Positions 1 to 64,000 of a DNA stretch of 64,000 nucleotides are shown here, one piece after another. The stretch is from Gemmatimonas sp. Its GTDB lineage: Bacteria; Gemmatimonadota; Gemmatimonadetes; Gemmatimonadales; Gemmatimonadaceae. Within the stretch, counting starts at the first letter, position 1. Every line of letters starts with the position of its first letter. The stretch is from contig OZ257156.1 of assembly GCA_965279375.1 (NCBI GenBank), positions 4,672,001 to 4,736,000 of the forward strand, in the 5' to 3' direction. The notes under the pieces were generated by a model. It did no database searches. It was not told where the DNA came from and worked only from the letters and a program-made list of their open reading frames with translations. A program made the position numbers and the translations under genes.

Positions 1-1573
1 ATTCCTTCCCCATCTGGTGGAAGCAGTGCGGGCAGAAGGTGACGATCGTGCTGATCGCGTAGCCGTTGAGCGTTTCGATCACGCCCTTGGCAAGCATCTG
101 GTAGAGGTACTCGTTGCCCATGCGACGCGCCGGATCTCCGTGGCAGGTCTCTTCCTGGCCGAGGATCGCAAACTTGACGTTGGCCGCCTGCAGAATGCGC
201 GCGAATGCGACTGTGATCTTCTTGGCGCGATCGTCGAACGAGCCCATGCAGCCGACCCAGAACAGGATGTCGGCCTTCTCGTCGCGCGCGGCCAGCTCGG
301 CCATCGTGGGAATGTCCATCCCTTCCGACCACTTCTCGCGATCGGCCGGGCTGAACGCCCACGGGCTGCCGTTGCGCTCGAGCGACTGCATCGCCGGCTG
401 CAACTCGTCCGGGAAACGCGATTCCATCAACACCAGGTCGCGACGGAGCTCGTTGATGATGTCGAGCTGATCGATCGAGACCGGGCATTCCTGCACGCAG
501 GCGCGGCAGCTGGTGCACGCCCACAATTCATCTTCGGTGATCCAGCCGTCGAGCAGCTTGTGATCGAGAACTGCCACCTGCTCCGTCGTAGGCTCGGCAG
601 TACCGATCACGTCCAGCATCGACGCCTTTTCCGTGAGACGCGCGCGCGTCTTCACGACGATCATGCGCGGCGACAGCACCTTGCCCGTGAGGTTGGCGGG
701 ACACGCCGCCGTGCAACGACCGCACTCCGTGCAGGAGTAGCCGTCGAGGAGATTCTTCCACGACAGATGCTCGACATCCGACGCACCGAACTGCTCGGCG
801 TCTTCCGCCTCGAGATTCATCGGGCGCATCGCGCCGACGGTGCCCGGGCCGCTCGTGTTGGAGAACCACACGTTGATGAGCGACGTGAGCACGTGCAGAT
901 GCTTGGAGCCCGGCAGATGATTCAGGAAGTACAGAATCAGCACTGCGTGGAACCACCACGACGCGCGCGCGATCGTATGCGCCGTCTCTACCGACACGCC
1001 GTTCAAGAGCGACGCGAGCATCCCAGAGATCACGCGGCCGTCTGTGGAGGCACCAACGCGAATCTCCGCCGCAAACAGCAGCAACAGCGACACCATCAAC
1101 GCGGCGATCATGCTCAGGATGAACACCGCATCGCCGCCGTGCACTGGGTCGCCGCTGAAACGCGCCGGTTTGATCACCAACCGACGATAGAGCAGGAAGC
1201 CGACGGGCAACAGTACGAACACCGCGAACAGCTCCTGCGACACGACGTACGGCAGATACAGGAAGCGAGGCAGGATCCAGTCGTAGCTGAATCCTGTCAC
1301 GAGTCCCTGAATCATGATTTCGAGCGTGCCAAGACCCAGCACGCAGAAGCCCCAGAACACGAGGGCGTGCATCATGCCGCCGATCGGATCGCGCAGAATC
1401 TTCGTCTGCCCAATGCCGATGAGCAGGAAGTTCTTCGTGCGCACGTCCGGGTGGTCCGTGCGCACTTCCGGCTTGCCGATGCGCAGCCAGCGGATCAGTC
1501 GTTGCGCGCTGCGGGCAAAGAACCCGAGCGCGACAACGAGAATGACGGCAAAGATTCCGTTGGACAGCGTCAT
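1..1573 (-). CDS. Membrane Fe-S oxidoreductase (FadF/HdrD-like, 4Fe-4S dicluster + CCG domain), runs off left edge
   Basis: Not in the ORF track because it has no stop in the window. Manual minus-strand translation from ATG 1573 gives MTLSNGIFAVILVVALGFF..., CTECGRCTAACP, CTSCRACVQECP, TCHGDPARRMGNEYLYQ and FCPHCFH. Lies directly downstream of etfA. Confidence 0.88.
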   Translation of the reverse strand, partial: MTLSNGIFAVILVVALGFFARSAQRLIRWLRIGKPEVRTDHPDVRTKNFLLIGIGQTKILRDPIGGMMHALVFWGFCVLGLGTLEIMIQGLVTGFSYDWILPRFLYLPYVVSQELFAVFVLLPVGFLLYRRLVIKPARFSGDPVHGGDAVFILSMIAALMVSLLLLFAAEIRVGASTDGRVISGMLASLLNGVSVETAHTIARASWWFHAVLILYFLNHLPGSKHLHVLTSLINVWFSNTSGPGTVGAMRPMNLEAEDAEQFGASDVEHLSWKNLLDGYSCTECGRCTAACPANLTGKVLSPRMIVVKTRARLTEKASMLDVIGTAEPTTEQVAVLDHKLLDGWITEDELWACTSCRACVQECPVSIDQLDIINELRRDLVLMESRFPDELQPAMQSLERNGSPWAFSPADREKWSEGMDIPTMAELAARDEKADILFWVGCMGSFDDRAKKITVAFARILQAANVKFAILGQEETCHGDPARRMGNEYLYQMLAKGVIETLNGYAISTIVTFCPHCFHQMGKE

Positions 1574-1581
1574 GCGGATTG

Positions 1582-2571
1582 CTATCCCTGCGACTTGGCG
1601 GCCTTCACGGCAGCGGTCAGCGCAGGCATCACTTCAAAGACGTCGCCCACAATGCCGTAGTCAGCGATCTTGAAGATCGGTGCATCCTTGTCCTTGTTGA
1701 TCGCGACGATCGTCTTGGACGTGCGCATGCCGGCGAGATGCTGAATCGCGCCAGAGATGCCGACGGCGATGTACAGGTTCGGGCTGACGTTGCGTCCGGT
1801 CTGGCCGATCTGGTCCGAATGCGGGCGCCACCCTTCGTCGGTCACGGCGCGCGTCGCACCAACCGCTGCGTTGCCAAAGGCATCAGCGAGATCGTCGCAC
1901 AGCTTGAAGTTCTCGGGTGCCTTGAGACCACGACCGCCCGCCACGATAACCGGCGCATCGCCGAGATCGAGCTTGCCCGTGCCACCGGTGCGAAGCTCCG
2001 TTACTTTCACGCGCGAGGCGCTCGGATCGGTCGCCGAGGTGATGCTCTCCGTCACGAGCGGGCGGGCATCAGCCGTTGGCTGGAACGCGCTTGGACGCAC
2101 CGAGATAAGCGCCGGTGCGGCACCCAACGCCAGCGTCGCGATCACCTTTCCGTTGTTGATCGGGTGCGTGGCGACGATCGCGCCGCCGTCCACCACAAAG
2201 CCCGTCGCGTCGGCGATGAGTCCCGTGCCCAACTTGGCCGCCACACGCGGCGACAGATCACGTCCCTGCGCCGTCGCGCTGAACAGCGCGTATGCGTACG
2301 TGCCGCTCCCCAAGCGCTGCGCCAGCGTGGCCGCGAGCGCTTCCGGGTTGTACTGCGTGAAGCCCGCATGCTCGAGCACGAGCACACTGTCCGCGCCATG
2401 CTCGGCGAGCGCACCAGCCTTGGCCGAAATGCCTGCAGCGCCCGCGAGCACCGCGTGCACGCTGCCACCACCCGAGAGCTCGGCGAGCTTGCGCGCTGCT
2501 GTCACCGCTTCGAGTGCGACCTTGCGCAGCTCACCGCCGCGCGTTTCTGCAAATACGAGAACGTTGGCCAT
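1582..2571 (-). CDS. etfA: Electron transfer flavoprotein alpha subunit
   Basis: VIVAGGRG, VGATRAVTD, QIGQTG, LYIAVGISGAIQHLAGM, INKDKDAPIF. Confidence 0.97.
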   Translation of the reverse strand: MANVLVFAETRGGELRKVALEAVTAARKLAELSGGGSVHAVLAGAAGISAKAGALAEHGADSVLVLEHAGFTQYNPEALAATLAQRLGSGTYAYALFSATAQGRDLSPRVAAKLGTGLIADATGFVVDGGAIVATHPINNGKVIATLALGAAPALISVRPSAFQPTADARPLVTESITSATDPSASRVKVTELRTGGTGKLDLGDAPVIVAGGRGLKAPENFKLCDDLADAFGNAAVGATRAVTDEGWRPHSDQIGQTGRNVSPNLYIAVGISGAIQHLAGMRTSKTIVAINKDKDAPIFKIADYGIVGDVFEVMPALTAAVKAAKSQG

Positions 2572-2573
2572 GG

Positions 2574-3326
2574 TCAGAGCACCTTCGCTTCAGTCTGAAG
2601 AAGACGAACGAGTTCCGGCACCGCCGCCGAACTGTCGCCAAGAATGCGACCAGCCGCACGCTCGGCCGGGAGCTCCATCTTGCGCACGGAGACCTGCTCC
2701 GCGCCCAACTGCGCCGGCTTCACGTCGAGCGGCTTCTTCTTGGCCGCCATGATGCCCTTGAGCGACGGGAGTCGCTCCTTGTTCAAACCGTCATCGATCG
2801 TGAGCAGCGCGGGGAGCGGGAACTCCACGACTTCGATCGCGCCATCGAGCGCACGTTCGGCCGTACCGCGTCCGTTCGCGAGATCGAGCTTGAAGACGTT
2901 GGTGACGCACGGCAGGTCGAGCAGCTCGGCGACCATCGGGCCCGTCATCTGGTTCATCGTGTCGATGGAGATGCGACCAAACAGGACGAGATCGTAACCG
3001 CCCTCCTTGATCTCCGCGGCCAGCGCGCGCGCGACGGCAAAGCCATCGTGCGTGGGCGCGTCGCTCTTGAGCAACACACCGCGGTCGGCGCCCATCGCGA
3101 GCGTCTTGCGGATCTGCTCCTGCGCGGCGTCGCTGCCGAGCGTGATGACCGTGACTTCACCGGCGCCCGCCTTTTCCTTCAGCTGCAGCGCGGCCTCGAC
3201 GGCCCACAGGTCGAAATCGTTCACATCGTACTTCAGTCCCGTTTCGTCAACACGGGTGCCGTCAGCGGTGATGGCGAACTTCACTTCCATCACCGGGACG
3301 CGCTTGATGCACACGGCAATCTTCAC
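2574..3326 (-). CDS. etfB: Electron transfer flavoprotein beta subunit
   Basis: GTG start KIAVCIKRVP; WAVEAALQLKE, LAMGADRG, ERLPSLKGIMAAKKKP; adjacent to etfA. Confidence 0.96.
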   Translation of the reverse strand: MKIAVCIKRVPVMEVKFAITADGTRVDETGLKYDVNDFDLWAVEAALQLKEKAGAGEVTVITLGSDAAQEQIRKTLAMGADRGVLLKSDAPTHDGFAVARALAAEIKEGGYDLVLFGRISIDTMNQMTGPMVAELLDLPCVTNVFKLDLANGRGTAERALDGAIEVVEFPLPALLTIDDGLNKERLPSLKGIMAAKKKPLDVKPAQLGAEQVSVRKMELPAERAAGRILGDSSAAVPELVRLLQTEAKVL

Positions 3327-3483
3327 CGCGGTCGCTCCGTCAGAAGGGCCAAGAGGTAGGGTAACGACGGAAGCTAGACCGGCGCGGTGGCGTGGGCAAT
3401 GTGACGCCACCGTCGGGTTTGGGCATTGCTTTTCCGGGTGGGCACGCGAGCCGCCGTCCCCACCCGGGCGATACGCTCCGCCC

Positions 3484-4722
3484 CTACTTGAACGCGCTCA
3501 GTCCCGTGATCGCCTGGCCGAGGATCAGCGAGTGCACGTCGTGCGTGCCTTCGTAGGTGTAGACGCTCTCCAGATTGGCCATGTGACGCAGGGCGCCGTA
3601 CTCCGCGAGGATTCCGTTGCCGCCCAGGAGTCGGCGCGTTTCGCGCGCGATGTCGGTGGCGATGTCCACGTTGTTGCGCTTGGCCAGCGACACCTGCACC
3701 GGCGTGAAGTTGCCGGCGTCCTTGAGGCGACCCAAGTGCAGCGCGAGCAGCTGCCCCTTCACGATTTCCGTGAGCATGTCGGCGAGACGCACCTGCTGGA
3801 TCTGGAAGCCGCCGATCGGGCGATCAAACATCACGCGCGACTTGCTGTAGGAAACCGCCTCCTCGAAGCAGGCGAGCGCCGCACCGATCACGCCCCACGA
3901 GATGCCGTAGCGCGCTTGCGTGAGGCACATGAGCGGGCTCTTGAGCCCCTTGGATTCGGGGAGCAGCGCGTCGGCCGGCAGATGCACGTCGGCGAAAACG
4001 AGTTCCGACGTGTCGCTCGCACGCAACGACAGCTTGCCCTTCTGATCGCGCGCGGTGAAGCCGGGCGACTTGGTATCGACGATGAAGCCGCGAATGGAGG
4101 AGTCTTCTTCGCTGTCACCCGTCTTGGCCCACACGATGGCGATGTGCGCCATCGAGCCATTGGTGATCCACATCTTCGCGCCGTTGAGAATCCACGTGCC
4201 GTCGGCCTGCTGCCGTGCGCGTGTGATCATCCCCGACGGATTGGACCCGTAGTCAGGCTCGGTCAGTCCGAAACAGCCGATGAGTTCGGCCTTGGCGAGC
4301 TTGGGCAGATAGTGGCGCTTCTGCGCTTCGGAGCCAAACGCGAAGATCGGATACATGACGAGAGCGCCCTGCACCGAGGCGAACGAGCGAATGCCCGAGT
4401 CGCCGCGCTCGAGTTCCTGCATGATGAGTCCATACGCGACGCTCGAGAGCCCAGCGCAGCCGTACTCTTCGGGGAGCGAAGCGCCGAGGACGCCGAGCTC
4501 GGCGAGTTCGGGGATCAGCTCGGTGGGAAAGCGCCCGTCGACATAGCACTTGCCAATGATTGGCAGGATTTTCTCATCGACGAATGCGCGAATCGTCGCG
4601 CGAATCGCGCGCTCTTCTTCGGTGAGCGCCGCGTCGATGTTGAACAGGTCGGCAGGGTTTGCCGTGAGTTCGACAGACGGGAGCGCGGGGATCGCGGCAG
4701 CGGTCAGCAGATCAGTCGCCAT
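3484..4722 (-). CDS. Acyl-CoA dehydrogenase (glutaryl-CoA dehydrogenase-like)
   Basis: ELERGDSGIRS, GCFGLTEPDYGSNP, GAKMWITN, TYEGTHDVHSLILG. Start at 4722 or 4731. Confidence 0.92.
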   Translation of the reverse strand: MATDLLTAAAIPALPSVELTANPADLFNIDAALTEEERAIRATIRAFVDEKILPIIGKCYVDGRFPTELIPELAELGVLGASLPEEYGCAGLSSVAYGLIMQELERGDSGIRSFASVQGALVMYPIFAFGSEAQKRHYLPKLAKAELIGCFGLTEPDYGSNPSGMITRARQQADGTWILNGAKMWITNGSMAHIAIVWAKTGDSEEDSSIRGFIVDTKSPGFTARDQKGKLSLRASDTSELVFADVHLPADALLPESKGLKSPLMCLTQARYGISWGVIGAALACFEEAVSYSKSRVMFDRPIGGFQIQQVRLADMLTEIVKGQLLALHLGRLKDAGNFTPVQVSLAKRNNVDIATDIARETRRLLGGNGILAEYGALRHMANLESVYTYEGTHDVHSLILGQAITGLSAFK

Positions 4723-4881
4723 GGGATTCATGCCCTGCAGGTGGGAGTGCAAATCGAGACGTCGGAAATGTAGCAAGCCGTCCACCAATGTGTTGCACGC
4801 ACGCTTCACGGATTGACAGGGCTCTTTCGAGGCATGGAATTCCTCCCACGAATATTCTTGGCTCCCCATCCGAGGCGTACG

Positions 4882-7704
4882 ATGCGACGTTTTTTCACGG
4901 CGATGGCCGTTCCGATTTTTCTTGCCGCATGCAGCAGTGGCGGTGATTCCGGTGGAGTGACACCGCCCCCTCCTGCGACGCCGAGTATCGGCGTGTCACT
5001 CGCGGCGTCCTCGTCGTCGGTGAATGCAGGAAGTGCCGCGACCACCACCGTGACGCTCACGCGTACCAACTTCACTGGGGCCGTCAACCTGACGGCGACC
5101 GGGATGCCGACCGGTGTGACGGCATCGTTCACGCCGGCGCAGTTGAGTGGCGCGACGACGAGTGCGTCGGTGTCGTTTGATGTTGGCGCGACGGCGGCCG
5201 CCGGCACGTCCACGATCACGGTGCGCGCGAACGGTACCGGTGTGAGTGAGGCCACGGCGACGTATTCGCTCACGATCGCCGCGCAGACCATCACGTTGAC
5301 CGCCGGCAGCGCCACGATTGCCGCAGTGCAGGGTGCGACGGTCACTGTGCCGCTGACGCTTGCGCGCGCGGGTGGATTCGCGGGTGCAGTGAGTCTGACG
5401 GCGTCTGGTGCGCCGACAGGCGTCACGGCCACGCTCACGCCCGCCTCGTTGGCGGCAGGTGTGACGAGCAGCACGCTGTCGTTGGCGGTTGCATCGACGG
5501 CCGCGGCGGGCACGTCCACGATCACGATCAGTGCCGCCGGCACCGGCGTGGCCACGCAGACGGCGACGGTGGCGTTGACGATCACCGCGGCGACCGCGCC
5601 CGATTACTCGCTCACCGCTGCACCCGCCGCATTGTCCGTGGTCGCTGGACAGACGGGGACGAGCGCACTCACGGTAGCGCGCATTGGTGGCTTCGCGGGC
5701 AACGTCACGCTCGCGCTCGAAGGCGCACCGGCTGGTGTCGCGGGTGTCTTTGCGCCGAACCCGGCGACGGCCGGCACTTCGACGCTGACCATCACGACGA
5801 CGTCGGCCACCGCGCCGGGCACGTACAACCTGACGGTACGCGGCACGGCCACTGGTGTCGCCGATCGCACGACGACGATCGCGCTCACCGTCACGCCTAC
5901 GCCAAGCATCACCGTCGCGGTGGGATCTGCAGCGCTCTCCGTGGCGGCGGGCGCCAATGCCACGAATCCGATAACCATCACGCGCGCTGGCGGCTTTGCG
6001 GGTGATGTCTCGCTCACGTTGTCGGGCGCACCGAGCGGCGTCACGGGCGTGTTCACGCCAGCCAACGTTGCGGCGGGCAGCACGACGTCATCCTTGGCAC
6101 TGACAGTGGGTGCCGCGACGGCGCTGGGCAGCTACACGCTGACAGTCAACGCCACCGGTACCGGCGTGGCTGCCAAGACGGCGACGATCGCGCTCACGGT
6201 CACCGCGGCGGCACCGGTGGCCAACTACACGCTCTCGGCCAGCAGCGTGTCGGCGCAGCAGGGCGCGACGGGCACGAGCACGGTGACGATCACGCGCACC
6301 GGCGGATTTGCGGGCGCGGTGAATCTCGCGGTGAGTGGACTGCCGAGTGGCGTGACGGCGACGTTTAACCCGGCGTCGGCGACGGGCAATTCGTCGTCGT
6401 TGTCGCTGGCGGTGGCATCGAGCGTGGCGACCGGTACGTACTCCGGCACGATCACGGGTACGGCGACGGGGCTGGCGAACGTGACGACGCCGGTGAGCCT
6501 GACGGTGACGAGCGGCAACTCGGGCGGCGGTGGCAACATCGCCTTCCGCTTCTGCGGTCAGAGCCCGGTGCCGGTGTTCTTCGCGTATCGCAACGGATCG
6601 ACCGGCAGCTGGACCGCGGTGTCGCCGAGTGCGAACAACACGTTCAGCTTCTCGCTCTCGGCGTCGACGGGTCAGGTGGCGTATGTGACCTCGACGGGTA
6701 CGAACTCGGTGCAGGTGAACGTGCAGAGCTACGCCGCGAGTGAGTTCCCGGGCATTGCCACCAACCAGTGTGGCGGTGCGTTGGGCAACAAGACTGTCAC
6801 CGGTACGGTAGCAGGGCTCGCTGCCGGGCAGTCCGCGACGATCTCGTTGGGCAACGGGTCCACCACCGTTTCGGCGAACGGTTCGTTCACCATCACAAAC
6901 GCGACCGATGGCAACACCGATCTCGTGGCGACGCGCTCGGGTCTCAACTTCACGACCTTCTCGCAGGCGACGGACAAGTTCATCCTCCGGCGCAACATCA
7001 ACCCGGCCGCCGGTGGCTCGATCGGCGCAACGCTCGACTTCGGATCCGCAGAAGCGGTAAATCCTGCAACGACGACGGGAACCGTCACGAATACTGCGGG
7101 TGAAGCTGTGATCGGACAGGTCTCGTTCCAGACGGCGAACGGCGGCTTCGGCGCCTTCTTCAGCCTCGGCGCCGTGCAGACGTCGCCGGTCACGCTGCTC
7201 GGCGTGCCGAGCAACCTGACGCAGTCGGGAGACTTCCACCTTACGTTGATCTCGGCTTCGGGTACGAACACCGTCGGCCCGATCAACTCGCGCACGGTCA
7301 CCCAGTACAACCGCGACCTCGCCGCGCGCTCGCTCACGCTCGGACCGCTCCTCAACGCGCCAACGATCACGACGGTCGGCTCCTCGCCGTATGCCCGTAT
7401 CCGAGTGCAGGGATCGTGGCAGACCGAGTACAGCGACCAAGTGACCATGGGCTTCGGGCAGTCCAACGGACGGACGTGGGCACTCACGGCATCACGCAAT
7501 TTCTTTGGCGGCGGAGCCGCTCAGTACGACCTCGAAATCCCGGACCTCAGCGGCGTTGCCGGCTTCAGCAACGCCTGGGGACTTTCCGTCGGAGCATCGA
7601 CCGTCTCCAGCCTAAGCGCGTACAACGGCTACTCGGGACTGACAACGATTCTCGAGGGATCGATCTTCCGCATCGGCACGCGCACCGTGACGATCACCCC
7701 GTAA
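4882..7704 (+). CDS. Large surface lipoprotein with five tandem ~100-aa Thr/Ala/Ser/Gly-rich beta-sandwich (Ig-like) repeats and a distinct C-terminal domain
   Basis: Signal peptide with lipobox FLAA-C-SSGG. Recurring unit (R)xGGFAGxVxLxxSGxPxGVTxxF/LxP...GTxTxTVxxxGTG occurs five times, then a GNSGGGG linker. Confidence 0.85.
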   Translation: MRRFFTAMAVPIFLAACSSGGDSGGVTPPPPATPSIGVSLAASSSSVNAGSAATTTVTLTRTNFTGAVNLTATGMPTGVTASFTPAQLSGATTSASVSFDVGATAAAGTSTITVRANGTGVSEATATYSLTIAAQTITLTAGSATIAAVQGATVTVPLTLARAGGFAGAVSLTASGAPTGVTATLTPASLAAGVTSSTLSLAVASTAAAGTSTITISAAGTGVATQTATVALTITAATAPDYSLTAAPAALSVVAGQTGTSALTVARIGGFAGNVTLALEGAPAGVAGVFAPNPATAGTSTLTITTTSATAPGTYNLTVRGTATGVADRTTTIALTVTPTPSITVAVGSAALSVAAGANATNPITITRAGGFAGDVSLTLSGAPSGVTGVFTPANVAAGSTTSSLALTVGAATALGSYTLTVNATGTGVAAKTATIALTVTAAAPVANYTLSASSVSAQQGATGTSTVTITRTGGFAGAVNLAVSGLPSGVTATFNPASATGNSSSLSLAVASSVATGTYSGTITGTATGLANVTTPVSLTVTSGNSGGGGNIAFRFCGQSPVPVFFAYRNGSTGSWTAVSPSANNTFSFSLSASTGQVAYVTSTGTNSVQVNVQSYAASEFPGIATNQCGGALGNKTVTGTVAGLAAGQSATISLGNGSTTVSANGSFTITNATDGNTDLVATRSGLNFTTFSQATDKFILRRNINPAAGGSIGATLDFGSAEAVNPATTTGTVTNTAGEAVIGQVSFQTANGGFGAFFSLGAVQTSPVTLLGVPSNLTQSGDFHLTLISASGTNTVGPINSRTVTQYNRDLAARSLTLGPLLNAPTITTVGSSPYARIRVQGSWQTEYSDQVTMGFGQSNGRTWALTASRNFFGGGAAQYDLEIPDLSGVAGFSNAWGLSVGASTVSSLSAYNGYSGLTTILEGSIFRIGTRTVTITP

Positions 7705-7770
7705 CGGCAACACGGCCTCGCCGCCGCCGCGGCGAGGCCCCCACGCCCCGTCCCGCCTTCCCCACAACCC

Positions 7771-7813
7771 AACACGCCTCCGGTCCTTTCCCGACCGGAG
7801 GCGTGTTCGGTTT
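7771..7813 (+). terminator. Intrinsic terminator-like hairpin after the lipoprotein gene
   Basis: Perfect 15-bp stem AACACGCCTCCGGTC (7771-7785) / GACCGGAGGCGTGTT (7793-7807), 7-nt loop, short T tract. A second GC hairpin lies at ~7714-7739. Confidence 0.7.
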
Positions 7814-7856
7814 AACCCGCTCTTGACCGTCTCTTTGCGCCGTCCTAAGGTGGCGA

Positions 7857-10800
7857 ATGAGACTTCTGGTCCAGCACCAAAGCACGTGGGCGTACCCCAC
7901 ACCGGCCGCACTTGGGCCCCATCTGATCCGCCTCGCGCCCGCCAGCCATACGAAGGCTCGGATCGAGACCTTCGGCCTCAACGTCGGCCCCACCGCCGGC
8001 GATATCCGCTGGCAACAGGACCCCTACGGCAACAAGGTCGCGCGCCTCACCTACCCCGCCGGCACTCGCGTGCCCGCGCTTCAGGTGGGCATCGAGTTCA
8101 CCTGCGAGGTCAAGCCGGTCAACCCGTTCGATTTCTTCGTCGATGACCGCTGCAAGGAAGCGCCCTTTGCCTATCCCGCCGAGCTGCAGCCCGACCTCGC
8201 CCCGTTTCTCGACCTGCGCGACGCGTCGTTAACCGGTGGCCCGAAGCTCGACGCGTTTCTAGACGCGCTCCCCCGCGATGGCGACACCGTCCAACTCGTC
8301 GTCGCCCTCAACGAGGCGGTCAATCGCGTCACGCGCTACGTCATTCGCGAAGAGGCGGGCATCTGGACGCCGGAAGAAACGCTCACGAACGGCCGCGGCA
8401 GCTGTCGCGACTCCGCCGTGCTGCTCATCGCCGCGCTCCGCTCCCGCGGACTCGCCGCGCGCTTCGTCAGCGGATACCTGATTCAGCTCACCGACGAAGG
8501 CATGATCCCCGGCGCGCCCAAGGGCGTCTCGCGGGACGTCGTCGATCTGCACGCGTGGGCCGAGGTCTTCATTCCAGGCGGCGGCTGGATCGGTCTCGAT
8601 GCCACAAGCGGACTGCTGTGCGGCGAAGGACACATCCCCCTCGCCTGCACCGCCACGCCGCCGCTCGCCGCGCCGGTCGAAGGCACGAGCGACACGCAGG
8701 CCGAGGGCGTCAGCTTCACAATGCGCATCGAGCGGCTGGGCCACGAGCCGCAGCCCACGCGCCCGTACGAAGAGTCGGTGTGGGAAGCGCTGCTGGCCGC
8801 CGGCGATCGTGCCGACGAGGCACTGCGCGCTGCCGGCCTCACGATGACGATGGGCGGCGAGCCGACGTTCAACGGGCGCGACAACCCGTCGTATCCCGAA
8901 TGGAACGGTGATGCACTGGGCCCCGACAAAACCAAGGTCGGTCGCCGCTTTGCCGCCGGTCTCGTCGAGCGACTCGCGCCCGGCGGCATCATCATGGAGC
9001 GCGTTGGCAAGCAGTATCCCGGCGAGAGTCTGCCGCGCTGGGCGCTCGACATCATCGGCCGACGCGACAGGCGCCCCATCTGGCGTGGCCCCACGCTGGT
9101 CGACCCCACCGGCGCCACCACGGCCGACGCCACGCGCTTCGCTGCCACACTCGCCGGCCGCCTCGGACTCGGCCGCTTCGTCATTGCCGCCTACGAAGAC
9201 CCGTGGCGCGCCCTGCAGGACGAAGCCAACCTCCCCATCGACGTCGATCCGCGTACCGCCAAGCTCACCGACTCGGAAGAGCGCCGACGTCTCGCACGCC
9301 TGCTCGATCGTGGCATCAACACCGAAGTGGGATACGTGCTGCCGCTCACGCGCTTTGAAGGCGCATGGGTGAGTGATCGATGGACGTTCCGTCGCGGCAA
9401 TTGCTTTCTGCTGCCCGGCGACGGACCGATGGGGCTGCGCTTGCCGCTGCAGTCGCTCACGGCCGCATGGGTGGCCGCGCCAACAGAAGCCTCGCTCGAC
9501 GCGCCCGATCCGCGACGCGAGGCCGCACTCAAGGCCGAAGACGAACGACAAGCGCGTTTACGCGCGGCGTTGCAGCGCGTGATTCAAACGCAGCGCGAAG
9601 GTAGCCGACAGACGCAGAGTTCCGTTGGCATCATTGGTGGCACAGTGGTGCAAGGAGCCACGGTGCGCACCGCGCTCTGTGTGGAGGCACGCGATGGTGC
9701 ACTGCGCGTCTTCTTTCCGCCGCTCGAAACGCTCGACGATTTCCTCGCGCTGCTGTCCGCGGTCGATCGCACGTCGCAAGACCTTGGCTTGCCAGTCGCG
9801 CTCGAAGGCTATCCGCCGCCGTCGTCCAACGAGCTGCAGAAGTTCTGCATCACCCCCGACCCCGGAGTGCTGGAGGTCGCACTCACACCCGTCACGAGCG
9901 TGCGTGAACATGCGGCCCTCGTGGACACGGTGTTTGACGTCGCGTTGCATGCGGGGCTACACAGCGAGAAGTATCTGCTCGACGGTCGCATGGCCGGCAG
10001 CGGCGGTGGCAATCACATCACCTTCGGTGGACCGGAGCCGCTCCAAAGCCCCTTCCTGTCGCGCCCTGATCTGCTGGCGAGTCTGCTCACCTTCCTGCAG
10101 CACCATCCGTCGCTGTCGTACATGTTCTCGGGGCTGTTCGTCGGCCCCACGTCCGAAGCGCCGCGCGTGGATGAAGCGCGACACGACGCGCTGTACGAAC
10201 TCGAGATCGCGCTCGACCGCGCGCACGATCGCTCGCAGCCCACGCCCACGTGGCTGACGGACCTCCTGTTCCGTCATCTCCTCGTCGACGTGGCCGGCAA
10301 CACGCACCGCGCCGAGCTCTCGATCGACAAACTCTTCGATCCCAACACGCCGTACGGCCGACAGGGTATCATCGAGATGCGCGCCTTCGAAATGCCGCCG
10401 CACCCGCGAATGATCACGGCGCAGGCGCTGCTGCTGCGCTCACTGCTCGCGAGCTTCGCGCACGAGCCGTATCAGGCGCCGCTGGTGCGCTGGGGACAGA
10501 CGCTGCATGACAAGTTTTTGCTCCCCACGTTTCTCTGGCGCGATTTCGAAGACGTGCTGGGGTTTCTCGACGCGCGCGGCTTCCCGCTTCCTGTCGATGG
10601 CTACAAGCCGTTCGTCGATCTGCGCTGTCCGCTGGTGGGCACACTCGACGCGGGCGACATCGTCCTCGAAGTGCGCAACGCCATCGAGCCTTGGCCGGTG
10701 CTTGGCGAAGAAGCGACACCAACCGGCACGTCGCGCTACGTCGATTCGTCGATGGAGCGCATCGAAGTACGGCTGCGTGGTGCGGTCGCCGAGCGCCACG

Positions 10801-11210
10801 TCGTGCTGGTGAATGGTCACCGCCTGCCGCTACGGCCATCTGGCGTTGCATCGGAGCTCGTCGGCGGTGTGCGATTCCGCGCGTGGGCACCGCCGCACAG
10901 CCTCCATGCGCATCTTGGCATTCATCACCCGATCGCGCTCGACATCGTCGACACGTGGGGGCGTCGCTCGCTCGGCGCGTGCGCCTATCACGTCTGGCAT
11001 CCGGAAGGGCGCAGTTTCGATTCGCCGCCGCTCACCCGATTCGAAGCATCCGCGCGTCGCGCACAACGCTTCACGCGAGAATCGCCGTTGCGGGCGCCGG
11101 TGCAGCCTCGCGAAGCCGCCGCGCACGGCGACGCTCCCTACACGCTCGACCTGCGCCGCTACCCTATCGATCGTCCGCCACCACGCGGTGAGGAGACTGC
11201 CGACTCGTGA
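7857..11210 (+). CDS. Transglutaminase-like protein fused to a DUF2126-type putative amidoligase domain
   Basis: N-terminal WQQDPYGN; triad motifs GSCRDSA, DLHAWAEV, LDATSG; C-terminal MGGEPTF, YPGESLPRW, ITPDPGVLEV, GGGNHITFGG, GNTHRAELSIDKL, EMRAFEMPPHPRM. Confidence 0.9.
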   Translation: MRLLVQHQSTWAYPTPAALGPHLIRLAPASHTKARIETFGLNVGPTAGDIRWQQDPYGNKVARLTYPAGTRVPALQVGIEFTCEVKPVNPFDFFVDDRCKEAPFAYPAELQPDLAPFLDLRDASLTGGPKLDAFLDALPRDGDTVQLVVALNEAVNRVTRYVIREEAGIWTPEETLTNGRGSCRDSAVLLIAALRSRGLAARFVSGYLIQLTDEGMIPGAPKGVSRDVVDLHAWAEVFIPGGGWIGLDATSGLLCGEGHIPLACTATPPLAAPVEGTSDTQAEGVSFTMRIERLGHEPQPTRPYEESVWEALLAAGDRADEALRAAGLTMTMGGEPTFNGRDNPSYPEWNGDALGPDKTKVGRRFAAGLVERLAPGGIIMERVGKQYPGESLPRWALDIIGRRDRRPIWRGPTLVDPTGATTADATRFAATLAGRLGLGRFVIAAYEDPWRALQDEANLPIDVDPRTAKLTDSEERRRLARLLDRGINTEVGYVLPLTRFEGAWVSDRWTFRRGNCFLLPGDGPMGLRLPLQSLTAAWVAAPTEASLDAPDPRREAALKAEDERQARLRAALQRVIQTQREGSRQTQSSVGIIGGTVVQGATVRTALCVEARDGALRVFFPPLETLDDFLALLSAVDRTSQDLGLPVALEGYPPPSSNELQKFCITPDPGVLEVALTPVTSVREHAALVDTVFDVALHAGLHSEKYLLDGRMAGSGGGNHITFGGPEPLQSPFLSRPDLLASLLTFLQHHPSLSYMFSGLFVGPTSEAPRVDEARHDALYELEIALDRAHDRSQPTPTWLTDLLFRHLLVDVAGNTHRAELSIDKLFDPNTPYGRQGIIEMRAFEMPPHPRMITAQALLLRSLLASFAHEPYQAPLVRWGQTLHDKFLLPTFLWRDFEDVLGFLDARGFPLPVDGYKPFVDLRCPLVGTLDAGDIVLEVRNAIEPWPVLGEEATPTGTSRYVDSSMERIEVRLRGAVAERHVVLVNGHRLPLRPSGVASELVGGVRFRAWAPPHSLHAHLGIHHPIALDIVDTWGRRSLGACAYHVWHPEGRSFDSPPLTRFEASARRAQRFTRESPLRAPVQPREAAAHGDAPYTLDLRRYPIDRPPPRGEETADS

Positions 11211-12679
11211 CAAACAGCCTGCCCTCCAGTCTCTTCGAACGCTATCAGTCACCGCCGGGCACGTATGACGAACTCTTCGACGCCACCGGTGCCGCGCGCG
11301 ACGCGTTTCACCGTGTGCTGGCCGCCCTCGGCGCGTCATCGCCCGAAGACTTCGCCAAAAGTCAGGCGCTCGCCGAAGTGGCAATGCTCAAGCAAGGCGT
11401 CACCTTTTCGGTGTACGCTGACAATCGTGGCACCGAAAAGGTCTTTCCGTTCGATCTGGTACCACGCATCGTCGCCGCGCCCGACTGGCAGCCGCTCGAG
11501 CGTGGGCTCGCGCAACGCGTGCAAGCGCTCGGACATTTTCTGGACGATGTCTACGGCGAGCAGCGCATCCTCCGCGACGGCATCATCCCGCGCGAGCTGG
11601 TGCTGGGCGCACAGCAGTACCTGCCCGTCATTCACGGCGTGAGGCCGGCCGGCGGCGTGCGTGTCCACATCGCGGGCATCGATCTCATTCGCGATGCGGA
11701 CGGCTGCTTCCGCGTGCTCGAGGACAACGTGCGCACCCCCTCCGGCGTGTCGTACGTGCTGGAGAATCGCCTCGTCACCAAGCGCATCTTCCCGCGCCTG
11801 TTCGAGCAGGCGTCAGTGCATCGCGTCGATCACTACCCTACGCGACTCGGCGAAACGCTGCGCAGCGTCTCCCCGCGCGACCCGGATGAATCCACCGTGG
11901 TGGTGCTCACCCCCGGGTCATACAACTCGGCGTACTTCGAGCACAGCTTTCTCGCGCGGCAGATGGGCATCGAGCTGGTGGAGGCGCCGGACCTGTTCGT
12001 CGAGCACGACAAGGTGTTCATGCGAACCACGCGCGGACCGAGGCGCGTGGACGTGATCTATCGCCGCACCGACGAACTCTTTCTCGACCCCGAAGTCTTC
12101 CGCCCCGACTCCGTGCTGGGTGTGCGCGGCCTCATGCGCGCGTGGGCCGCCGGCAACGTGACGTTAGCCAACGCGCCGGGCAATGGCGTCGCCGACGACA
12201 AGGCGATCTATCCGTTTGTACCGGACATGATTCGCTACTACCTCTCGGAAGCGCCCATCCTCGAACAGGTGCCCACGTACGTGTGCCTGCGCGACGAGGA
12301 CCGTCGCTACGTGGTGGACCATCTCAGCGAGCTGGTGGTGAAGGCCGTGGATGAATCGGGCGGCTACGGCATGCTCATGGGACCACAGGCGTCCAAGAAG
12401 GAGATCGACGAGTTCCGCACGCGGATCGAGGCCGACCCGCGCAAGTACATCGCGCAGCCGCGCATCGAACTCTCTACCTGCCCCACCTGGGACCCGAGCA
12501 AGCGCTGCATGGAAGCCCGTCGCGTGGATCTGCGTCCATATATCCTCTCCAATGCGCAGGGCCCGTGGGTGCTGCCCGGTGGCCTCACGCGCGTCGCACT
12601 CGTGCCCGGATCCTACGTCGTCAATTCGTCGCAAGGCGGCGGATCGAAAGACACGTGGGTGCAGAAGGGGGTCGCATGA
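11207..12679 (+). CDS. Circularly permuted type 2 ATP-grasp protein (DUF404/DUF407)
   Basis: FPFDLVPR, VLEDNVRTPSGVSY, NSAYFEHSFLA, NAPGNGVADDKAIY, GGLTRVAL, VVNSSQGGGSKDTWV; GTGA overlap with the upstream gene. Confidence 0.95.
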   Translation: MTNSLPSSLFERYQSPPGTYDELFDATGAARDAFHRVLAALGASSPEDFAKSQALAEVAMLKQGVTFSVYADNRGTEKVFPFDLVPRIVAAPDWQPLERGLAQRVQALGHFLDDVYGEQRILRDGIIPRELVLGAQQYLPVIHGVRPAGGVRVHIAGIDLIRDADGCFRVLEDNVRTPSGVSYVLENRLVTKRIFPRLFEQASVHRVDHYPTRLGETLRSVSPRDPDESTVVVLTPGSYNSAYFEHSFLARQMGIELVEAPDLFVEHDKVFMRTTRGPRRVDVIYRRTDELFLDPEVFRPDSVLGVRGLMRAWAAGNVTLANAPGNGVADDKAIYPFVPDMIRYYLSEAPILEQVPTYVCLRDEDRRYVVDHLSELVVKAVDESGGYGMLMGPQASKKEIDEFRTRIEADPRKYIAQPRIELSTCPTWDPSKRCMEARRVDLRPYILSNAQGPWVLPGGLTRVALVPGSYVVNSSQGGGSKDTWVQKGVA

Positions 12680-13662
12680 TCTCACGCGTTGCCGACTGCT
12701 GCTTCTGGTTAGGGCGCTATGTCGAGCGCATCGAGGCGACGGCCCGCCTGCTCTCCGTTACGCGCACCTTGGCGATGGACGCCGAGCTGGAGCCGCGGCA
12801 GTGCTGGCTGCCGGTCGTCATCGTGATCGGTGAAGAGCCGCAGTTCATCGACCGCACGACGGAGTCGCCCATCGCGCAGACCTCGGGCGAACAGGTCGAA
12901 CGGTACATGACGTGGGATGAGCAGAACCTCTCCTCCATCAAGGCCTCCATCGCCGCCGCGCGAGAGAACGCACGACAGATCCGCGAGGTGATCAGCCTCG
13001 AAGTGTGGGAGGCGATCAACGAGTTGTATCTCTGGATGGGTGGCGCCGATGCACGCGCTGAGTATGCGAGCGATCGGTACATGTTCTATCGGTTCATCCG
13101 GCAGCGCTGTCAGTTGGTTGCAGGGCTGCTGCGCTCCACCATGCTGCACGAGCTCCCGCTCAACTTCATCTGGCTGGGCATGCTGCTCGAGCGTGCGGGG
13201 CAGACGGCACGCGTGGTTGACGTGCAGCACCACGCGCTGGTGATGCGCGAGCGTGAAAATCAGGTGATCGAGACCGCGCTCTGGCTCTCGCTGCTGCGAG
13301 CCTGCTCGGCGTTCGAGCCGTTCACCAAGCGCAACCGCGGGCGCATCACCGGCGACGCCGTGGCGCACTTCCTGATCTTCGAGCCGCTCTTCCCCAAGTC
13401 CATCGCCTACAGTGTGCATGAGGCATGGCGGCGGTTCATGGTCATTCGCCCGCCGGAAGAGCCGGATCTACCCGGCGCTCGGAGCGCGGAGCGGCTGCGC
13501 GCGCTGGATCGATGGATCGCCGACAGGGCCGCGGTCGGGGCCGCTGGTGACGTTCACGGCATGCTCACACATGTTGTGGATGAAATTGCCGATATTTGTA
13601 CGGACATCGGTGCCGAACTTTTTGGCCACGCGTCCGCCCCCGCCCTGGAGTCTGCGCAGTAA
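12676..13662 (+). CDS. Alpha-E domain protein (DUF403)
   Basis: MISRVADCCFWLGRYVERIE, ARENARQIREVIS.EVWE, LGMLLERA, FPKSI; ATGA overlap. Confidence 0.93.
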   Translation: MISRVADCCFWLGRYVERIEATARLLSVTRTLAMDAELEPRQCWLPVVIVIGEEPQFIDRTTESPIAQTSGEQVERYMTWDEQNLSSIKASIAAARENARQIREVISLEVWEAINELYLWMGGADARAEYASDRYMFYRFIRQRCQLVAGLLRSTMLHELPLNFIWLGMLLERAGQTARVVDVQHHALVMRERENQVIETALWLSLLRACSAFEPFTKRNRGRITGDAVAHFLIFEPLFPKSIAYSVHEAWRRFMVIRPPEEPDLPGARSAERLRALDRWIADRAAVGAAGDVHGMLTHVVDEIADICTDIGAELFGHASAPALESAQ

Positions 13663-15491
13663 TGCCCAAGTACCTCGCGATGTCGTTCGAAGGCGACTTC
13701 GCACCCTCGTTCGACCTGCATTGCCTGCGCCCCGGACGTCGCCCCCCTGATGGCTGGGGGCTGGGCTACTACCCGGGCGGTGGACAGGCGGCGGCTGTTC
13801 TCAAGGAACCGTCTCCACCGTTCGGCAGCATTCGCAGTGAGCTGGTGAAGGCGTGGGAGCATCTGGAGTCGTCGCTGTTCGTGCTGCACATCCGCGTGGC
13901 CACGTGGGGCCCAGTCAGCGACGCCAACACACAGCCGTTCGCGCGTAGCTGGGGCGGGCGCGATTGGTTGATGGCGCATGCCGGCAGCCTGACACAGCGG
14001 TTGCCACAGCGTGCAGGGGCGCGCTTTGAAGCGGTCGGCTCCACCGACACGGAACAGCTCTTCTGCGAACTGCTCGACCGCGTTGCAGACATGGGCTGGC
14101 GCTCGCTCGGCGATGCCGACCCCGAGTTGTTGCGTCGCTGGTTCGCGGAAGTGAACGACAAGGGTGTGCTCACCAGTTGCCTCACCGATGGTCGTGATCT
14201 GGCGGTCTACGCCGACGAGCATGGCGACGGCGACGTGTACGTGTGCGAGATCGTGCCGCCGTTCAACGAGATGTCGTTTGGCGATGAGGATCTCACCGTC
14301 GATCTCGGTCAGCGCGGCGTGAAGAGCCGGAAGGGCGTTGTGGTGTCGAGCGATCCGTTGCAGGTGACTGGCATCAAGGACGCCAAGTGGCGCCGGTTGC
14401 CGCCCGGCCATCTGCTGATCATTCGGCAGGGGGCGATTCGCGTGGAAGTCGCACCCCCCGCGAGTGAGACCGCCGACTCCGCGAGCCCGCTGATCACCGC
14501 AGACGTCATGGGACCCAACGGCGCAGAAGCCGCGGTCATCCGCCGCGCGACGACCGTGCATCCCGTCGCCGCGCCGGTGCGCCAGCTCGAGATCGTGCAT
14601 CACACCGTGTATCGCTACAAACGTCCCGTCGAACGCAGCACGCACAACTTGCGTCTCGTGCCGATGCAGGATCATCTGCAGCGCTTGCTGTCGCACACGC
14701 TGACGGTCACGGTCGACGGACAGCCTCTTTCCACGCCGCAAAGCGCAGAGTACGAAGACGTCTTCGGCAATCGCGCGCAACGCCTGCTCATCGAGCGTCC
14801 GTATCACGAGCTCTCGATCGAGTCACGCGCCACCGTCGAGCTGTACGACACCGATCCGCTCTCGTTCCGTCCGTTGCGCGTGCGCTCCTCCATCCCGCTG
14901 GTGTGGATGCCGTGGCAGCGACAGATCCTGCAGCCGTTTCTGTTGCCTCCGGAGCTGCCGGAGAGTGAGCTCAACGAGCTGCTCGACTACGCGATGAGTT
15001 TCGTGAAGCGCAACGATTCCGATCTGCTGGAAACGTTGCTCGACATCAACAACTCGATCTTCCGCGAGTACGCGTATCGGCAAGGCACCACGACGGTCTC
15101 TACGACGCCGTTCGAGGTGTACGTCAACCGCTTTGGCGTCTGCCAGGATTTCACCAACCTCTTCATCTGCCTCGCGCGCCTGCTCGGCGTTCCGGCGCGC
15201 TACGTGTGCGGCTACGTGTACACGGGCCCCAGGCACGTCAACCAACGCCAGTCGGAAGCGTCGCACGCGTGGGTGCAGGTGTACTTGCCCGAAGTGGGCT
15301 GGAAGGGATTCGATCCGACCAACGGCATCCTCACACAGACGGATCACGTGCGCACCGCCGTGGGTCGCAATTACGTGGACGCCACGCCAACGTCAGGAAC
15401 GATCTACGTGGGCGGTGGCTCGGAGTCGCTGTCGGTGGACGTGCGCGTGTCGCCGACGGAAGCGGTGGCAGAGACGGTTGCGGTGGGTTGA
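13662..15491 (+). CDS. Class II glutamine amidotransferase-like (Ntn) domain fused to transglutaminase
   Basis: TAATG-coupled start MPKYLAMSFEGD; DGWGLGYY, HIRVATWG..NTQPF, GSTDTE; C-terminal EDVFGN, GVCQDFT, ASHAWVQV, FDPTN. Confidence 0.88.
   Translation: MPKYLAMSFEGDFAPSFDLHCLRPGRRPPDGWGLGYYPGGGQAAAVLKEPSPPFGSIRSELVKAWEHLESSLFVLHIRVATWGPVSDANTQPFARSWGGRDWLMAHAGSLTQRLPQRAGARFEAVGSTDTEQLFCELLDRVADMGWRSLGDADPELLRRWFAEVNDKGVLTSCLTDGRDLAVYADEHGDGDVYVCEIVPPFNEMSFGDEDLTVDLGQRGVKSRKGVVVSSDPLQVTGIKDAKWRRLPPGHLLIIRQGAIRVEVAPPASETADSASPLITADVMGPNGAEAAVIRRATTVHPVAAPVRQLEIVHHTVYRYKRPVERSTHNLRLVPMQDHLQRLLSHTLTVTVDGQPLSTPQSAEYEDVFGNRAQRLLIERPYHELSIESRATVELYDTDPLSFRPLRVRSSIPLVWMPWQRQILQPFLLPPELPESELNELLDYAMSFVKRNDSDLLETLLDINNSIFREYAYRQGTTTVSTTPFEVYVNRFGVCQDFTNLFICLARLLGVPARYVCGYVYTGPRHVNQRQSEASHAWVQVYLPEVGWKGFDPTNGILTQTDHVRTAVGRNYVDATPTSGTIYVGGGSESLSVDVRVSPTEAVAETVAVG
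15360..15491 (+). repeat. Left copy of a 132-bp direct repeat (last 43 codons + stop of the Ntn-transglutaminase gene)
   Basis: Collinear without gaps with 21778-21909; includes 17-bp and 46-bp identical runs separated by one mismatch. Confidence 0.95.
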
Positions 15492-15495
15492 GTGG

Positions 15496-18400
15496 TCAGC
15501 TGTTGGGTGGGTCGGGTAGCGTTGTCAGCGCCGTGAGTGCCTGCAGGCGATCGCTATCGTCCGCAAGTTTGGCCAGCTGTAGTTGCGTAGCGGCGAACGC
15601 GGCATCGCGCTGGACGCGGTAGGCCGCGTATTGCTCCCCGCGACGCGTGAGGGTGAGGATGCCGAGTACGGCTCCTGCCCACGCGTCGCCTGCGTCGCGA
15701 CGCTCGCTCAGATGCGCCGAAACAGAAGGCGAGAGCAGCTCCTCCAAGTGGTCCGTCAAATATTCGGACGAGAAGCCCGCAGTGGACCACTCGTGGACGG
15801 CAACTCGCGCGAGCAACGGCGCGTACGCTTCGACGATGCCATCGCTGCGCGCCTTCGCGAGCAGGCCGCGACGCTGCTGGACGGCTGTTGGATTCGCACC
15901 GGCGTCGAGCAACTCGAGCAGGAGCGTATCGCTGCCCGGCTCCAACAGCTCCGGATGCGCCGCGAGATAGTCGCGTGAGTGCGACCAGCTATCCGCGTTC
16001 CACCACGCCACAGCCAGACGATCGAGCGCCGGATCGATGCGCAGCCACTCCGGCACGTCGCCTGCCGCATGTTGCCAGTGTGCATCGAAGACATCCGGAT
16101 ATCTCGCGCGTTCGCGACGTGCAATCATCCGCAGATATCTCGCGCGCCCGCGTACGAGCTCTGGCTCGCTCAGCGCCGCGTGTAGGCAGCGCACAGTTTC
16201 CCCGAACTGCTCAACAGGGCGCGAGCGCAGTATCTGCAGGTTTTCGACAAGCGACGGGTTGTCCGCCAGGGACAGCAGGACCGCGTTCCAGACCGCGTCG
16301 TCGGCGCCCGAGAGCGGCGCAGCCAGCAGTTCCGCCGCTCGCAACTCTCCCTGAGCGATCGCGCGGAGCCGATTGATGCCCTCTGCCATAACGGACGCGC
16401 CCTCATCTTCCGCACCGGTCTCGTTCAGAGCGCGACCCCGAACGATGTATGCCAACGCCAGCGCCACAGCGCTCGCCGAACGTCCAGGACTTTCCAGCAG
16501 CGCGAGCGCACGCGTCGATAGCGAAAGCGCACTCGCGAAGTCGTCAGCCTTGAGCTGCATCAGGCTCAGATTGAAAAGCGCCGTCCCAACCCACCCGTCG
16601 GATACGCCTCGCAGCGAATCCACGTCCAGCAGAGCGAGTGCTTCTTCCAACGACCGGCGGGCATCCTCAACGCGATCGAGCGCAAGCAACGCTGCGCCAG
16701 CGTTGAGCGCGCACACGCCGCGGGGCAACCCCGTCTGCCCGGACGCTTGGTACGGTGCCAGCACCGCGTGCGCTTCCGCCGCGAACGCCAGCGCCTCCAG
16801 CGGCCGCGCCTGCGTCACGCAGCCGCCGGTGAGATCAGCAAGCAACGACGCCAACTGCAGTGCGGACGCCAGCGTACTGATGTGCGCCTCGCGGAAGGCC
16901 TCAAGCGAACCTTCGCGTGCCTCTGCCGCCTCCTCGCTGCGGCCGAGCTGTTCCAGCATGGCGAACAGTCGACCCCACGACGCCACGGTTCCGCGACGAA
17001 CGAGACGATCGGGGGACGAGCTCATCAACGTGATCGCTTCTCGTTGGCGATCGACCAGTACTTCCGTAGCGCCGCCCGTCGCTATCGCAACCGACGTGTC
17101 GACCACGATGCCCAGAATCGCACGGAGCTGCGCGCTGCGCGCCGACGAACGCAGTCTCTCCTCGAGCGACGCGAGTTCGGCGAGTCCCGTCCTCGCGTCC
17201 GTGCTCAGCAATTGCACTGCACGTTCGAGCTGTACCAGCGCCAACGAGACCTGCGCGTCGGCGTTGCTCTCCGCGTGTGGACTGATCAGGCCAAGCGCTT
17301 CATTCAGCAACGCCAGCGGATCGGTCCCGATCGGAGACGCCCAGCCGAGTATCCCTTCGACGCGCATCGTAAAGGCGAGGAGCCGCAACCCTTCCGCCGT
17401 GGCGACGTCGAGAATCGTACCCGTCGCTTGGCGCGCACGGTGCAGTATCGCCACGCGCTCAGCGGCCAGTGGTCGTGGTCTCGTATCCGCAGGCCGCACG
17501 CCAGTAGCACCGCTCTCATAGAGCGCGCCGACAAGCTCGGCCACCTCGATCTTGGCGCGAATCACCAGAGCATCCACCAGCAGGGCGATGCGATGGTCGC
17601 TCGACTCCGTCTCCGCGTCGAGCAGCGTGATCGCGCGCCGGCTATAGCCGTCGGCGCTCGTCATGTCTCCTAGCGCTTGCGCGGACTGCGCCGCCAGGTA
17701 GAGCGCGCGAGGCAGCTCGAATGCGCGCACCTCCGGTTCGTCGACGAGCGACTCGAGCAGTTCGATTGCCTCTTGAGCAACCCGAACAGATGCGCGCGGA
17801 TTTCCGAGCCGCAGTTGTGAAAGCACCCGCGCGGTCAGCGTCCCCGCCAGCGTTCGTCGTCCAGACGATTGCTCGGTCGCGTTGCGCGCGATGTCGGAGG
17901 CCTCCGTAGCCGCGGCATCGGACTCTTCCGATTCCTCCGCGGCGCCCAACGCGGAGGACAACGCGTACAATGCCATCGCAAGCTCCATCGGCACGCCGAG
18001 CTGGCGCTGGATGTCGACGGCCTCTCGTTGCAATTCCACCGACTCCTTCGGCAATCCGCGAAGCAGTGCGGTGCTGCTGACGACCGCCAGTGCTTGGGCG
18101 AGGCTGGGGAGGAACGCGTCGCGATCGCGCTCCACCAGTCGGCGCAATAGGACGATCCCCTCCGGCCCCGCATCCGCGAGATGTCGCCAGGCGTGACGCC
18201 AGAGGTACGGGTGCGCCTTCGGCGGCTGCCCTTGATCGAGCAGGGACTCATACTGCTCCGCGATGGCCGTCGCGATCGCGCGTGCGGCCTCTGGCAACAG
18301 ACGTCGTCCGAGCGCCGCACCGGTCGTGGGCCGCAGATAGTCCACCAAGCGCTGGTGCGCGATGCGAAACACGCCCTGATCGCCTTCGGATCCGGCCACC

Positions 18401-20277
18401 ACGTGGCGAGCGAGCGCGTCGAGCAACGCGTACACATCGTCGCGCTGATACGTTGTGCCGCTGGGCGAGAGCGCGGTCGCCACCGCCGGCCAGACATCAT
18501 CAGGCGGGAAACCGCTTCCCAGCGCACAGGCAAGCGCGCGCATCAGTTCACGTGCCGCGCTGGGGTGTGCGCGACCGCCGATCATGAGCACGGTCTGTTC
18601 GAGGTCGCGTTCGAGCGCCGCCTCCACGCCGGTGGGCAATCGGTCGCGCCAATCCGCGCGACTGGTATCCACTGGTGTCTCGCGCAGCTGCGAGGTCACC
18701 AGCCGCGCGAACAGGAACGGTCCCGCGCCGAGCGGTGCGTCAGCGGCGGCGGCTTCGATGATCGCGTCGGCAACCAGCGTGGGATCCATTTCGCGTGAGA
18801 CGCTTTCCAGTCGACGCACCACGTATCGGCGCACATCCTGCATCGTCTCTGCGGCATCGTCCGCGAGATTGATCGTCTCCCCGGTGGTGCCAAGCAGCGC
18901 CAATAGTCCCGGTTGCCCCGCGCCACTGGAGACCTCGCGCGTACCCACCAATACCAGCGCCTCGCGCGAAAGGGGCTGCACCACTTCGAGTGCGAGATTG
19001 CGGCACTCCGTGTCGCCCGCTTCGTCGAGCCCGTCAAGCACGAGCATGAGCGGCCGTCCCTCACGCTTGCGGCGGGCGGCAAGTCCCAGAATGTCGTAGA
19101 TGCTCGAATCCGCGTCGAGCTCGAGTTGTTGCGCGAGATTCACGACGGCGGTGCGTGTATCCAGTCCACGACAGTGCAACTGCGCGCTCACTGTTCCTTC
19201 ACCTGGATCAAGCGTGTCGGGGATGTCGTCTTGCGTGAGCAGGCGCGCCCGCTCCCAGGAATCAGACAGACTCGCGATGCGCCCGAGAACAGCGGACTTC
19301 CCCGAGCCCGCGGGCCCGGTCACAACACATGTACCCGGCGCTCTGCGCGCGATCCACGACACGATGCGCGACAATACGCTGGTGCGCCCGGTGAAGAACG
19401 AGATGTCGGCTTCCTGCGGCTGGGCGACCGCGCGCTCGTCAGGATCACCCTCCGGCGCCAGGCCTCGCGTACGCACGCGCGAGGGGCCGCGAAGCACACC
19501 ACGTGACGTGCCGCGCGCCGCCTGGAGCAGATGCTCTACCACACGATGCTGCGCCTGCGGCCGATAGAGGGGATTGCGCAGCATCGGCCACGCATTGCCC
19601 GTCGAGGCCTGTTGCGGTGAATGCCGATCCTCCGACCACTCCTTCAACAACGCGTCGATGACATCGTCGCCGCGCACGCGCGCATCGTACACTCCCCAGC
19701 GCAATCGTAAGCGTTCGTCCTTGGGACCTTCGGTGAGCAGTCGCTTGAGTTCGCGCGGCAGCGCACCGCTCAGCGATTCCTCATCGGCGCGCGACGCCGA
19801 CACCACGCCGAACCACGCGGAGCCCGGATCCTTACGTCCGGCGATCACCGCGTCGGCCATGGCGAGGGCCGGCGCCACCCCGCCGCCGGAGAAACAGGTG
19901 TCCACGACCACGAGCACTTGCGACGCGCCGGTGCGCGCGGCCCATGCACCGAGTTGCGCAGCACTCGCCACTTCGTCGTCGCGCACGTCGTCGGCGCGAC
20001 TCATGAGCAGGACGTCGCCGTCCGGCCCCGGCGCTCCGTGTCCGATCCAGACCACCACCAGCACGCCGCCCTGCAGCGATTGCCTGCCGAGCGCCCCTGT
20101 GACCTTCCCCAGCAAATCACCCTGCGTCAGGTCGGCAAGCAGCACGCCGTCGAAACCATGCTCGGTCTTCAGGTGTGTGACCAACTCCGACGTATCAGGA
20201 ACTGCGCGCTGGAGCGGCGCGAGCTTCGCGTATGCCCCGTTTGCGATCGCGACAACCCGGTGCGCCTGCTCGCTCAC
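15496..20277 (-). CDS. Caspase-like peptidase + STAND-type P-loop NTPase + TPR-like helical repeats (~1593 aa)
   Basis: GTG 20277 overlaps the lipase stop (GTGA). Caspase motifs VVVWIGHG and VVVDTCFSG; Walker A GPAGSGKS; Walker B LMLVLDGLDEA; long Ala/Leu-rich helical repeat region. Confidence 0.85.
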   Translation of the reverse strand: MSEQAHRVVAIANGAYAKLAPLQRAVPDTSELVTHLKTEHGFDGVLLADLTQGDLLGKVTGALGRQSLQGGVLVVVWIGHGAPGPDGDVLLMSRADDVRDDEVASAAQLGAWAARTGASQVLVVVDTCFSGGGVAPALAMADAVIAGRKDPGSAWFGVVSASRADEESLSGALPRELKRLLTEGPKDERLRLRWGVYDARVRGDDVIDALLKEWSEDRHSPQQASTGNAWPMLRNPLYRPQAQHRVVEHLLQAARGTSRGVLRGPSRVRTRGLAPEGDPDERAVAQPQEADISFFTGRTSVLSRIVSWIARRAPGTCVVTGPAGSGKSAVLGRIASLSDSWERARLLTQDDIPDTLDPGEGTVSAQLHCRGLDTRTAVVNLAQQLELDADSSIYDILGLAARRKREGRPLMLVLDGLDEAGDTECRNLALEVVQPLSREALVLVGTREVSSGAGQPGLLALLGTTGETINLADDAAETMQDVRRYVVRRLESVSREMDPTLVADAIIEAAAADAPLGAGPFLFARLVTSQLRETPVDTSRADWRDRLPTGVEAALERDLEQTVLMIGGRAHPSAARELMRALACALGSGFPPDDVWPAVATALSPSGTTYQRDDVYALLDALARHVVAGSEGDQGVFRIAHQRLVDYLRPTTGAALGRRLLPEAARAIATAIAEQYESLLDQGQPPKAHPYLWRHAWRHLADAGPEGIVLLRRLVERDRDAFLPSLAQALAVVSSTALLRGLPKESVELQREAVDIQRQLGVPMELAMALYALSSALGAAEESEESDAAATEASDIARNATEQSSGRRTLAGTLTARVLSQLRLGNPRASVRVAQEAIELLESLVDEPEVRAFELPRALYLAAQSAQALGDMTSADGYSRRAITLLDAETESSDHRIALLVDALVIRAKIEVAELVGALYESGATGVRPADTRPRPLAAERVAILHRARQATGTILDVATAEGLRLLAFTMRVEGILGWASPIGTDPLALLNEALGLISPHAESNADAQVSLALVQLERAVQLLSTDARTGLAELASLEERLRSSARSAQLRAILGIVVDTSVAIATGGATEVLVDRQREAITLMSSSPDRLVRRGTVASWGRLFAMLEQLGRSEEAAEAREGSLEAFREAHISTLASALQLASLLADLTGGCVTQARPLEALAFAAEAHAVLAPYQASGQTGLPRGVCALNAGAALLALDRVEDARRSLEEALALLDVDSLRGVSDGWVGTALFNLSLMQLKADDFASALSLSTRALALLESPGRSASAVALALAYIVRGRALNETGAEDEGASVMAEGINRLRAIAQGELRAAELLAAPLSGADDAVWNAVLLSLADNPSLVENLQILRSRPVEQFGETVRCLHAALSEPELVRGRARYLRMIARRERARYPDVFDAHWQHAAGDVPEWLRIDPALDRLAVAWWNADSWSHSRDYLAAHPELLEPGSDTLLLELLDAGANPTAVQQRRGLLAKARSDGIVEAYAPLLARVAVHEWSTAGFSSEYLTDHLEELLSPSVSAHLSERRDAGDAWAGAVLGILTLTRRGEQYAAYRVQRDAAFAATQLQLAKLADDSDRLQALTALTTLPDPPNS

Positions 20278-21662
20278 GCCAACGCCCCGTTCCACACGAG
20301 GAAGGGATGCGTGACCGGTGCTGGACCGCCGGCGATCGCGCCGCTCACACGCGCGTGATAGCCACCGGCCGGCAGTGGTCCGAGCGTTGCCCACCCGTCC
20401 TTGCCAACGACGGTCGCAGGTCCCATCTGCTGCAACCGTTCGTCAAACACCGTGACGTGAAGGCGATCGTCACCTTCGTCATGCACGCGGAGTCGGGGGC
20501 GATCTTCAGGTGACCATAGCTCCGCCATCGAGACGCCGATGGTCGATGGCGCGGTCGACTGCCAGATCACGTCTTCACGCGTGAGCAAGCCGTCGATGAG
20601 ATCGAGCGCGGAACGAGTGCCCTGCAGCTCCCCATGCTGATTGGCAACTTCGAGCACCTCACGATTCCTCCCCTGCACCGGTTGGGAGGCAAGGCGCGGC
20701 ACCGTTCCATCGCCACCCTGACTACTCCCGTCGATCTCCTCCGAAGCGATCAGTCGTCCATGCGACCATGCCGCCGTCGTCAGGGTGGGCTGCCGGATGC
20801 CCACGACCTTGTGGAACGCATACGCGGGCTCCGGCGAGGCATCGAGCGTCGCGTGAAAGGCGAGGGCGTCGTCCTGCATAGCGCGGGAGACGTCGGGGAG
20901 ATCGAGGCCGTGCAGACTTCGACGCGGCACATCAGTACCGAGATCGAGACAGTCGTACGTCGGCAGCAACTGATGCAACGACGGCAGACTGCGAGCGAAC
21001 TCTGTGAGATGGAGATGAAACGGCCCGAGGCTCGGCTCGAGGCCGTTCGACAGCGTATTCAGCGCTTTGAGGGCGCCGCGATGCGGCGTGCCGATGGTGA
21101 TCAGCGTGCGGGTGAAAGCGGCACCTCCTTCCTGCTCGAGAAACCACCGCGCGATCAGTCCGCCCATTGAATGACACACCAGCACGAGGCGCGACTCTTC
21201 CATGCCCGGCTGCTCACGCCAGCGTGCCAGCGCGTCTTCGGCGACGACCTTCAGCAGGCGCGCGTTATAGCGATTCGACAGCCGCCAGTCGTAGGGAAAC
21301 GAAATCAGATTGGGAATGCGATCCGGATCGCGCGGATCGGGCTCGATCATCTGGAAGCGCGTGCTCCGCAAAAACTCGAGTGTCCCATCGTACCCGGTGA
21401 TGGGGCTCCACAGTCCTGGGATCACGTGAAGGCTCGGCAGCAGATGCGTCGCACGAATCCTGTTGCCTGGCGGGGCCTCATCGCCGATGCCGATTGGCAG
21501 TGCGAGCGACTGCAGTGAACCTCCGAGCGTCTTGATCGCGTTGACCAGGCTGCCCGCCTCAAGCGACCAGATCGGCCCTCGCTCCATATGCTCCAGAGCG
21601 CTCCCCATGATGCCGGGGATGACGATGACGACGTCGCGAACGAGATTCGTATCCACAGGCAT
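20274..21662 (-). CDS. LCAT/PGAP1-like alpha/beta-hydrolase (lipase/acyltransferase) with C-terminal extension
   Basis: VIVIPGIMGS, FPYDWRLS, nucleophile elbow VCHSMGG, IGTPHRGA, GDGTVP, NQHGEL; no signal peptide. Confidence 0.88.
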   Translation of the reverse strand: MPVDTNLVRDVVIVIPGIMGSALEHMERGPIWSLEAGSLVNAIKTLGGSLQSLALPIGIGDEAPPGNRIRATHLLPSLHVIPGLWSPITGYDGTLEFLRSTRFQMIEPDPRDPDRIPNLISFPYDWRLSNRYNARLLKVVAEDALARWREQPGMEESRLVLVCHSMGGLIARWFLEQEGGAAFTRTLITIGTPHRGALKALNTLSNGLEPSLGPFHLHLTEFARSLPSLHQLLPTYDCLDLGTDVPRRSLHGLDLPDVSRAMQDDALAFHATLDASPEPAYAFHKVVGIRQPTLTTAAWSHGRLIASEEIDGSSQGGDGTVPRLASQPVQGRNREVLEVANQHGELQGTRSALDLIDGLLTREDVIWQSTAPSTIGVSMAELWSPEDRPRLRVHDEGDDRLHVTVFDERLQQMGPATVVGKDGWATLGPLPAGGYHARVSGAIAGGPAPVTHPFLVWNGALA

Positions 21663-21777
21663 TGGGCGACCGGCGCGGCGCGCGGCGAGGCAACGGACGG
21701 AACGTCAACTGGGCTACCGCGGAAGAAAGTATCTCCCGCAGGCCATCCGCGTGATAGGGCTACCGCGCGCTTCCGAC

Positions 21778-21909
21778 GTGGGGCGCAACGACGTGGACGC
21801 CACGCCAGCGTCAGGAACGATCTACGTGGGCGGTGGCTCGGAGTCGCTGTCGGTCGACGTACGCGTAACCCCGACTGTGCTCGTACCAGAGGCGGCTGGC
21901 GTCAGCTGA
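21778..21909 (+). repeat. Right copy of the 132-bp direct repeat; orphan 3' fragment of the transglutaminase gene
   Basis: Translates VGRNDVDATPASGTIYVGGGSESLSVDVRVTPTVLVPEAAGVS* versus VGRNYVDATPTSGTIYVGGGSESLSVDVRVSPTEAVAETVAVG* in the intact gene. Confidence 0.95.
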
Positions 21910-21930
21910 GTCGACAAGAAACCGTAGCCA

Positions 21931-22536
21931 TCACTCGGCGCGTCGGTATTCCATGTAGCGCGCCGTGTCGTCGGCCACCGCCTTGCCGTACAGCCGCTCG
22001 ACCATCTCCAGGGACATGTCGATCCCCGCCGAGATGCCCGCCGATGTGACGACGCCATCGTGCACGACGCGCGCATCGCGCTGCACGTCGATGGTGGCGT
22101 CCAGCGAGGCGAGCGCATCGAGGGCGCCCCAATGAGTCGTCGCGCGCTTGTGCGCGAGCAGACCAGTCTGCGCCAACAGCAATGCACCCGAACAGACGGA
22201 CGTGACGTGAGTCGCGTTCGCAGCGGTCGCGAGAATCCAGTCCAACGTCGGAGGGTGTTCCAGCAATGGTCGCGTTCCCCAGCCGCCGGGCACCACGAGT
22301 AAGTCGATCGGTGGTGCCGACGCGAAATCGTAGTTCGGCAGCAATTGTAGTCCGCCGGTCGCCGTCACCGGCCCAGCGCGTTCCGCAACCAGAAATACGG
22401 AGAACGGTGCGCTCGCGTCGCTTCGCCGTGAGTCGAGCCCGGGCTCGAGGCGCGTGCGGGAGAACACCTCAAACGGCCCCGCAAAGTCCAGCACCTCGAC
22501 CTGGTCGAAGACCAGGATACCGACGGTTAGCGTCAC
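21931..22536 (-). CDS. DJ-1/PfpI family protein
   Basis: VEVLDFAGPFEVF, LLVVPGG, SVCSGALLLA, ATTHW, TSAGISAGID. Confidence 0.93.
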   Translation of the reverse strand: MTLTVGILVFDQVEVLDFAGPFEVFSRTRLEPGLDSRRSDASAPFSVFLVAERAGPVTATGGLQLLPNYDFASAPPIDLLVVPGGWGTRPLLEHPPTLDWILATAANATHVTSVCSGALLLAQTGLLAHKRATTHWGALDALASLDATIDVQRDARVVHDGVVTSAGISAGIDMSLEMVERLYGKAVADDTARYMEYRRAE

Positions 22537-22662
22537 GACTGCTCCTGATAAGACGGAGATAGGACTCTGCGACTACGGCTCCGCATGAATCTCCGATCAC
22601 GCGCTCGAATAGAGAAGTCGGTCGTCCCCGCGTGTGTGTGGTGGGCGATGACGCCACTGGTC

Positions 22663-22692
22663 CTCAAGAATCCGTGCGCGCAATCCGAGACT
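22663..22692 (+). promoter_or_regulatory. Candidate sigma-28 (FliA)-type promoter of the PAS-MCP gene
   Basis: CTCAAG-N15-TCCGAGACT; the same layout occurs upstream of the second MCP at 44108. Confidence 0.55.
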
Positions 22693-22752
22693 GCAGCTGA
22701 GGTCGACGCCGGCCGTGTAGGCACCTCACGCCATTCGCCGGATCTACCTCGC

Positions 22753-24222
22753 ATGCGCATTCCGTTCTTCGCTCCGTCTGACGAAGTCGCTCGTCTCAAG
22801 GCACAACTCGCGCAGGTCACCGAGCGGTCGGATGTTCTCGACCAGTCATGCGGCGTGGGGTTGTGGGACGCAGTGTTGTACAACGCGGACGCGCTCGATC
22901 CGCGCAGCGTGTGGACCTGGTCGCCCGAGTTCCGTCGCCTCATCGGCTACAGCAGCGAAGCGGACTTCCCCAACGTCTGCCAATCGTGGTCGGACAAGCT
23001 GCATCCCGATGACGCGCCTGCCACATTTGCTGCGTTCGGCGGCCACCTCAAGGAGCCCAACGGCACCGGCCACTACGACGTCACCTATCGTCTCAAGATG
23101 AAGGACGGCGAGTACCGCTGGTTCCGCGCCAGCGGCGGCTGCCGTCATTCTGCAGACGGGCAGACCATCCGCGCCTGCGGGTCGCTCACGTTCATTCATG
23201 AGCAAAAGATGCAGGCGCTCAAGATCGAGCAGGATGCGCACTACGATCAGGAGGTCATCGCCGCTCTTGCCGACGGCCTCAAGGCGCTCTCCGACGGCGA
23301 CCTGCGGCATCGCATCGTGGCGGAGGTGCGCCCCACCGCGCAGCCCCTCAAGGACAGCTTCAACGCAACGGTCGAGCAGCTGCACGAAACGATCTCGCAG
23401 GTCAGCGCTGCCTCCTCGCAGGTGAAGAGCGCCGGTGAAGAGATCGCGGACGCGAGTCAGTCGCTCGCGGACGGCGCGACTCGTCAGGCCGCGAGCCTGC
23501 ACGAAGTCACCAGCAGCCTCGACGAGCTGGCATCGATGGCGAGCACGAACGCCACGTCAGCACGCAAGGCCAGCGAGCTTTCGTCGGTGGCGCGTTCCCA
23601 TGCGAGCGACGGCGAAGCACGGATGGCCAACCTCACGGCGGCGATGGCCGACATCAAGGCCTCCACGCAGGAAACCGCCCGCATCATCAAGACGATCAAC
23701 GAGATCGCGTTTCAGACCAACCTGCTCGCGCTCAACGCGGCCGTCGAAGCGGCGCGCGCTGGCGATGCGGGCCGTGGCTTCGCCGTCGTTGCCGAGGAAG
23801 TGCGCTCACTCGCGCTCCGAGCGGCCGCCGCTGCGAAGAGCACGGAAGCGCTGATCGAGAAGAGCGTGACCGCGACTGAACGCGGCGTGCGACTGAACGA
23901 TGAGGTCCTGAGCAGCCTGCAGGAAATCACCGGCCAGATCGCGCAGGTGGTGACCGTCGTGAGTGAGATTTCCGTCGCCAGCACAGGTCAGGTAGATGGC
24001 GTCTCGCGTATCACGCGTGCGGTGGCGGACGTGAACAACATCACGCAGCAGGTCGCTGCCAGCGCCGAGGAGTCGGCGAGCGCCGCCGCAGAACTCAACG
24101 CGCAGGCCAGCACGCTCAACGATACGGTATTGACGTTCGCGCTCGAGGAGGATGTGTTCGGTGAAGCGACACATGCGCCGGCGCGTCGTCCCGCACGCGC
24201 GATGGCGGGACGAGGGCGCTAG
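22753..24222 (+). CDS. Soluble methyl-accepting chemotaxis protein with N-terminal PAS domain
   Basis: [33 protein letters not shown]; signalling hairpin [30 protein letters not shown]; no transmembrane segment. Confidence 0.93.
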
Positions 24223-24223
24223 C

Positions 24224-25159
24224 TCACACCGCCGCGCGCTTCCGCCGCTCGAGCGGGCTCACGTTGCGCCGCGCCGCCGGCGTGATCCCGACCTCGCGGC
24301 ACTTGGCGCGAAAGCCTGCGCCATGGTCCAGCGGCTCGCCGGTCTCGTGCTGCCACTGGTGCACCATCTCGTGCAACAGCGTGTGCATCGCCTCGCGCCA
24401 GCCATGCTTCGCAATGTGCGTACGTGACATCACGATCTCGCTCGGCCTGTGTCGCGACCCCGGATCGAAATGGCCCAAACGTGTGGCCATGCGGCCGGAG
24501 AGACGAATCGGCAGCGCGCTGAGCGTGCTGTCGAACCACTGTGCGTTGAGCGCTCGATGTGCCTCGCGCAGTTGCGCGATCATGGCGAGGTCGCCCGGAC
24601 GCGCCGGTTCAGCGCGGCGCACCGCTGGCGCACGTTCCACGTCGAACGCGAGGATCTGTTCCTTGGCCGCGCTCCTCGCCTGCTTGGTGCGCGCCATCGC
24701 GAACGTCACGATGGCACGCAGCACGGGTTCCGGCGCATCCGCGTAGCCTTCGTGCACACGCAACGTACGGCCAATCAGCGAGACCATCACCGTCCGCGTG
24801 CGCATCAACGTCAGCCCTTCCACTCCGCGCAGCCCCAGCTCCTGCAGGCGTGAGAAGAGCACCGCGGTGCGGGCGCGGGTCGCGGAACGCCCGCGTGCGG
24901 GCCGATCACGCGTGGCGTCAGCGGCGGGTGTGGCGGTGGGCGTCGCCGCATCGCGAAAGAGTTGCGGCAGCGTCTCGCCGGGCATGACGGAGGGCGCGGC
25001 GATCGGCGCAGGCGCAAACGCGGATGGCACCGCCACCGGACGCGGGGTCGCAACCACGGGGCGAGCTGGCTCGGCGCGCTCCACCGCAGGCGACGGAGTG
25101 ACCGTCGTCGTCGGTGTATCGAAATCAAAGCCGAGTTGCGAGAGCCAGGAGAGTCGCAT
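24224..25159 (-). CDS. SprT-like zinc metalloprotease
   Basis: TLLHEMVHQW...DHGAGF, SGRMATRLG; Pro/Ala-rich N-terminal linker. Confidence 0.88.
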   Translation of the reverse strand: MRLSWLSQLGFDFDTPTTTVTPSPAVERAEPARPVVATPRPVAVPSAFAPAPIAAPSVMPGETLPQLFRDAATPTATPAADATRDRPARGRSATRARTAVLFSRLQELGLRGVEGLTLMRTRTVMVSLIGRTLRVHEGYADAPEPVLRAIVTFAMARTKQARSAAKEQILAFDVERAPAVRRAEPARPGDLAMIAQLREAHRALNAQWFDSTLSALPIRLSGRMATRLGHFDPGSRHRPSEIVMSRTHIAKHGWREAMHTLLHEMVHQWQHETGEPLDHGAGFRAKCREVGITPAARRNVSPLERRKRAAV

Positions 25160-25268
25160 CGCGGGGAAGTTTGCGCGCGCGAGCGACAAATGGGGAGTGG
25201 TGCAGGTGCGATCCGCCGTGTCGAATGTGCCAGAGCGGCTCACACCTGCTAGACCAGCGAAGCAGAGA

Positions 25269-25991
25269 TCAGTGCGCTGACGCGCGCACCGTCGTCAGTA
25301 GGGCCCGCAGCGCATCCACCTGATCACCGACGACGGTGTGTCCCAATCCCGGGTAGATCCGCAGATCGACCGGTGCACCAGCTTCGGTAAACGCGGCCGC
25401 GGCGCTTCGCACGCGCGACTCCGGGATGTGCGCATCCTGATCGCCGCACGCCAGCAACACGGGCGTGCCAGCCAGCGCAGCATCGAGCGATCGCTGAGCC
25501 AACTCCTCTCCAATTAGCGCGCCGGCCAGCGCCGCAACCGCCCCGTAGCGCGCCGGATGACGTGCCGCGAATTCCAGCGTAAGGCAGGCGCCTTGCGAGA
25601 AGCCCGCCAATACGATCCGTTCGGAGGGAATTCCGGCGGCCTGCGCCTCCAGCACAGCGCGCTGCACCGACGCGAGGGCGCCGCTCAGCCACGGCTCGTT
25701 GCGCTCGATCGGCGCCAGAAAGCGATCGGGATACCACGAGTTTTCGTCGGCCCGAGGAGCGATGATGGCCGCGTCATCCGCACCCGCCGACCGCGCCAGC
25801 GGGAGCATCGACTCGGGGCTGCCGCCGCGCCCGTGCACCAGCACGAGCGCGTAGGTGGCGTTTGCCAGCGGCACGCCGGCGTGGAGCGCTGGGATGCCGG
25901 CGTGTGGCTGTTGGTCGTTGTCGCTGTGGTGCGTGCCGCTTGCAGGGGTCTTCAAAGTGTCCGTCGTCTGTTCAGTGTTGTGTTGCGCCAT
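25269..25991 (-). CDS. Phospholipase/carboxylesterase (MhqD-like)
   Basis: VHGRGG, GFSQGA, GDQDAHIP, YPGLGH; ATG at 25991 just after the dioxygenase stop. Confidence 0.9.
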   Translation of the reverse strand: MAQHNTEQTTDTLKTPASGTHHSDNDQQPHAGIPALHAGVPLANATYALVLVHGRGGSPESMLPLARSAGADDAAIIAPRADENSWYPDRFLAPIERNEPWLSGALASVQRAVLEAQAAGIPSERIVLAGFSQGACLTLEFAARHPARYGAVAALAGALIGEELAQRSLDAALAGTPVLLACGDQDAHIPESRVRSAAAAFTEAGAPVDLRIYPGLGHTVVGDQVDALRALLTTVRASAH

Positions 25992-25993
25992 TG

Positions 25994-27073
25994 TCAGCGC
26001 CACGGCGTCCGTTCGATCGGCGTGAGATGCGCTTCGATTTTTTCGCGATGCTCTTCCATCCAGTACGGCAGTCGCAGCGTGGTGCCTGCTGTCTCGAACG
26101 GTTCGTCCACGAGGAAGCCTGGGCCCATCGTTGCGAGTTCGACGATGTGTCCATCGGGATCGCGCGTGTAGATGCTCTTGAAGTACGTCCGGTCCATCAC
26201 CTCCGATACCGGCAGTCGCGCATCCAGCAGCCGTTGGCGGAACTCCAGTTGCGTTACCTCGTCGGCTACCGCGAGCGCATAGTGGTGCCCCTGCCCCGTG
26301 CCCATCGCCGCGTGGCGCACCTTCGCGGGATCCTTCTCGAGGTACGTGACGAGACTGCCGGGGCGTCCATCGGGCGTGCCCCACGACCAATGCCGCGTGC
26401 CGGGATCGTCGAAGTTCTCCGTCTTCTTCACGAGCGTCATGCCGAGCACGCCGCGCAGGAATTCGTCGGTGTGCTCCACGTTGGACGCCATCGCCGTGAT
26501 GTGGTGCATACCGCGTGTCAGCGTCATCGCGTCATCGATCTGCTCGACTGGCTCGGGCCAAGTGATCGCCGCAATCGTCTCCTCGTCGCGCGCACCGGCC
26601 ACCAGTGCCGCGGGCGGCGTGCGCTGCGGGCGATCGGCGCCGATTTCGTCGAGCTGCATCCCCGGTCCTTCCGTCGCGATTTCGAGAATCACGCCGTCCG
26701 GATCGCGGAAGTAGATGGAGGTGAAGTAGTGCCGGTCCCACGGTCCGCGCACCTTGATGCCCAGATCGGTCAGACGACGCTTCCAGCGCAGCAATGCGTC
26801 GGTGTCAGCCACGCGGAGCGCGACATGGTGCGTGCCGCCGATACCGGTGCGGCCACGCGGTGCCCGAGGCCACTCGAAGAAGGTGATGACGGTGCCGGGG
26901 CCGCCGGTCGCGTCAGCGAAGTACAGGTGGTAGCTGCCCGGATCGTCGAAGTTGACGGTGGTCTTGATGAGGCGAAGCCCGAGCACGCGGGTGTAGAAGT
27001 CGGCCGTGCGCTGCGCGTTGCTCGCGACGAGCGTGACGTGGTGAAGGCCGAGGATGGTGGACGAATTGGTCAT
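25994..27073 (-). CDS. VOC-family ring-cleaving dioxygenase (MhqO-like)
   Basis: GLHHVT, TVNFDDPGSYHLYF, DRHYFTSIYFRDPDG, DRTYFKSIY, ELATMGPGF. Confidence 0.93.
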   Translation of the reverse strand: MTNSSTILGLHHVTLVASNAQRTADFYTRVLGLRLIKTTVNFDDPGSYHLYFADATGGPGTVITFFEWPRAPRGRTGIGGTHHVALRVADTDALLRWKRRLTDLGIKVRGPWDRHYFTSIYFRDPDGVILEIATEGPGMQLDEIGADRPQRTPPAALVAGARDEETIAAITWPEPVEQIDDAMTLTRGMHHITAMASNVEHTDEFLRGVLGMTLVKKTENFDDPGTRHWSWGTPDGRPGSLVTYLEKDPAKVRHAAMGTGQGHHYALAVADEVTQLEFRQRLLDARLPVSEVMDRTYFKSIYTRDPDGHIVELATMGPGFLVDEPFETAGTTLRLPYWMEEHREKIEAHLTPIERTPWR

Positions 27074-27154
27074 TTGGCGCTCCTGCCCCACTGCCGGGGG
27101 CGTCGATTGTCTTAGTGCTAAGATATAGACCAATTGTCCGTCGTCAACCCGTGG

Positions 27155-27513
27155 CCGGTTATGCCGTTCGCTCCATCGGGTTCTAGCGGTAACCGGTCAC
27201 GCGGTTCGCTCCATCGGGCTCTACGGGTAACCGGTCACGCCGTTCGCTCCATCCGGTTCAACCGGTTACCGGTCACGCCGTTCGCTCCACTCAGGACTGG
27301 CCACCCACCACTCGCGACCCGAAACAGAGGAGTGTCAGAGCGGCGGCAGCACGCAGTCGCCAGTCCCCGGTTCAGGGTTTCTCACTCAGATCAAGCGGGG
27401 TCGAGGACCGCCAACCCGACACAACCCTGTTGCGGGCTACGGGTGGTGAGTGGCGGGAGATCAGTGGAGCGAACGGCGTGACCGGTGACCGAACAGCGAA
27501 CCGCGTGACCGGT
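27155..27513. repeat. REP/BIME-like cluster: four direct copies at a 38-bp period plus two inverted copies
   Basis: Core CCGGTCACGCCGTTCGCTCCA (with variants) starts at 27155, 27193, 27231 and 27269; reverse-complement copies at 27463-27486 and 27495-27513. Confidence 0.9.
27300..27454 (-). ncRNA. Candidate structured RNA (long imperfect hairpin), family unknown
   Basis: 27300-27346 pairs without gaps with 27408-27454: by hand count 34 Watson-Crick + 7 G-U of 47 positions on the minus strand. Confidence 0.5.
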
Positions 27514-27530
27514 ACCCGGTGACTGACTGC

Positions 27531-28370
27531 TCAGCGCGACTGTCGCGCGAAGCGCTGCCCCACCCCGGCCACGAACTCCCCCGAGGGATCGTAGCTCCAC
27601 GGCGTCACCACGATGCACTCCGCATCCGCCTCGATCACGTTCACCGCGCTCGCCCGGTGCCCGCGCACCCGCCTGGAGAGTGTGTTCGCCGTGCTCGACA
27701 CGAATCGCCCCGTGCCGCGCGTGATCAGCTCCACGCGTTCCTCATGATCGTGTCCCGCGCAGACGACATCCGCGCCGCTGGCGGCGAGTTCGTCCATCAC
27801 CCACTCCGGACGGCGTAGTCCCCAACGCTTCGACAGTCGCCCGCGCACGACGTTGTGATGCAGCACGAGAATACGCAGATCGCCGGCCGGACTGGCTTCG
27901 AGCCGCGCGCGCGCATCGCGCAGCTGTCCCTCGGTCAGCGCTCCCTTCACGCGCCAGTGGCGTGGATACAACGTGATCGCCCGTGGCAGCATGCCCGCGG
28001 CGGAGTTGAGCCCAATGAGCGATAGCCCAGGCAGGCGCACCGTCGGCTCCGTGTCCGGCTGAATCAGCGCGCGAAATCGCTCGTGCAATCTTGACGCGCT
28101 ACCGATGCCGAATGGGGCGTGCCACCAGGCGGTATCGTGATTGCCTGGCACGGTGATGATCGGCGCGATGGCCGCGAAACGATCGAGCACCGCGCGCGCG
28201 TCGCGGAACTCGTGCGTCCGCGCGCGCTGCGACAGATCGCCCGAGATGATGATGGCATCGAACAACGACGCCGCCGCGAGTCGTTCCGCGGCGGCGACAT
28301 GGTGCGGGACGAAGTTCCGTCCGAGATGAACGTCAGAGATGTGCAGGACGCGCAGCAGGCGCCCACTCAT
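27531..28370 (-). CDS. Calcineurin-like metallophosphoesterase
   Basis: HISDVH, SGDLS, PGNHD, LHH, GHDH. Confidence 0.92.
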   Translation of the reverse strand: MSGRLLRVLHISDVHLGRNFVPHHVAAAERLAAASLFDAIIISGDLSQRARTHEFRDARAVLDRFAAIAPIITVPGNHDTAWWHAPFGIGSASRLHERFRALIQPDTEPTVRLPGLSLIGLNSAAGMLPRAITLYPRHWRVKGALTEGQLRDARARLEASPAGDLRILVLHHNVVRGRLSKRWGLRRPEWVMDELAASGADVVCAGHDHEERVELITRGTGRFVSSTANTLSRRVRGHRASAVNVIEADAECIVVTPWSYDPSGEFVAGVGQRFARQSR

Positions 28371-28394
28371 GCGTGGTGAATCATGGAATGCGAA

Positions 28395-29408
28395 TCATCC
28401 GAGACGAGCGATCACGGCGTTGGTGAAGTCATCCGTGGTAGCCGTGCCGCCCAGATCGCGCGTGAGCACGACACCGTCGCGGAGCGTTCCTTCCAGTGCT
28501 TCGCGAATACGCTTGGCGCGCTCGTGATCGCCGATGTGTTCGAGCATCATGCACGCCGCGAGGACGAGCGCACCCGGGTTGGCGATGTTCTTGCCTGCGA
28601 TATCGGGCGCCGTACCGTGAACGGCCTCGAAGATCGCGGCCGTGCTGCCGATGTTCGCACCCGGCGCGAGCCCGAGTCCACCCACCAGCCCCGAGATCTC
28701 ATCGGAAAGAATGTCGCCGAAGAGATTCGTCGTCACGACGACATCGAACGACTCCGGACGCATCACGAGATGCATCGCCATCGCGTCGATGATGCGCTCT
28801 TCGAACTGCACGCGCCCTTCGTATTCGCGCGCGACCATGCGCCCGACATCGAGGAAGAGCCCCTGCGAGAACTTGAGAATGTTCGCCTTGTGGACGAGCG
28901 TGACCTTTTTGCGATTGTGCGCGAGTGCGTATTCGAACGCGTAACGCACGATGCGCTCCGATCCCTGTCGCGTGATGATCGCCACGGACTCTGCCGCCGC
29001 CTTGGGATCGTCACCGATCTTCACGTAGTGCTCCACACCGATGTAGAGCCCTTCCGTGTTTTCGCGCACGAGCACGATGTCCACGTTGTCGAAGCGACCC
29101 GGGATGATCGTGTGTGCCGGGCGCACGTTCGCGTAGAGATCGAACGTCTTGCGCAGCGCGACGTTGATCGAGCGGAAGCCTTCGCCGACCGGCGTCTCGA
29201 GCGGCCCCTTGAGGGCGAGGCGCGTGCGCTTGATCGAGTCGAGCGTGACGTCGGGGATCGGATCGTTCCAACGGGCAACACCGGCCATGCCGGCAACCTG
29301 TCGGTCCCATTCGATGTCAGCGCCCGCCGCCGCGAGGATGCGGACGGTTGCGTCCGCGATGGACGGCCCGATGCCGTCGCCTGGGATGAGTGTCACAGAA
29401 GTGGCCAT
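28395..29408 (-). CDS. NAD-dependent isocitrate/isopropylmalate dehydrogenase family protein
   Basis: IPGDGIGP, RENTEGLY, VHKANILK, NLFGDILSD, FEAVHGTAPDIAG, TRDLGG. Confidence 0.95.
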   Translation of the reverse strand: MATSVTLIPGDGIGPSIADATVRILAAAGADIEWDRQVAGMAGVARWNDPIPDVTLDSIKRTRLALKGPLETPVGEGFRSINVALRKTFDLYANVRPAHTIIPGRFDNVDIVLVRENTEGLYIGVEHYVKIGDDPKAAAESVAIITRQGSERIVRYAFEYALAHNRKKVTLVHKANILKFSQGLFLDVGRMVAREYEGRVQFEERIIDAMAMHLVMRPESFDVVVTTNLFGDILSDEISGLVGGLGLAPGANIGSTAAIFEAVHGTAPDIAGKNIANPGALVLAACMMLEHIGDHERAKRIREALEGTLRDGVVLTRDLGGTATTDDFTNAVIARLG

Positions 29409-29553
29409 ACGCTAAACATCGTCTCCTGAGGCGCTCGGGTGAAGCGTCGATTCGCAGTCGGGGACATCCCGCGTGGCTGCTGCTATTGACAGCGCCGCGT
29501 CCAAGAGCGAAAAACCCTGCCACCGAGACCTCCTGCCCGCTCTCCCCCCCTCC

Positions 29554-31632
29554 GTGACTTCCCGCCTACTTCGCCTCCTCCCCTGGCTCGCCGTCGCTTT
29601 GCTCGGCGCGGGTGCCATCGCCGTCGTTGCGTTCACGCGCGGTGAGAAGATCAGTGCCGCATGGCTTCTTACCGCAGCCGTCTGCAGCTACCTGATCGCG
29701 TATCGGTTCTACAGCCGAATCATCGCGCTCGATGTGTTCAAGCTCGACCCCACGCGCTCGACGCCGGCGGAACGACTCGACGACGGTCGAGATTACGTGC
29801 CGACAAACAAGTGGATCGTCTTTGGTCACCACTTTGCAGCGATTGCCGGCCCCGGACCACTCGTTGGTCCCACACTCGCCGCGCAGTTCGGCTTTCTTCC
29901 CGGCGCGCTCTGGATCATCGTCGGCGTGGCGCTCGGTGGTGCCGTACAGGACTTCGTCATCCTCGCCTCGTCCATCCGACGCAACGGCAAGTCGCTCGGC
30001 CAGATGGCCAAGGAAGAAATCGGGACCGTGGCCGGTGCGACCGCGCTCGTGTCCATCCTCGGCATCATGGTCATCCTGATCTCGGTGCTCGCACTGATCG
30101 TCGTCAACGCGCTGCGCGACAGCCCGTGGGGCGTGGTGACCATCGGCCTGACGATTCCGATCGCCATGCTGATGGGCGTCTACCTGCGATGGATCCGACC
30201 GCACCGGGTGCTTGAGGCGACCGCGGGCGGCCTGGTGCTCCTGATGCTCTCGCTCTACGCCGGCAAGTGGGTGGCGGCGAACCCCGAGCTCGCGCCGATG
30301 TTCACGCTGAGCGGGCCGACGCTCGCCCTCTCGATCATGGTCTACGGCTTCGCGGCATCGGTGCTGCCCGTGTGGCTCCTGCTCGCGCCGCGCGACTACC
30401 TGAGCGCCTTCGTGAAGATCGCGGTGGTGTTGGCGCTGGGCGTTGGCATTCTTGTGGTGCTGCCGCCGATGGAAATGCCGGCCGTCACGCCGTTCATCAA
30501 CGGCACAGGCCCTGTCTTCTCCGGCAAGCTGTTCCCGTTCGTCTTCGTAACGATCGCTTGCGGTGCCATCTCGGGCTTCCACGCGCTCATCTCGTCGGGC
30601 ACCACGCCCAAGCTGCTCCGTCGCGAAAGTGATGCGCGCTTCGTGGGTTACGGCGCGATGCTGACCGAGTCGTTGGTAGCCACCATGGCACTCGTCGCAG
30701 CCTGCGTACTCACGCCGGGTGTCTACTTCGCGATCAATTCGCCGGCAGCCGTCATCGGCACGACGGCCGAGTCGGCGGCGGCGGCGATCAACAACTGGGG
30801 CTTCTTCACCGCGATTTCCGCGACCGAGCTGGAAACGCTCGCGCGTCAGGTCGGCGAAAGTTCGCTGCTCTCGCGCACGGGTGGCGCGCCCAGCTTGGCC
30901 GTCGGCATGGCGCATCTGTTCTCGAAGGCGCTGGGCGGCGAAGCCTCGATGGCGATCTGGTACCACTTCGCCATCATGTTCGAGGCGCTGTTCATCCTCA
31001 CCACGCTCGATGCCGGCACGCGCGTGGGTCGCTTCATGCTGCAGGACCTCCTCGGCAACATCTACAAGCCGTTGGGTCGCGTGTCGTGGTATCCCGCGGT
31101 GTTCCTCACCAGCGCGATGTTCGTGTCGATGTGGGGCTACTTCCTGTACCAGGGCGTGACCGATCCACTGGGCGGCATCAACTCGCTCTGGCCGCTGTTC
31201 GGTATTTCCAACCAGCTGCTGGCCACGGTCGCGCTCTGCGTGGGAACGACGGTGTTCATCAAGATGGGCAAGGCCAAGTACGCCTGGATGACACTGCTGC
31301 CGATGTCGTGGCTGGCAATCGTCACGATGACCGCGGGCACGCTCAAGATCTTCTCCCCCGACCCGAAGCTGGGCTTCTTGTCGCACGCGCGGCTGGTGGA
31401 GTCGCAGATCGCGAGCGGTACGCTGCCCAAGGCGATCAAGTCGGTGGAGGCGGCCCAGCGGATCATCTTCAACGACCGTCTCGACACTGGTGTGGCGGCC
31501 TTCTTCCTGATCTCGGTGATCGTGATCCTGGCCGCCTCGATCCGCGAGTGGCTGGCCGTGCTCAACGGCCGCAAGCCGATGGTGAGCAGCGAATCGCCGT
31601 ACGTGGCCACGAAGCTGGTCGGCGAGGGATAA
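29554..31632 (+). CDS. cstA: Carbon starvation protein A family transporter (CstA/BtsT)
   Basis: [65 protein letters not shown]. Start approximate (GTG 29554). Confidence 0.96.
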
Positions 31633-31640
31633 CCTCTGAG

Positions 31641-31697
31641 GCAGTCGCACCGAGCAAGCCCGGCCGAGCAGTCGCACCGAGCAAGCCCGGCCGAGCA
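31641..31697 (+). repeat. Exact 27-bp tandem duplication overlapping the cstA terminator
   Basis: GCAGTCGCACCGAGCAAGCCCGGCCGA at 31641-31667 and 31668-31694. Confidence 0.95.
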
Positions 31698-31714
31698 ATC
31701 GGCCGGGCTTTTTT
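31683..31714 (+). terminator. Intrinsic terminator of cstA
   Basis: AAGCCCGGCCGA-GCAA-TCGGCCGGGCTT followed by TTTT. Confidence 0.88.
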
Positions 31715-31754
31715 CGTCCCAGCTGCAGATTTTACTTGACGATTCAGGGCAAGA

Positions 31755-31791
31755 TGTAAACGTTTACACGTCGCGCATGTAACCGTTTCCA
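31755..31791. promoter_or_regulatory. Tandem LacI-family operators
   Basis: Perfect palindrome TGTAAACGTTTACA (31755-31768) and variant TGTAACCGTTTCCA (31778-31791), downstream of a TTGACG at 31736 and upstream of the LacI gene. Confidence 0.8.
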
Positions 31792-31836
31792 TTCGTCCCG
31801 GATTCAGGCGCGAATCCCTTCCCTCCTCGCCGACTC

Positions 31837-32889
31837 TTGCCTACCGGTCGAGTGCCTCGCGTCCCATCCATCACCATCCGTGACGTCGCCCGCGAAGCCG
31901 GGGTGTCGGTCGCGACGGTGTCGCGCGCGCTCAATGATCTGGAGCGCGTGACCGACGATACACGGGCGCGGGTGCGCGTCGTGGCGGATCGGCTGGGATA
32001 CGTACCGCACGGCGGCGCGCGGAGTCTCATCACGCGCCGCACAGGCACGCTCGGCGTGCTGCTCCCGGACCTGTATGGCGAGTTCTTCTCGGAGTTCATC
32101 CGCGGCGTGGACCAAACGGCACAGCAGCATGGCTTTCACATGCTCGTCTCCAGCTCGCACAGCGATGCGCGCGAGATCGGCGCCGCAGTAGGCAACATGC
32201 GCGGGCGCGTGGACGGATTCGTGGTGATGTCCCCCGATGGCGCGGCGCGAGCCGCCCTCGCCGGACTGGCTCGCAACTATCCAACGGTCATCGTCAGCGC
32301 CGGCGAAGGAATTGGCCCCTTCTCGACGCTGTCCGTGGACAACTACCACGGCGCGGCCACGATGATGCGGCATCTGCTCTCGCTCGGCCACGAGCGCATC
32401 ACGTTTATACGCGGTCCTCAGCGCAACTTCGAGGCGAACGATCGGCTGCGCGCCGTGCGCGATGTGGCGGCAAGCGATCCGCGCTGCACGTTGCTCGAGG
32501 TGGCGGGCGACTTCCAGCAGACATCGGGCTACGACGCCGTACAACAGATACTGCAAGAGCCGCGCAGGCCGGATGCCATCTTCGCCGCCAACGACGCGAT
32601 GGCGATCGGTGCGCTGAGCGCACTGCATGAAGCCGGCGTACGCGTGCCGGACGATGTGGCCGTCGTCGGCTTCGACGACACGCCAGTCACTCGCTTTCTC
32701 TCTCCTCCGCTCACCACGGTGCATGTCCCGATCGCCGAACTCGGCGAGACGTGCACGCGCCGGCTGATCGACGCGCTGCGGGGCGGTCCTGCGCTCGTCG
32801 AATACCACGAAGTGTTCCGCACCACCCTCGTTGTCCGCGCCAGCTGTGGCGCATCCCGCCGAGATCCCTCCAGGAGATTTGTGTCATGA
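31837..32889 (+). CDS. LacI family transcriptional regulator
   Basis: TIRDVAREAGVSVATVSRALN, AIFAANDAMAIG, VPDDVAVVGFDD, PPLTTV. Start uncertain by a few codons. Confidence 0.96.
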   Translation: MPTGRVPRVPSITIRDVAREAGVSVATVSRALNDLERVTDDTRARVRVVADRLGYVPHGGARSLITRRTGTLGVLLPDLYGEFFSEFIRGVDQTAQQHGFHMLVSSSHSDAREIGAAVGNMRGRVDGFVVMSPDGAARAALAGLARNYPTVIVSAGEGIGPFSTLSVDNYHGAATMMRHLLSLGHERITFIRGPQRNFEANDRLRAVRDVAASDPRCTLLEVAGDFQQTSGYDAVQQILQEPRRPDAIFAANDAMAIGALSALHEAGVRVPDDVAVVGFDDTPVTRFLSPPLTTVHVPIAELGETCTRRLIDALRGGPALVEYHEVFRTTLVVRASCGASRRDPSRRFVS

Positions 32890-35807
32890 CTTCGCGTCCG
32901 TGGTTTGGCCGACTGCAGCAGGCGGCGACGATCGCTGCCGCTGCCGTCGCTCTGCTCAGCGCCCCGTTTGTTCGACCGCTCGGTGCGCAAACATCGACCG
33001 CATCGATTCGTGGCTTCATCACGACCAAGGACGGCAACGCTGCCGCCGGCACCACCGTGATGGCCAAGAACACGGAAACCGGTGCCACCAGAGGCGCGAC
33101 GAGCAACGATCGCGGTTCGTATGCGCTGCTTGGTCTCGTGGCTGGCGAGTATGAGATCACGGCTCGTCGCGTCGGTCTCGCGCCGGTGACCAAGCGCCAG
33201 CGCGTGGCCATCGGGCAGACGGTGACGCTCGACTTCAAACTGGACGATGCGGCCGCCACGCTGCAGTCGGTGCAGGTGTCGGCGAGTGCGGTGGAGACGC
33301 GTACGTCGGAAGTGGCCACGAACGTGAGCCGAGAGCAGATCGAGAATCTGCCGTCGGTGGACCGCAACTTTCTGTCGCTCGCGCAGTTGGCGCCGGGCGT
33401 TCGCATCAGCGGCAACAACAACGGCTCCACGACCAAGAACTTCTCGGCCGGTGCGCAGCCGGCGCAGTACGTGAATGTGTTCATCGACGGTGCCTCGATG
33501 AAGAGCGATGTGCTCCCATCGGGTCTCTCCGGCCAGGATGCGAGCCGTGGCAACCCGTTCCCGCAGAATGCCGTGCAGGAGTTCCGCGTGATCACGCAGA
33601 ACTACAAGGCGGAATACCAGAAGGCGACGAGCGCGATCATCACGGCGACGACCAAGTCGGGCTCCAACAAGTGGCGCGGTGGCGTGTTCGGCTACGGCCA
33701 GGGCACCAACTTCACGGCGCTCGACACGTTCCAGCTCATTCAGAAGGGCGCGGCGAACTCGACGTTCCGCAAGGCATCGTTGGCGCGCTACATGGCTGGC
33801 GGGTCGCTCGGCGGCCCGCTGATCAAGGACAAGCTGTTCCTGTTCGCGTCGTACGAGTCGAACATGCAGGACCGACAGAATGCGGTCACGTTCGGCACGA
33901 TTCCGGCCAACCTTCCGGCAAGCGTCGCCTCGGAGTTCCGGGCGGCTGCGGGCACCTTTGGCTCACCGTTCCGTTCGCACTTGCTGTTCACCAAGCTGAC
34001 GCTCGCGCAGTCGGAAAAAACATCGTACGAGCTGTCGTACTCGCTCCGCAAGGAAACCGATGTGCGCAGCTTCGGCGGGCAGACGAGCTTCGGCGCGGCC
34101 GAAAACGTGCGCAATGGCCTGAACAACGTGAACGCGAAGCGCACGTACGCCAGCGGCGACCATCTGCACGAGACGCTCTTCAACTTCTCCAACGCGAAGT
34201 GGAATCCGTCGCCGGAAGATGATGGCACGGTGGGTCGCACGTACTCGGGCATCGGCCGCCTCGGCGGGCGCGACACGTACCAGAGCTTTGTGCAGGACCG
34301 TTACTCGCTGCGTCACGACTACACGTACACTGGCCTCGACGCCGGTGGGTCGCACGTGATCAAGATGGGCGGCAATCTCGACTACCTGAACTACAGCGCC
34401 ACCAAGTACTTCAACGGCAACCCGCTCTACACGTTCCGCACCAACGAGAACTTCCTGTTCCCATTCCAGGCGGCGTACGGCAAGGGCGACCCGAAGATCG
34501 CACGCCCGAACACGCAGGTGGGCCTCTATGCGCAGGACGACTTCACCCCGTTCGCGCGACTGACGCTCAACCTGGGCGTGCGGTGGGACATGGAGTCGAA
34601 CATGTTCGACAACGAGTACGTGACGCCGGCCAACGTGCGTGCCGAAGCCGCGCCGTTCAACCTGCCGTCGTCCTACTTCTCCGATGGTACGCAGCGCAAG
34701 CCGTTCCTCGGTGCCGTGCAGCCGCGCGTCGGCTTCTCGTATGCGATCAACGAGTCGCAGAAGACAACGGTGTTTGGCGGCTGGGGGCTGTTCTACGATC
34801 GCAACAACTTCAACAACGCGCTCGACGAACGCTTCCGCCTGCAGTTCGCCGTGGGCACGTTCCGCTTCTCCACCGACGGCGCGCCGCGCGACGGCCAGCC
34901 GACGGTGATCTGGCAGCCCAAGTACCTGACCAAGGCTGGCCTCGATGAATTGCTGGCTCTCGGCACGACCGGCAAGCCGGAAGCGTTCCTGATCAACAAC
35001 AACACCCGTCCGCCCAGCGCGCAGCACTTCAACATTGGCGTGAGCCAGAAGCTCGGCTCCTGGCTCGTGTCGGCGACGTATATGGGCAACCAGAGCACCA
35101 ACGGATTCACCTTCGTGCGTGCCAATCGCCGCCCGGATGGATCGTGCTGCGTGGCGCTGGCCAGCTTCGCCAACCTGTTCATGTCGTCGAACGATCCGAA
35201 AACGTGGTACAACGGTGGCGCGCTACGCGTGGATCGTCCGTATCGCAATGGCGGCGCCGACAAGTGGAACTGGGGCTTCGGCATGACGTACACGTTGCAG
35301 GAAGCCGAGCGCATCGGCGGCGACCTCTTCTCGCTCGACTATCGCAAGGTCACAGACTATCCGCGCACGCCGTCCGCCAACGATCAGCAGAACACGGTCG
35401 TGAGCAACTGGATCCTGAACATCCCGGTGTTCGGCGGCGTACAGTGGTCCGGCCTTGTGAATCTGAGCTCCGGCGCCCGCTACACGATCAACGACCAGTC
35501 GGCGGGATCGGCGGTTGACCTGCAGAAGCTGCAGCTCGCTGCGGGACGTCCGCCGGTCGAGAGCTTCCTTGGCATCAAGGCGTTCGGCTATCGCAACGTG
35601 GACATGCGCTTCCGCAAGGATGTGCCGTTCCGCAACACGCGTGTCGGCCTGGTGGGCGATCTGTTCAACGTCTTCAACTTCCAGAACCTCGGCTGCTTCA
35701 ACGGCTTCATCCCGACCAAGCCGGCGACCAATGCCAACTTCGGCAAGGCGGGTTGCGTCGTGACCGATCCGCGTCGTGTGCAGGTTGGCATCGTGTATGA
35801 CTTCTAG
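32886..35807 (+). CDS. TonB-dependent receptor (N-terminal carboxypeptidase-regulatory-like domain)
   Basis: Signal peptide, RNFLSLAQLAPG, AVQEFRVITQNYKAEY, LTLNLGVRWD, C-terminal GIVYDF; ATGA overlap with lacI. Confidence 0.93.
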   Translation: MTSRPWFGRLQQAATIAAAAVALLSAPFVRPLGAQTSTASIRGFITTKDGNAAAGTTVMAKNTETGATRGATSNDRGSYALLGLVAGEYEITARRVGLAPVTKRQRVAIGQTVTLDFKLDDAAATLQSVQVSASAVETRTSEVATNVSREQIENLPSVDRNFLSLAQLAPGVRISGNNNGSTTKNFSAGAQPAQYVNVFIDGASMKSDVLPSGLSGQDASRGNPFPQNAVQEFRVITQNYKAEYQKATSAIITATTKSGSNKWRGGVFGYGQGTNFTALDTFQLIQKGAANSTFRKASLARYMAGGSLGGPLIKDKLFLFASYESNMQDRQNAVTFGTIPANLPASVASEFRAAAGTFGSPFRSHLLFTKLTLAQSEKTSYELSYSLRKETDVRSFGGQTSFGAAENVRNGLNNVNAKRTYASGDHLHETLFNFSNAKWNPSPEDDGTVGRTYSGIGRLGGRDTYQSFVQDRYSLRHDYTYTGLDAGGSHVIKMGGNLDYLNYSATKYFNGNPLYTFRTNENFLFPFQAAYGKGDPKIARPNTQVGLYAQDDFTPFARLTLNLGVRWDMESNMFDNEYVTPANVRAEAAPFNLPSSYFSDGTQRKPFLGAVQPRVGFSYAINESQKTTVFGGWGLFYDRNNFNNALDERFRLQFAVGTFRFSTDGAPRDGQPTVIWQPKYLTKAGLDELLALGTTGKPEAFLINNNTRPPSAQHFNIGVSQKLGSWLVSATYMGNQSTNGFTFVRANRRPDGSCCVALASFANLFMSSNDPKTWYNGGALRVDRPYRNGGADKWNWGFGMTYTLQEAERIGGDLFSLDYRKVTDYPRTPSANDQQNTVVSNWILNIPVFGGVQWSGLVNLSSGARYTINDQSAGSAVDLQKLQLAAGRPPVESFLGIKAFGYRNVDMRFRKDVPFRNTRVGLVGDLFNVFNFQNLGCFNGFIPTKPATNANFGKAGCVVTDPRRVQVGIVYDF

Positions 35808-35877
35808 TTCGTCCATGCTGCGCCGGGGAGCCTTCGGGCTTCCCGGCCAGTGTGTGTCCCGCGGTGCGGGAGGCGTA

Positions 35878-37329
35878 ATGCGACTGCAAGCGCGTGCGCT
35901 CGGCCTGCTTGCGCTCATGACGCTCGGGGCCTGCAGCGCGCGCACGATCACAGCGCCGGCGCCGGTTACCACTGTCGCCTTCAAGCCCACCGAACGACAG
36001 GCCGCGCTGCTCGATACCATCGCCGAGCGCACGTTCCGATGGTTCTGGGAAACGACGGATGCGCGTACAGGGCTCACGCCAGATCGGTGGCCCAAGCAGG
36101 ACTTCTCGTCGGTGGCCGCGATCGGATTCGGATTGACCGCGTATCCCATTGGCGCCGAACGCGGGTGGATCACGCGGGCGCAGGCGGCTGAACGGACGCT
36201 GACGACGCTGCGCTACATGTGGCAGTTGCCGCAGGGCGCGGCGACGAGCGGTGTGGGCGGGCACCAGGGGTTCTTCTATCATTTTCTCGAGTACAACACC
36301 GGGCATCGCTTCAAGACGGTGGAGCTCTCGACGATCGACACGTCGCTGTTGCTGGGCGGCGCGCTCTTCTGCCAGTCGTATTTCACCGGAACGAGCGCGA
36401 CGGAAGTGTCGATTCGCGCGTATGCTGATTCGATCTATCGCCGAGTGGATTGGCCGTGGGCGATCGCGCGGTCGCCGGCGCTGTCGATGGGGTGGCATCC
36501 GGAGCGCGGATTCATCAACGCGGACTGGAAGGGCTACAACGAAGGGATCATCGCGATCGTACTGGGCTTGGGTTCGCCGACGCATCCGCTGCCGGCGTCC
36601 TCGTGGGATGCGTGGACAAGCACGTACGCGTATGGCGAGTTCATGGGACAGACGCATCTCGGCTTCGCGCCGCTCTTTGGTCATCAGTATTCGCATGTGT
36701 GGATCGACTTCCGCGGCATTCGCGACAGCTACATGGCCGCGCGCGGACTCGACTACTTCGAGAACTCGCGTCGGGCGACACTCGCGCAGCGTGCGTATGC
36801 GATGCAGAACCCGATGCAGTGGCGCGGCTACGACGCCGACGTGTGGGGGCTGACGGCGTCGGACGGTCCGCTCAACGGCACGGCGACCATCGACGGTGTG
36901 TCTCGCACGTTTCACACGTACTGGGCGCGCGGTGTGGCCGCGGGCGACCGTCGTGATGACGGAACGATCGCGCCAACGGCCGCACTGGCGAGCATCGCCT
37001 TTGCACCGGAGATCGTCGCGCCGGCGGCCGTCGCATTGCGCGAGCGCTTTGGCGGCATCGCCTTTGGTGCGTACGGGTTTTTCGACGCGTTCAATCCCAC
37101 GCTGCGCGACGCGTCGGTGAAGATTCAGGCGGGGCGCATCGACCCGCAGCACGGCTGGGTGGACGGCGATTATCTTGGCATCGATCAAGGCCCGATCGTG
37201 GCGATGCTCGAGAATTGGCGCTCGGAGTTGGTGTGGAAGACGATGCGGACGAATCCGTACATCGTGCGCGGCTTGCGTCGCGCCGGATTCAAGGGCGGGT
37301 GGCTCGACGCGGCACCAGCCACGCCGTGA
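35878..37329 (+). CDS. Glycoamylase-domain lipoprotein (GH144-like endo-beta-1,2-glucanase)
   Basis: Lipobox LGA-C; SVAAIGFGL, GFFYHFL, ELSTIDT, GYNE, PLFGHQYSH, WGLTASDGP, DDGTIAPTA, LGIDQGPI. Confidence 0.88.
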   Translation: MRLQARALGLLALMTLGACSARTITAPAPVTTVAFKPTERQAALLDTIAERTFRWFWETTDARTGLTPDRWPKQDFSSVAAIGFGLTAYPIGAERGWITRAQAAERTLTTLRYMWQLPQGAATSGVGGHQGFFYHFLEYNTGHRFKTVELSTIDTSLLLGGALFCQSYFTGTSATEVSIRAYADSIYRRVDWPWAIARSPALSMGWHPERGFINADWKGYNEGIIAIVLGLGSPTHPLPASSWDAWTSTYAYGEFMGQTHLGFAPLFGHQYSHVWIDFRGIRDSYMAARGLDYFENSRRATLAQRAYAMQNPMQWRGYDADVWGLTASDGPLNGTATIDGVSRTFHTYWARGVAAGDRRDDGTIAPTAALASIAFAPEIVAPAAVALRERFGGIAFGAYGFFDAFNPTLRDASVKIQAGRIDPQHGWVDGDYLGIDQGPIVAMLENWRSELVWKTMRTNPYIVRGLRRAGFKGGWLDAAPATP

Positions 37330-38633
37330 CTGCGCTGCGCCGCGCGACGGTTGTTGCGCGGACTCGAGCCGTCGCCTGTGTCCGCGTGGTCGCGCTCGTG
37401 GGGGCAATGGTCGGCTGTGCAGCCGAGCCGGCCACGCAGGAGCTCCGCTTCTGGGCGTTGGGGCGCGAGGGTGAAGTCGCGAAAGAGATGCTGGTCGCGT
37501 TTGAGCGCGAGAATCCCGGCATCAAGGTGCGCGTGCAGCAGATTCCGTGGAGCGCCGCGCACGAAAAGCTGCTGACCGCGCACGTGGGCGACGTGACGCC
37601 CGATGTCGCGCAGCTCGGGAATACCTGGATTCCGGAGTTTGTGGCGCTGCATGCGCTCGAACCGCTGGATGCTCGCAGCACACAGTCGTCCGTAGCCAAT
37701 GCGCGCGAGTTCTTTCCGGGCATCTGGGCCACCAACGTGCTCGCCGATACCGCGTGGGGGATTCCGTGGTACGTGGACACGCGGCTGCTGTTCTATCGCA
37801 CCGACCTGCTCAAGCGCGCGGGCGTCAACACGGTCCCCACGACATGGGACGGCTGGCGTGAGGCAATGCAGAAAGTGCGCACCACGCAGCCCGGCACGTT
37901 CGGCGCGTACTTGCCCACGAACGAGTGGAACGTCCCCGTCATACTCGGATTGCAGGCGGGATCGTCGTTGCTTGGTGACGCGGATACACGCGGCGCCTTC
38001 AGCGAGCCGGCATTTCGGCGCGCCTTCACGTACTTCACCGACTTCTATCGCGATAGTCTGGCGCCGCCCTTCGGCAGCAACGACATCGCCAACGTCTATC
38101 AGGAGTTCGCGCGCGGTCGCTTTGTGTTCTACGTGTCGGGACCATGGCAGATCGGCGAGTTTTCGCGACGACTCCCTCCGGAGCTCAAGAATGCGTGGGC
38201 CACCGCGCCGATGCCCGGCCCGGATGCGAACACGCCGGGCATGTCGCTCGCTGGCGGTTCGAGCCTCGTCGTCTTTCGTCGATCGACGCAGAAGGACGCG
38301 GCGTGGAAGCTCATCGAGTTTCTCTCGCGTACCGAACAGCAGAAGCAGTTCTACGAGTTGACCGGCGACCTGCCGTCGCGGCCGGCTACCTGGCGGGAGT
38401 CGCAACTCGCCGATGCGCCGTTGACGCGCGCGTTCTATGAGCAGCTGCTGCGCGTTCAGCCAACGCCCAAGATTCCCGAGTGGGAGTTGATCGCCACGCG
38501 CGTGTTCGAGCGTGTAGAGTCGGTGGTGCGCGGTGGCATGACGGTGGATGCAGCATTGGCGGCACTCGATCGCGATGTGAACGGCATCCTCGACAAGCGC
38601 CGCTGGCTCGTCACGCGGGAACGTACCAAGTGA
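37326..38633 (+). CDS. Sugar ABC transporter substrate-binding lipoprotein
   Basis: QQIPWSAAHEKLLTA, PDVAQLGNTW, PWYVDTRLLFYR, SLAGGSSL; GTGA overlap. Confidence 0.94.
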   Translation: MTALRRATVVARTRAVACVRVVALVGAMVGCAAEPATQELRFWALGREGEVAKEMLVAFERENPGIKVRVQQIPWSAAHEKLLTAHVGDVTPDVAQLGNTWIPEFVALHALEPLDARSTQSSVANAREFFPGIWATNVLADTAWGIPWYVDTRLLFYRTDLLKRAGVNTVPTTWDGWREAMQKVRTTQPGTFGAYLPTNEWNVPVILGLQAGSSLLGDADTRGAFSEPAFRRAFTYFTDFYRDSLAPPFGSNDIANVYQEFARGRFVFYVSGPWQIGEFSRRLPPELKNAWATAPMPGPDANTPGMSLAGGSSLVVFRRSTQKDAAWKLIEFLSRTEQQKQFYELTGDLPSRPATWRESQLADAPLTRAFYEQLLRVQPTPKIPEWELIATRVFERVESVVRGGMTVDAALAALDRDVNGILDKRRWLVTRERTK

Positions 38634-39514
38634 GCCGCCCGGCTGAAGCGCGCGCGGCATGGACGCTGCTCGCGCCATCGTTGGCGCTGATCGGGCTCTT
38701 CTTCGTGGTGCCGGTAGGCGCCGCGTTCCTGCTCGGCTTCACCGACTTCGACATCTACGCGATCGCCGATCTCGGCACGGTACGCGTGGTCGGACTCGGC
38801 AACTACATCGCACTGTCGCAGCATCCGCTCTTCTGGCAAGCGCTGCGCAACACGGCGGCATTTGCGCTGATTGGCGGGCCACTGTCCATCGCCGTCTCGC
38901 TGGCGGCGGCGCTGCTGGTCAACGCCAAGTCGACACGGTTCAAGCCGTTCTTCCGCAGCGTGCTCTTCATGCCGTTCGTGACGACGCTCGTCGCCGTGGC
39001 GATCGTCTGGCGGTACCTGTACCACCCGCAGTACGGCGTCTTCAACTGGCTGCTGTCGTTGGTGGGCATTGCGCCGCTGGACTGGCTCGGGAATCCATCG
39101 CTCGCGATGCCGGCGATCATTCTGATGACGGTGTGGAAGAGCTTCGGCTACAACATGCTCGTGTTCATCGCCGGACTGCAGGGCATTCCGGAAGAGCTGT
39201 ACGAGGCCGCCCGACTCGATGGAGCGGGACCATGGCAGCAGTTCCGGCATGTCACCATGCCGATGCTGCGCCCGACGCTGTTCTTCGTCACCGTCATCAC
39301 ACTCGTCGGCTTCTTCCAGCTCTTCGCCGAGCCGTACGTGATGACGCAGGGTGGGCCGCTGCGCGCCACAACGAGCCTGGTGCTGCTGATGTATGAGGAA
39401 GGGTTCCGCTGGTGGCGCATGGGCAACGCGGCGGCGATCGCCGTCGTGCTGTTTGTCATCATCTTGCTCTTCACCGTTCTGCAGAAGCGGTTGCAGCGGG
39501 AGACGATCTCGTGA
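38630..39514 (+). CDS. Carbohydrate ABC transporter permease
   Basis: EAA loop ELYEAARLDGA; multiple transmembrane segments. Confidence 0.95.
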   Translation: MSRPAEARAAWTLLAPSLALIGLFFVVPVGAAFLLGFTDFDIYAIADLGTVRVVGLGNYIALSQHPLFWQALRNTAAFALIGGPLSIAVSLAAALLVNAKSTRFKPFFRSVLFMPFVTTLVAVAIVWRYLYHPQYGVFNWLLSLVGIAPLDWLGNPSLAMPAIILMTVWKSFGYNMLVFIAGLQGIPEELYEAARLDGAGPWQQFRHVTMPMLRPTLFFVTVITLVGFFQLFAEPYVMTQGGPLRATTSLVLLMYEEGFRWWRMGNAAAIAVVLFVIILLFTVLQKRLQRETIS

Positions 39515-40329
39515 CGCGACTGCGCAGTGTCCTGCTGCACGTGCTACTGGCTGCGGCGGCGTTCTTCGCGCTGGCGCCGATGTTGTGGATGCTGTCGGCG
39601 TCGTTCATGCCGACGGGCAGCGCCAACACATTCCCTCCCCCGCTGCTGCCGAGGGCGCCGACACTCGACCACTATCGCACCTTGTTTGGACAGGGTGCGA
39701 TCGGGCGCTATTTGCTCAACAGCCTGATCGTCGCGACCGGCGCGACGCTGTTGTCGGTGCTGATCAACTCGATGGCGGGCTACGCGTTGGCCAAACTGCG
39801 TTTCCGTGCGCGCGATGGCGTGCTGCGTGCGATGTCGGCGGCGCTGCTCATCCCCACGCAGGTGACTATGCTGCCGCTCTTTCTGCTGCTCAAGCAGATG
39901 GGGCTGGTGAACAGTTACTGGGGCGCGATCATTCCGGCGGTCGGCACGATCTTCGGCATCTTTCTCGTGCGGCAGTACACACTCGGCATCCCCGACGATC
40001 TGCTGGACGCGGCGCGCATGGATGGCGCCGGCGAATTCCGGATCTACTGGAGCATCGTGCTGCCGGTCATTCGGCCGATTCTCGCCACGCTGGCCATCTG
40101 GACCTTCCTGGCCTCGTGGAACGACTTCCTGTGGCCGCTGGTCGTGCTCACGGACGATGCACGCTACACGCTGCCGGTCGCACTAGCCAATCTCTCGGGC
40201 GAACACGTGCAGGACGTGGAACTGATGATGGCTGGTTCCGTGCTCACCGTCCTGCCCGTGATTGTCGTGTTTCTGCTGCTGCAGCGCTCTTACGTGCAGG
40301 GCGTCATGCAGGGGAGTGTGAAGGGATGA
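39511..40329 (+). CDS. Carbohydrate ABC transporter permease
   Basis: DLLDAARMDGA, WNDFLWPL; multiple transmembrane segments. Confidence 0.95.
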   Translation: MTRLRSVLLHVLLAAAAFFALAPMLWMLSASFMPTGSANTFPPPLLPRAPTLDHYRTLFGQGAIGRYLLNSLIVATGATLLSVLINSMAGYALAKLRFRARDGVLRAMSAALLIPTQVTMLPLFLLLKQMGLVNSYWGAIIPAVGTIFGIFLVRQYTLGIPDDLLDAARMDGAGEFRIYWSIVLPVIRPILATLAIWTFLASWNDFLWPLVVLTDDARYTLPVALANLSGEHVQDVELMMAGSVLTVLPVIVVFLLLQRSYVQGVMQGSVKG

Positions 40330-41701
40330 AAAGCGGCTCCGCGAGGATTTCGCCGTGAGAACGAATGACGGCCTTGTAGAAGTGTGCGCTGTCCTTGGGC
40401 GTGCGCTCGAGCGTTTCGTAGTCTACGTGCACGATGCCAAAGCGCTTGCTGTAGCCGAGGCTCCACTCGTAGTTGTCGAGCAGCGACCAGGCGAAGTAGC
40501 CGCGCAGGTCCACGCCGGCGCTGATGGCGTTGTGAATCGCGCGCAGATGGTCGTACAGATAGTGCACGCGCAGCGGATCCTGCACGCGTCCCTGATGTGC
40601 CTTGGGCGCATCGTAGAACGCCGCGCCGTTCTCCGTGATGTAAAGCGGCAGCGATCCATACCGGTTCTTCACCCAGAGCAGCAGGTTGGTGAGAGACTCG
40701 GGGTGCACTTCCCAGCCCACATCGGTGTACGTGTGCGTCGGCTGTCGCACCGTCGCCGCGCGCACGGGCAATGCGGTGGGTTCGTCACGCGTGACCGCAC
40801 GCGTGTAGTAGTTGATGCCCAGAAAGTCGATCGGCTGGGCGATGAGCTCGAGTGCATCGTCAGCGTGGTCGGGCCAGGCCTGCCCGAAGATCTCGCGCAA
40901 CTCCTCAGGCCACTGCTTGAGGAAGACGGGATCGAGGTACTGCCGATTCATGTAGGCATCGGCGCGCTTGGTGGCCGCGAGATCCGCCGGGCTGTCGGTT
41001 GCGGCGTCCTTGGGCTCGAGATTCACAACGAGTCCGATCTTGCCATCGTATCCGCCCGCACGATACGCCTTCACCGCCGAGCCGTGCGCGCGCATGAGGT
41101 TGATGCTGGCGAGTGGCGCTTCGAAGAGATTGCGATGTCCCGGTGCAAGTGCGCCGTGCAGATAGCCGCCGTCAGTCACGACCCACGGTTCGTTGAGCGT
41201 CGCCCACATCTTGACGCGATCGCCCAAAGCATCGAAGCAGACCGTGGCGTATTCGGTGAACCAGTCGGCGATGTCGGGGTTGAGCCAACCGCCGCGATCG
41301 TCGAGTGCGGTGGGCAAGTCCCAGTGAAAGAGCGTGGCGTTGGGCGTGATGTTGTTGGCAAGCAGGCCGTCGACCAATCGATCGTAGAACGCAATGCCAC
41401 CGGGGTTCTTGGTGCCTGTGCCCTGCGGCAGAATGCGGCTCCACGCGATGCTGAAGCGGTACGCCGACAGGCCAAGCGACGCCATCAGCGCCACATCGTC
41501 CGCCCAGCGACCGTAGTGATCGCACGCGATCGCGCCCGACTCCCCGTTGACGGTGCGCCCGGGCGAATTGGCAAAGCGATGCCAGATGTTTGGCCCAGCG
41601 CCATCGGCATGCGGCTGACCTTCGATCTGGTAGGCCGAGGTCGCCGCGCCCCACAGGAACTGTTCGGGAAAACGCAAGGAATCACGCATCGTGTCACGCA
41701 T
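40304..41701 (-). CDS. GH1 beta-glucosidase
   Basis: FLWGAATSAYQIEG, TLNEP, YITENG, WSLLDNYEW. Start at 41701 or 41689. Confidence 0.96.
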   Translation of the reverse strand: MRDTMRDSLRFPEQFLWGAATSAYQIEGQPHADGAGPNIWHRFANSPGRTVNGESGAIACDHYGRWADDVALMASLGLSAYRFSIAWSRILPQGTGTKNPGGIAFYDRLVDGLLANNITPNATLFHWDLPTALDDRGGWLNPDIADWFTEYATVCFDALGDRVKMWATLNEPWVVTDGGYLHGALAPGHRNLFEAPLASINLMRAHGSAVKAYRAGGYDGKIGLVVNLEPKDAATDSPADLAATKRADAYMNRQYLDPVFLKQWPEELREIFGQAWPDHADDALELIAQPIDFLGINYYTRAVTRDEPTALPVRAATVRQPTHTYTDVGWEVHPESLTNLLLWVKNRYGSLPLYITENGAAFYDAPKAHQGRVQDPLRVHYLYDHLRAIHNAISAGVDLRGYFAWSLLDNYEWSLGYSKRFGIVHVDYETLERTPKDSAHFYKAVIRSHGEILAEPLFIPSHSPA

Positions 41702-41718
41702 GTCGATGGAGAGATGAG

Positions 41719-42888
<1,170 letters not shown>

Positions 42889-43017
42889 GTGTGCACAACG
42901 CATGGTGCATCGAGAGTCGTGTTACATCAAGCGTTACATGCCGCCTTCCAGCGCGCATGAAGTTTTCGGGTCCCGACAGCGGTAGATCTCGTCTTTTCCC
43001 CTTTTCCTGCACCTGCC

Positions 43018-43998
43018 ATGCGTCGTTTCGATCGTCTCCTTGGGCTGCCGTTGCTCGCCCTGATCCTCTGCCTGCCAGCGGGCGCACGTGCGCAGTCCGT
43101 CGATGCGTCCGCGCGACGCGTCGAAGTGATTGGCCATCGCGGCGCTGCGGGTCTCGCGCCGGAGAACACCCTCGCGGCGTTCCGTCGCGGCTGCGCGTTG
43201 CGCGCCGACGGGATCGAGCTGGACGTGCACCTGACCGCCGACAGCGTGCTGGTGGTGCACCACGACTACGAACTACATCCGGACATTGCGCGCGATACGG
43301 CGGGCGCGTGGGTCAACAAGGACGCGCGGCCGGTGCTCCACCAGATGACCGTGGCGCAGATCAAGCAGTACGACATCGGGCGGCTGCGCCCCGGTTCCGA
43401 CTACGAAAAGCGGCACCCCGACCAGCTGCCGGCCGACGGCGAGCGCGTCCCAACGCTCGACGAAGTGATCACGATGTTCGAGGCCTCATGCCCGCCTCCG
43501 ACGCGCCTCGTCGTGGAGATCAAGACGGACCCCACGCGCCGCGCACTCTCGGCACCCGCGGCCCTGGTGGCCGAGCGGACCATCGCGCAGCTGCGTCGGC
43601 GCAAGGTCGCCGCACGAGCGCAGATCATCGCGTTCGACTGGCGCGTACTGCGACGTGTGCACGAGATCGCCCCCGAACAGTCCACCAGCTTCCTCACATT
43701 CGAGGGGAAAGACTGGAATACCATCGAGGTGGGCAAGCCGGGCCCGTCCGCCTGGATGGGCGGTCTCGATGTGGACGACCACGCCGGATCGGTGCCGCAG
43801 GCGATCAAGGCGGCGGGTGGGAAGAACTGGTCGCCACAGGCAGGAAACGTCACGCCGGCGGCCTTGGCCGAGGCGCATCGGCTGGGGATCAAGGTGTACG
43901 CGTGGACGGTTAACTCCGCCACGGAGATGACGCAGCTGATCCAACTCGGCGTGGACGGTATCACGACCGACCGACCGGACCTGATGCGCAGGCCGTAG
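43018..43998 (+). CDS. Secreted glycerophosphodiester phosphodiesterase
   Basis: Signal peptide; IGHRGA, PENTL, ELDVHLT, VHHD, EIK, AWTVN, GIT(T)DRPD. Confidence 0.93.
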   Translation: MRRFDRLLGLPLLALILCLPAGARAQSVDASARRVEVIGHRGAAGLAPENTLAAFRRGCALRADGIELDVHLTADSVLVVHHDYELHPDIARDTAGAWVNKDARPVLHQMTVAQIKQYDIGRLRPGSDYEKRHPDQLPADGERVPTLDEVITMFEASCPPPTRLVVEIKTDPTRRALSAPAALVAERTIAQLRRRKVAARAQIIAFDWRVLRRVHEIAPEQSTSFLTFEGKDWNTIEVGKPGPSAWMGGLDVDDHAGSVPQAIKAAGGKNWSPQAGNVTPAALAEAHRLGIKVYAWTVNSATEMTQLIQLGVDGITTDRPDLMRRP

Positions 43999-44107
43999 AC
44001 GGCCACACGGTGATGGATTGTGCCGGGAGTGTGATGGCAGCGGACAAGTGAGCAACGATTGGGATCGGGCGTTCAGAAGCCCGCGCGCTCGGAGTGTCAC
44101 AAATCGG

Positions 44108-44137
44108 CTCAAGGAGGGCGGAGGGGGCGTCGACACT
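44108..44137 (+). promoter_or_regulatory. Candidate sigma-28 (FliA)-type promoter of the second MCP
   Basis: CTCAAG-N15-GTCGACACT, matching the layout at 22663. Confidence 0.55.
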
Positions 44138-44178
44138 ATCTCCTGCCGACGTCGGCATTTCCCTCTTTCCCTTCCTAC

Positions 44179-46170
44179 ATGCGCCGCAACTATTCGCTTC
44201 CCCAACGACTGATCGCCCTCGGGTTCATCGGCATCATACCCACCGTCATTGCCGGCGTGATGGGCTATCGCGGCGTGACTCAATCGGCCGAGGCGGCCCT
44301 GAGTCTCGAGCGCGCCGTCCTGACCACACGCGCACAAATGGACGCGGACATGCGTCACGACGGACTCCGAGGCGTGGGCGCCCTCGCACAGATGGCGATG
44401 CTCGAGCATCGCGAAGACGACGGGCGTACGATCGCCGAGGAAGCGGAGGAGACAGGGCGCACGATGGTCGCCGACATCGATAGTGTGCGGCTGACCGCAG
44501 AGGATTCGACAGTTCGTGCGATGGCAACGCGCGTACGGCCGATGGTGGTGCGTTACGCGGACCTCGCGACGGCGTTGACGAAGTCGGCGGCGTCTGGCGA
44601 TCCCAAAGCGAAAGAGCAGGCGGTCGAACTCGAGCAGCTATTCCTCGAGCTCGAGAAGGGCCTCGAAACGCTGGGCGATGAAGTCACCGCCAGTGCGAAC
44701 CGCGTCGCCGCGAACACGCAGGAGGTCGCGACGAAATTGCATCTCGAACTGCTGGTGCTGTGCACCCTGACCATTCTCGCGCTGGTGTTCATCGTGCGTG
44801 GCATGACCCGCGCGATTCAGCGTCCGATCCTCGAGCTCGCCGCCGAGGCGGAAGCGATGGCCACGGGCGACTTCACGCGATCGTCTGCCTACGAGTCGGC
44901 GGACGCCGTCGGTCGTCTCGCGACGTCGTTCCGTTCGCTGCAAACTTTTGTTCGCGAAACGGCCAACGCCGCCGCGTCGCTGGGTCGTGGCGATCTCTCG
45001 ACCACGCTCACGGTTCGTTCGGAGGCCGACACCCTCTCGCAGAGCGTGAACCAAACCGCCGAGACGCTGCGTCAGCTCGATCGCGAGCTCGGCGTGTTGG
45101 TCACGGCAGCGTCCAAGGGGCAGCTGTCGACTCGCGCCGACGCCACGGCGTTCGACGGAGCTTACCGCGAGCTCGTGCAGCGGATCAACACGATGCTCGA
45201 TGAAACGATGGCGCCTGTTGCCGAGGCCACGACGGTGCTCCGTCAGGTCGCCGAGCGCGACTTGCAAGTACGTGTGGAAGGGCAGTATCAGGGAGACCAC
45301 GCGTTGCTGGCGACGGCCCTCAATACGACACTCAGCCAGCTCGAGAACGCACTGGACGAGGTGCGCTGCAGTTCCGATGAAGTGACCTCGGCAGCGGCGC
45401 AGATTGCCGCCAGCAGCCAGACCATGGCCGACGGCGCCAGCCAGCAGGCCAGCGCGCTCGAAGAGGTGAATGCCTCGCTGCAGGAGCTCAACACGCTCGC
45501 TCGACAGAGTGCTCGCGAAGCGGACAGCGTCCAGAAGCTCACCGATTCCGCGCAGCGCGTTGCAGACGAAGGCGTGGCCTCGATGCAGCAGCTCAACGAC
45601 GCCATGAACGCGATCAACACGTCGGTGGGCGAGAGTGCACGGATCATGAAAACGATCGACGAGATCGCGTTTCAGACGAACCTGCTGGCGCTCAATGCCG
45701 CTGTGGAAGCGGCGCGTGCCGGGGACGCTGGCCGAGGATTTGCCGTCGTCGCGAGCGAGGTGCGCTCACTCGCCATGCGCAGCGCGGAGGAAGCGAAGCG
45801 GTCCGCATCCGTCATCGAGCGGTCCATTGCGGATGCCGCGCGTGGCATTGAAGTGAAGAACGCGACGCAGGTGCGTCTGACCGAGCTCGCGGCCACCGTG
45901 GGGAAGGTGTCGAGTGCGATGCACACGATCACGCAGAGCAGTGAACAGCAGGCAGATGGTATTCGGCAGATTCTTGCTGCCACGGACGACATGAACAGCG
46001 TGACGCAGCAGGCAGCGGCCAGTGCCGAAGAGTCGGCAGCGGCAGCGCAGGAGCTGACCAGTCAGGCCGAGTCGCTGAACGATCTGGTCGGGCTGTTCGC
46101 GCTGAGCGAGCACACCGAGCGTCAGCCCGTCGCAGAAGTGCGGACGGTGCGACAGTTCGCGACGGTGTAG
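44179..46170 (+). CDS. Membrane methyl-accepting chemotaxis protein (2 TM, tandem HAMP domains)
   Basis: Two hydrophobic segments flank a helical sensor region; [30 protein letters not shown]. Confidence 0.94.
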
Positions 46171-46253
46171 ACGAAGCGTCCAGTCAGAAGGCGAGGCACT
46201 CGATCAAGGCAGACAACGACGGGTGAGTCAGTCGATTGACGGCACGAGCAAGA

Positions 46254-46293
46254 ACGCAAACGGGCGATGGGAATTCCCATCGCCCGTTTGCGT
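46254..46293. terminator. 40-bp perfect palindrome between convergent genes (probable bidirectional terminator)
   Basis: ACGCAAACGGGCGATGGGAA|TTCCCATCGCCCGTTTGCGT. Confidence 0.75.
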
Positions 46294-46317
46294 ATTGTCG
46301 TGTCAGCACCGCGCTCG

Positions 46318-47943
46318 TCAGAACGTTACGATCGTCCGGAGCGTGGAGATCATGCCAGCACGGCGACCCAGCTGATCATCGCGACGATTGACGCGCTGCA
46401 TGTCGGCAACCAGCGAGAGATGCGACGTGACCGGAAGCTGATAGAAGAGCTCACTGATCGACTCATGGCCGGCCGACCACGCGGCATTCGTGATGCCGAA
46501 GCCGAGCACGTCTTCGGGGCGATGCGACGAGAAGCCCGTGATCGTCACGCCGCCGCCGTGATGCGCATGCACCGTCTGCCGACTCGGATCCGCGTGCCCG
46601 ACCTGCAGAAACGCCGCGATCTGCGCGCGCTGATCGGCGTGCGACGGATCGCGCACCGCTCCCTGCCACAGCGTCTGATCGAGTGTGGCGTACCAGCCGT
46701 GGTTGCCGCGGACGTCGGGATCTCCACTGGCATCGGCGTTGAGCGACGCGAACATGCCGCTGTGATGCCAGGCGCCGACGCCGAGTCGTCCTGCGAGTTC
46801 CGAGGCGCCGGCCGTCCACGTCTGATTGGCCTGCGCAATCCCGAAGCGCGAGCTGTGTCCTGCTGCGGCGGGTGCCCCACCGAGTCCGTTGAAGACACCG
46901 GCACCGATCGTCAGCCCATCGTTGACGGTGACGAACATATTGAGCCCTGACGTCGGCAGCGGGAACGTCGGTGCGGCGGCAATCGCTGGCGTGTAGCCCA
47001 TGGAGGCATTGAGGAACTGCCCGGCGTTATCCGGCGCACCGAATTCGCTGTTAAAGTCGAGACGGCCGGCCTTCACACGCAGGCGATCGCTCCAGAGATT
47101 CTGCTGCAGCCAGACTTCCCCGAGCGCGCGAAAGTTGCCCGCGTCGATGTTGGAGTAGTTCTGGACGAACGACGCTTCGCCGGATCCGTTGCGACCCGTC
47201 TTGTTCTTGTACTGCACGAAAGTGCTCAGCCCCGGAATGCCAATCAGGGAATCGAGGTCGAGCGAGAGCTGCACGACGGTGTACGTGCGGAGTGCATGCG
47301 CACTCGCCATTGACGAGGTGCCACTGGATGCATCGGTGATGTCCTGCGCGCTGAAGGCCACGCCGGGGTGCGAAATGATCGTGCGCCAATCGAGCGGCGC
47401 ACGCGCTGGTCCGCCCCGCGCCGTTTGCACGCCGGCGGCCGCCTCTGGGACCGCCGCGGCGGCAGGCGCCTCGGCCGCGGCATCGGCCGCCGCAGTCGCC
47501 GTGGCATCGTTCGTCGCGTCGCTCCCTGAGTCGGGGAGTGCAGCGCTGAGGGCGCGGGCGGCGTCGAGCGACGTGGGACCGCCGTCGAAGTTGATGACGA
47601 CGCGTGGCCGTGGGCGGGCCACAGCGGCCGCCACAGGGCGCGGAGCGATCGGTGACGCCACGATGTTCGGGGACGCACTCGGCGCGGCCGACGCGGGCGT
47701 GGCGGCCGCTGTGGCGGCATCCGGCGCCGGCGAGGTGGCGGGGGCGCTGGTGGAGGCGCCGAAGTCTGGCGAGGGTGCTTGCGCCGCGATCGTGCGATCG
47801 GCGGGCGGCGGAGTGGGCGAGCGGAGGGCGGCGCGCGTGCCCAGCGCAACGGCGGCGACACCGCCAAACATGAGCACAGCGAGCATTCGGCGCGGTGACT
47901 TCCCGTCGTTGGAGGACGACGGTTCGCGATCTGAAGGTTGCAC
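46318..47943 (-). CDS. Carbohydrate-selective porin (OprB family) with long Ala/Pro-rich N-terminal extension
   Basis: LGEVWLQQ, RLRVKAGRLDFNSEF, FLNAS, HGWYATLDQTLW, RPEDVLGFG, ELFYQ, terminal Phe. Confidence 0.85.
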   Translation of the reverse strand: MQPSDREPSSSNDGKSPRRMLAVLMFGGVAAVALGTRAALRSPTPPPADRTIAAQAPSPDFGASTSAPATSPAPDAATAAATPASAAPSASPNIVASPIAPRPVAAAVARPRPRVVINFDGGPTSLDAARALSAALPDSGSDATNDATATAAADAAAEAPAAAAVPEAAAGVQTARGGPARAPLDWRTIISHPGVAFSAQDITDASSGTSSMASAHALRTYTVVQLSLDLDSLIGIPGLSTFVQYKNKTGRNGSGEASFVQNYSNIDAGNFRALGEVWLQQNLWSDRLRVKAGRLDFNSEFGAPDNAGQFLNASMGYTPAIAAAPTFPLPTSGLNMFVTVNDGLTIGAGVFNGLGGAPAAAGHSSRFGIAQANQTWTAGASELAGRLGVGAWHHSGMFASLNADASGDPDVRGNHGWYATLDQTLWQGAVRDPSHADQRAQIAAFLQVGHADPSRQTVHAHHGGGVTITGFSSHRPEDVLGFGITNAAWSAGHESISELFYQLPVTSHLSLVADMQRVNRRDDQLGRRAGMISTLRTIVTF

Positions 47944-48155
47944 GAGAGAGACTCAGCACAGAGAACGCATGCCGGTGGGCATGCACAAGTCACCATCGTC
48001 GGTGACAGGAGCTTCTGTGTTGAGCGTCGGACCATCGGAGCAGCTATTTCAGCAGCGCCATATGCGAATTCTGGCATTCCCATCAGGGCGTGACACCCTT
48101 TGCCACCGGCGAATCTGCGGGCGGCAGTACAGCGACCGGAAACGTGCCAACGGCA

Positions 48156-49814
48156 CTACGCCATCGTGGACAGCTCGCCGGGAATACTTGGCAGATAGAT
48201 GAGAAACGTCGTGCCTTCGCCGATCGCGCTGCGCACGACGATGCTGCCACCGCTTTCCTTCACGATGCCGTACACCATCGCCAGCCCCAGACCGGTCCCC
48301 TTCCCGGTCGCCTTGGTGGTGAAGAACGGTTCGAAGGCGCGCAGTCGCACGGGCTCCGCCATGCCTTCGCCGGTGTCGGTCACCTCGATGACCGTGTACG
48401 CGCCGGCTGCAAGCTGACCGGCTGCCACCTCGCCCGAGTATGAGATGTCTTCGTTGCGTGCGCTCAGGCGCAACGCACCTCCCAGCGGCATTGCGTCGCG
48501 CGCGTTGACGGCGAGGTTCATCAATACCTGCTCGAGCTGCGAGTGGTCGGCCCGCACCCTGCGCGTACCCGGGGCAACATCCAGTGTGAGGGTAATGTGC
48601 TCACCAATAAGGCGATGGAGCAGCTGCTGCACGCCAACCAGCAGCGGCTGTACGTCGATGGTGGACCAGGACATTTCCTGCTGACGACTGAACGCGAGTA
48701 ACTGCCGTGTCAGGGTTGCAGCGCGCCGACCGGCGGCATGAATCTCGTCCAGATCGCGGCGCAAGGCGGTCGGATTCGTCAAGTCGCCCATCGCCAGATC
48801 CGCCGTGCCGTTGATGACAGTCAGCAGGTTGTTGAAGTCGTGCGCGATACCGCCCGCGAGCCGACCGACCGTCTCCATCTTTGCCGACTGAATGATCTGC
48901 GCCGACAGCAACCGTTGATCAGTGAGGTCGCGACCGATCGCGATGTGATGTGCCAGCTGGCCCCGGACATTGCGAAAGGGCGCGATGGTTCGCTCTTCCA
49001 CATACGTGGAGCCATCCTTTCGGCGATTGGTGATCTCACCGCGCCACACCTCGCCGCGACCGATGGTATCCCACAGGTCGCGGTAGAAAGCGTCCTCGTG
49101 CGTGCCCGACTTGAAGAGGCGCGGATTGCCGCCGACGATCTCGTCGGCAGCGTATCCGGTCATCGTGCAGAACGAGGGATTGACCCACTCGATGGTGCCC
49201 GTGATGTCGGTGATCATGATCGCGCTATCAGCCGCTTCCAGTGCTGCACTGCGAAGCTGCACCGCCTCTTCGGCGCGATGCGTTGCCGTGATGTCCGTGA
49301 GTACCACGCGGCAGCCAGGTCCAACCGTTGCCCGCTGCCCGTCCAGCCGGAGGATGCGTACGGCCCGGTTCTTCTGCGGCGGAGTCAGCGTGCAGGAGGC
49401 GCGCGCATCGCTCGCGCAGGCGTTCTCGAGAAACGCGGCGAACTCGCGGCGGTCGTCCAGCTCGAGGAACAGATCCATGCGTCGGCGAACGAGCCACGAG
49501 CGCTCGAGGCCGAGGAGACTCGCGCCGAGGAGATTGATCTGTTCGATCGTACCCGCGCGATCGAGCGACATGTAGCCGACCGGCGCGAAATCGTACAGAT
49601 CGGTATAGCGAGCCAGCAGCGCTTCGCCTTCGTCACGCGTCGCGCGCAGCTCATCGTTCTGCATCTCCAGCTCGATCTGATGCACTTGGAGCTCATACAC
49701 CAACCGCGCCATCTCATCGACCGTGCGCGGTGTATTGCCGATGTGCCCATCGGGATTGAGTCGCAGTTCGGCGCGACGGCGGAGCTCTTGTGCGTCCAGC
49801 TGGTGATCATGCAT
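48156..49814 (-). CDS. PAS-domain sensor histidine kinase (no receiver domain)
   Basis: ELQVHQIELEMQNDEL, two PAS domains, GIAHDFNNLL, NLAVNARDAM, PFFTTK, GTGLGL. Confidence 0.94.
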   Translation of the reverse strand: MHDHQLDAQELRRRAELRLNPDGHIGNTPRTVDEMARLVYELQVHQIELEMQNDELRATRDEGEALLARYTDLYDFAPVGYMSLDRAGTIEQINLLGASLLGLERSWLVRRRMDLFLELDDRREFAAFLENACASDARASCTLTPPQKNRAVRILRLDGQRATVGPGCRVVLTDITATHRAEEAVQLRSAALEAADSAIMITDITGTIEWVNPSFCTMTGYAADEIVGGNPRLFKSGTHEDAFYRDLWDTIGRGEVWRGEITNRRKDGSTYVEERTIAPFRNVRGQLAHHIAIGRDLTDQRLLSAQIIQSAKMETVGRLAGGIAHDFNNLLTVINGTADLAMGDLTNPTALRRDLDEIHAAGRRAATLTRQLLAFSRQQEMSWSTIDVQPLLVGVQQLLHRLIGEHITLTLDVAPGTRRVRADHSQLEQVLMNLAVNARDAMPLGGALRLSARNEDISYSGEVAAGQLAAGAYTVIEVTDTGEGMAEPVRLRAFEPFFTTKATGKGTGLGLAMVYGIVKESGGSIVVRSAIGEGTTFLIYLPSIPGELSTMA

Positions 49815-52432
49815 CAGTCTCCCCGTGGCGCGCGATCCTGTTGAAGCGTGGCGTCGTGCGCGGCGGCCTGGGCCGCGAGGGCAGCGCGCGCAGCGAGCAG
49901 GTCGGCCTCCAGCAGCCGTCGCGCTGTGATGTCGGTGAAGTGGACCGCCACACCGTCGATGATGTCTGCGATCGTACGGTACGGCATGATTCGCACCAGA
50001 TACTGCAGACCGCTGCGCGACGTGACCTCCTGCTCGCGCGCGATGAGCGTGCGGAACACCTCGCGCGCATCGGCGGCGAGGTCCGGATAGTCGAGTTCGG
50101 AGGCGAAGTCGGTGATCGGGCGTCCGATATCGCTGTCGTGCAGGCGGAAGATGCGGTTGGAGCCCGCGGTGAAGAGCCGCACACGAAGCTGTGCATCCAG
50201 AAAAACGGTCGCGATCTCGGCGCTCTCGAGGAGATTGCGCATATCGCTGCTGACGCGAGACAGATCGTCCACGCGCCCCTGCAGTTCGCGATTGAGCGTC
50301 TGCAGCTCCTCGTTCATCGACTGCATCTCCTCCTTCGAGGTCGTCAGCTCCTCGTTGGTGGACTGCAGCTCTTCGTTGGTGGATTGGAGCTCTTCGCTCG
50401 CGGTGTGCGAGTCTTCGCGCACCGTGCGCGCCTCCTCGGCGAGCGCCTGCACTTCAGCGTGCGCGCGCGAGAGTTGCTCCTCGAGCACCGCAATGCGGGC
50501 GCTGGCGGCCGTGTGTCCACCACGACGCGACTTGGGCATCGCCGCGACGGCGGAATCCGCGAACACGACGAGCATGAGTCCGCGCAGCGTCTCTGGTGCA
50601 CGCAGTAGCTGCACCGTCAGGTCCACCGCGTGGCGCTCCGCCTCCGTCCCAACGGGAAGCTGACGTCGCACCACGGGCTCAGGACTATCCGCCGCGAGTC
50701 GGAACGCGTCCGTGAGCTCGAAGCGCAGCCCTTCGCGCGCCATGGCGAAGATGCTCCAGTTGGTGGTGCCTGCAGCGGGCTCGAGGTAGCGACCCGTACG
50801 TCCGCTGATGAAGACGATGTCGCCCTTCGCATCGGTCAGCACCGCAGCTGGCGCGAATCGGCGCAGGAGCAGTTGCTCTGCGGCGCCCTGCAACGTGGAC
50901 TTGGAGGTCAGCGATTTCGGTGGAATTTCACTCATATCGGTCATTGCGGCAGTCGGGAAGCTGATGACATCGGCACGCGCGCGAGTCTCGATGCGGCGAT
51001 ACAGTCGCGAGCTCACGCCCAGCGGCGAGAAGAGATCGGTTGACTGACCAATCGACTCGGAACTACCCAGCAGCAATACGCCCCCCGGTCGCAGGCTGTA
51101 GTGAAACACCGGCAGGAGACGCCGCTGCAGTGCCGGAGTCAGGTAGATCAACAGGTTTCTGCAGCAGAGAACATCGAGCTTGGTGAAGGGCGGATCCATG
51201 CCCACGCTGTGCGTGGCAAAGACCACCGAATCGCGAATGACCTTGGTGATCTGCAGGCCACGATCGGTGAGTTCGAACCACCGCGCGATCCGCTCCGATG
51301 TCAGCTCTGCGGAGATGGCATTCGGATACACACCGGTCCGCGCGCGGTCGATCGCGTCGCGACTGATGTCCGTCGCGAAAATCTGCACGGCGATCCGTCG
51401 CGATGGATGCAACGCCTCGATGGCCTCGTGCACGAGCATCGCGAGCGTGTACGCCTCTTCGCCAGTCGAGCAGGCGGCCACCCACGCGCGAAAGGGCTCC
51501 CCGGACTGCAAGCGAACGAGCAGCTGCGGTAGTTGCTCGGCGAGCGCGCTCCACGCCGCCGCATCGCGAAAGAAGCTCGTCACGCCAATCAACAGCTCCT
51601 TGAACAACGACTCGGACTCCTGCGGGTTCTCCTGCAGGTATCGCGCGTAGAGCGCCAGCGTGCCGATCTGATGCAGCGCCATCCGTCGCTCAATCCGACG
51701 GAATACCGTTTGGCGCTTGTACTGAGAGAAGTCCTGTCCGCAGTGCGCGTTCAGCAGCAGCAAGACCTTCTCCAGTCCGCGCTCGTCCGCCGGATCGAGT
51801 GCCGGCTCTCGCGAAGCGCCGCCCAGTTCCGCCGACCGTCGGCCCGCACGTAACGCATCGAAAATGAGCGCGGGCAGTTCCTCGGCCAGTCCTGTGCCGT
51901 CGAGCACGCCAGTCTCGACCGCACTCTGCGGCATCCCGTTGAACGCCGCCGTGTCGGGGCTCTGCGCAAGGGCCACGCCTCCATGACTCTTGATGGCACG
52001 CACCCCCTGCGCGCCGTCACTCCCCATGCCGGAGAGGATGACGCCCACGGCACTCGACTCCGAGTGTGCCGCCAGCGACCGGAAGAAGTGGTCGATGGGC
52101 AATCGCGAGCCGCGCGCCGCGATAGGCTCGAGCAGGTAGAGACGGCCACCGAACACGGCCAGTTCGGAGTTGGGCGGAATGACGTACACATGATCCGCCT
52201 CCACGAGCATCCGATCCGTCACCTCCACCACCGGCATCAGCGTGGCACGCTGCAGCAGCGTTGCCAACAGCGCGTCGCGCGAGGGGTCGAGATGCTGCAC
52301 GACGACGTACGCCAGACCACTCGAGGGCATGACGTTGCGCAGAAATGCTTCGAGCGCTTCGAGTCCGCCAGCGGACGCACCGATCCCGACGATCGGCAGC
52401 GCCACATCAGCATCATCGCTTGGGGGACACAT
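49814..52432 (-). CDS. CheB/CheR fusion with coiled coil and PAS domain
   Basis: GASAGG, QHL, GMGSDG (CheB); IGVTSFFRD, CSTGEEAY, IFATDI, CRNLLIY (CheR); EELQSTNEEL repeats. Confidence 0.95.
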   Translation of the reverse strand: MCPPSDDADVALPIVGIGASAGGLEALEAFLRNVMPSSGLAYVVVQHLDPSRDALLATLLQRATLMPVVEVTDRMLVEADHVYVIPPNSELAVFGGRLYLLEPIAARGSRLPIDHFFRSLAAHSESSAVGVILSGMGSDGAQGVRAIKSHGGVALAQSPDTAAFNGMPQSAVETGVLDGTGLAEELPALIFDALRAGRRSAELGGASREPALDPADERGLEKVLLLLNAHCGQDFSQYKRQTVFRRIERRMALHQIGTLALYARYLQENPQESESLFKELLIGVTSFFRDAAAWSALAEQLPQLLVRLQSGEPFRAWVAACSTGEEAYTLAMLVHEAIEALHPSRRIAVQIFATDISRDAIDRARTGVYPNAISAELTSERIARWFELTDRGLQITKVIRDSVVFATHSVGMDPPFTKLDVLCCRNLLIYLTPALQRRLLPVFHYSLRPGGVLLLGSSESIGQSTDLFSPLGVSSRLYRRIETRARADVISFPTAAMTDMSEIPPKSLTSKSTLQGAAEQLLLRRFAPAAVLTDAKGDIVFISGRTGRYLEPAAGTTNWSIFAMAREGLRFELTDAFRLAADSPEPVVRRQLPVGTEAERHAVDLTVQLLRAPETLRGLMLVVFADSAVAAMPKSRRGGHTAASARIAVLEEQLSRAHAEVQALAEEARTVREDSHTASEELQSTNEELQSTNEELTTSKEEMQSMNEELQTLNRELQGRVDDLSRVSSDMRNLLESAEIATVFLDAQLRVRLFTAGSNRIFRLHDSDIGRPITDFASELDYPDLAADAREVFRTLIAREQEVTSRSGLQYLVRIMPYRTIADIIDGVAVHFTDITARRLLEADLLAARAALAAQAAAHDATLQQDRAPRGD

Positions 52433-52617
52433 GCGAGCTCGGGAATCTGGCCATCACGCCCATCGATGCGCCCGTATGGCGCAGCGAAACCGCACTTCGT
52501 CAAACCAGCACGATCTCAAAGATGACGCACACACAATGATTCAACCTATGTGACGCGCGTGCCACGAATACATGCGCCCCTATATGGCATGCGGTCTCGC
52601 ATTGCACAACAATGACG

Positions 52618-53214
52618 TTAGACGCTTCGCGACGAACCCGCCTTCCCGCCCACGTTCGCCCACAGCGCGCGCTCCACCATGGCCGCACTCCACTGCTCGC
52701 CCAACCGCGCCGCGCGCGCACGCAACGCCACCGCATATCTTGCGTAGTAGCCCATGGTCCACGCCACCTTGCCGAGCTGCGGCACCTGCGCGGCGACCAG
52801 TTCATCAAAAAACGGATAGCGTGTTGCATCGTATGCCGCCGCCACCGCAGATGCCGTCGCCGGACCCACGCCCGCCAACGTTGTCAGCCCCGCGATTGGC
52901 TTGGTCGGATGCGGTGCTTCCGCGAGTGCTGCCGCGCTGACCGAGAGCACGTCGTCCGGTGCGTTGCCCTTCACCAGCACCAGGTTGGGTGCGCGCCACA
53001 CGCCACGGGCCATCTTCCACTCCGTCACGCGTACGAGTTCGGCGTGCGATACACTCGGCGCTGCGCGGGATGCGACCATGACAGGCAGTTCGCGCTGATA
53101 CCACTGATCGAGATCGACCAGTTGCTTCACGTTCTGAGCGGCGATGACGGCATCGTAACGGTAGAGGCTGTCATACCAAACTGACACGTCGTCGGCTTCC
53201 CACAGTCCGGTCAT
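52618..53214 (-). CDS. HhH-motif protein resembling the Amun/DNA-glycosylase-like family
   Basis: LDQWYQRELP, ELVRVTEWKMARG, LAGVGPATASAV, PFFDE, VERALW; ATGA overlap with GH30. Confidence 0.65.
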   Translation of the reverse strand: MTGLWEADDVSVWYDSLYRYDAVIAAQNVKQLVDLDQWYQRELPVMVASRAAPSVSHAELVRVTEWKMARGVWRAPNLVLVKGNAPDDVLSVSAAALAEAPHPTKPIAGLTTLAGVGPATASAVAAAYDATRYPFFDELVAAQVPQLGKVAWTMGYYARYAVALRARAARLGEQWSAAMVERALWANVGGKAGSSRSV

Positions 53215-54773
53215 CTGACGCCATCAAGAGAGGAGGGAAAGGTGCGCGGAGCGCTCCAGCGGATCGTGGCGACGCTGCGGGCGGGGAGCGTGAGCCGAGT
53301 GCCCGCCGCGGCCAAGCCGCTGACCGTGACGAAGACCTGCTCCGGATTTCCGTTGGCGACGATCAGCGTGCGCGAACCATCGCGGGCATCCTGAAACGAA
53401 ACATGCGAAAGCGCGACCAGCGCGCCAGCGACAGTCGTCGAACTGATACGCGTCGCACCCGGGTGCACAAATCGACTGGCATGCGCGAGCGCATAGTACT
53501 CCTCGTTGCGCGTCACCGCGCCACTCGCTGAATCCACGGTGATCACGCCGCGGCAGTCTGCGCATCCACCCAGATGCGGACCGTGCCGCGCGTCGAGCGC
53601 GAGATTCCACAGCGTCACGCCGCGCGCCCATTCACGCGTGGCGCCGATCACGAGCGTCTGCACATTCCAGAGAAAGTTCTCGCCCCAATTGGGGGCCCAC
53701 GCGCCGCCAGCGCACTCGGTGAAATACGTCGCCACTTCGGGAAACCGATCATGCACCGTGCGCTGCGCACTCACGTCGCCGGCGTAGCAGTGCCAGGCTA
53801 CGCCGTGGACGTAGCGCCGCGCCGAAGAATCAGCGAGCACCGCCAGCGGAGAGGCAGGCGTGTCCCAGTTGTGGTCCCATTCGAGCAGACGGGTCGTGCT
53901 TCCGGTGCGCTCCAACAGCGGCCCCAGCTCGCGTCCAATCAGCGCGATGCGCTGCGCCGGTGAGAGCAGCATGCCCGGGTAGTCCTTGGTGGCGTTGTCC
54001 GGTTCATTCTGCACGGATAAGAGATCGATCGGGGCTCCGGCGTCACTCCACGCTTTGAGCACGCGTTGCAGATAGACGGCGTACCAGTGCACCGCATCGT
54101 CGCGCAGTGTCCCTCCGGCCAACTGACCGTTGCTCTTCATCCATGCCGGCGCGCTCCACGGAGCCGCGATCACCACCAGCTGCGGGTTGATCGAACGCAG
54201 CTGGCGAATCAGCGCGATCCGATCGCGATCGCGGGCAATGGAGAAGTGTGCAAAGGCCGTATCACGCACTCCGGCTGGCGCATCGTCCAATGTGTAGTGC
54301 GATTCCGAAAAATCGGACGCCCCGATCGGCACACGCACGATGTTGAGCCCAATGCCCTCGGTTGGCGAGAAGAGCTCGCGCAGCAGCCGACCGCGGGCGG
54401 CGGCCGGCAATCGCTGCAGTACGATCGCGGATGCATCGGTCAGTGCAGCGCCCACGCCAACCATCGGTTGCAGCGCCACCGTCGTGTCGATCGAGATGGT
54501 CGCGCTCGCGCTCGTTGGTGCGAGCGTAGCCGCAGCGGGGCCTGTGTCCCCTCGTGCAATCGAAATTTCGACGAGCAGCTGACGCCGATCTGCGGTGGTC
54601 AGCCAACCACGTACTTCAGGCGACGCGTCAGTGTGCGAGGTGCGCGGAGCGAACGACGAGGCGTGACAGCCTGAAAACACCATCACCGAAAGCGCGACGC
54701 CCACGGCAGCGGCCCATGCGCGACCCGCCGAGACGTGCCATGCACGAGTTGCGGAGTCCGACGGCCTAGGCAC
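53211..54773 (-). CDS. GH30 glycoside hydrolase (beta-1,6-glucanase/glucosylceramidase-like)
   Basis: GAALTDAS, RVPIGASDFS, PWSAPAWMK, SVQNEP, WDHNWD, AWHCY, YFTE, WNLALD. Confidence 0.92.
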   Translation of the reverse strand: MPRPSDSATRAWHVSAGRAWAAAVGVALSVMVFSGCHASSFAPRTSHTDASPEVRGWLTTADRRQLLVEISIARGDTGPAAATLAPTSASATISIDTTVALQPMVGVGAALTDASAIVLQRLPAAARGRLLRELFSPTEGIGLNIVRVPIGASDFSESHYTLDDAPAGVRDTAFAHFSIARDRDRIALIRQLRSINPQLVVIAAPWSAPAWMKSNGQLAGGTLRDDAVHWYAVYLQRVLKAWSDAGAPIDLLSVQNEPDNATKDYPGMLLSPAQRIALIGRELGPLLERTGSTTRLLEWDHNWDTPASPLAVLADSSARRYVHGVAWHCYAGDVSAQRTVHDRFPEVATYFTECAGGAWAPNWGENFLWNVQTLVIGATREWARGVTLWNLALDARHGPHLGGCADCRGVITVDSASGAVTRNEEYYALAHASRFVHPGATRISSTTVAGALVALSHVSFQDARDGSRTLIVANGNPEQVFVTVSGLAAAGTRLTLPARSVATIRWSAPRTFPSSLDGVR

Positions 54774-55572
54774 TCACGCCAAGCCAGCGCTCCAACGCCT
54801 CACGACGTGAGCGACTCACCCGCAGCCGGGTGCCGCCCTTGAGCTGCACCTCGTAGTCGCCGCCGGCAGCCTTGTGCAACGTGTCGACGAGCGCGAGTCG
54901 CACGATAGCCGTGCGATGAATGCGAAAGAACTGCGCGGGATCGAGGCGCTCTTCGAGCATCTGCATCGGCTCGCGAATGAGCAGCACGCGCCCGCCCACG
55001 TGCAGCTCCGCGTATGGTCCGCTCGACGTGATGTAGTCGATCTGCTCCACCGGCACCACGCGTACCTGGCCGCGCGTTTCCACGGCAATGCGCTCGAGAT
55101 ACTGTGCAGCAGGTGGCGCGGGCGCGTCTGGCGTTGCGGGCGGCTCCACGTGCAACAACGCCAACATCTGTTCGCGCAGCCGACCGAGTCCTTCCAGTCC
55201 GATCAGGTGTCGCGCGCGCCGGAATGCCTGTTCGAACCGCTCATCGTCGAATGGCTTGACGAGATAGTCCACCGCCGAGACGTCGAAGGCCTGCAGCGCG
55301 TACTGATCGAACGCTGTCACAAAGATCGTGGCAGGCATCCGCTCGGCGCCGATATGTCGCACCACGTCAAAGCCCGTGCGTCCGGGCATCTGCACGTCGA
55401 GAAAGACCAGATCGGGACGGAGCCGCTCGATGGCGTCGACGGCCGCGTCGCCATCCGTCGCGACGCCGATCAGCTCGACCCCGGCCTCATGTCGCAGCAA
55501 ATCTTCGAGTCGCATGCGGGCCAGCGGCTCATCATCCACGATGAGCACCCGCAGCGGCGGACTCTCAGCCAT
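54766..55572 (-). CDS. LytTR family response regulator
   Basis: VLIVDDEPLAR, LDVQMP, FVTAFD, DYLVKP, FFRIHR, VSRSR. Confidence 0.95.
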   Translation of the reverse strand: MAESPPLRVLIVDDEPLARMRLEDLLRHEAGVELIGVATDGDAAVDAIERLRPDLVFLDVQMPGRTGFDVVRHIGAERMPATIFVTAFDQYALQAFDVSAVDYLVKPFDDERFEQAFRRARHLIGLEGLGRLREQMLALLHVEPPATPDAPAPPAAQYLERIAVETRGQVRVVPVEQIDYITSSGPYAELHVGGRVLLIREPMQMLEERLDPAQFFRIHRTAIVRLALVDTLHKAAGGDYEVQLKGGTRLRVSRSRREALERWLGVSA

Positions 55573-56896
55573 GCACCGGCCCCGGAGTGAGCGTGACTGC
55601 CGTGGCGGACGTTGACGGTGGCGGTGTTGCGGCGGCCCCGCTCGCGGCCAAGCTGTTCTCGGCGATTGAGGTCGTGCGCAGGTCGGACGCGGTGTGATAC
55701 GGGAGCCGCACTTCGGCGAGCGTGCCGCCGCCCTCGGCGGGCGCAATGATGAACGACTGCTTCGCGCCGTACAGCTGCTGCAGTCGCGCCATCGTATTGC
55801 GAACGCCGACGCCGCCGGGCGTTTTCGTGGGCAGCACCGCGGCATCGCGATCCGGTCCCGGTCCGTTGTCCTTGACCGACAGCACCAGCACTGCCTGCTC
55901 GCGGCGGACGTCGATCACGATGCGTCCCGCGCCGCCCACGCGCTCCACGCCGTGGCGAATCGCGTTCTCCACAATCGGCTGCAGGATCATGTTCGGCACG
56001 AGCGCGTCGGCCGCATCCGGGGCCACGTTCGTCTGCACTTCGAGCGCGCCCTGAAAGCGTACCTGCATGATCTCGATGTATCGCGTGAGCAGCTCGAGCT
56101 CCTTGCTCAGCGCGATCTCCGGTTCGCTGGCGTCTTCGATGCTGTGCCGCAGCAAATCACTGAGTCGCGAAATCATGCGGCGTACGCCGCGCGGATCGCG
56201 CTCGACCAGCGACGAGACAGCGTGCAGCGTGTTGAACAGGAAGTGCGGATCGAGCTGGCGGCGCAGCGCATCGAGCCGTGCTTCGGCCAGCTGTGCCTTG
56301 AGCTGCGAGGCCTGCTCCTGCCGCAATCGTGAGCTGAGCGAGTACGCACGCGCAAAACCGCCGGCAATCACGCCCATGGCGATGCTCACGTCGTTCAAAA
56401 ACTGAAAGCCGCCTAGCCCGAACGACCACCATGGGCGCGAACGAGGCGGACCACCGCCACCTCGCCCAAAACCGTTGCGTCCAAAGCCACCGCGCCGCGC
56501 CTGCGGGAAGGCCGCATCGCGCACCGCATCCACGACGGTGCTGGCAATGAGCGCCGCCACCAACACGGCGACCACCAGCAACAGCACACGCAGTACACGT
56601 CGCTGATCGTCGGCGATCGTACGCGCGGCCAAAATGAAAAGCGGCACCGTGAGAATCGCCCACGTCATCGCCTGCGTCAGCGAGACGATGCTCGTCGCCA
56701 GCCAGATCTCTTGATCAGTCCCTGGACGCCGCGGATCGAGCGCGCGATTGGCAAACGTGACCAACGCAAACAGCAACCAGAAGGCCGCGATGAGCGCGAT
56801 CTCTCGGCCGGTGATGAGCGACGCGCTTGTGCGAAACTCGCCGGTGGGAAGGGCGAACCGGGCGGCAGGGCCGGAGAGCGGGCGCGAGCGGGACAT
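55565..56896 (-). CDS. LytS-type sensor histidine kinase
   Basis: QLDPHFLFNTLH, LQPIVENAIRHG, DNGPG, GVGVRN; N-terminal transmembrane segments. Confidence 0.94.
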   Translation of the reverse strand: MSRSRPLSGPAARFALPTGEFRTSASLITGREIALIAAFWLLFALVTFANRALDPRRPGTDQEIWLATSIVSLTQAMTWAILTVPLFILAARTIADDQRRVLRVLLLVVAVLVAALIASTVVDAVRDAAFPQARRGGFGRNGFGRGGGGPPRSRPWWSFGLGGFQFLNDVSIAMGVIAGGFARAYSLSSRLRQEQASQLKAQLAEARLDALRRQLDPHFLFNTLHAVSSLVERDPRGVRRMISRLSDLLRHSIEDASEPEIALSKELELLTRYIEIMQVRFQGALEVQTNVAPDAADALVPNMILQPIVENAIRHGVERVGGAGRIVIDVRREQAVLVLSVKDNGPGPDRDAAVLPTKTPGGVGVRNTMARLQQLYGAKQSFIIAPAEGGGTLAEVRLPYHTASDLRTTSIAENSLAASGAAATPPPSTSATAVTLTPGPVHG

Positions 56897-57020
56897 GAGG
56901 GAAAGCTAAGATGCCTGCCTTTGGACGGCACTCCCGGTGGCGTGGATGGCACGTGGAGATGCACGGATGGCGCGGCTGGCGTTTTGTTTGGCTACCAGCC
57001 CGCTCGCGAGGCCGCATCGC

Positions 57021-58097
57021 TCAATCCGATTCAGGCGCTCCATTACGTGAAGCCGGCGGTCCGTCGCCTGCAGGCGCGTCGACCGGCGGAACAACCGTCG
57101 ACGAACTCCCCAGCGAAAGTATTTCCGCGGAGACCTCGTCCATCGGCGGCCACTCGAGCGCGGGAACGGTAGGCAGTTCTGCCGAACCACCCTGCACCGA
57201 CGGATAGCGCTCGCGCGGCGCGCCCGACGGACCGTGCACAGTTGGCGACTTGCGCAGAAACGCACCGAGAATCCCTGCCGCGGCGAAGAGCACCAGCGCG
57301 ATCCACCACGGCATGCGCCGCACCGGCGGTGATTCGCGCTGCAGCGATACCGCCACCAGCGTTCCCGTTTCGGCGCGCGCACCGGAGTCTGGCTGTTGCG
57401 CCGTGATCATCGAATCCACTGGCACACTGTCGCTGGGCATGATCTCGCCCAAGCCCAGTTGCGCTGCGCGCAGTCGCACCCGCGCATCGGTCAGCGACAG
57501 CCCCACGACCGACGGCACGTTCACCTGACGTCGCGCGCCCGACGAATCGAAAAGCGATTCCGCGCGACCCACGGTGAGCAATACTTCCGCGCCCGAGATG
57601 ACCGGCGTGCCCGCGGCCGGTTCCTGCGCCAGCACGCGATCCCCTTCCCCGTCGATCGACGTCCGCCGTTCAAGAATGATGACGTCCGCCGAGAGCGATG
57701 AAAGCGCCGAACGCGCGGCACCCTGCAGCGCTCCGACCACGTTGGGCATCGCCACCGGCCCCGTAGGCGACGAGTCAGTCGGCGTGTCCGACACGACGAT
57801 GGCGACGGCACGCCCGCGCTCGAGCATCGCACCGGCGCGTGGACGTTGCGTGATCACCAAGCCCGTGCTGCCCGTCGGCCCCGGCATCACCGACACCAGC
57901 GGCGAAAAACCCGCGTCACGCAGTCGTTGTCGTGCCTGATCACGCGCGAGTCCGATCACCGCAGGCACTCGACGCGCGGTCGATGCGGCCGCTGTGGCTT
58001 GCGCGTCGTCCGTCGTCTGCGCCAGGAGTCGCTGCGCATACAACGCCTGCACCAACAGTACGCACGCGACACTCCAATTCCTTCGGAGTGCCGTCAT
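57021..58097 (-). CDS. Exported protein with three PASTA domains and a C-terminal transmembrane anchor
   Basis: VPAVIG...QRPRAG, MPNVVG...QEPAAG, VPSVVG...QQPDSG; TM WWIALVLFAAAGILGAFL. Start at 58097 or up to 58139. Confidence 0.85.
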   Translation of the reverse strand: MTALRRNWSVACVLLVQALYAQRLLAQTTDDAQATAAASTARRVPAVIGLARDQARQRLRDAGFSPLVSVMPGPTGSTGLVITQRPRAGAMLERGRAVAIVVSDTPTDSSPTGPVAMPNVVGALQGAARSALSSLSADVIILERRTSIDGEGDRVLAQEPAAGTPVISGAEVLLTVGRAESLFDSSGARRQVNVPSVVGLSLTDARVRLRAAQLGLGEIMPSDSVPVDSMITAQQPDSGARAETGTLVAVSLQRESPPVRRMPWWIALVLFAAAGILGAFLRKSPTVHGPSGAPRERYPSVQGGSAELPTVPALEWPPMDEVSAEILSLGSSSTVVPPVDAPAGDGPPASRNGAPESD

Positions 58098-58309
58098 CGG
58101 CGAGATTCGTTTGTTGCGCGGTGTGGGACGCATCGACACCAGAATCCTGCGATCGTACGAGACTGCTGCATGACTGCGGCAACGGACGTGACTGTACCCA
58201 ACATGCGTTGAGCGCGTGGTTCGCGTCTATAGCACCGGAGCCAGCGGTCGAGTCCGTTTGCTGTCGTACGTCACATGACCCGTCACGATGTGGCAGTCGG
58301 TACCACTAC

Positions 58310-59332
58310 TCAGGTACGCTCGTCACCAAGTCGCTTGTCTGGCATCACGTATCCCTGCACATAGTCGGCGATGGCGGACGCGAGCGGAAGCTGCGGCTGA
58401 GCGAATCCCGTCCCCTGCAATCGGCTGATGTCGGCCTGCGTGAAGTACTGATAGCGATCACGCATCGTCTCCGGCATCTCGATGAACTCGATCGCGGGCT
58501 CGCGTCCCATCGCGGCGAAGAGCGCAGCGGTCAGTTCGAGCCACGTGTGCGCGATACCTGATCCGATATTGAACAGTCCGTGCGCCTCTCGATGCATCGC
58601 CAGGTGCAACGACATGGCGACCACGTCCTTCACGTACACGAAGTCACGGCGCTGTTCACCATCGGCGAATTCTGGCCGGTAGCTCCTGAACAGCTTCACC
58701 TTGCCCGTGTCGCGCACCTGCTCGTACGCCTTCTGCACGAGGCTGCGCATCTCCCCTTTGTGCGCTTCGTTGGGGCCGTACACGTTGAAGAACTTGAGCC
58801 CGACGATGCGATCGAGGATCCCGTTGGCCAGGGCATACTGATCGAACAGCTGTTTCGAATAGCCGTACGCGTTGAGCGGCCGCAGCTTGCCCAGATCGCG
58901 CGGAGACCGAATGATGTCGTCCATCCCTTCGGCGCCGTCGCCGTACGTGGCCGCGGACGAGGCGTAGACGAAGCGCGCATCGTGCGACAAGCACCAATGC
59001 GCCAGCCGCTTCGTGAACTCGAAATTGTTGTGCACGAGAAACGTCGCATCGCGTTCGAGCGTGGACGAGCACGCGCCCATGTGCAGCACCACATCAAAGC
59101 GACCCAACGCGCCGGACTCCAGGCGCTCGAGCAGCGACTCTGCTTCGAGATAGTCCTCAAACGCGAGCGGCGCGAGGTTGCGCCACTTGTCGCTCTTCCC
59201 CAACCGGTCCGAGACCACCACGCGATCGACGCCGAGCGTGTTCAGTCCCCACACGAGGGCACTGCCGATGAAACCGGCGCCGCCGGTGACGAGCACGCGA
59301 CGCGGAACGCGCGCATCAGGAGAAGTGTGCAT
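58310..59332 (-). CDS. hldD: ADP-L-glycero-D-manno-heptose 6-epimerase
   Basis: TGGAGFIGS, HMGACSST, YASSAATYG, PLNAYGYSK, FNVYGPNEAHKG, YQYFTQAD. Confidence 0.95.
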   Translation of the reverse strand: MHTSPDARVPRRVLVTGGAGFIGSALVWGLNTLGVDRVVVSDRLGKSDKWRNLAPLAFEDYLEAESLLERLESGALGRFDVVLHMGACSSTLERDATFLVHNNFEFTKRLAHWCLSHDARFVYASSAATYGDGAEGMDDIIRSPRDLGKLRPLNAYGYSKQLFDQYALANGILDRIVGLKFFNVYGPNEAHKGEMRSLVQKAYEQVRDTGKVKLFRSYRPEFADGEQRRDFVYVKDVVAMSLHLAMHREAHGLFNIGSGIAHTWLELTAALFAAMGREPAIEFIEMPETMRDRYQYFTQADISRLQGTGFAQPQLPLASAIADYVQGYVMPDKRLGDERT

Positions 59333-59511
59333 CAGACCTTGGGCAGACGAGTTCGTGCGCGGTCATCCCCAACACCACGCACGCAGAAGCAACGCGACCA
59401 GACGCGTCAGTCTGCCACACACGGCGGGCGCGGCGCAACCACTCGGCGCGACGTCTCTCGATCATCCCGCACTGCGATGCTTCCAGTCGTCGCGTACCGA
59501 CAGGCGTTTCC

Positions 59512-60663
59512 CTACAGGGCGCGACAGACCGCCGCGCGCTGCTGAACGATTGGCGGGACCAACCACGGCGACAGGGCGGGCCATCCCCCTGCCATACGAG
59601 CCCGCTGCACCACTCGGTCGTCGCGGAGCCCGTTCTTCTCGAATGCGTCAAGCGCGTGCAGCAGCAGAGGTGTGAGTTCGTTCGCGCGAGGGACGTCCGC
59701 CACGGCGGCGGCCAGCGCCTCGAGTCCGGTGCGCCGATCGGCGTCCGCACCGACGAGCAGTTCACGCGCCCGCAGGCACACGCCCACGAACCCGGCGTCC
59801 ACCGCGGCCAGCCGCAGTGACGGGGCCAACGTGCGGTCCTGTGCGATCGCCAACAGTCGGCCGTCGCGCAGGTCGATGCCGAGCGCTCGTAGCTGCAGCA
59901 CCGTCGCATGGCTGACTGAGGCTCCCTCGCGCGCCATGGTGGCCAGCCGCAGCGCCTGCGACGCCGCGACCGGCTGCTCCGCCTGACGTGCGGCGCGATC
60001 GAGCAGCCGCGCGCCGTGCTGAACGAGCGACCGGCCGATCATCGCGTCAAGCATCGTCGGCTGGTCGACGAAGTGCCGCGCCGCTGCAATCGTCTCTCGC
60101 GCGCGCAGCATCGCCATGTCGGCGTCTCCAACGAGCAGCGCGGAATCCGCCTCCGCTTCGCTCAGTCGCACGAAACGCTGCAGCGCCGGCCACGAGCGCA
60201 CAGGGAGCTCCCACGGGAGCTGTACGCCGCCTAACCCGGTCGTGTAGCCCCACAGCGCTGGCAGCGGGGCGCTCCGGGCCCACGCGCGCAAGCTCTGCTG
60301 CGCCTCCACCCCACTCGTCGCCGCCTCCGCACGCGCCGCAATCCAGACGCTCCCGTTCTCAGCATTCGGCTCGGCGCGATCGGCTGTGCGGGTGAGCGCG
60401 ACCACACGACGAAGCGCCGCCGAGTCGAGTGGGGGCGGGTTGCCGAGCGGGGCGATGACGGAGTCGAGGAGTGCGCGCATCGCCGAGCGACGGCGAAATG
60501 GTGCCAGATCGAGCCTGCCGGAGGCGGCCTCACGCGGCGTACGGCGGGCGCTGTCGCCAGCCACGATCACGGTCGCGGCCGTTCCGGTGGTCAGGACCGC
60601 CGCGATCACCAACAGCGTCGACCGTAGCAGCGTGACCGGAAGCGAGCGTGCGGTCGATGGCAT
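59512..60663 (-). CDS. Hypothetical exported/membrane-anchored helical protein
   Basis: Long ORF filling the gap, with an N-terminal hydrophobic segment; no family recognised. Confidence 0.6.
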   Translation of the reverse strand: MPSTARSLPVTLLRSTLLVIAAVLTTGTAATVIVAGDSARRTPREAASGRLDLAPFRRRSAMRALLDSVIAPLGNPPPLDSAALRRVVALTRTADRAEPNAENGSVWIAARAEAATSGVEAQQSLRAWARSAPLPALWGYTTGLGGVQLPWELPVRSWPALQRFVRLSEAEADSALLVGDADMAMLRARETIAAARHFVDQPTMLDAMIGRSLVQHGARLLDRAARQAEQPVAASQALRLATMAREGASVSHATVLQLRALGIDLRDGRLLAIAQDRTLAPSLRLAAVDAGFVGVCLRARELLVGADADRRTGLEALAAAVADVPRANELTPLLLHALDAFEKNGLRDDRVVQRARMAGGWPALSPWLVPPIVQQRAAVCRAL

Positions 60664-60835
60664 CAGGTGGGGCGGCGGGTGGGCACAGCGCGGCGATGCC
60701 GACAGGTCGGACGGAAGTCGTACGCCGCCCCCTCTCCCGAAATTCCGGACAGTCCGCACATTTCCTACGCACGGTCTGGCTGCGCGTCACGCATCGTCAC
60801 CCGTGCGCCCTCCTCTGTCACCACCCCTGCCGCCG

Positions 60836-61048
60836 ATGCCCCGAAAGCCCACAGTGCTCGCCAACACGCTGGACACCGTGAAGCGGTGCGCCAATGTCGT
60901 GCGTCGCATCATCGGCGTGCCGGACTACGATCGGTATCTCGTGCACATGACGACGCATCACCCGGACGTCATTCCGATGACGCCCCGCGAGTTCGAGCGC
61001 GTGCGCCTCAACGATCGCTACACGCAGCCTGGCTCACGCTGCTGCTGA
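60836..61048 (+). CDS. YbdD/YjiX (DUF466) family small protein
   Basis: IIGVPDYDRYLVHM..HHPD..PMT..EF...R...RY....SRCC; 70 aa from ATG 60836. Confidence 0.9.
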   Translation: MPRKPTVLANTLDTVKRCANVVRRIIGVPDYDRYLVHMTTHHPDVIPMTPREFERVRLNDRYTQPGSRCC

Positions 61049-62329
61049 GGGAGTCGGCGGCGACGCCGAGCGCGCAACGGTCGCGAGGAGCAGCGCTGCG
61101 GACAGCGACAGGGCCGCGCCTACGGTAAAGGCGAACGGCGCGCCAAGCCGGTCCCAGAGCGTGCCAAAGAGCACCGACGCAGGCAACGCCGCGATCCCGA
61201 TCGTCGCGTGATACCACCCGAACGCCGTCCCGCGCCGCGACGCGCCCACGAGATCGGCCACGAGCGCCTTCTCGCTCCCTTCGGTCAGCCCAAACACGAC
61301 GCCGTAGATCGCGAACAGCAGCCACGCATGCAGCGGGGTGCTCGCGCGGGCGAAGCCCACGTAGACGAGCGCATACAGCAGCCAACCCGAGACGATCAGC
61401 GGTCGCCGACCGAGCCGATCAGAGAGCGCGCCACCCGGTGTGCTCGAGGCGCTTTTCACCAGATGCAGCACCACCCACAGCAGCGGGATCATCGCCGTCG
61501 GCACCCCTAACTGCGACGCACGCAACAGCAGGAACGCGTCGGTGGAGTTACCGAGCGTGAAGAGCAGCATCGGTACCATCGTGATCCAGAACTGACTCGG
61601 CAGCGGCGTTCGATCGGCGGAGGCGTCGGATCCCGCGTTCATGGAATCGGGTGCTGCGCCTGCGCGCGCGGCGACCCGAGGTTCACGCACCATCACGACG
61701 GCCACCACGACCGCCAGCACGCCCGGGATCGTTGCCACCCAGAATAGGTGGCGCACCGGCATGTCGAGCAATCGCAGGCAGAGCAGCGCGACCAGCGGCC
61801 CGATCACCGCTCCGGCGTGGTCAGCCGCCCGATGGAAGCCAAACGCCCGCCCACAGTGCTCCGCCGGTGTGGAGGCCGCCAGCAGCGCATCGCGCGGCGC
61901 ACCACGAATCCCCTTGCCGACACGGTCCACAAGACGGATCATGAGCACTTGCGATGCGGAGTGCGCCACCGCCACCAGCGGACGCACCAGCGTTGCGATC
62001 GTGTAGCCCGCCACAATCAACGGCTTGCGACGCGCCACCCGGTCCGACCACCAGCCGCTCGCCAGCTTCAGCAACGCCGCCAGCGACTCGGCGCCTCCCT
62101 CGATCACACCCACCATGCTCGCCGACGCTCCCAGCGTGCCTACCAGAAACAGCGGCAGCAGCGGCGCGATGATCTCGCTGGATGCGTCCGTGAGCAAGCT
62201 GACGAGCGCCAAGGCCACGACGTTGCGACTGGGGCGCCACGGCGCCGCGGCCACACGCGCCCGGTCCGGCGCCGACGCATGCACACGCTGATCGTCCGCT
62301 GATGCCGACTCGTTGGCTGGTGCCTTCAT
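61034..62329 (-). CDS. MFS transporter
   Basis: VSLLTDASSE, DRVGKGIRGAPRDALLA, GRAFGFHRAADHAGA, LSDRLGRR; about 12 TM segments. Confidence 0.93.
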   Translation of the reverse strand: MKAPANESASADDQRVHASAPDRARVAAAPWRPSRNVVALALVSLLTDASSEIIAPLLPLFLVGTLGASASMVGVIEGGAESLAALLKLASGWWSDRVARRKPLIVAGYTIATLVRPLVAVAHSASQVLMIRLVDRVGKGIRGAPRDALLAASTPAEHCGRAFGFHRAADHAGAVIGPLVALLCLRLLDMPVRHLFWVATIPGVLAVVVAVVMVREPRVAARAGAAPDSMNAGSDASADRTPLPSQFWITMVPMLLFTLGNSTDAFLLLRASQLGVPTAMIPLLWVVLHLVKSASSTPGGALSDRLGRRPLIVSGWLLYALVYVGFARASTPLHAWLLFAIYGVVFGLTEGSEKALVADLVGASRRGTAFGWYHATIGIAALPASVLFGTLWDRLGAPFAFTVGAALSLSAALLLATVARSASPPTPSAAA

Positions 62330-63543
62330 CGCAAGCGGACGACGCGTGGAAAGAGGAGCTGCTGGCGTACTGGCGACGCCAGCAACGCTGGGTACTCGAG
62401 AAGCAAGTCACGATCGCGGAAACTCCAGCGCCCACCGGACACGAAAGCGCACGGGCCGCGCTGGTGCAACGGGAGTGGACGGCAGCCGGACTTCAGGCGA
62501 CGCGCATCGACGCGGCCGGCAACGTGATCGCGCGGGTCACCGCAAATCCAACGATCGCCATCGCGCACGACCATTCACCGGCGCGCGCACCGCTCGTCTG
62601 TCTTGCTCACCTCGACACGGTCTTTCCCGCCGAAGCGCCACTGCGCGCGCAACGCGTCGGATCGCAGGTGCACTGTCCGGGCATCGGCGATAACAGTCGT
62701 GGCCTAGCCGCCACCATCGCACTGGCGCACGCGTTGCAGTCCCCCGCCATTCGCACGCGTCTGACCCGTACCGTAGAGCTAGTGGCAACCGTTGGCGAGG
62801 AAGGCGAAGGCAATCTGCGCGGCGCGCGCGCCTACTTCGACGAACTTCAGGCGCACGGACTCGACGCGTACGCCGCGATCGCCATCGATGGACCGGGCGA
62901 CAGCACGATCGTACATCATGCGGTAGGCTCGGAGCGAGTGCGCATTCACTTCACCGGACACAGCGGCCACAGCTGGGTGAATGCAGGCACGCCAAATCCG
63001 GTGCATGCGGCCGGCGCGCTCATCGCGATGCTCGCGCGGCTGGCCGAGCATGAGCGACCGCACGCCGCCATCACGGTGAGTCGCATGGGCGGCGGTGAGT
63101 CGCTCACCAGTATTCCGCGCGCCGCGTGGATCGACGTGGACATTCGCGCCATGGACGCCGCACGCGTGACACGACTGCACGCCAGCATCCTGCAGCTCGC
63201 ACAGCGCGCCGCGGACGATGAATCGCGCGCACGGCCCGCGCTTGGCTTGCTCGTGCACACCGAACCGCTGGGCAGTCGCCCAGCCGGCCATCTCGATGCC
63301 GAACACCCACTCGTTCAGACCGCCGCGCGCATTACCGAACGCGTCGGACGCGCACCGCGTTCAGGATCGGCCTCCACCGATGCGAACGTGCCGTTGTCGC
63401 GCGGCATTCCGGCGATCGCCATCGGTGCGGGGGGCAGCGGCGGCGATGCGCACACGCTCAGCGAATGGTTTGACGACAACGAAAGCGACGTGGGGCTGAC
63501 GCGACTGATCGACTTGGTTGTCTCGGTTGCCTGCGCACCGTAG
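62302..63543 (+). CDS. M20/M25/M40 family metallo-hydrolase
   Basis: AHLDTVFP, PGIGDN, TVGEEGEGNLRG, GHSW, STDAN, AHTLSEW. Confidence 0.9.
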   Translation: MPTRWLVPSSQADDAWKEELLAYWRRQQRWVLEKQVTIAETPAPTGHESARAALVQREWTAAGLQATRIDAAGNVIARVTANPTIAIAHDHSPARAPLVCLAHLDTVFPAEAPLRAQRVGSQVHCPGIGDNSRGLAATIALAHALQSPAIRTRLTRTVELVATVGEEGEGNLRGARAYFDELQAHGLDAYAAIAIDGPGDSTIVHHAVGSERVRIHFTGHSGHSWVNAGTPNPVHAAGALIAMLARLAEHERPHAAITVSRMGGGESLTSIPRAAWIDVDIRAMDAARVTRLHASILQLAQRAADDESRARPALGLLVHTEPLGSRPAGHLDAEHPLVQTAARITERVGRAPRSGSASTDANVPLSRGIPAIAIGAGGSGGDAHTLSEWFDDNESDVGLTRLIDLVVSVACAP

Positions 63544-63559
63544 CGACGCAACCGATTCG

Positions 63560-64000
63560 CTATGCGCCCACCACTTCGAAGGCGGGCGCAGACGGCATTG
63601 ACTTGAAGAAGTGCGTGCGCGCTGTATGCCCGGTTCGCCCTCGCACGTAGCGATCGCGCCAGCTCGACATGAATCGATCGGCCTCGTCGCGACGCACCAT
63701 CGCCCACACGCTGCCGCCAAAACCCGCGCCGAATGCGCTCGATGCGACAGCGCCCAGCTCGTTCGCCAGCGAAACGAGTGCGACGGTGGCCGGGATCTGA
63801 TTGTCGAGCGCACGTTCGGCACCCGCCTGCGACGTTGCCACGAACCGACCGAAGCTCTCGAGATCGCCGGCGGCGAGCGCCTCGGCGGCACCGGGTACCG
63901 ACACAAAGGTCTCTTCGTGAAACTGCCGAACCCGTGCTTCGAGTCGGTCCGCGCGGAACTCGTCGTTCGCGCCTGCGCGCGCAGCATCGATCAAGGCGAG
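63560..64000 (-). CDS. GHMP kinase (galactokinase-like), C-terminal part only
   Basis: SAFGAGFGGSVWA motif; the gene starts beyond the right edge. Confidence 0.8.
   Translation of the reverse strand, partial: LALIDAARAGANDEFRADRLEARVRQFHEETFVSVPGAAEALAAGDLESFGRFVATSQAGAERALDNQIPATVALVSLANELGAVASSAFGAGFGGSVWAMVRRDEADRFMSSWRDRYVRGRTGHTARTHFFKSMPSAPAFEVVGA

Follow-up and report, generated by a model that had tools for sequence, protein, structure and literature searches.

A lipase gene coupled to a caspase-like/STAND/TPR gene in Gemmatimonas sp.: a predicted protease-gated cell-death module

A two-gene islet bounded by a direct repeat

The window, which is the whole 64,000-nucleotide stretch of Gemmatimonas sp. 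DNA analyzed here, contains a lipase gene and a gene for a large caspase-like/STAND/TPR protein between two copies of a direct repeat. The layout is as follows (window positions, strand in parentheses).

15355..15498 (+): left direct-repeat copy, being the 3′ end of the intact GATase_4-transglutaminase gene itself
15496..20277 (-): caspase-like/STAND/TPR gene, 1593 aa from GTG, coupled translationally to the lipase gene
20274..21662 (-): lipase gene, encoding a 462-aa alpha/beta-hydrolase of the LPLA2/LCAT type that bears a C-terminal beta-sandwich, predicted latent effector
21773..21916 (+): right direct-repeat copy, a remnant duplicate of the 3′ end of the GATase_4-transglutaminase gene

Both open reading frames reported in the first-pass annotation were found on the minus strand, and the translational coupling proposed there agreed with the GTGA at 20274–20277, where the two genes overlap. 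The annotation had also placed the pair in an inserted islet. A 144-nt direct repeat, which duplicates the 3′ end of the neighboring transglutaminase gene, flanks exactly these two genes and nothing else, and its copies were 81% identical over 144 nt and 90% identical over a 103-nt core. The islet holding the two genes is real. The islet contained no secretion or immunity gene, and none of its immediate neighbors was a known defence gene. GC3 and codon usage of the islet genes were not atypical (28th–36th percentile), giving no compositional anomaly, and searches for tRNA genes and for promoter-like or terminator-like sites found none. When 24 genomes of the same genus were searched for an empty insertion site, the transglutaminase gene gave one strong match, at a contig end, and the direct repeat had no match among the relatives searched. 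In one DNA run, possibly from the source sample, coverage was even across the module with no indel and broke at the repeats, so that the run cannot show excision.

Domain anatomy of the two proteins

The domains and residues assigned to the large protein were as follows.

19558..20259 (-): caspase-like domain of clan CD, at about residues 7–240, assigned from NF047832, Atlas, and the invariant dyad
20038–20040 and 19894–19896 (-): caspase dyad H80 and C128, in WIGHG and DTCFSG, respectively
19399..19503 (-): interdomain segment between caspase and STAND, which an in-frame insertion makes 31 aa longer than its counterpart in the closest homologues
18298..19401 (-): STAND NTPase module, residues about 293–660, with Walker A at 19294–19317, Walker B at 19021–19044, and conserved R447
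16378..18090 (-): TPR-like helical repeats, residues about 730–1300, predicted sensor
15499..16290 (-): conserved C-terminal region, residues about 1330–1593, with two Trp-rich repeats and no family assigned

The motifs read earlier in this protein, namely WIGHG (H80), DTCFSG (C128), GPAGSGKS (321–328), and LDGLDE (414–419), were all present. The caspase dyad motifs follow hydrophobic strands. H80, D126, and C128 as well as G321, G326, K327, D415, E419, and R447 were retained in all 56 aligned partners, and these motifs are thus not due to chance. The STAND receptor architecture was complete, with Walker A, a two-acid Walker B, a downstream Arg, an N-terminal effector, and C-terminal repeats; the Pfam families AAA_16 and NACHT both scored just below their cut-offs. 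The long helical repeats proposed earlier matched TPR_12 (E = 2.9e-9), and the family profile of this region matched TPR structures. The repeat region was the most variable part of the protein, with a modal conservation of 0.47 vs 0.65–0.68 elsewhere. The caspase-like domain matched NF047832 with an E-value of 3.3e-9 and 36.5 bits, below the cut-off of 140, and its top matches in Atlas, a language-model resource, were Peptidase_C14 clusters (0.93–0.94). The orthologue at locus L003 passed the Pfam C14 cut-off, and orthologues carry PF00656. Folding of the domain from the single sequence with no alignment gave a pLDDT of 51, and two fold searches with this poor model matched nothing significant and no caspase. 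The identification of the N-terminal domain as caspase-like, clan CD, is supported by the profile, language-model, and motif evidence.

The lipase was divided as follows.

20574..21641 (-): catalytic domain, residues 8–363, delimited by structure alignment to 4x90
21168–21170, 20709–20711, and 20634–20636 (-): catalytic triad S165, D318, and H343, respectively
20538..20573 (-): flexible linker, residues 364–375, with pLDDT <50 at 366–370
20559–20561 (-): candidate cleavage site after Q368, the column holding Arg in most homologues
20289..20537 (-): C-terminal beta-sandwich, residues 376–458, transthyretin/prealbumin-like (CarboxypepD_reg/SpaA-like)

The motifs HSMGG (S165), GDGTVP (D318), and QHG (H343) were found as first annotated, and the three catalytic residues were intact in all 120 homologues among the matches listed, which argues that the motifs are not due to chance. 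The original assignment to LCAT/PGAP1-like alpha/beta-hydrolases was borne out by a Pfam LCAT match (E = 1.4e-12, 48 bits, cut-off 21), with PGAP1 also matched, by the Ser-Asp-His triad, and by an LPLA2-like fold. The model aligned with lysosomal phospholipase A2 (4x90, VIA-align) with a Z of 28.4 and an rmsd of 3.5 over 320 residues, a Foldseek search matched LPLA2/LCAT structures with an E-value of 9e-15, and Tle4 (4r1d) was the second-best fold match of the catalytic domain (Z 24.4). By its model, the lipase is confidently placed in the LPLA2/LCAT-type hydrolase fold and is predicted to be a phospholipase A2 or an acyltransferase. In line with its description as signal-less, no signal peptide or membrane helix was apparent; the hydrolase fold begins at residue 8, and the peak 19-residue hydropathy was 1.38. 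The lid region corresponds to residues about 36–90.

The first-pass annotation had described a C-terminal tail of ~90 aa beyond the catalytic His. The segment exists, but it is not a plain tail: residues 376–458 modeled as an all-strand block with pLDDT mostly >80 after the low-confidence linker, and an unstructured inhibitory tail was rejected on this ground. The beta-sandwich was present in 120 of 120 lipase homologues among the matches listed. It had no fold match of its own in the structure searches, because the catalytic domain filled the match lists, and no direct Pfam assignment; its transthyretin-like classification comes from repeat-protein matches and their Pfam families.

The linker contained a conserved residue pair. 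One column held Arg in 30 of 44 homologues, followed by Gly in 27 of 44, and Arg-Gly occurred inside the linker in 20 of 44, whereas random windows averaged 4.5. Arg was found at this column in all 17 fusion-type proteins vs none of five orphan lipases. In the clade of the window lipase, which itself has no Arg-Gly, the column was occupied by Gln in 75 and Glu in 21 of the top 100 homologues. In a second caspase clade, only one of eight loci had Arg-Gly in the linker, and the candidate site is thus not universal. R362 is an alternative candidate site in the window lipase; by calculation, a cut there would leave a 39.5-kDa catalytic fragment, and a cut after Q368 would give pieces of about 40.3 and 9.9 kDa. 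The earlier proposal that the caspase removes an inhibitory segment of the lipase gained from these results a plausible cut point separating the catalytic domain from the C-terminal segment, and the interdomain linker is plausibly where the partner protease would cut, judging from the column counts and the model. A complex prediction with the lipase and two caspase domains (score 0.13, mark 0.32) gave no evidence either way.

The protease might instead process the lipase in a way other than tail removal, with the beta-sandwich binding membrane or substrate and being required for activity, and with the cut falling elsewhere (e.g., in the lid) or the nicked fragments staying associated. We consider this unlikely, but several observations are consistent with it: the sandwich is kept throughout the listed lipases and in partnerless ones, the window clade lacks Arg-Gly at the linker, and deletion of a similar sandwich from EstA3 abolished long-chain activity (PMC10816834) and LcHydrolase needs both of its outer fragments (Evans et al., bioRxiv 10.1101/2025.11.14.688446). 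Against it, the sole position that stays conserved where its surroundings vary is located in the interdomain linker, and orphan lipases lack that residue.

Recurrence of the lipase beside proteases

A protease gene was found within 4.5 kb at 22 of the 24 family metagenome loci with 1.5 kb or more of sequence downstream and at 25 of all 39, some of the counted loci having served as seeds for the protease profiles and the score threshold of 115 having been chosen after the data were seen. The same profiles found a protease at none of 41 more distant LCAT-like loci. Among the held-out genome loci, 14 of 20 had an adjacent protease. In the reverse direction, six of eight genomes found by the caspase domain alone had the lipase adjacent, and 14 of the 23 best caspase-domain matches lay on a contig equal in length to that of a listed lipase. 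A single-protein scan of genome contigs gave one true locus only. Because the homologues are related, these counts overstate independence. The coupling to proteases is recurrent, and the expected pairing of lipase homologues with caspase-STAND-repeat genes recurred in both the metagenome and the held-out genome loci.

The partners at the 25 metagenome loci were caspase-like (8), CHAT (3), and transglutaminase-like Cys-His-Asp proteins (14), and their sensors differed (TPR, WD40, HEAT, Ig, and VMAP-M2). Of the 18 best longer matches, 16 were fusions of lipase and CHAT, and one joined caspase, STAND, and lipase; the named fusions come from myxobacteria. In a quick tree of 42 of the 44 rows (two truncated rows were dropped), partner type was clustered, yet changed several times. 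Sequence comparison indicates that the partners have a protease in common but no single fold, and that the protease is interchangeable across the family.

Six of the 20 held-out loci had no protease. At one of them, L176, the lipase, which keeps Arg-Gly, lies beside a STAND-TPR gene without a protease domain. This locus would fit non-proteolytic activation, in which a STAND oligomer recruits the lipase via its beta-sandwich as an allosteric switch and the protease has another target or acts on itself. Two tailless distant lipases also lie near trypsin genes, so that protease neighbors are not unique to the lipase family. We nevertheless judge this explanation very unlikely, since three protease types fill the partner slot, the caspase dyad is invariant, and the CHAT partners and lipase-CHAT fusions showed no STAND domain with the profiles run.

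The other five held-out lipases had no nearby partner, sit among housekeeping genes, and keep the C-terminal beta-sandwich. Their setting and the Tle4 match would suit a lipase that is simply an ordinary enzyme, or one exported as a toxin in the manner of Tle4, with an incidental sensor neighbor. This explanation is scarcely credible in view of the translational coupling, the three recurring protease types, the fusions, and the linker motif. An exported Tle-type toxin was rejected, as the repeat-bounded islet consists of only two genes, with no adjacent secretion or immunity genes.

The lipase family is patchily distributed, occurring in 3 of 401 genomes of its own phylum and in 57 of 251 genomes of one actinomycete family, and 45 plasmid records carry it. 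Neighbors of the homologues include transposase, AbiE, RES, and SIR2/nSTAND1 genes. The transglutaminase-like partner domain matched the model of the anti-phage protein ProA locally (E = 4e-18), far below its cut-off. The abundance in one actinomycete family, the myxobacterial origin of the named fusions, the acyltransferase activity of LPLA2/LCAT, the closest fold, and the lack of known defence genes immediately beside the islet could point to a protease-gated lipid-signaling or developmental death switch, which, chiefly in multicellular bacteria, would produce a lyso-lipid or acylated signal or cause lysis in response to stress or to a competitor. We regard such a switch as quite unlikely, because the distribution is patchy, islet-like, and partly on plasmids, the repeat region is variable, several homologues adjoin defence genes, and the transglutaminase-like partners resemble ProA.

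Proposed mechanism and comparison with known systems

Because most related lipases adjoin one of three kinds of protease, the pair is probably a variant of bacterial protease-triggered cell-death defence. With a probability of roughly 0.55, we predict from the sequences and models that it forms a two-component protease-gated cell-death module, in which a sensor-activated protease cuts the linker and frees a toxic phospholipase. The lipase would be made as a latent cytoplasmic enzyme of the phospholipase A2/acyltransferase type, kept inactive by the beta-sandwich while this is tethered. The TPR repeats of the partner would bind a ligand of foreign origin (most probably a phage protein), after which the STAND module would oligomerize and switch on the N-terminal caspase-like domain. 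The protease would then cut the exposed linker, the likeliest place being after Q368 in the window lipase and after Arg in most relatives, and the ~40-kDa catalytic domain thus set free may hydrolyze membrane lipid, so that the cell would be killed or arrested.

Known systems offer points on both sides of this gating model. Arg-Gly is also the motif cut in LcHydrolase, and an inhibitory C-terminal domain has a precedent in the propeptide structure of Bacillus licheniformis BlEst2 (6wpx; Z 18.5), whose C-terminal domains are called inhibitory (deposition title, PMC10816834). The BlEst2 match covers the catalytic core only, and the accessible part of that source reports no sensor-protease partner. 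Points against the model are the lack of Arg-Gly in the window linker, the six held-out lipases without an adjacent protease, and the help, not hindrance, that another lipase gets from its C-terminal beta-sandwich in turning over long-chain substrates (PMC10816834).

A wider reading, which we put forward tentatively, is that a previously undescribed family of LPLA2/LCAT-like phospholipase zymogens is a widespread bacterial death effector. Caspase-like, CHAT, and transglutaminase-like Cys-His-Asp proteases, the last fused to STAND receptors, would all cut the same linker and shed the transthyretin-like domain. In the window clade, the site would have changed from Arg to Gln/Glu together with the caspase pocket (S170 for Asp, R24), giving a bacterial caspase with non-basic specificity. 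The lipase family itself would rank as a fifth major effector under protease control. It would supply a substrate for the uncharacterized transglutaminase-like protease domain that STAND receptors carry, as well as a natural case of change in protease-substrate specificity. Common as it is in some actinomycetes, the lipase family matches no PADLOC or NCBIfam model. Because the phospholipase-A2-type fold is confident and a single cut site is predicted, each step of the route that leads from sensing via cleavage to damaged lipid is directly testable with few mutants.

In animal apoptosis, a phospholipase A2 is activated by caspase, in parallel to the proposed zymogen pathway. In bacterial gasdermin systems, a neighboring effector loses an inhibitory C-terminal part to a protease, caspase-like or other; unlike gasdermins, the effector in the window is an enzyme instead of a pore, and a whole folded domain would be removed. 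LPLA2/LCAT (4x90, 5txf) and Tle4 (4r1d) share the fold and the Ser-Asp-His triad with the window lipase at ~20% identity, but the window lipase lacks a signal peptide, carries an additional C-terminal domain, and has a coupled protease-sensor gene.

Whether the pair had already been named was checked against PADLOC, and no model matched either protein; no Avs model of the 2023 library matched, and this library predates most Avs families. No NCBIfam model matched the lipase family. No paper pairing a lipase of the LCAT type with a caspase or STAND protein was among those listed by full-text literature searches, and the figure and supplement of Evans et al., the tables of PMC13581612, and the data of PMC8195603 may already include the family. 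Like Avs2-MBL, Avs4-Pepco, and Avs12-EACC1 (Evans et al.), the window locus encodes a protease-STAND-repeat protein with an upstream effector gene, but it has no EACC1, MBL, or Pepco gene. Among caspase types, the one associated with EACC1 (NF047832) is closest to the window domain. An EACC1 two-gene system was rejected, because the upstream gene encodes a lipase and the NF047832 score was far from its cut-off (36.5 vs 140 bits).

An alpha/beta-hydrolase adjoining a caspase-like protease was first noted by Kaur et al. (eLife 2020, PMC7159879). In LcHydrolase/LcCaspase, Arg-Gly cleavage makes the hydrolase a death effector that, as Evans et al. showed, kills cells, its substrate being left open by them; the 296-aa hydrolase is cut twice, and an internal piece ahead of the nucleophile is dropped. 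The window pair likewise consists of a hydrolase gene and, next to it, a gene in which a caspase-like protease is joined to a sensor. The hydrolase-caspase scheme is thus already published, and sequence comparison places the hydrolase tested there in another family than the window lipase. The window lipase is LPLA2/LCAT-like, 462 aa long, and carries a C-terminal beta-sandwich and one candidate site. Its family has the conserved Arg-Gly after the catalytic His, whereas LcHydrolase has two Arg-Gly sites before the nucleophile, and, unlike the LcHydrolase type, it is found with CHAT and transglutaminase-like proteases as well. By inspection, the FPY motif lies about 133 residues from the nucleophile Ser in LcHydrolase vs 41 in the window lipase. 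Membership in the LcHydrolase family was rejected on the basis of the length, the lack of an internal Arg-Gly-flanked segment, and a profile match of only 36 columns. This match was obtained with a hydrolase, assigned to the LcHydrolase family by motif reading against the supplement sequence, that occupies the same slot beside a related caspase-STAND-WD40 gene at L140; the window lipase profile aligned with it at the nucleophile elbow with a probability of 39%, and it was undetected at E 1e-3.

Lipase-partner islet and its two proteins

The translationally coupled gene pair described in the first-pass annotation was recovered as two minus-strand ORFs sharing GTGA. The features of this region are listed below by window position.

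7857-15491 (+): four-gene cluster encoding a transglutaminase-DUF2126 amidoligase, a circularly permuted ATP-grasp protein, an Alpha-E protein, and a GATase_4-transglutaminase fusion
20277-15496 (-): 1593-aa ORF, the caspase-like/STAND/TPR partner, with AAA_16, NACHT, and TPR_12 (Pfam)
21662-20274 (-): 462-aa ORF, the lipase, with LCAT and PGAP1 (Pfam)
21931-22536 (-): DJ-1/PfpI gene flanking the right repeat
22585-24222 (+): ORF reading, by eye, like a PAS-domain chemoreceptor, also flanking the right repeat

A 144-nt direct repeat encloses exactly the lipase and partner genes, as expected from the proposed location in an inserted islet. The repeat is a copy of the 3' end of the adjacent transglutaminase gene, an arrangement that fits a putative entry of the islet by recombination at this gene end. 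The codon usage of the islet genes was not unusual. The four-gene cluster may itself have been acquired, because its last gene had one strong match among 24 same-genus genomes. PADLOC models, suggested as a way to see whether the pair already had a name, gave no meaningful match to either protein.

In the alignment-based model of the lipase (58 sequences, pLDDT 90.5), a linker of low confidence joins the catalytic domain to a C-terminal domain made entirely of strands. Residues 8-363 superposed best on lysosomal phospholipase A2 (LPLA2; Z 28.4, rmsd 3.5, 320 aligned), followed by Tle4 (Z 24.4), and LPLA2 and LCAT were also ranked at the top by Foldseek. All 120 listed lipases (of 1422 matches) kept the S165/D318/H343 triad as well as the C-terminal domain. 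The previously noted C-terminal tail of about 90 aa is present, although in the model it is a folded domain rather than a plain tail. A search with the C-terminal 95 residues returned 29 proteins; among the 10 scanned, six were repeat proteins built of SpaA/CarboxypepD_reg/SdrD_B domains, one was an unrelated FHA-domain repeat protein, and three had no family. Based on these repeat-protein matches, the most probable fold of the tail is a transthyretin-like beta-sandwich.

The partner N-terminus matched the EACC1-associated caspase model (NCBIfam) with E 3.3e-9, below the threshold, whereas the orthologue at locus L003 cleared the Pfam C14 cut-off; the language-model neighbours of residues 1-250 were Peptidase_C14 clusters. 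H80, D126, C128, both Walker motifs, and R447 were invariant in the 56 of 79 matches taken into the alignment, which agrees with the predicted caspase-type dyad (H80 and C128) and Walker A/B motifs. The TPR-like repeat region was the least conserved part (0.47 versus 0.65-0.68), as expected for its predicted sensor role. Two further segments of the partner were observed.

15499-16290 (-): conserved C-terminal region beyond the TPRs, with two Trp-rich repeats and no Pfam family, also found in distant homologues, e.g., L135
19399-19503 (-): caspase-STAND spacer, 31 residues longer than in the nine closest homologues, the extra segment containing three Arg-Gly pairs and having no second copy in the rest of the genome

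Cysteine-protease-like neighbors of the lipase

The lipase-partner module is real, intact, and recurrent. Of 404 metagenome loci, the best 80 were examined; 39 of these reached 115 bits or more with the lipase profile, and 25 of the 39 had a protease domain within 4.5 kb (22/24 where the sequence extended 1.5 kb or more downstream). The threshold was chosen after the data had been seen, some of the counted loci had themselves served to seed the profiles, and several loci were near-duplicates. With the same profiles, no protease domain was found beside the 41 more distant lipases; a trypsin gene lay downstream of two.

The lipase profile matched 57 of 251 genomes of one actinomycete family, from which the 20 top-scoring new loci were taken as a held-out test. 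Here, adjacency to a caspase-STAND gene, which the first-pass annotation proposed to check, was found in 11 loci, and the other partners were a CHAT protein (2), a transglutaminase-like VMAP protein (1), and a STAND-TPR gene without protease (1); five had no partner. In the reverse search, the caspase domain alone matched eight of the 251 genomes, and the lipase adjoined the caspase gene in six; in L140 a small hydrolase with LcHydrolase-like motifs took its place, and one had no effector within the fetched region. Of 45 plasmid records, six loci were opened: five had an adjacent protease domain, and the sixth had a STAND-WD40 gene negative with the protease profile. In the phylum of the window the lipase family is rare (3/401 genomes, two full-length).

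The partners in the 25 metagenome loci were caspase-like (8), CHAT (3), or carried another N-terminal domain (14). This third domain has conserved T-C-[LIV]-D, H-A, and A-[IV]-[DE] motifs and weak Pfam transglutaminase matches (E 0.001-0.1); it also matches the model of the anti-phage protein ProA locally, with E values as low as 4e-18 but far below the cut-off. The best 18 longer proteins comprised 16 lipase-CHAT fusions, one partial relative, and one caspase-STAND-lipase fusion. Judging from these sequences, a cysteine-protease-like domain is the constant feature next to the lipase, with changing folds and sensors, and this constancy is the strongest argument that the lipase is controlled by proteolysis. 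Loss of the coupling is possible, as L176 and the orphan lipases demonstrate, and L140 illustrates effector exchange beside a caspase-STAND gene. Individual loci had the following arrangements.

L023, L024, L029-L035, L037, L038, L043, L045, L051, L110, L111, L117: gene downstream of the lipase with a transglutaminase-like Cys-His-Asp N-terminus, usually preceding a STAND domain with TPR, HEAT, or Ig repeats
L112, L114, L115 (about 1200-9400), Streptomyces plasmids: lipase divergent from a STAND-WD40 partner, adjoined by an XRE regulator and a RES-domain gene
L113:1160-17131, Bradyrhizobium plasmid: ImmA/IrrE, C1 peptidase, uracil-DNA glycosylase, metallophosphoesterase, lipase, CHAT, S8 peptidase, AbiE pair, and caspase gene
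L140:9298-10257 (-): the small hydrolase, upstream of a caspase-STAND gene related to that of the window
L176:7842-12101: STAND-TPR gene without N-terminal protease, immediately after a tailed lipase retaining the Arg-Gly linker
L178:4440-10925: M17_N-CHAT gene, lipase, SIR2-like gene, and nSTAND1 gene in a row, possibly a larger defence operon
L186:4027-6555 (-): transglutaminase-like/VMAP-M2 protein adjoining the lipase, which probably sits inside a MoxR-vWA ternary system

Candidate cleavage site in the linker

In 44 diverse homologues, the column of linker residue Q368 contained Arg in 30 and the following column Gly in 27; the linker columns around them were variable. Twenty of the 44 had Arg-Gly in the linker, whereas 2000 random draws gave 4.5 on average and 13 at most; among transglutaminase-partnered lipases the motif was present in 11 of 12. 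Arg occupied the site in 17/17 fusion-type proteins, 10/15 partnered held-out loci, and 0/5 orphans, but these figures are not independent trials because the sequences are related. A second caspase clade mostly lacked linker Arg-Gly (1/8).

The window clade has W-[QE] at the site (Q in 75 and E in 21 of the top 100); R362, where the last helix ends, was conserved in 93/100. Caspase position 170, which we take to be an S1-pocket position by alignment with caspase and metacaspase motifs, was Ser in 22/24 window-clade proteins and Asp in 32/32 more distant ones; Arg was present at position 24 in 19/24 window-clade caspases. A D170 caspase was paired with an Arg linker in L004, and five of six actinomycete Arg-linker pairs had an acidic residue at 169. 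A switch of the window clade to Gln/Glu specificity is only suggested by these residues, because L003 is an exception to the acidic-pocket/Arg-linker pattern, and is confounded by ancestry.

Proposed mechanism and published systems

In the most probable scheme, a ligand would bind the partner TPRs, and the STAND domain would oligomerise and activate the caspase, which would cut the linker and free a 40-kDa phospholipase; membrane damage by this enzyme would then kill the infected cell. The anatomy, conservation, and coupling are the computed part of this chain, to which as a whole we assign a probability of roughly 0.55. Least certain is whether the tail inhibits or assists the enzyme, and here the possible precedents are opposed: in the accessible part of PMC10816834, the C-terminal domains of BlEst2 are described as inhibitory, whereas EstA3 requires its sandwich for long-chain substrates.

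According to the accessible part of Kaur et al. 2020 (PMC7159879), an alpha/beta-hydrolase neighbor accompanies every caspase-bearing VMAP system, and transglutaminase-like peptidases only rarely fill that slot; that of Evans et al. 2025 (bioRxiv 10.1101/2025.11.14.688446) reports that LcHydrolase, from an alpha/beta-hydrolase-caspase pair, becomes toxic when cut twice at Arg-Gly. The logic of a protease-gated hydrolase is therefore already known. No match was found in the accessible parts of two supplements of PMC7159879, and those of PMC13581612 (including seven supplements), PMC8195603, bioRxiv 2020.01.06.895854, and PMC13700489 do not describe the lipase-protease module. Our literature searches found no paper on such a module, and a prior mention is possible. 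The module is another form of protease-gated effector system, with a specific and cheaply testable prediction, and its lipase differs from LcHydrolase in size, subfamily, domain content, and predicted cut site.
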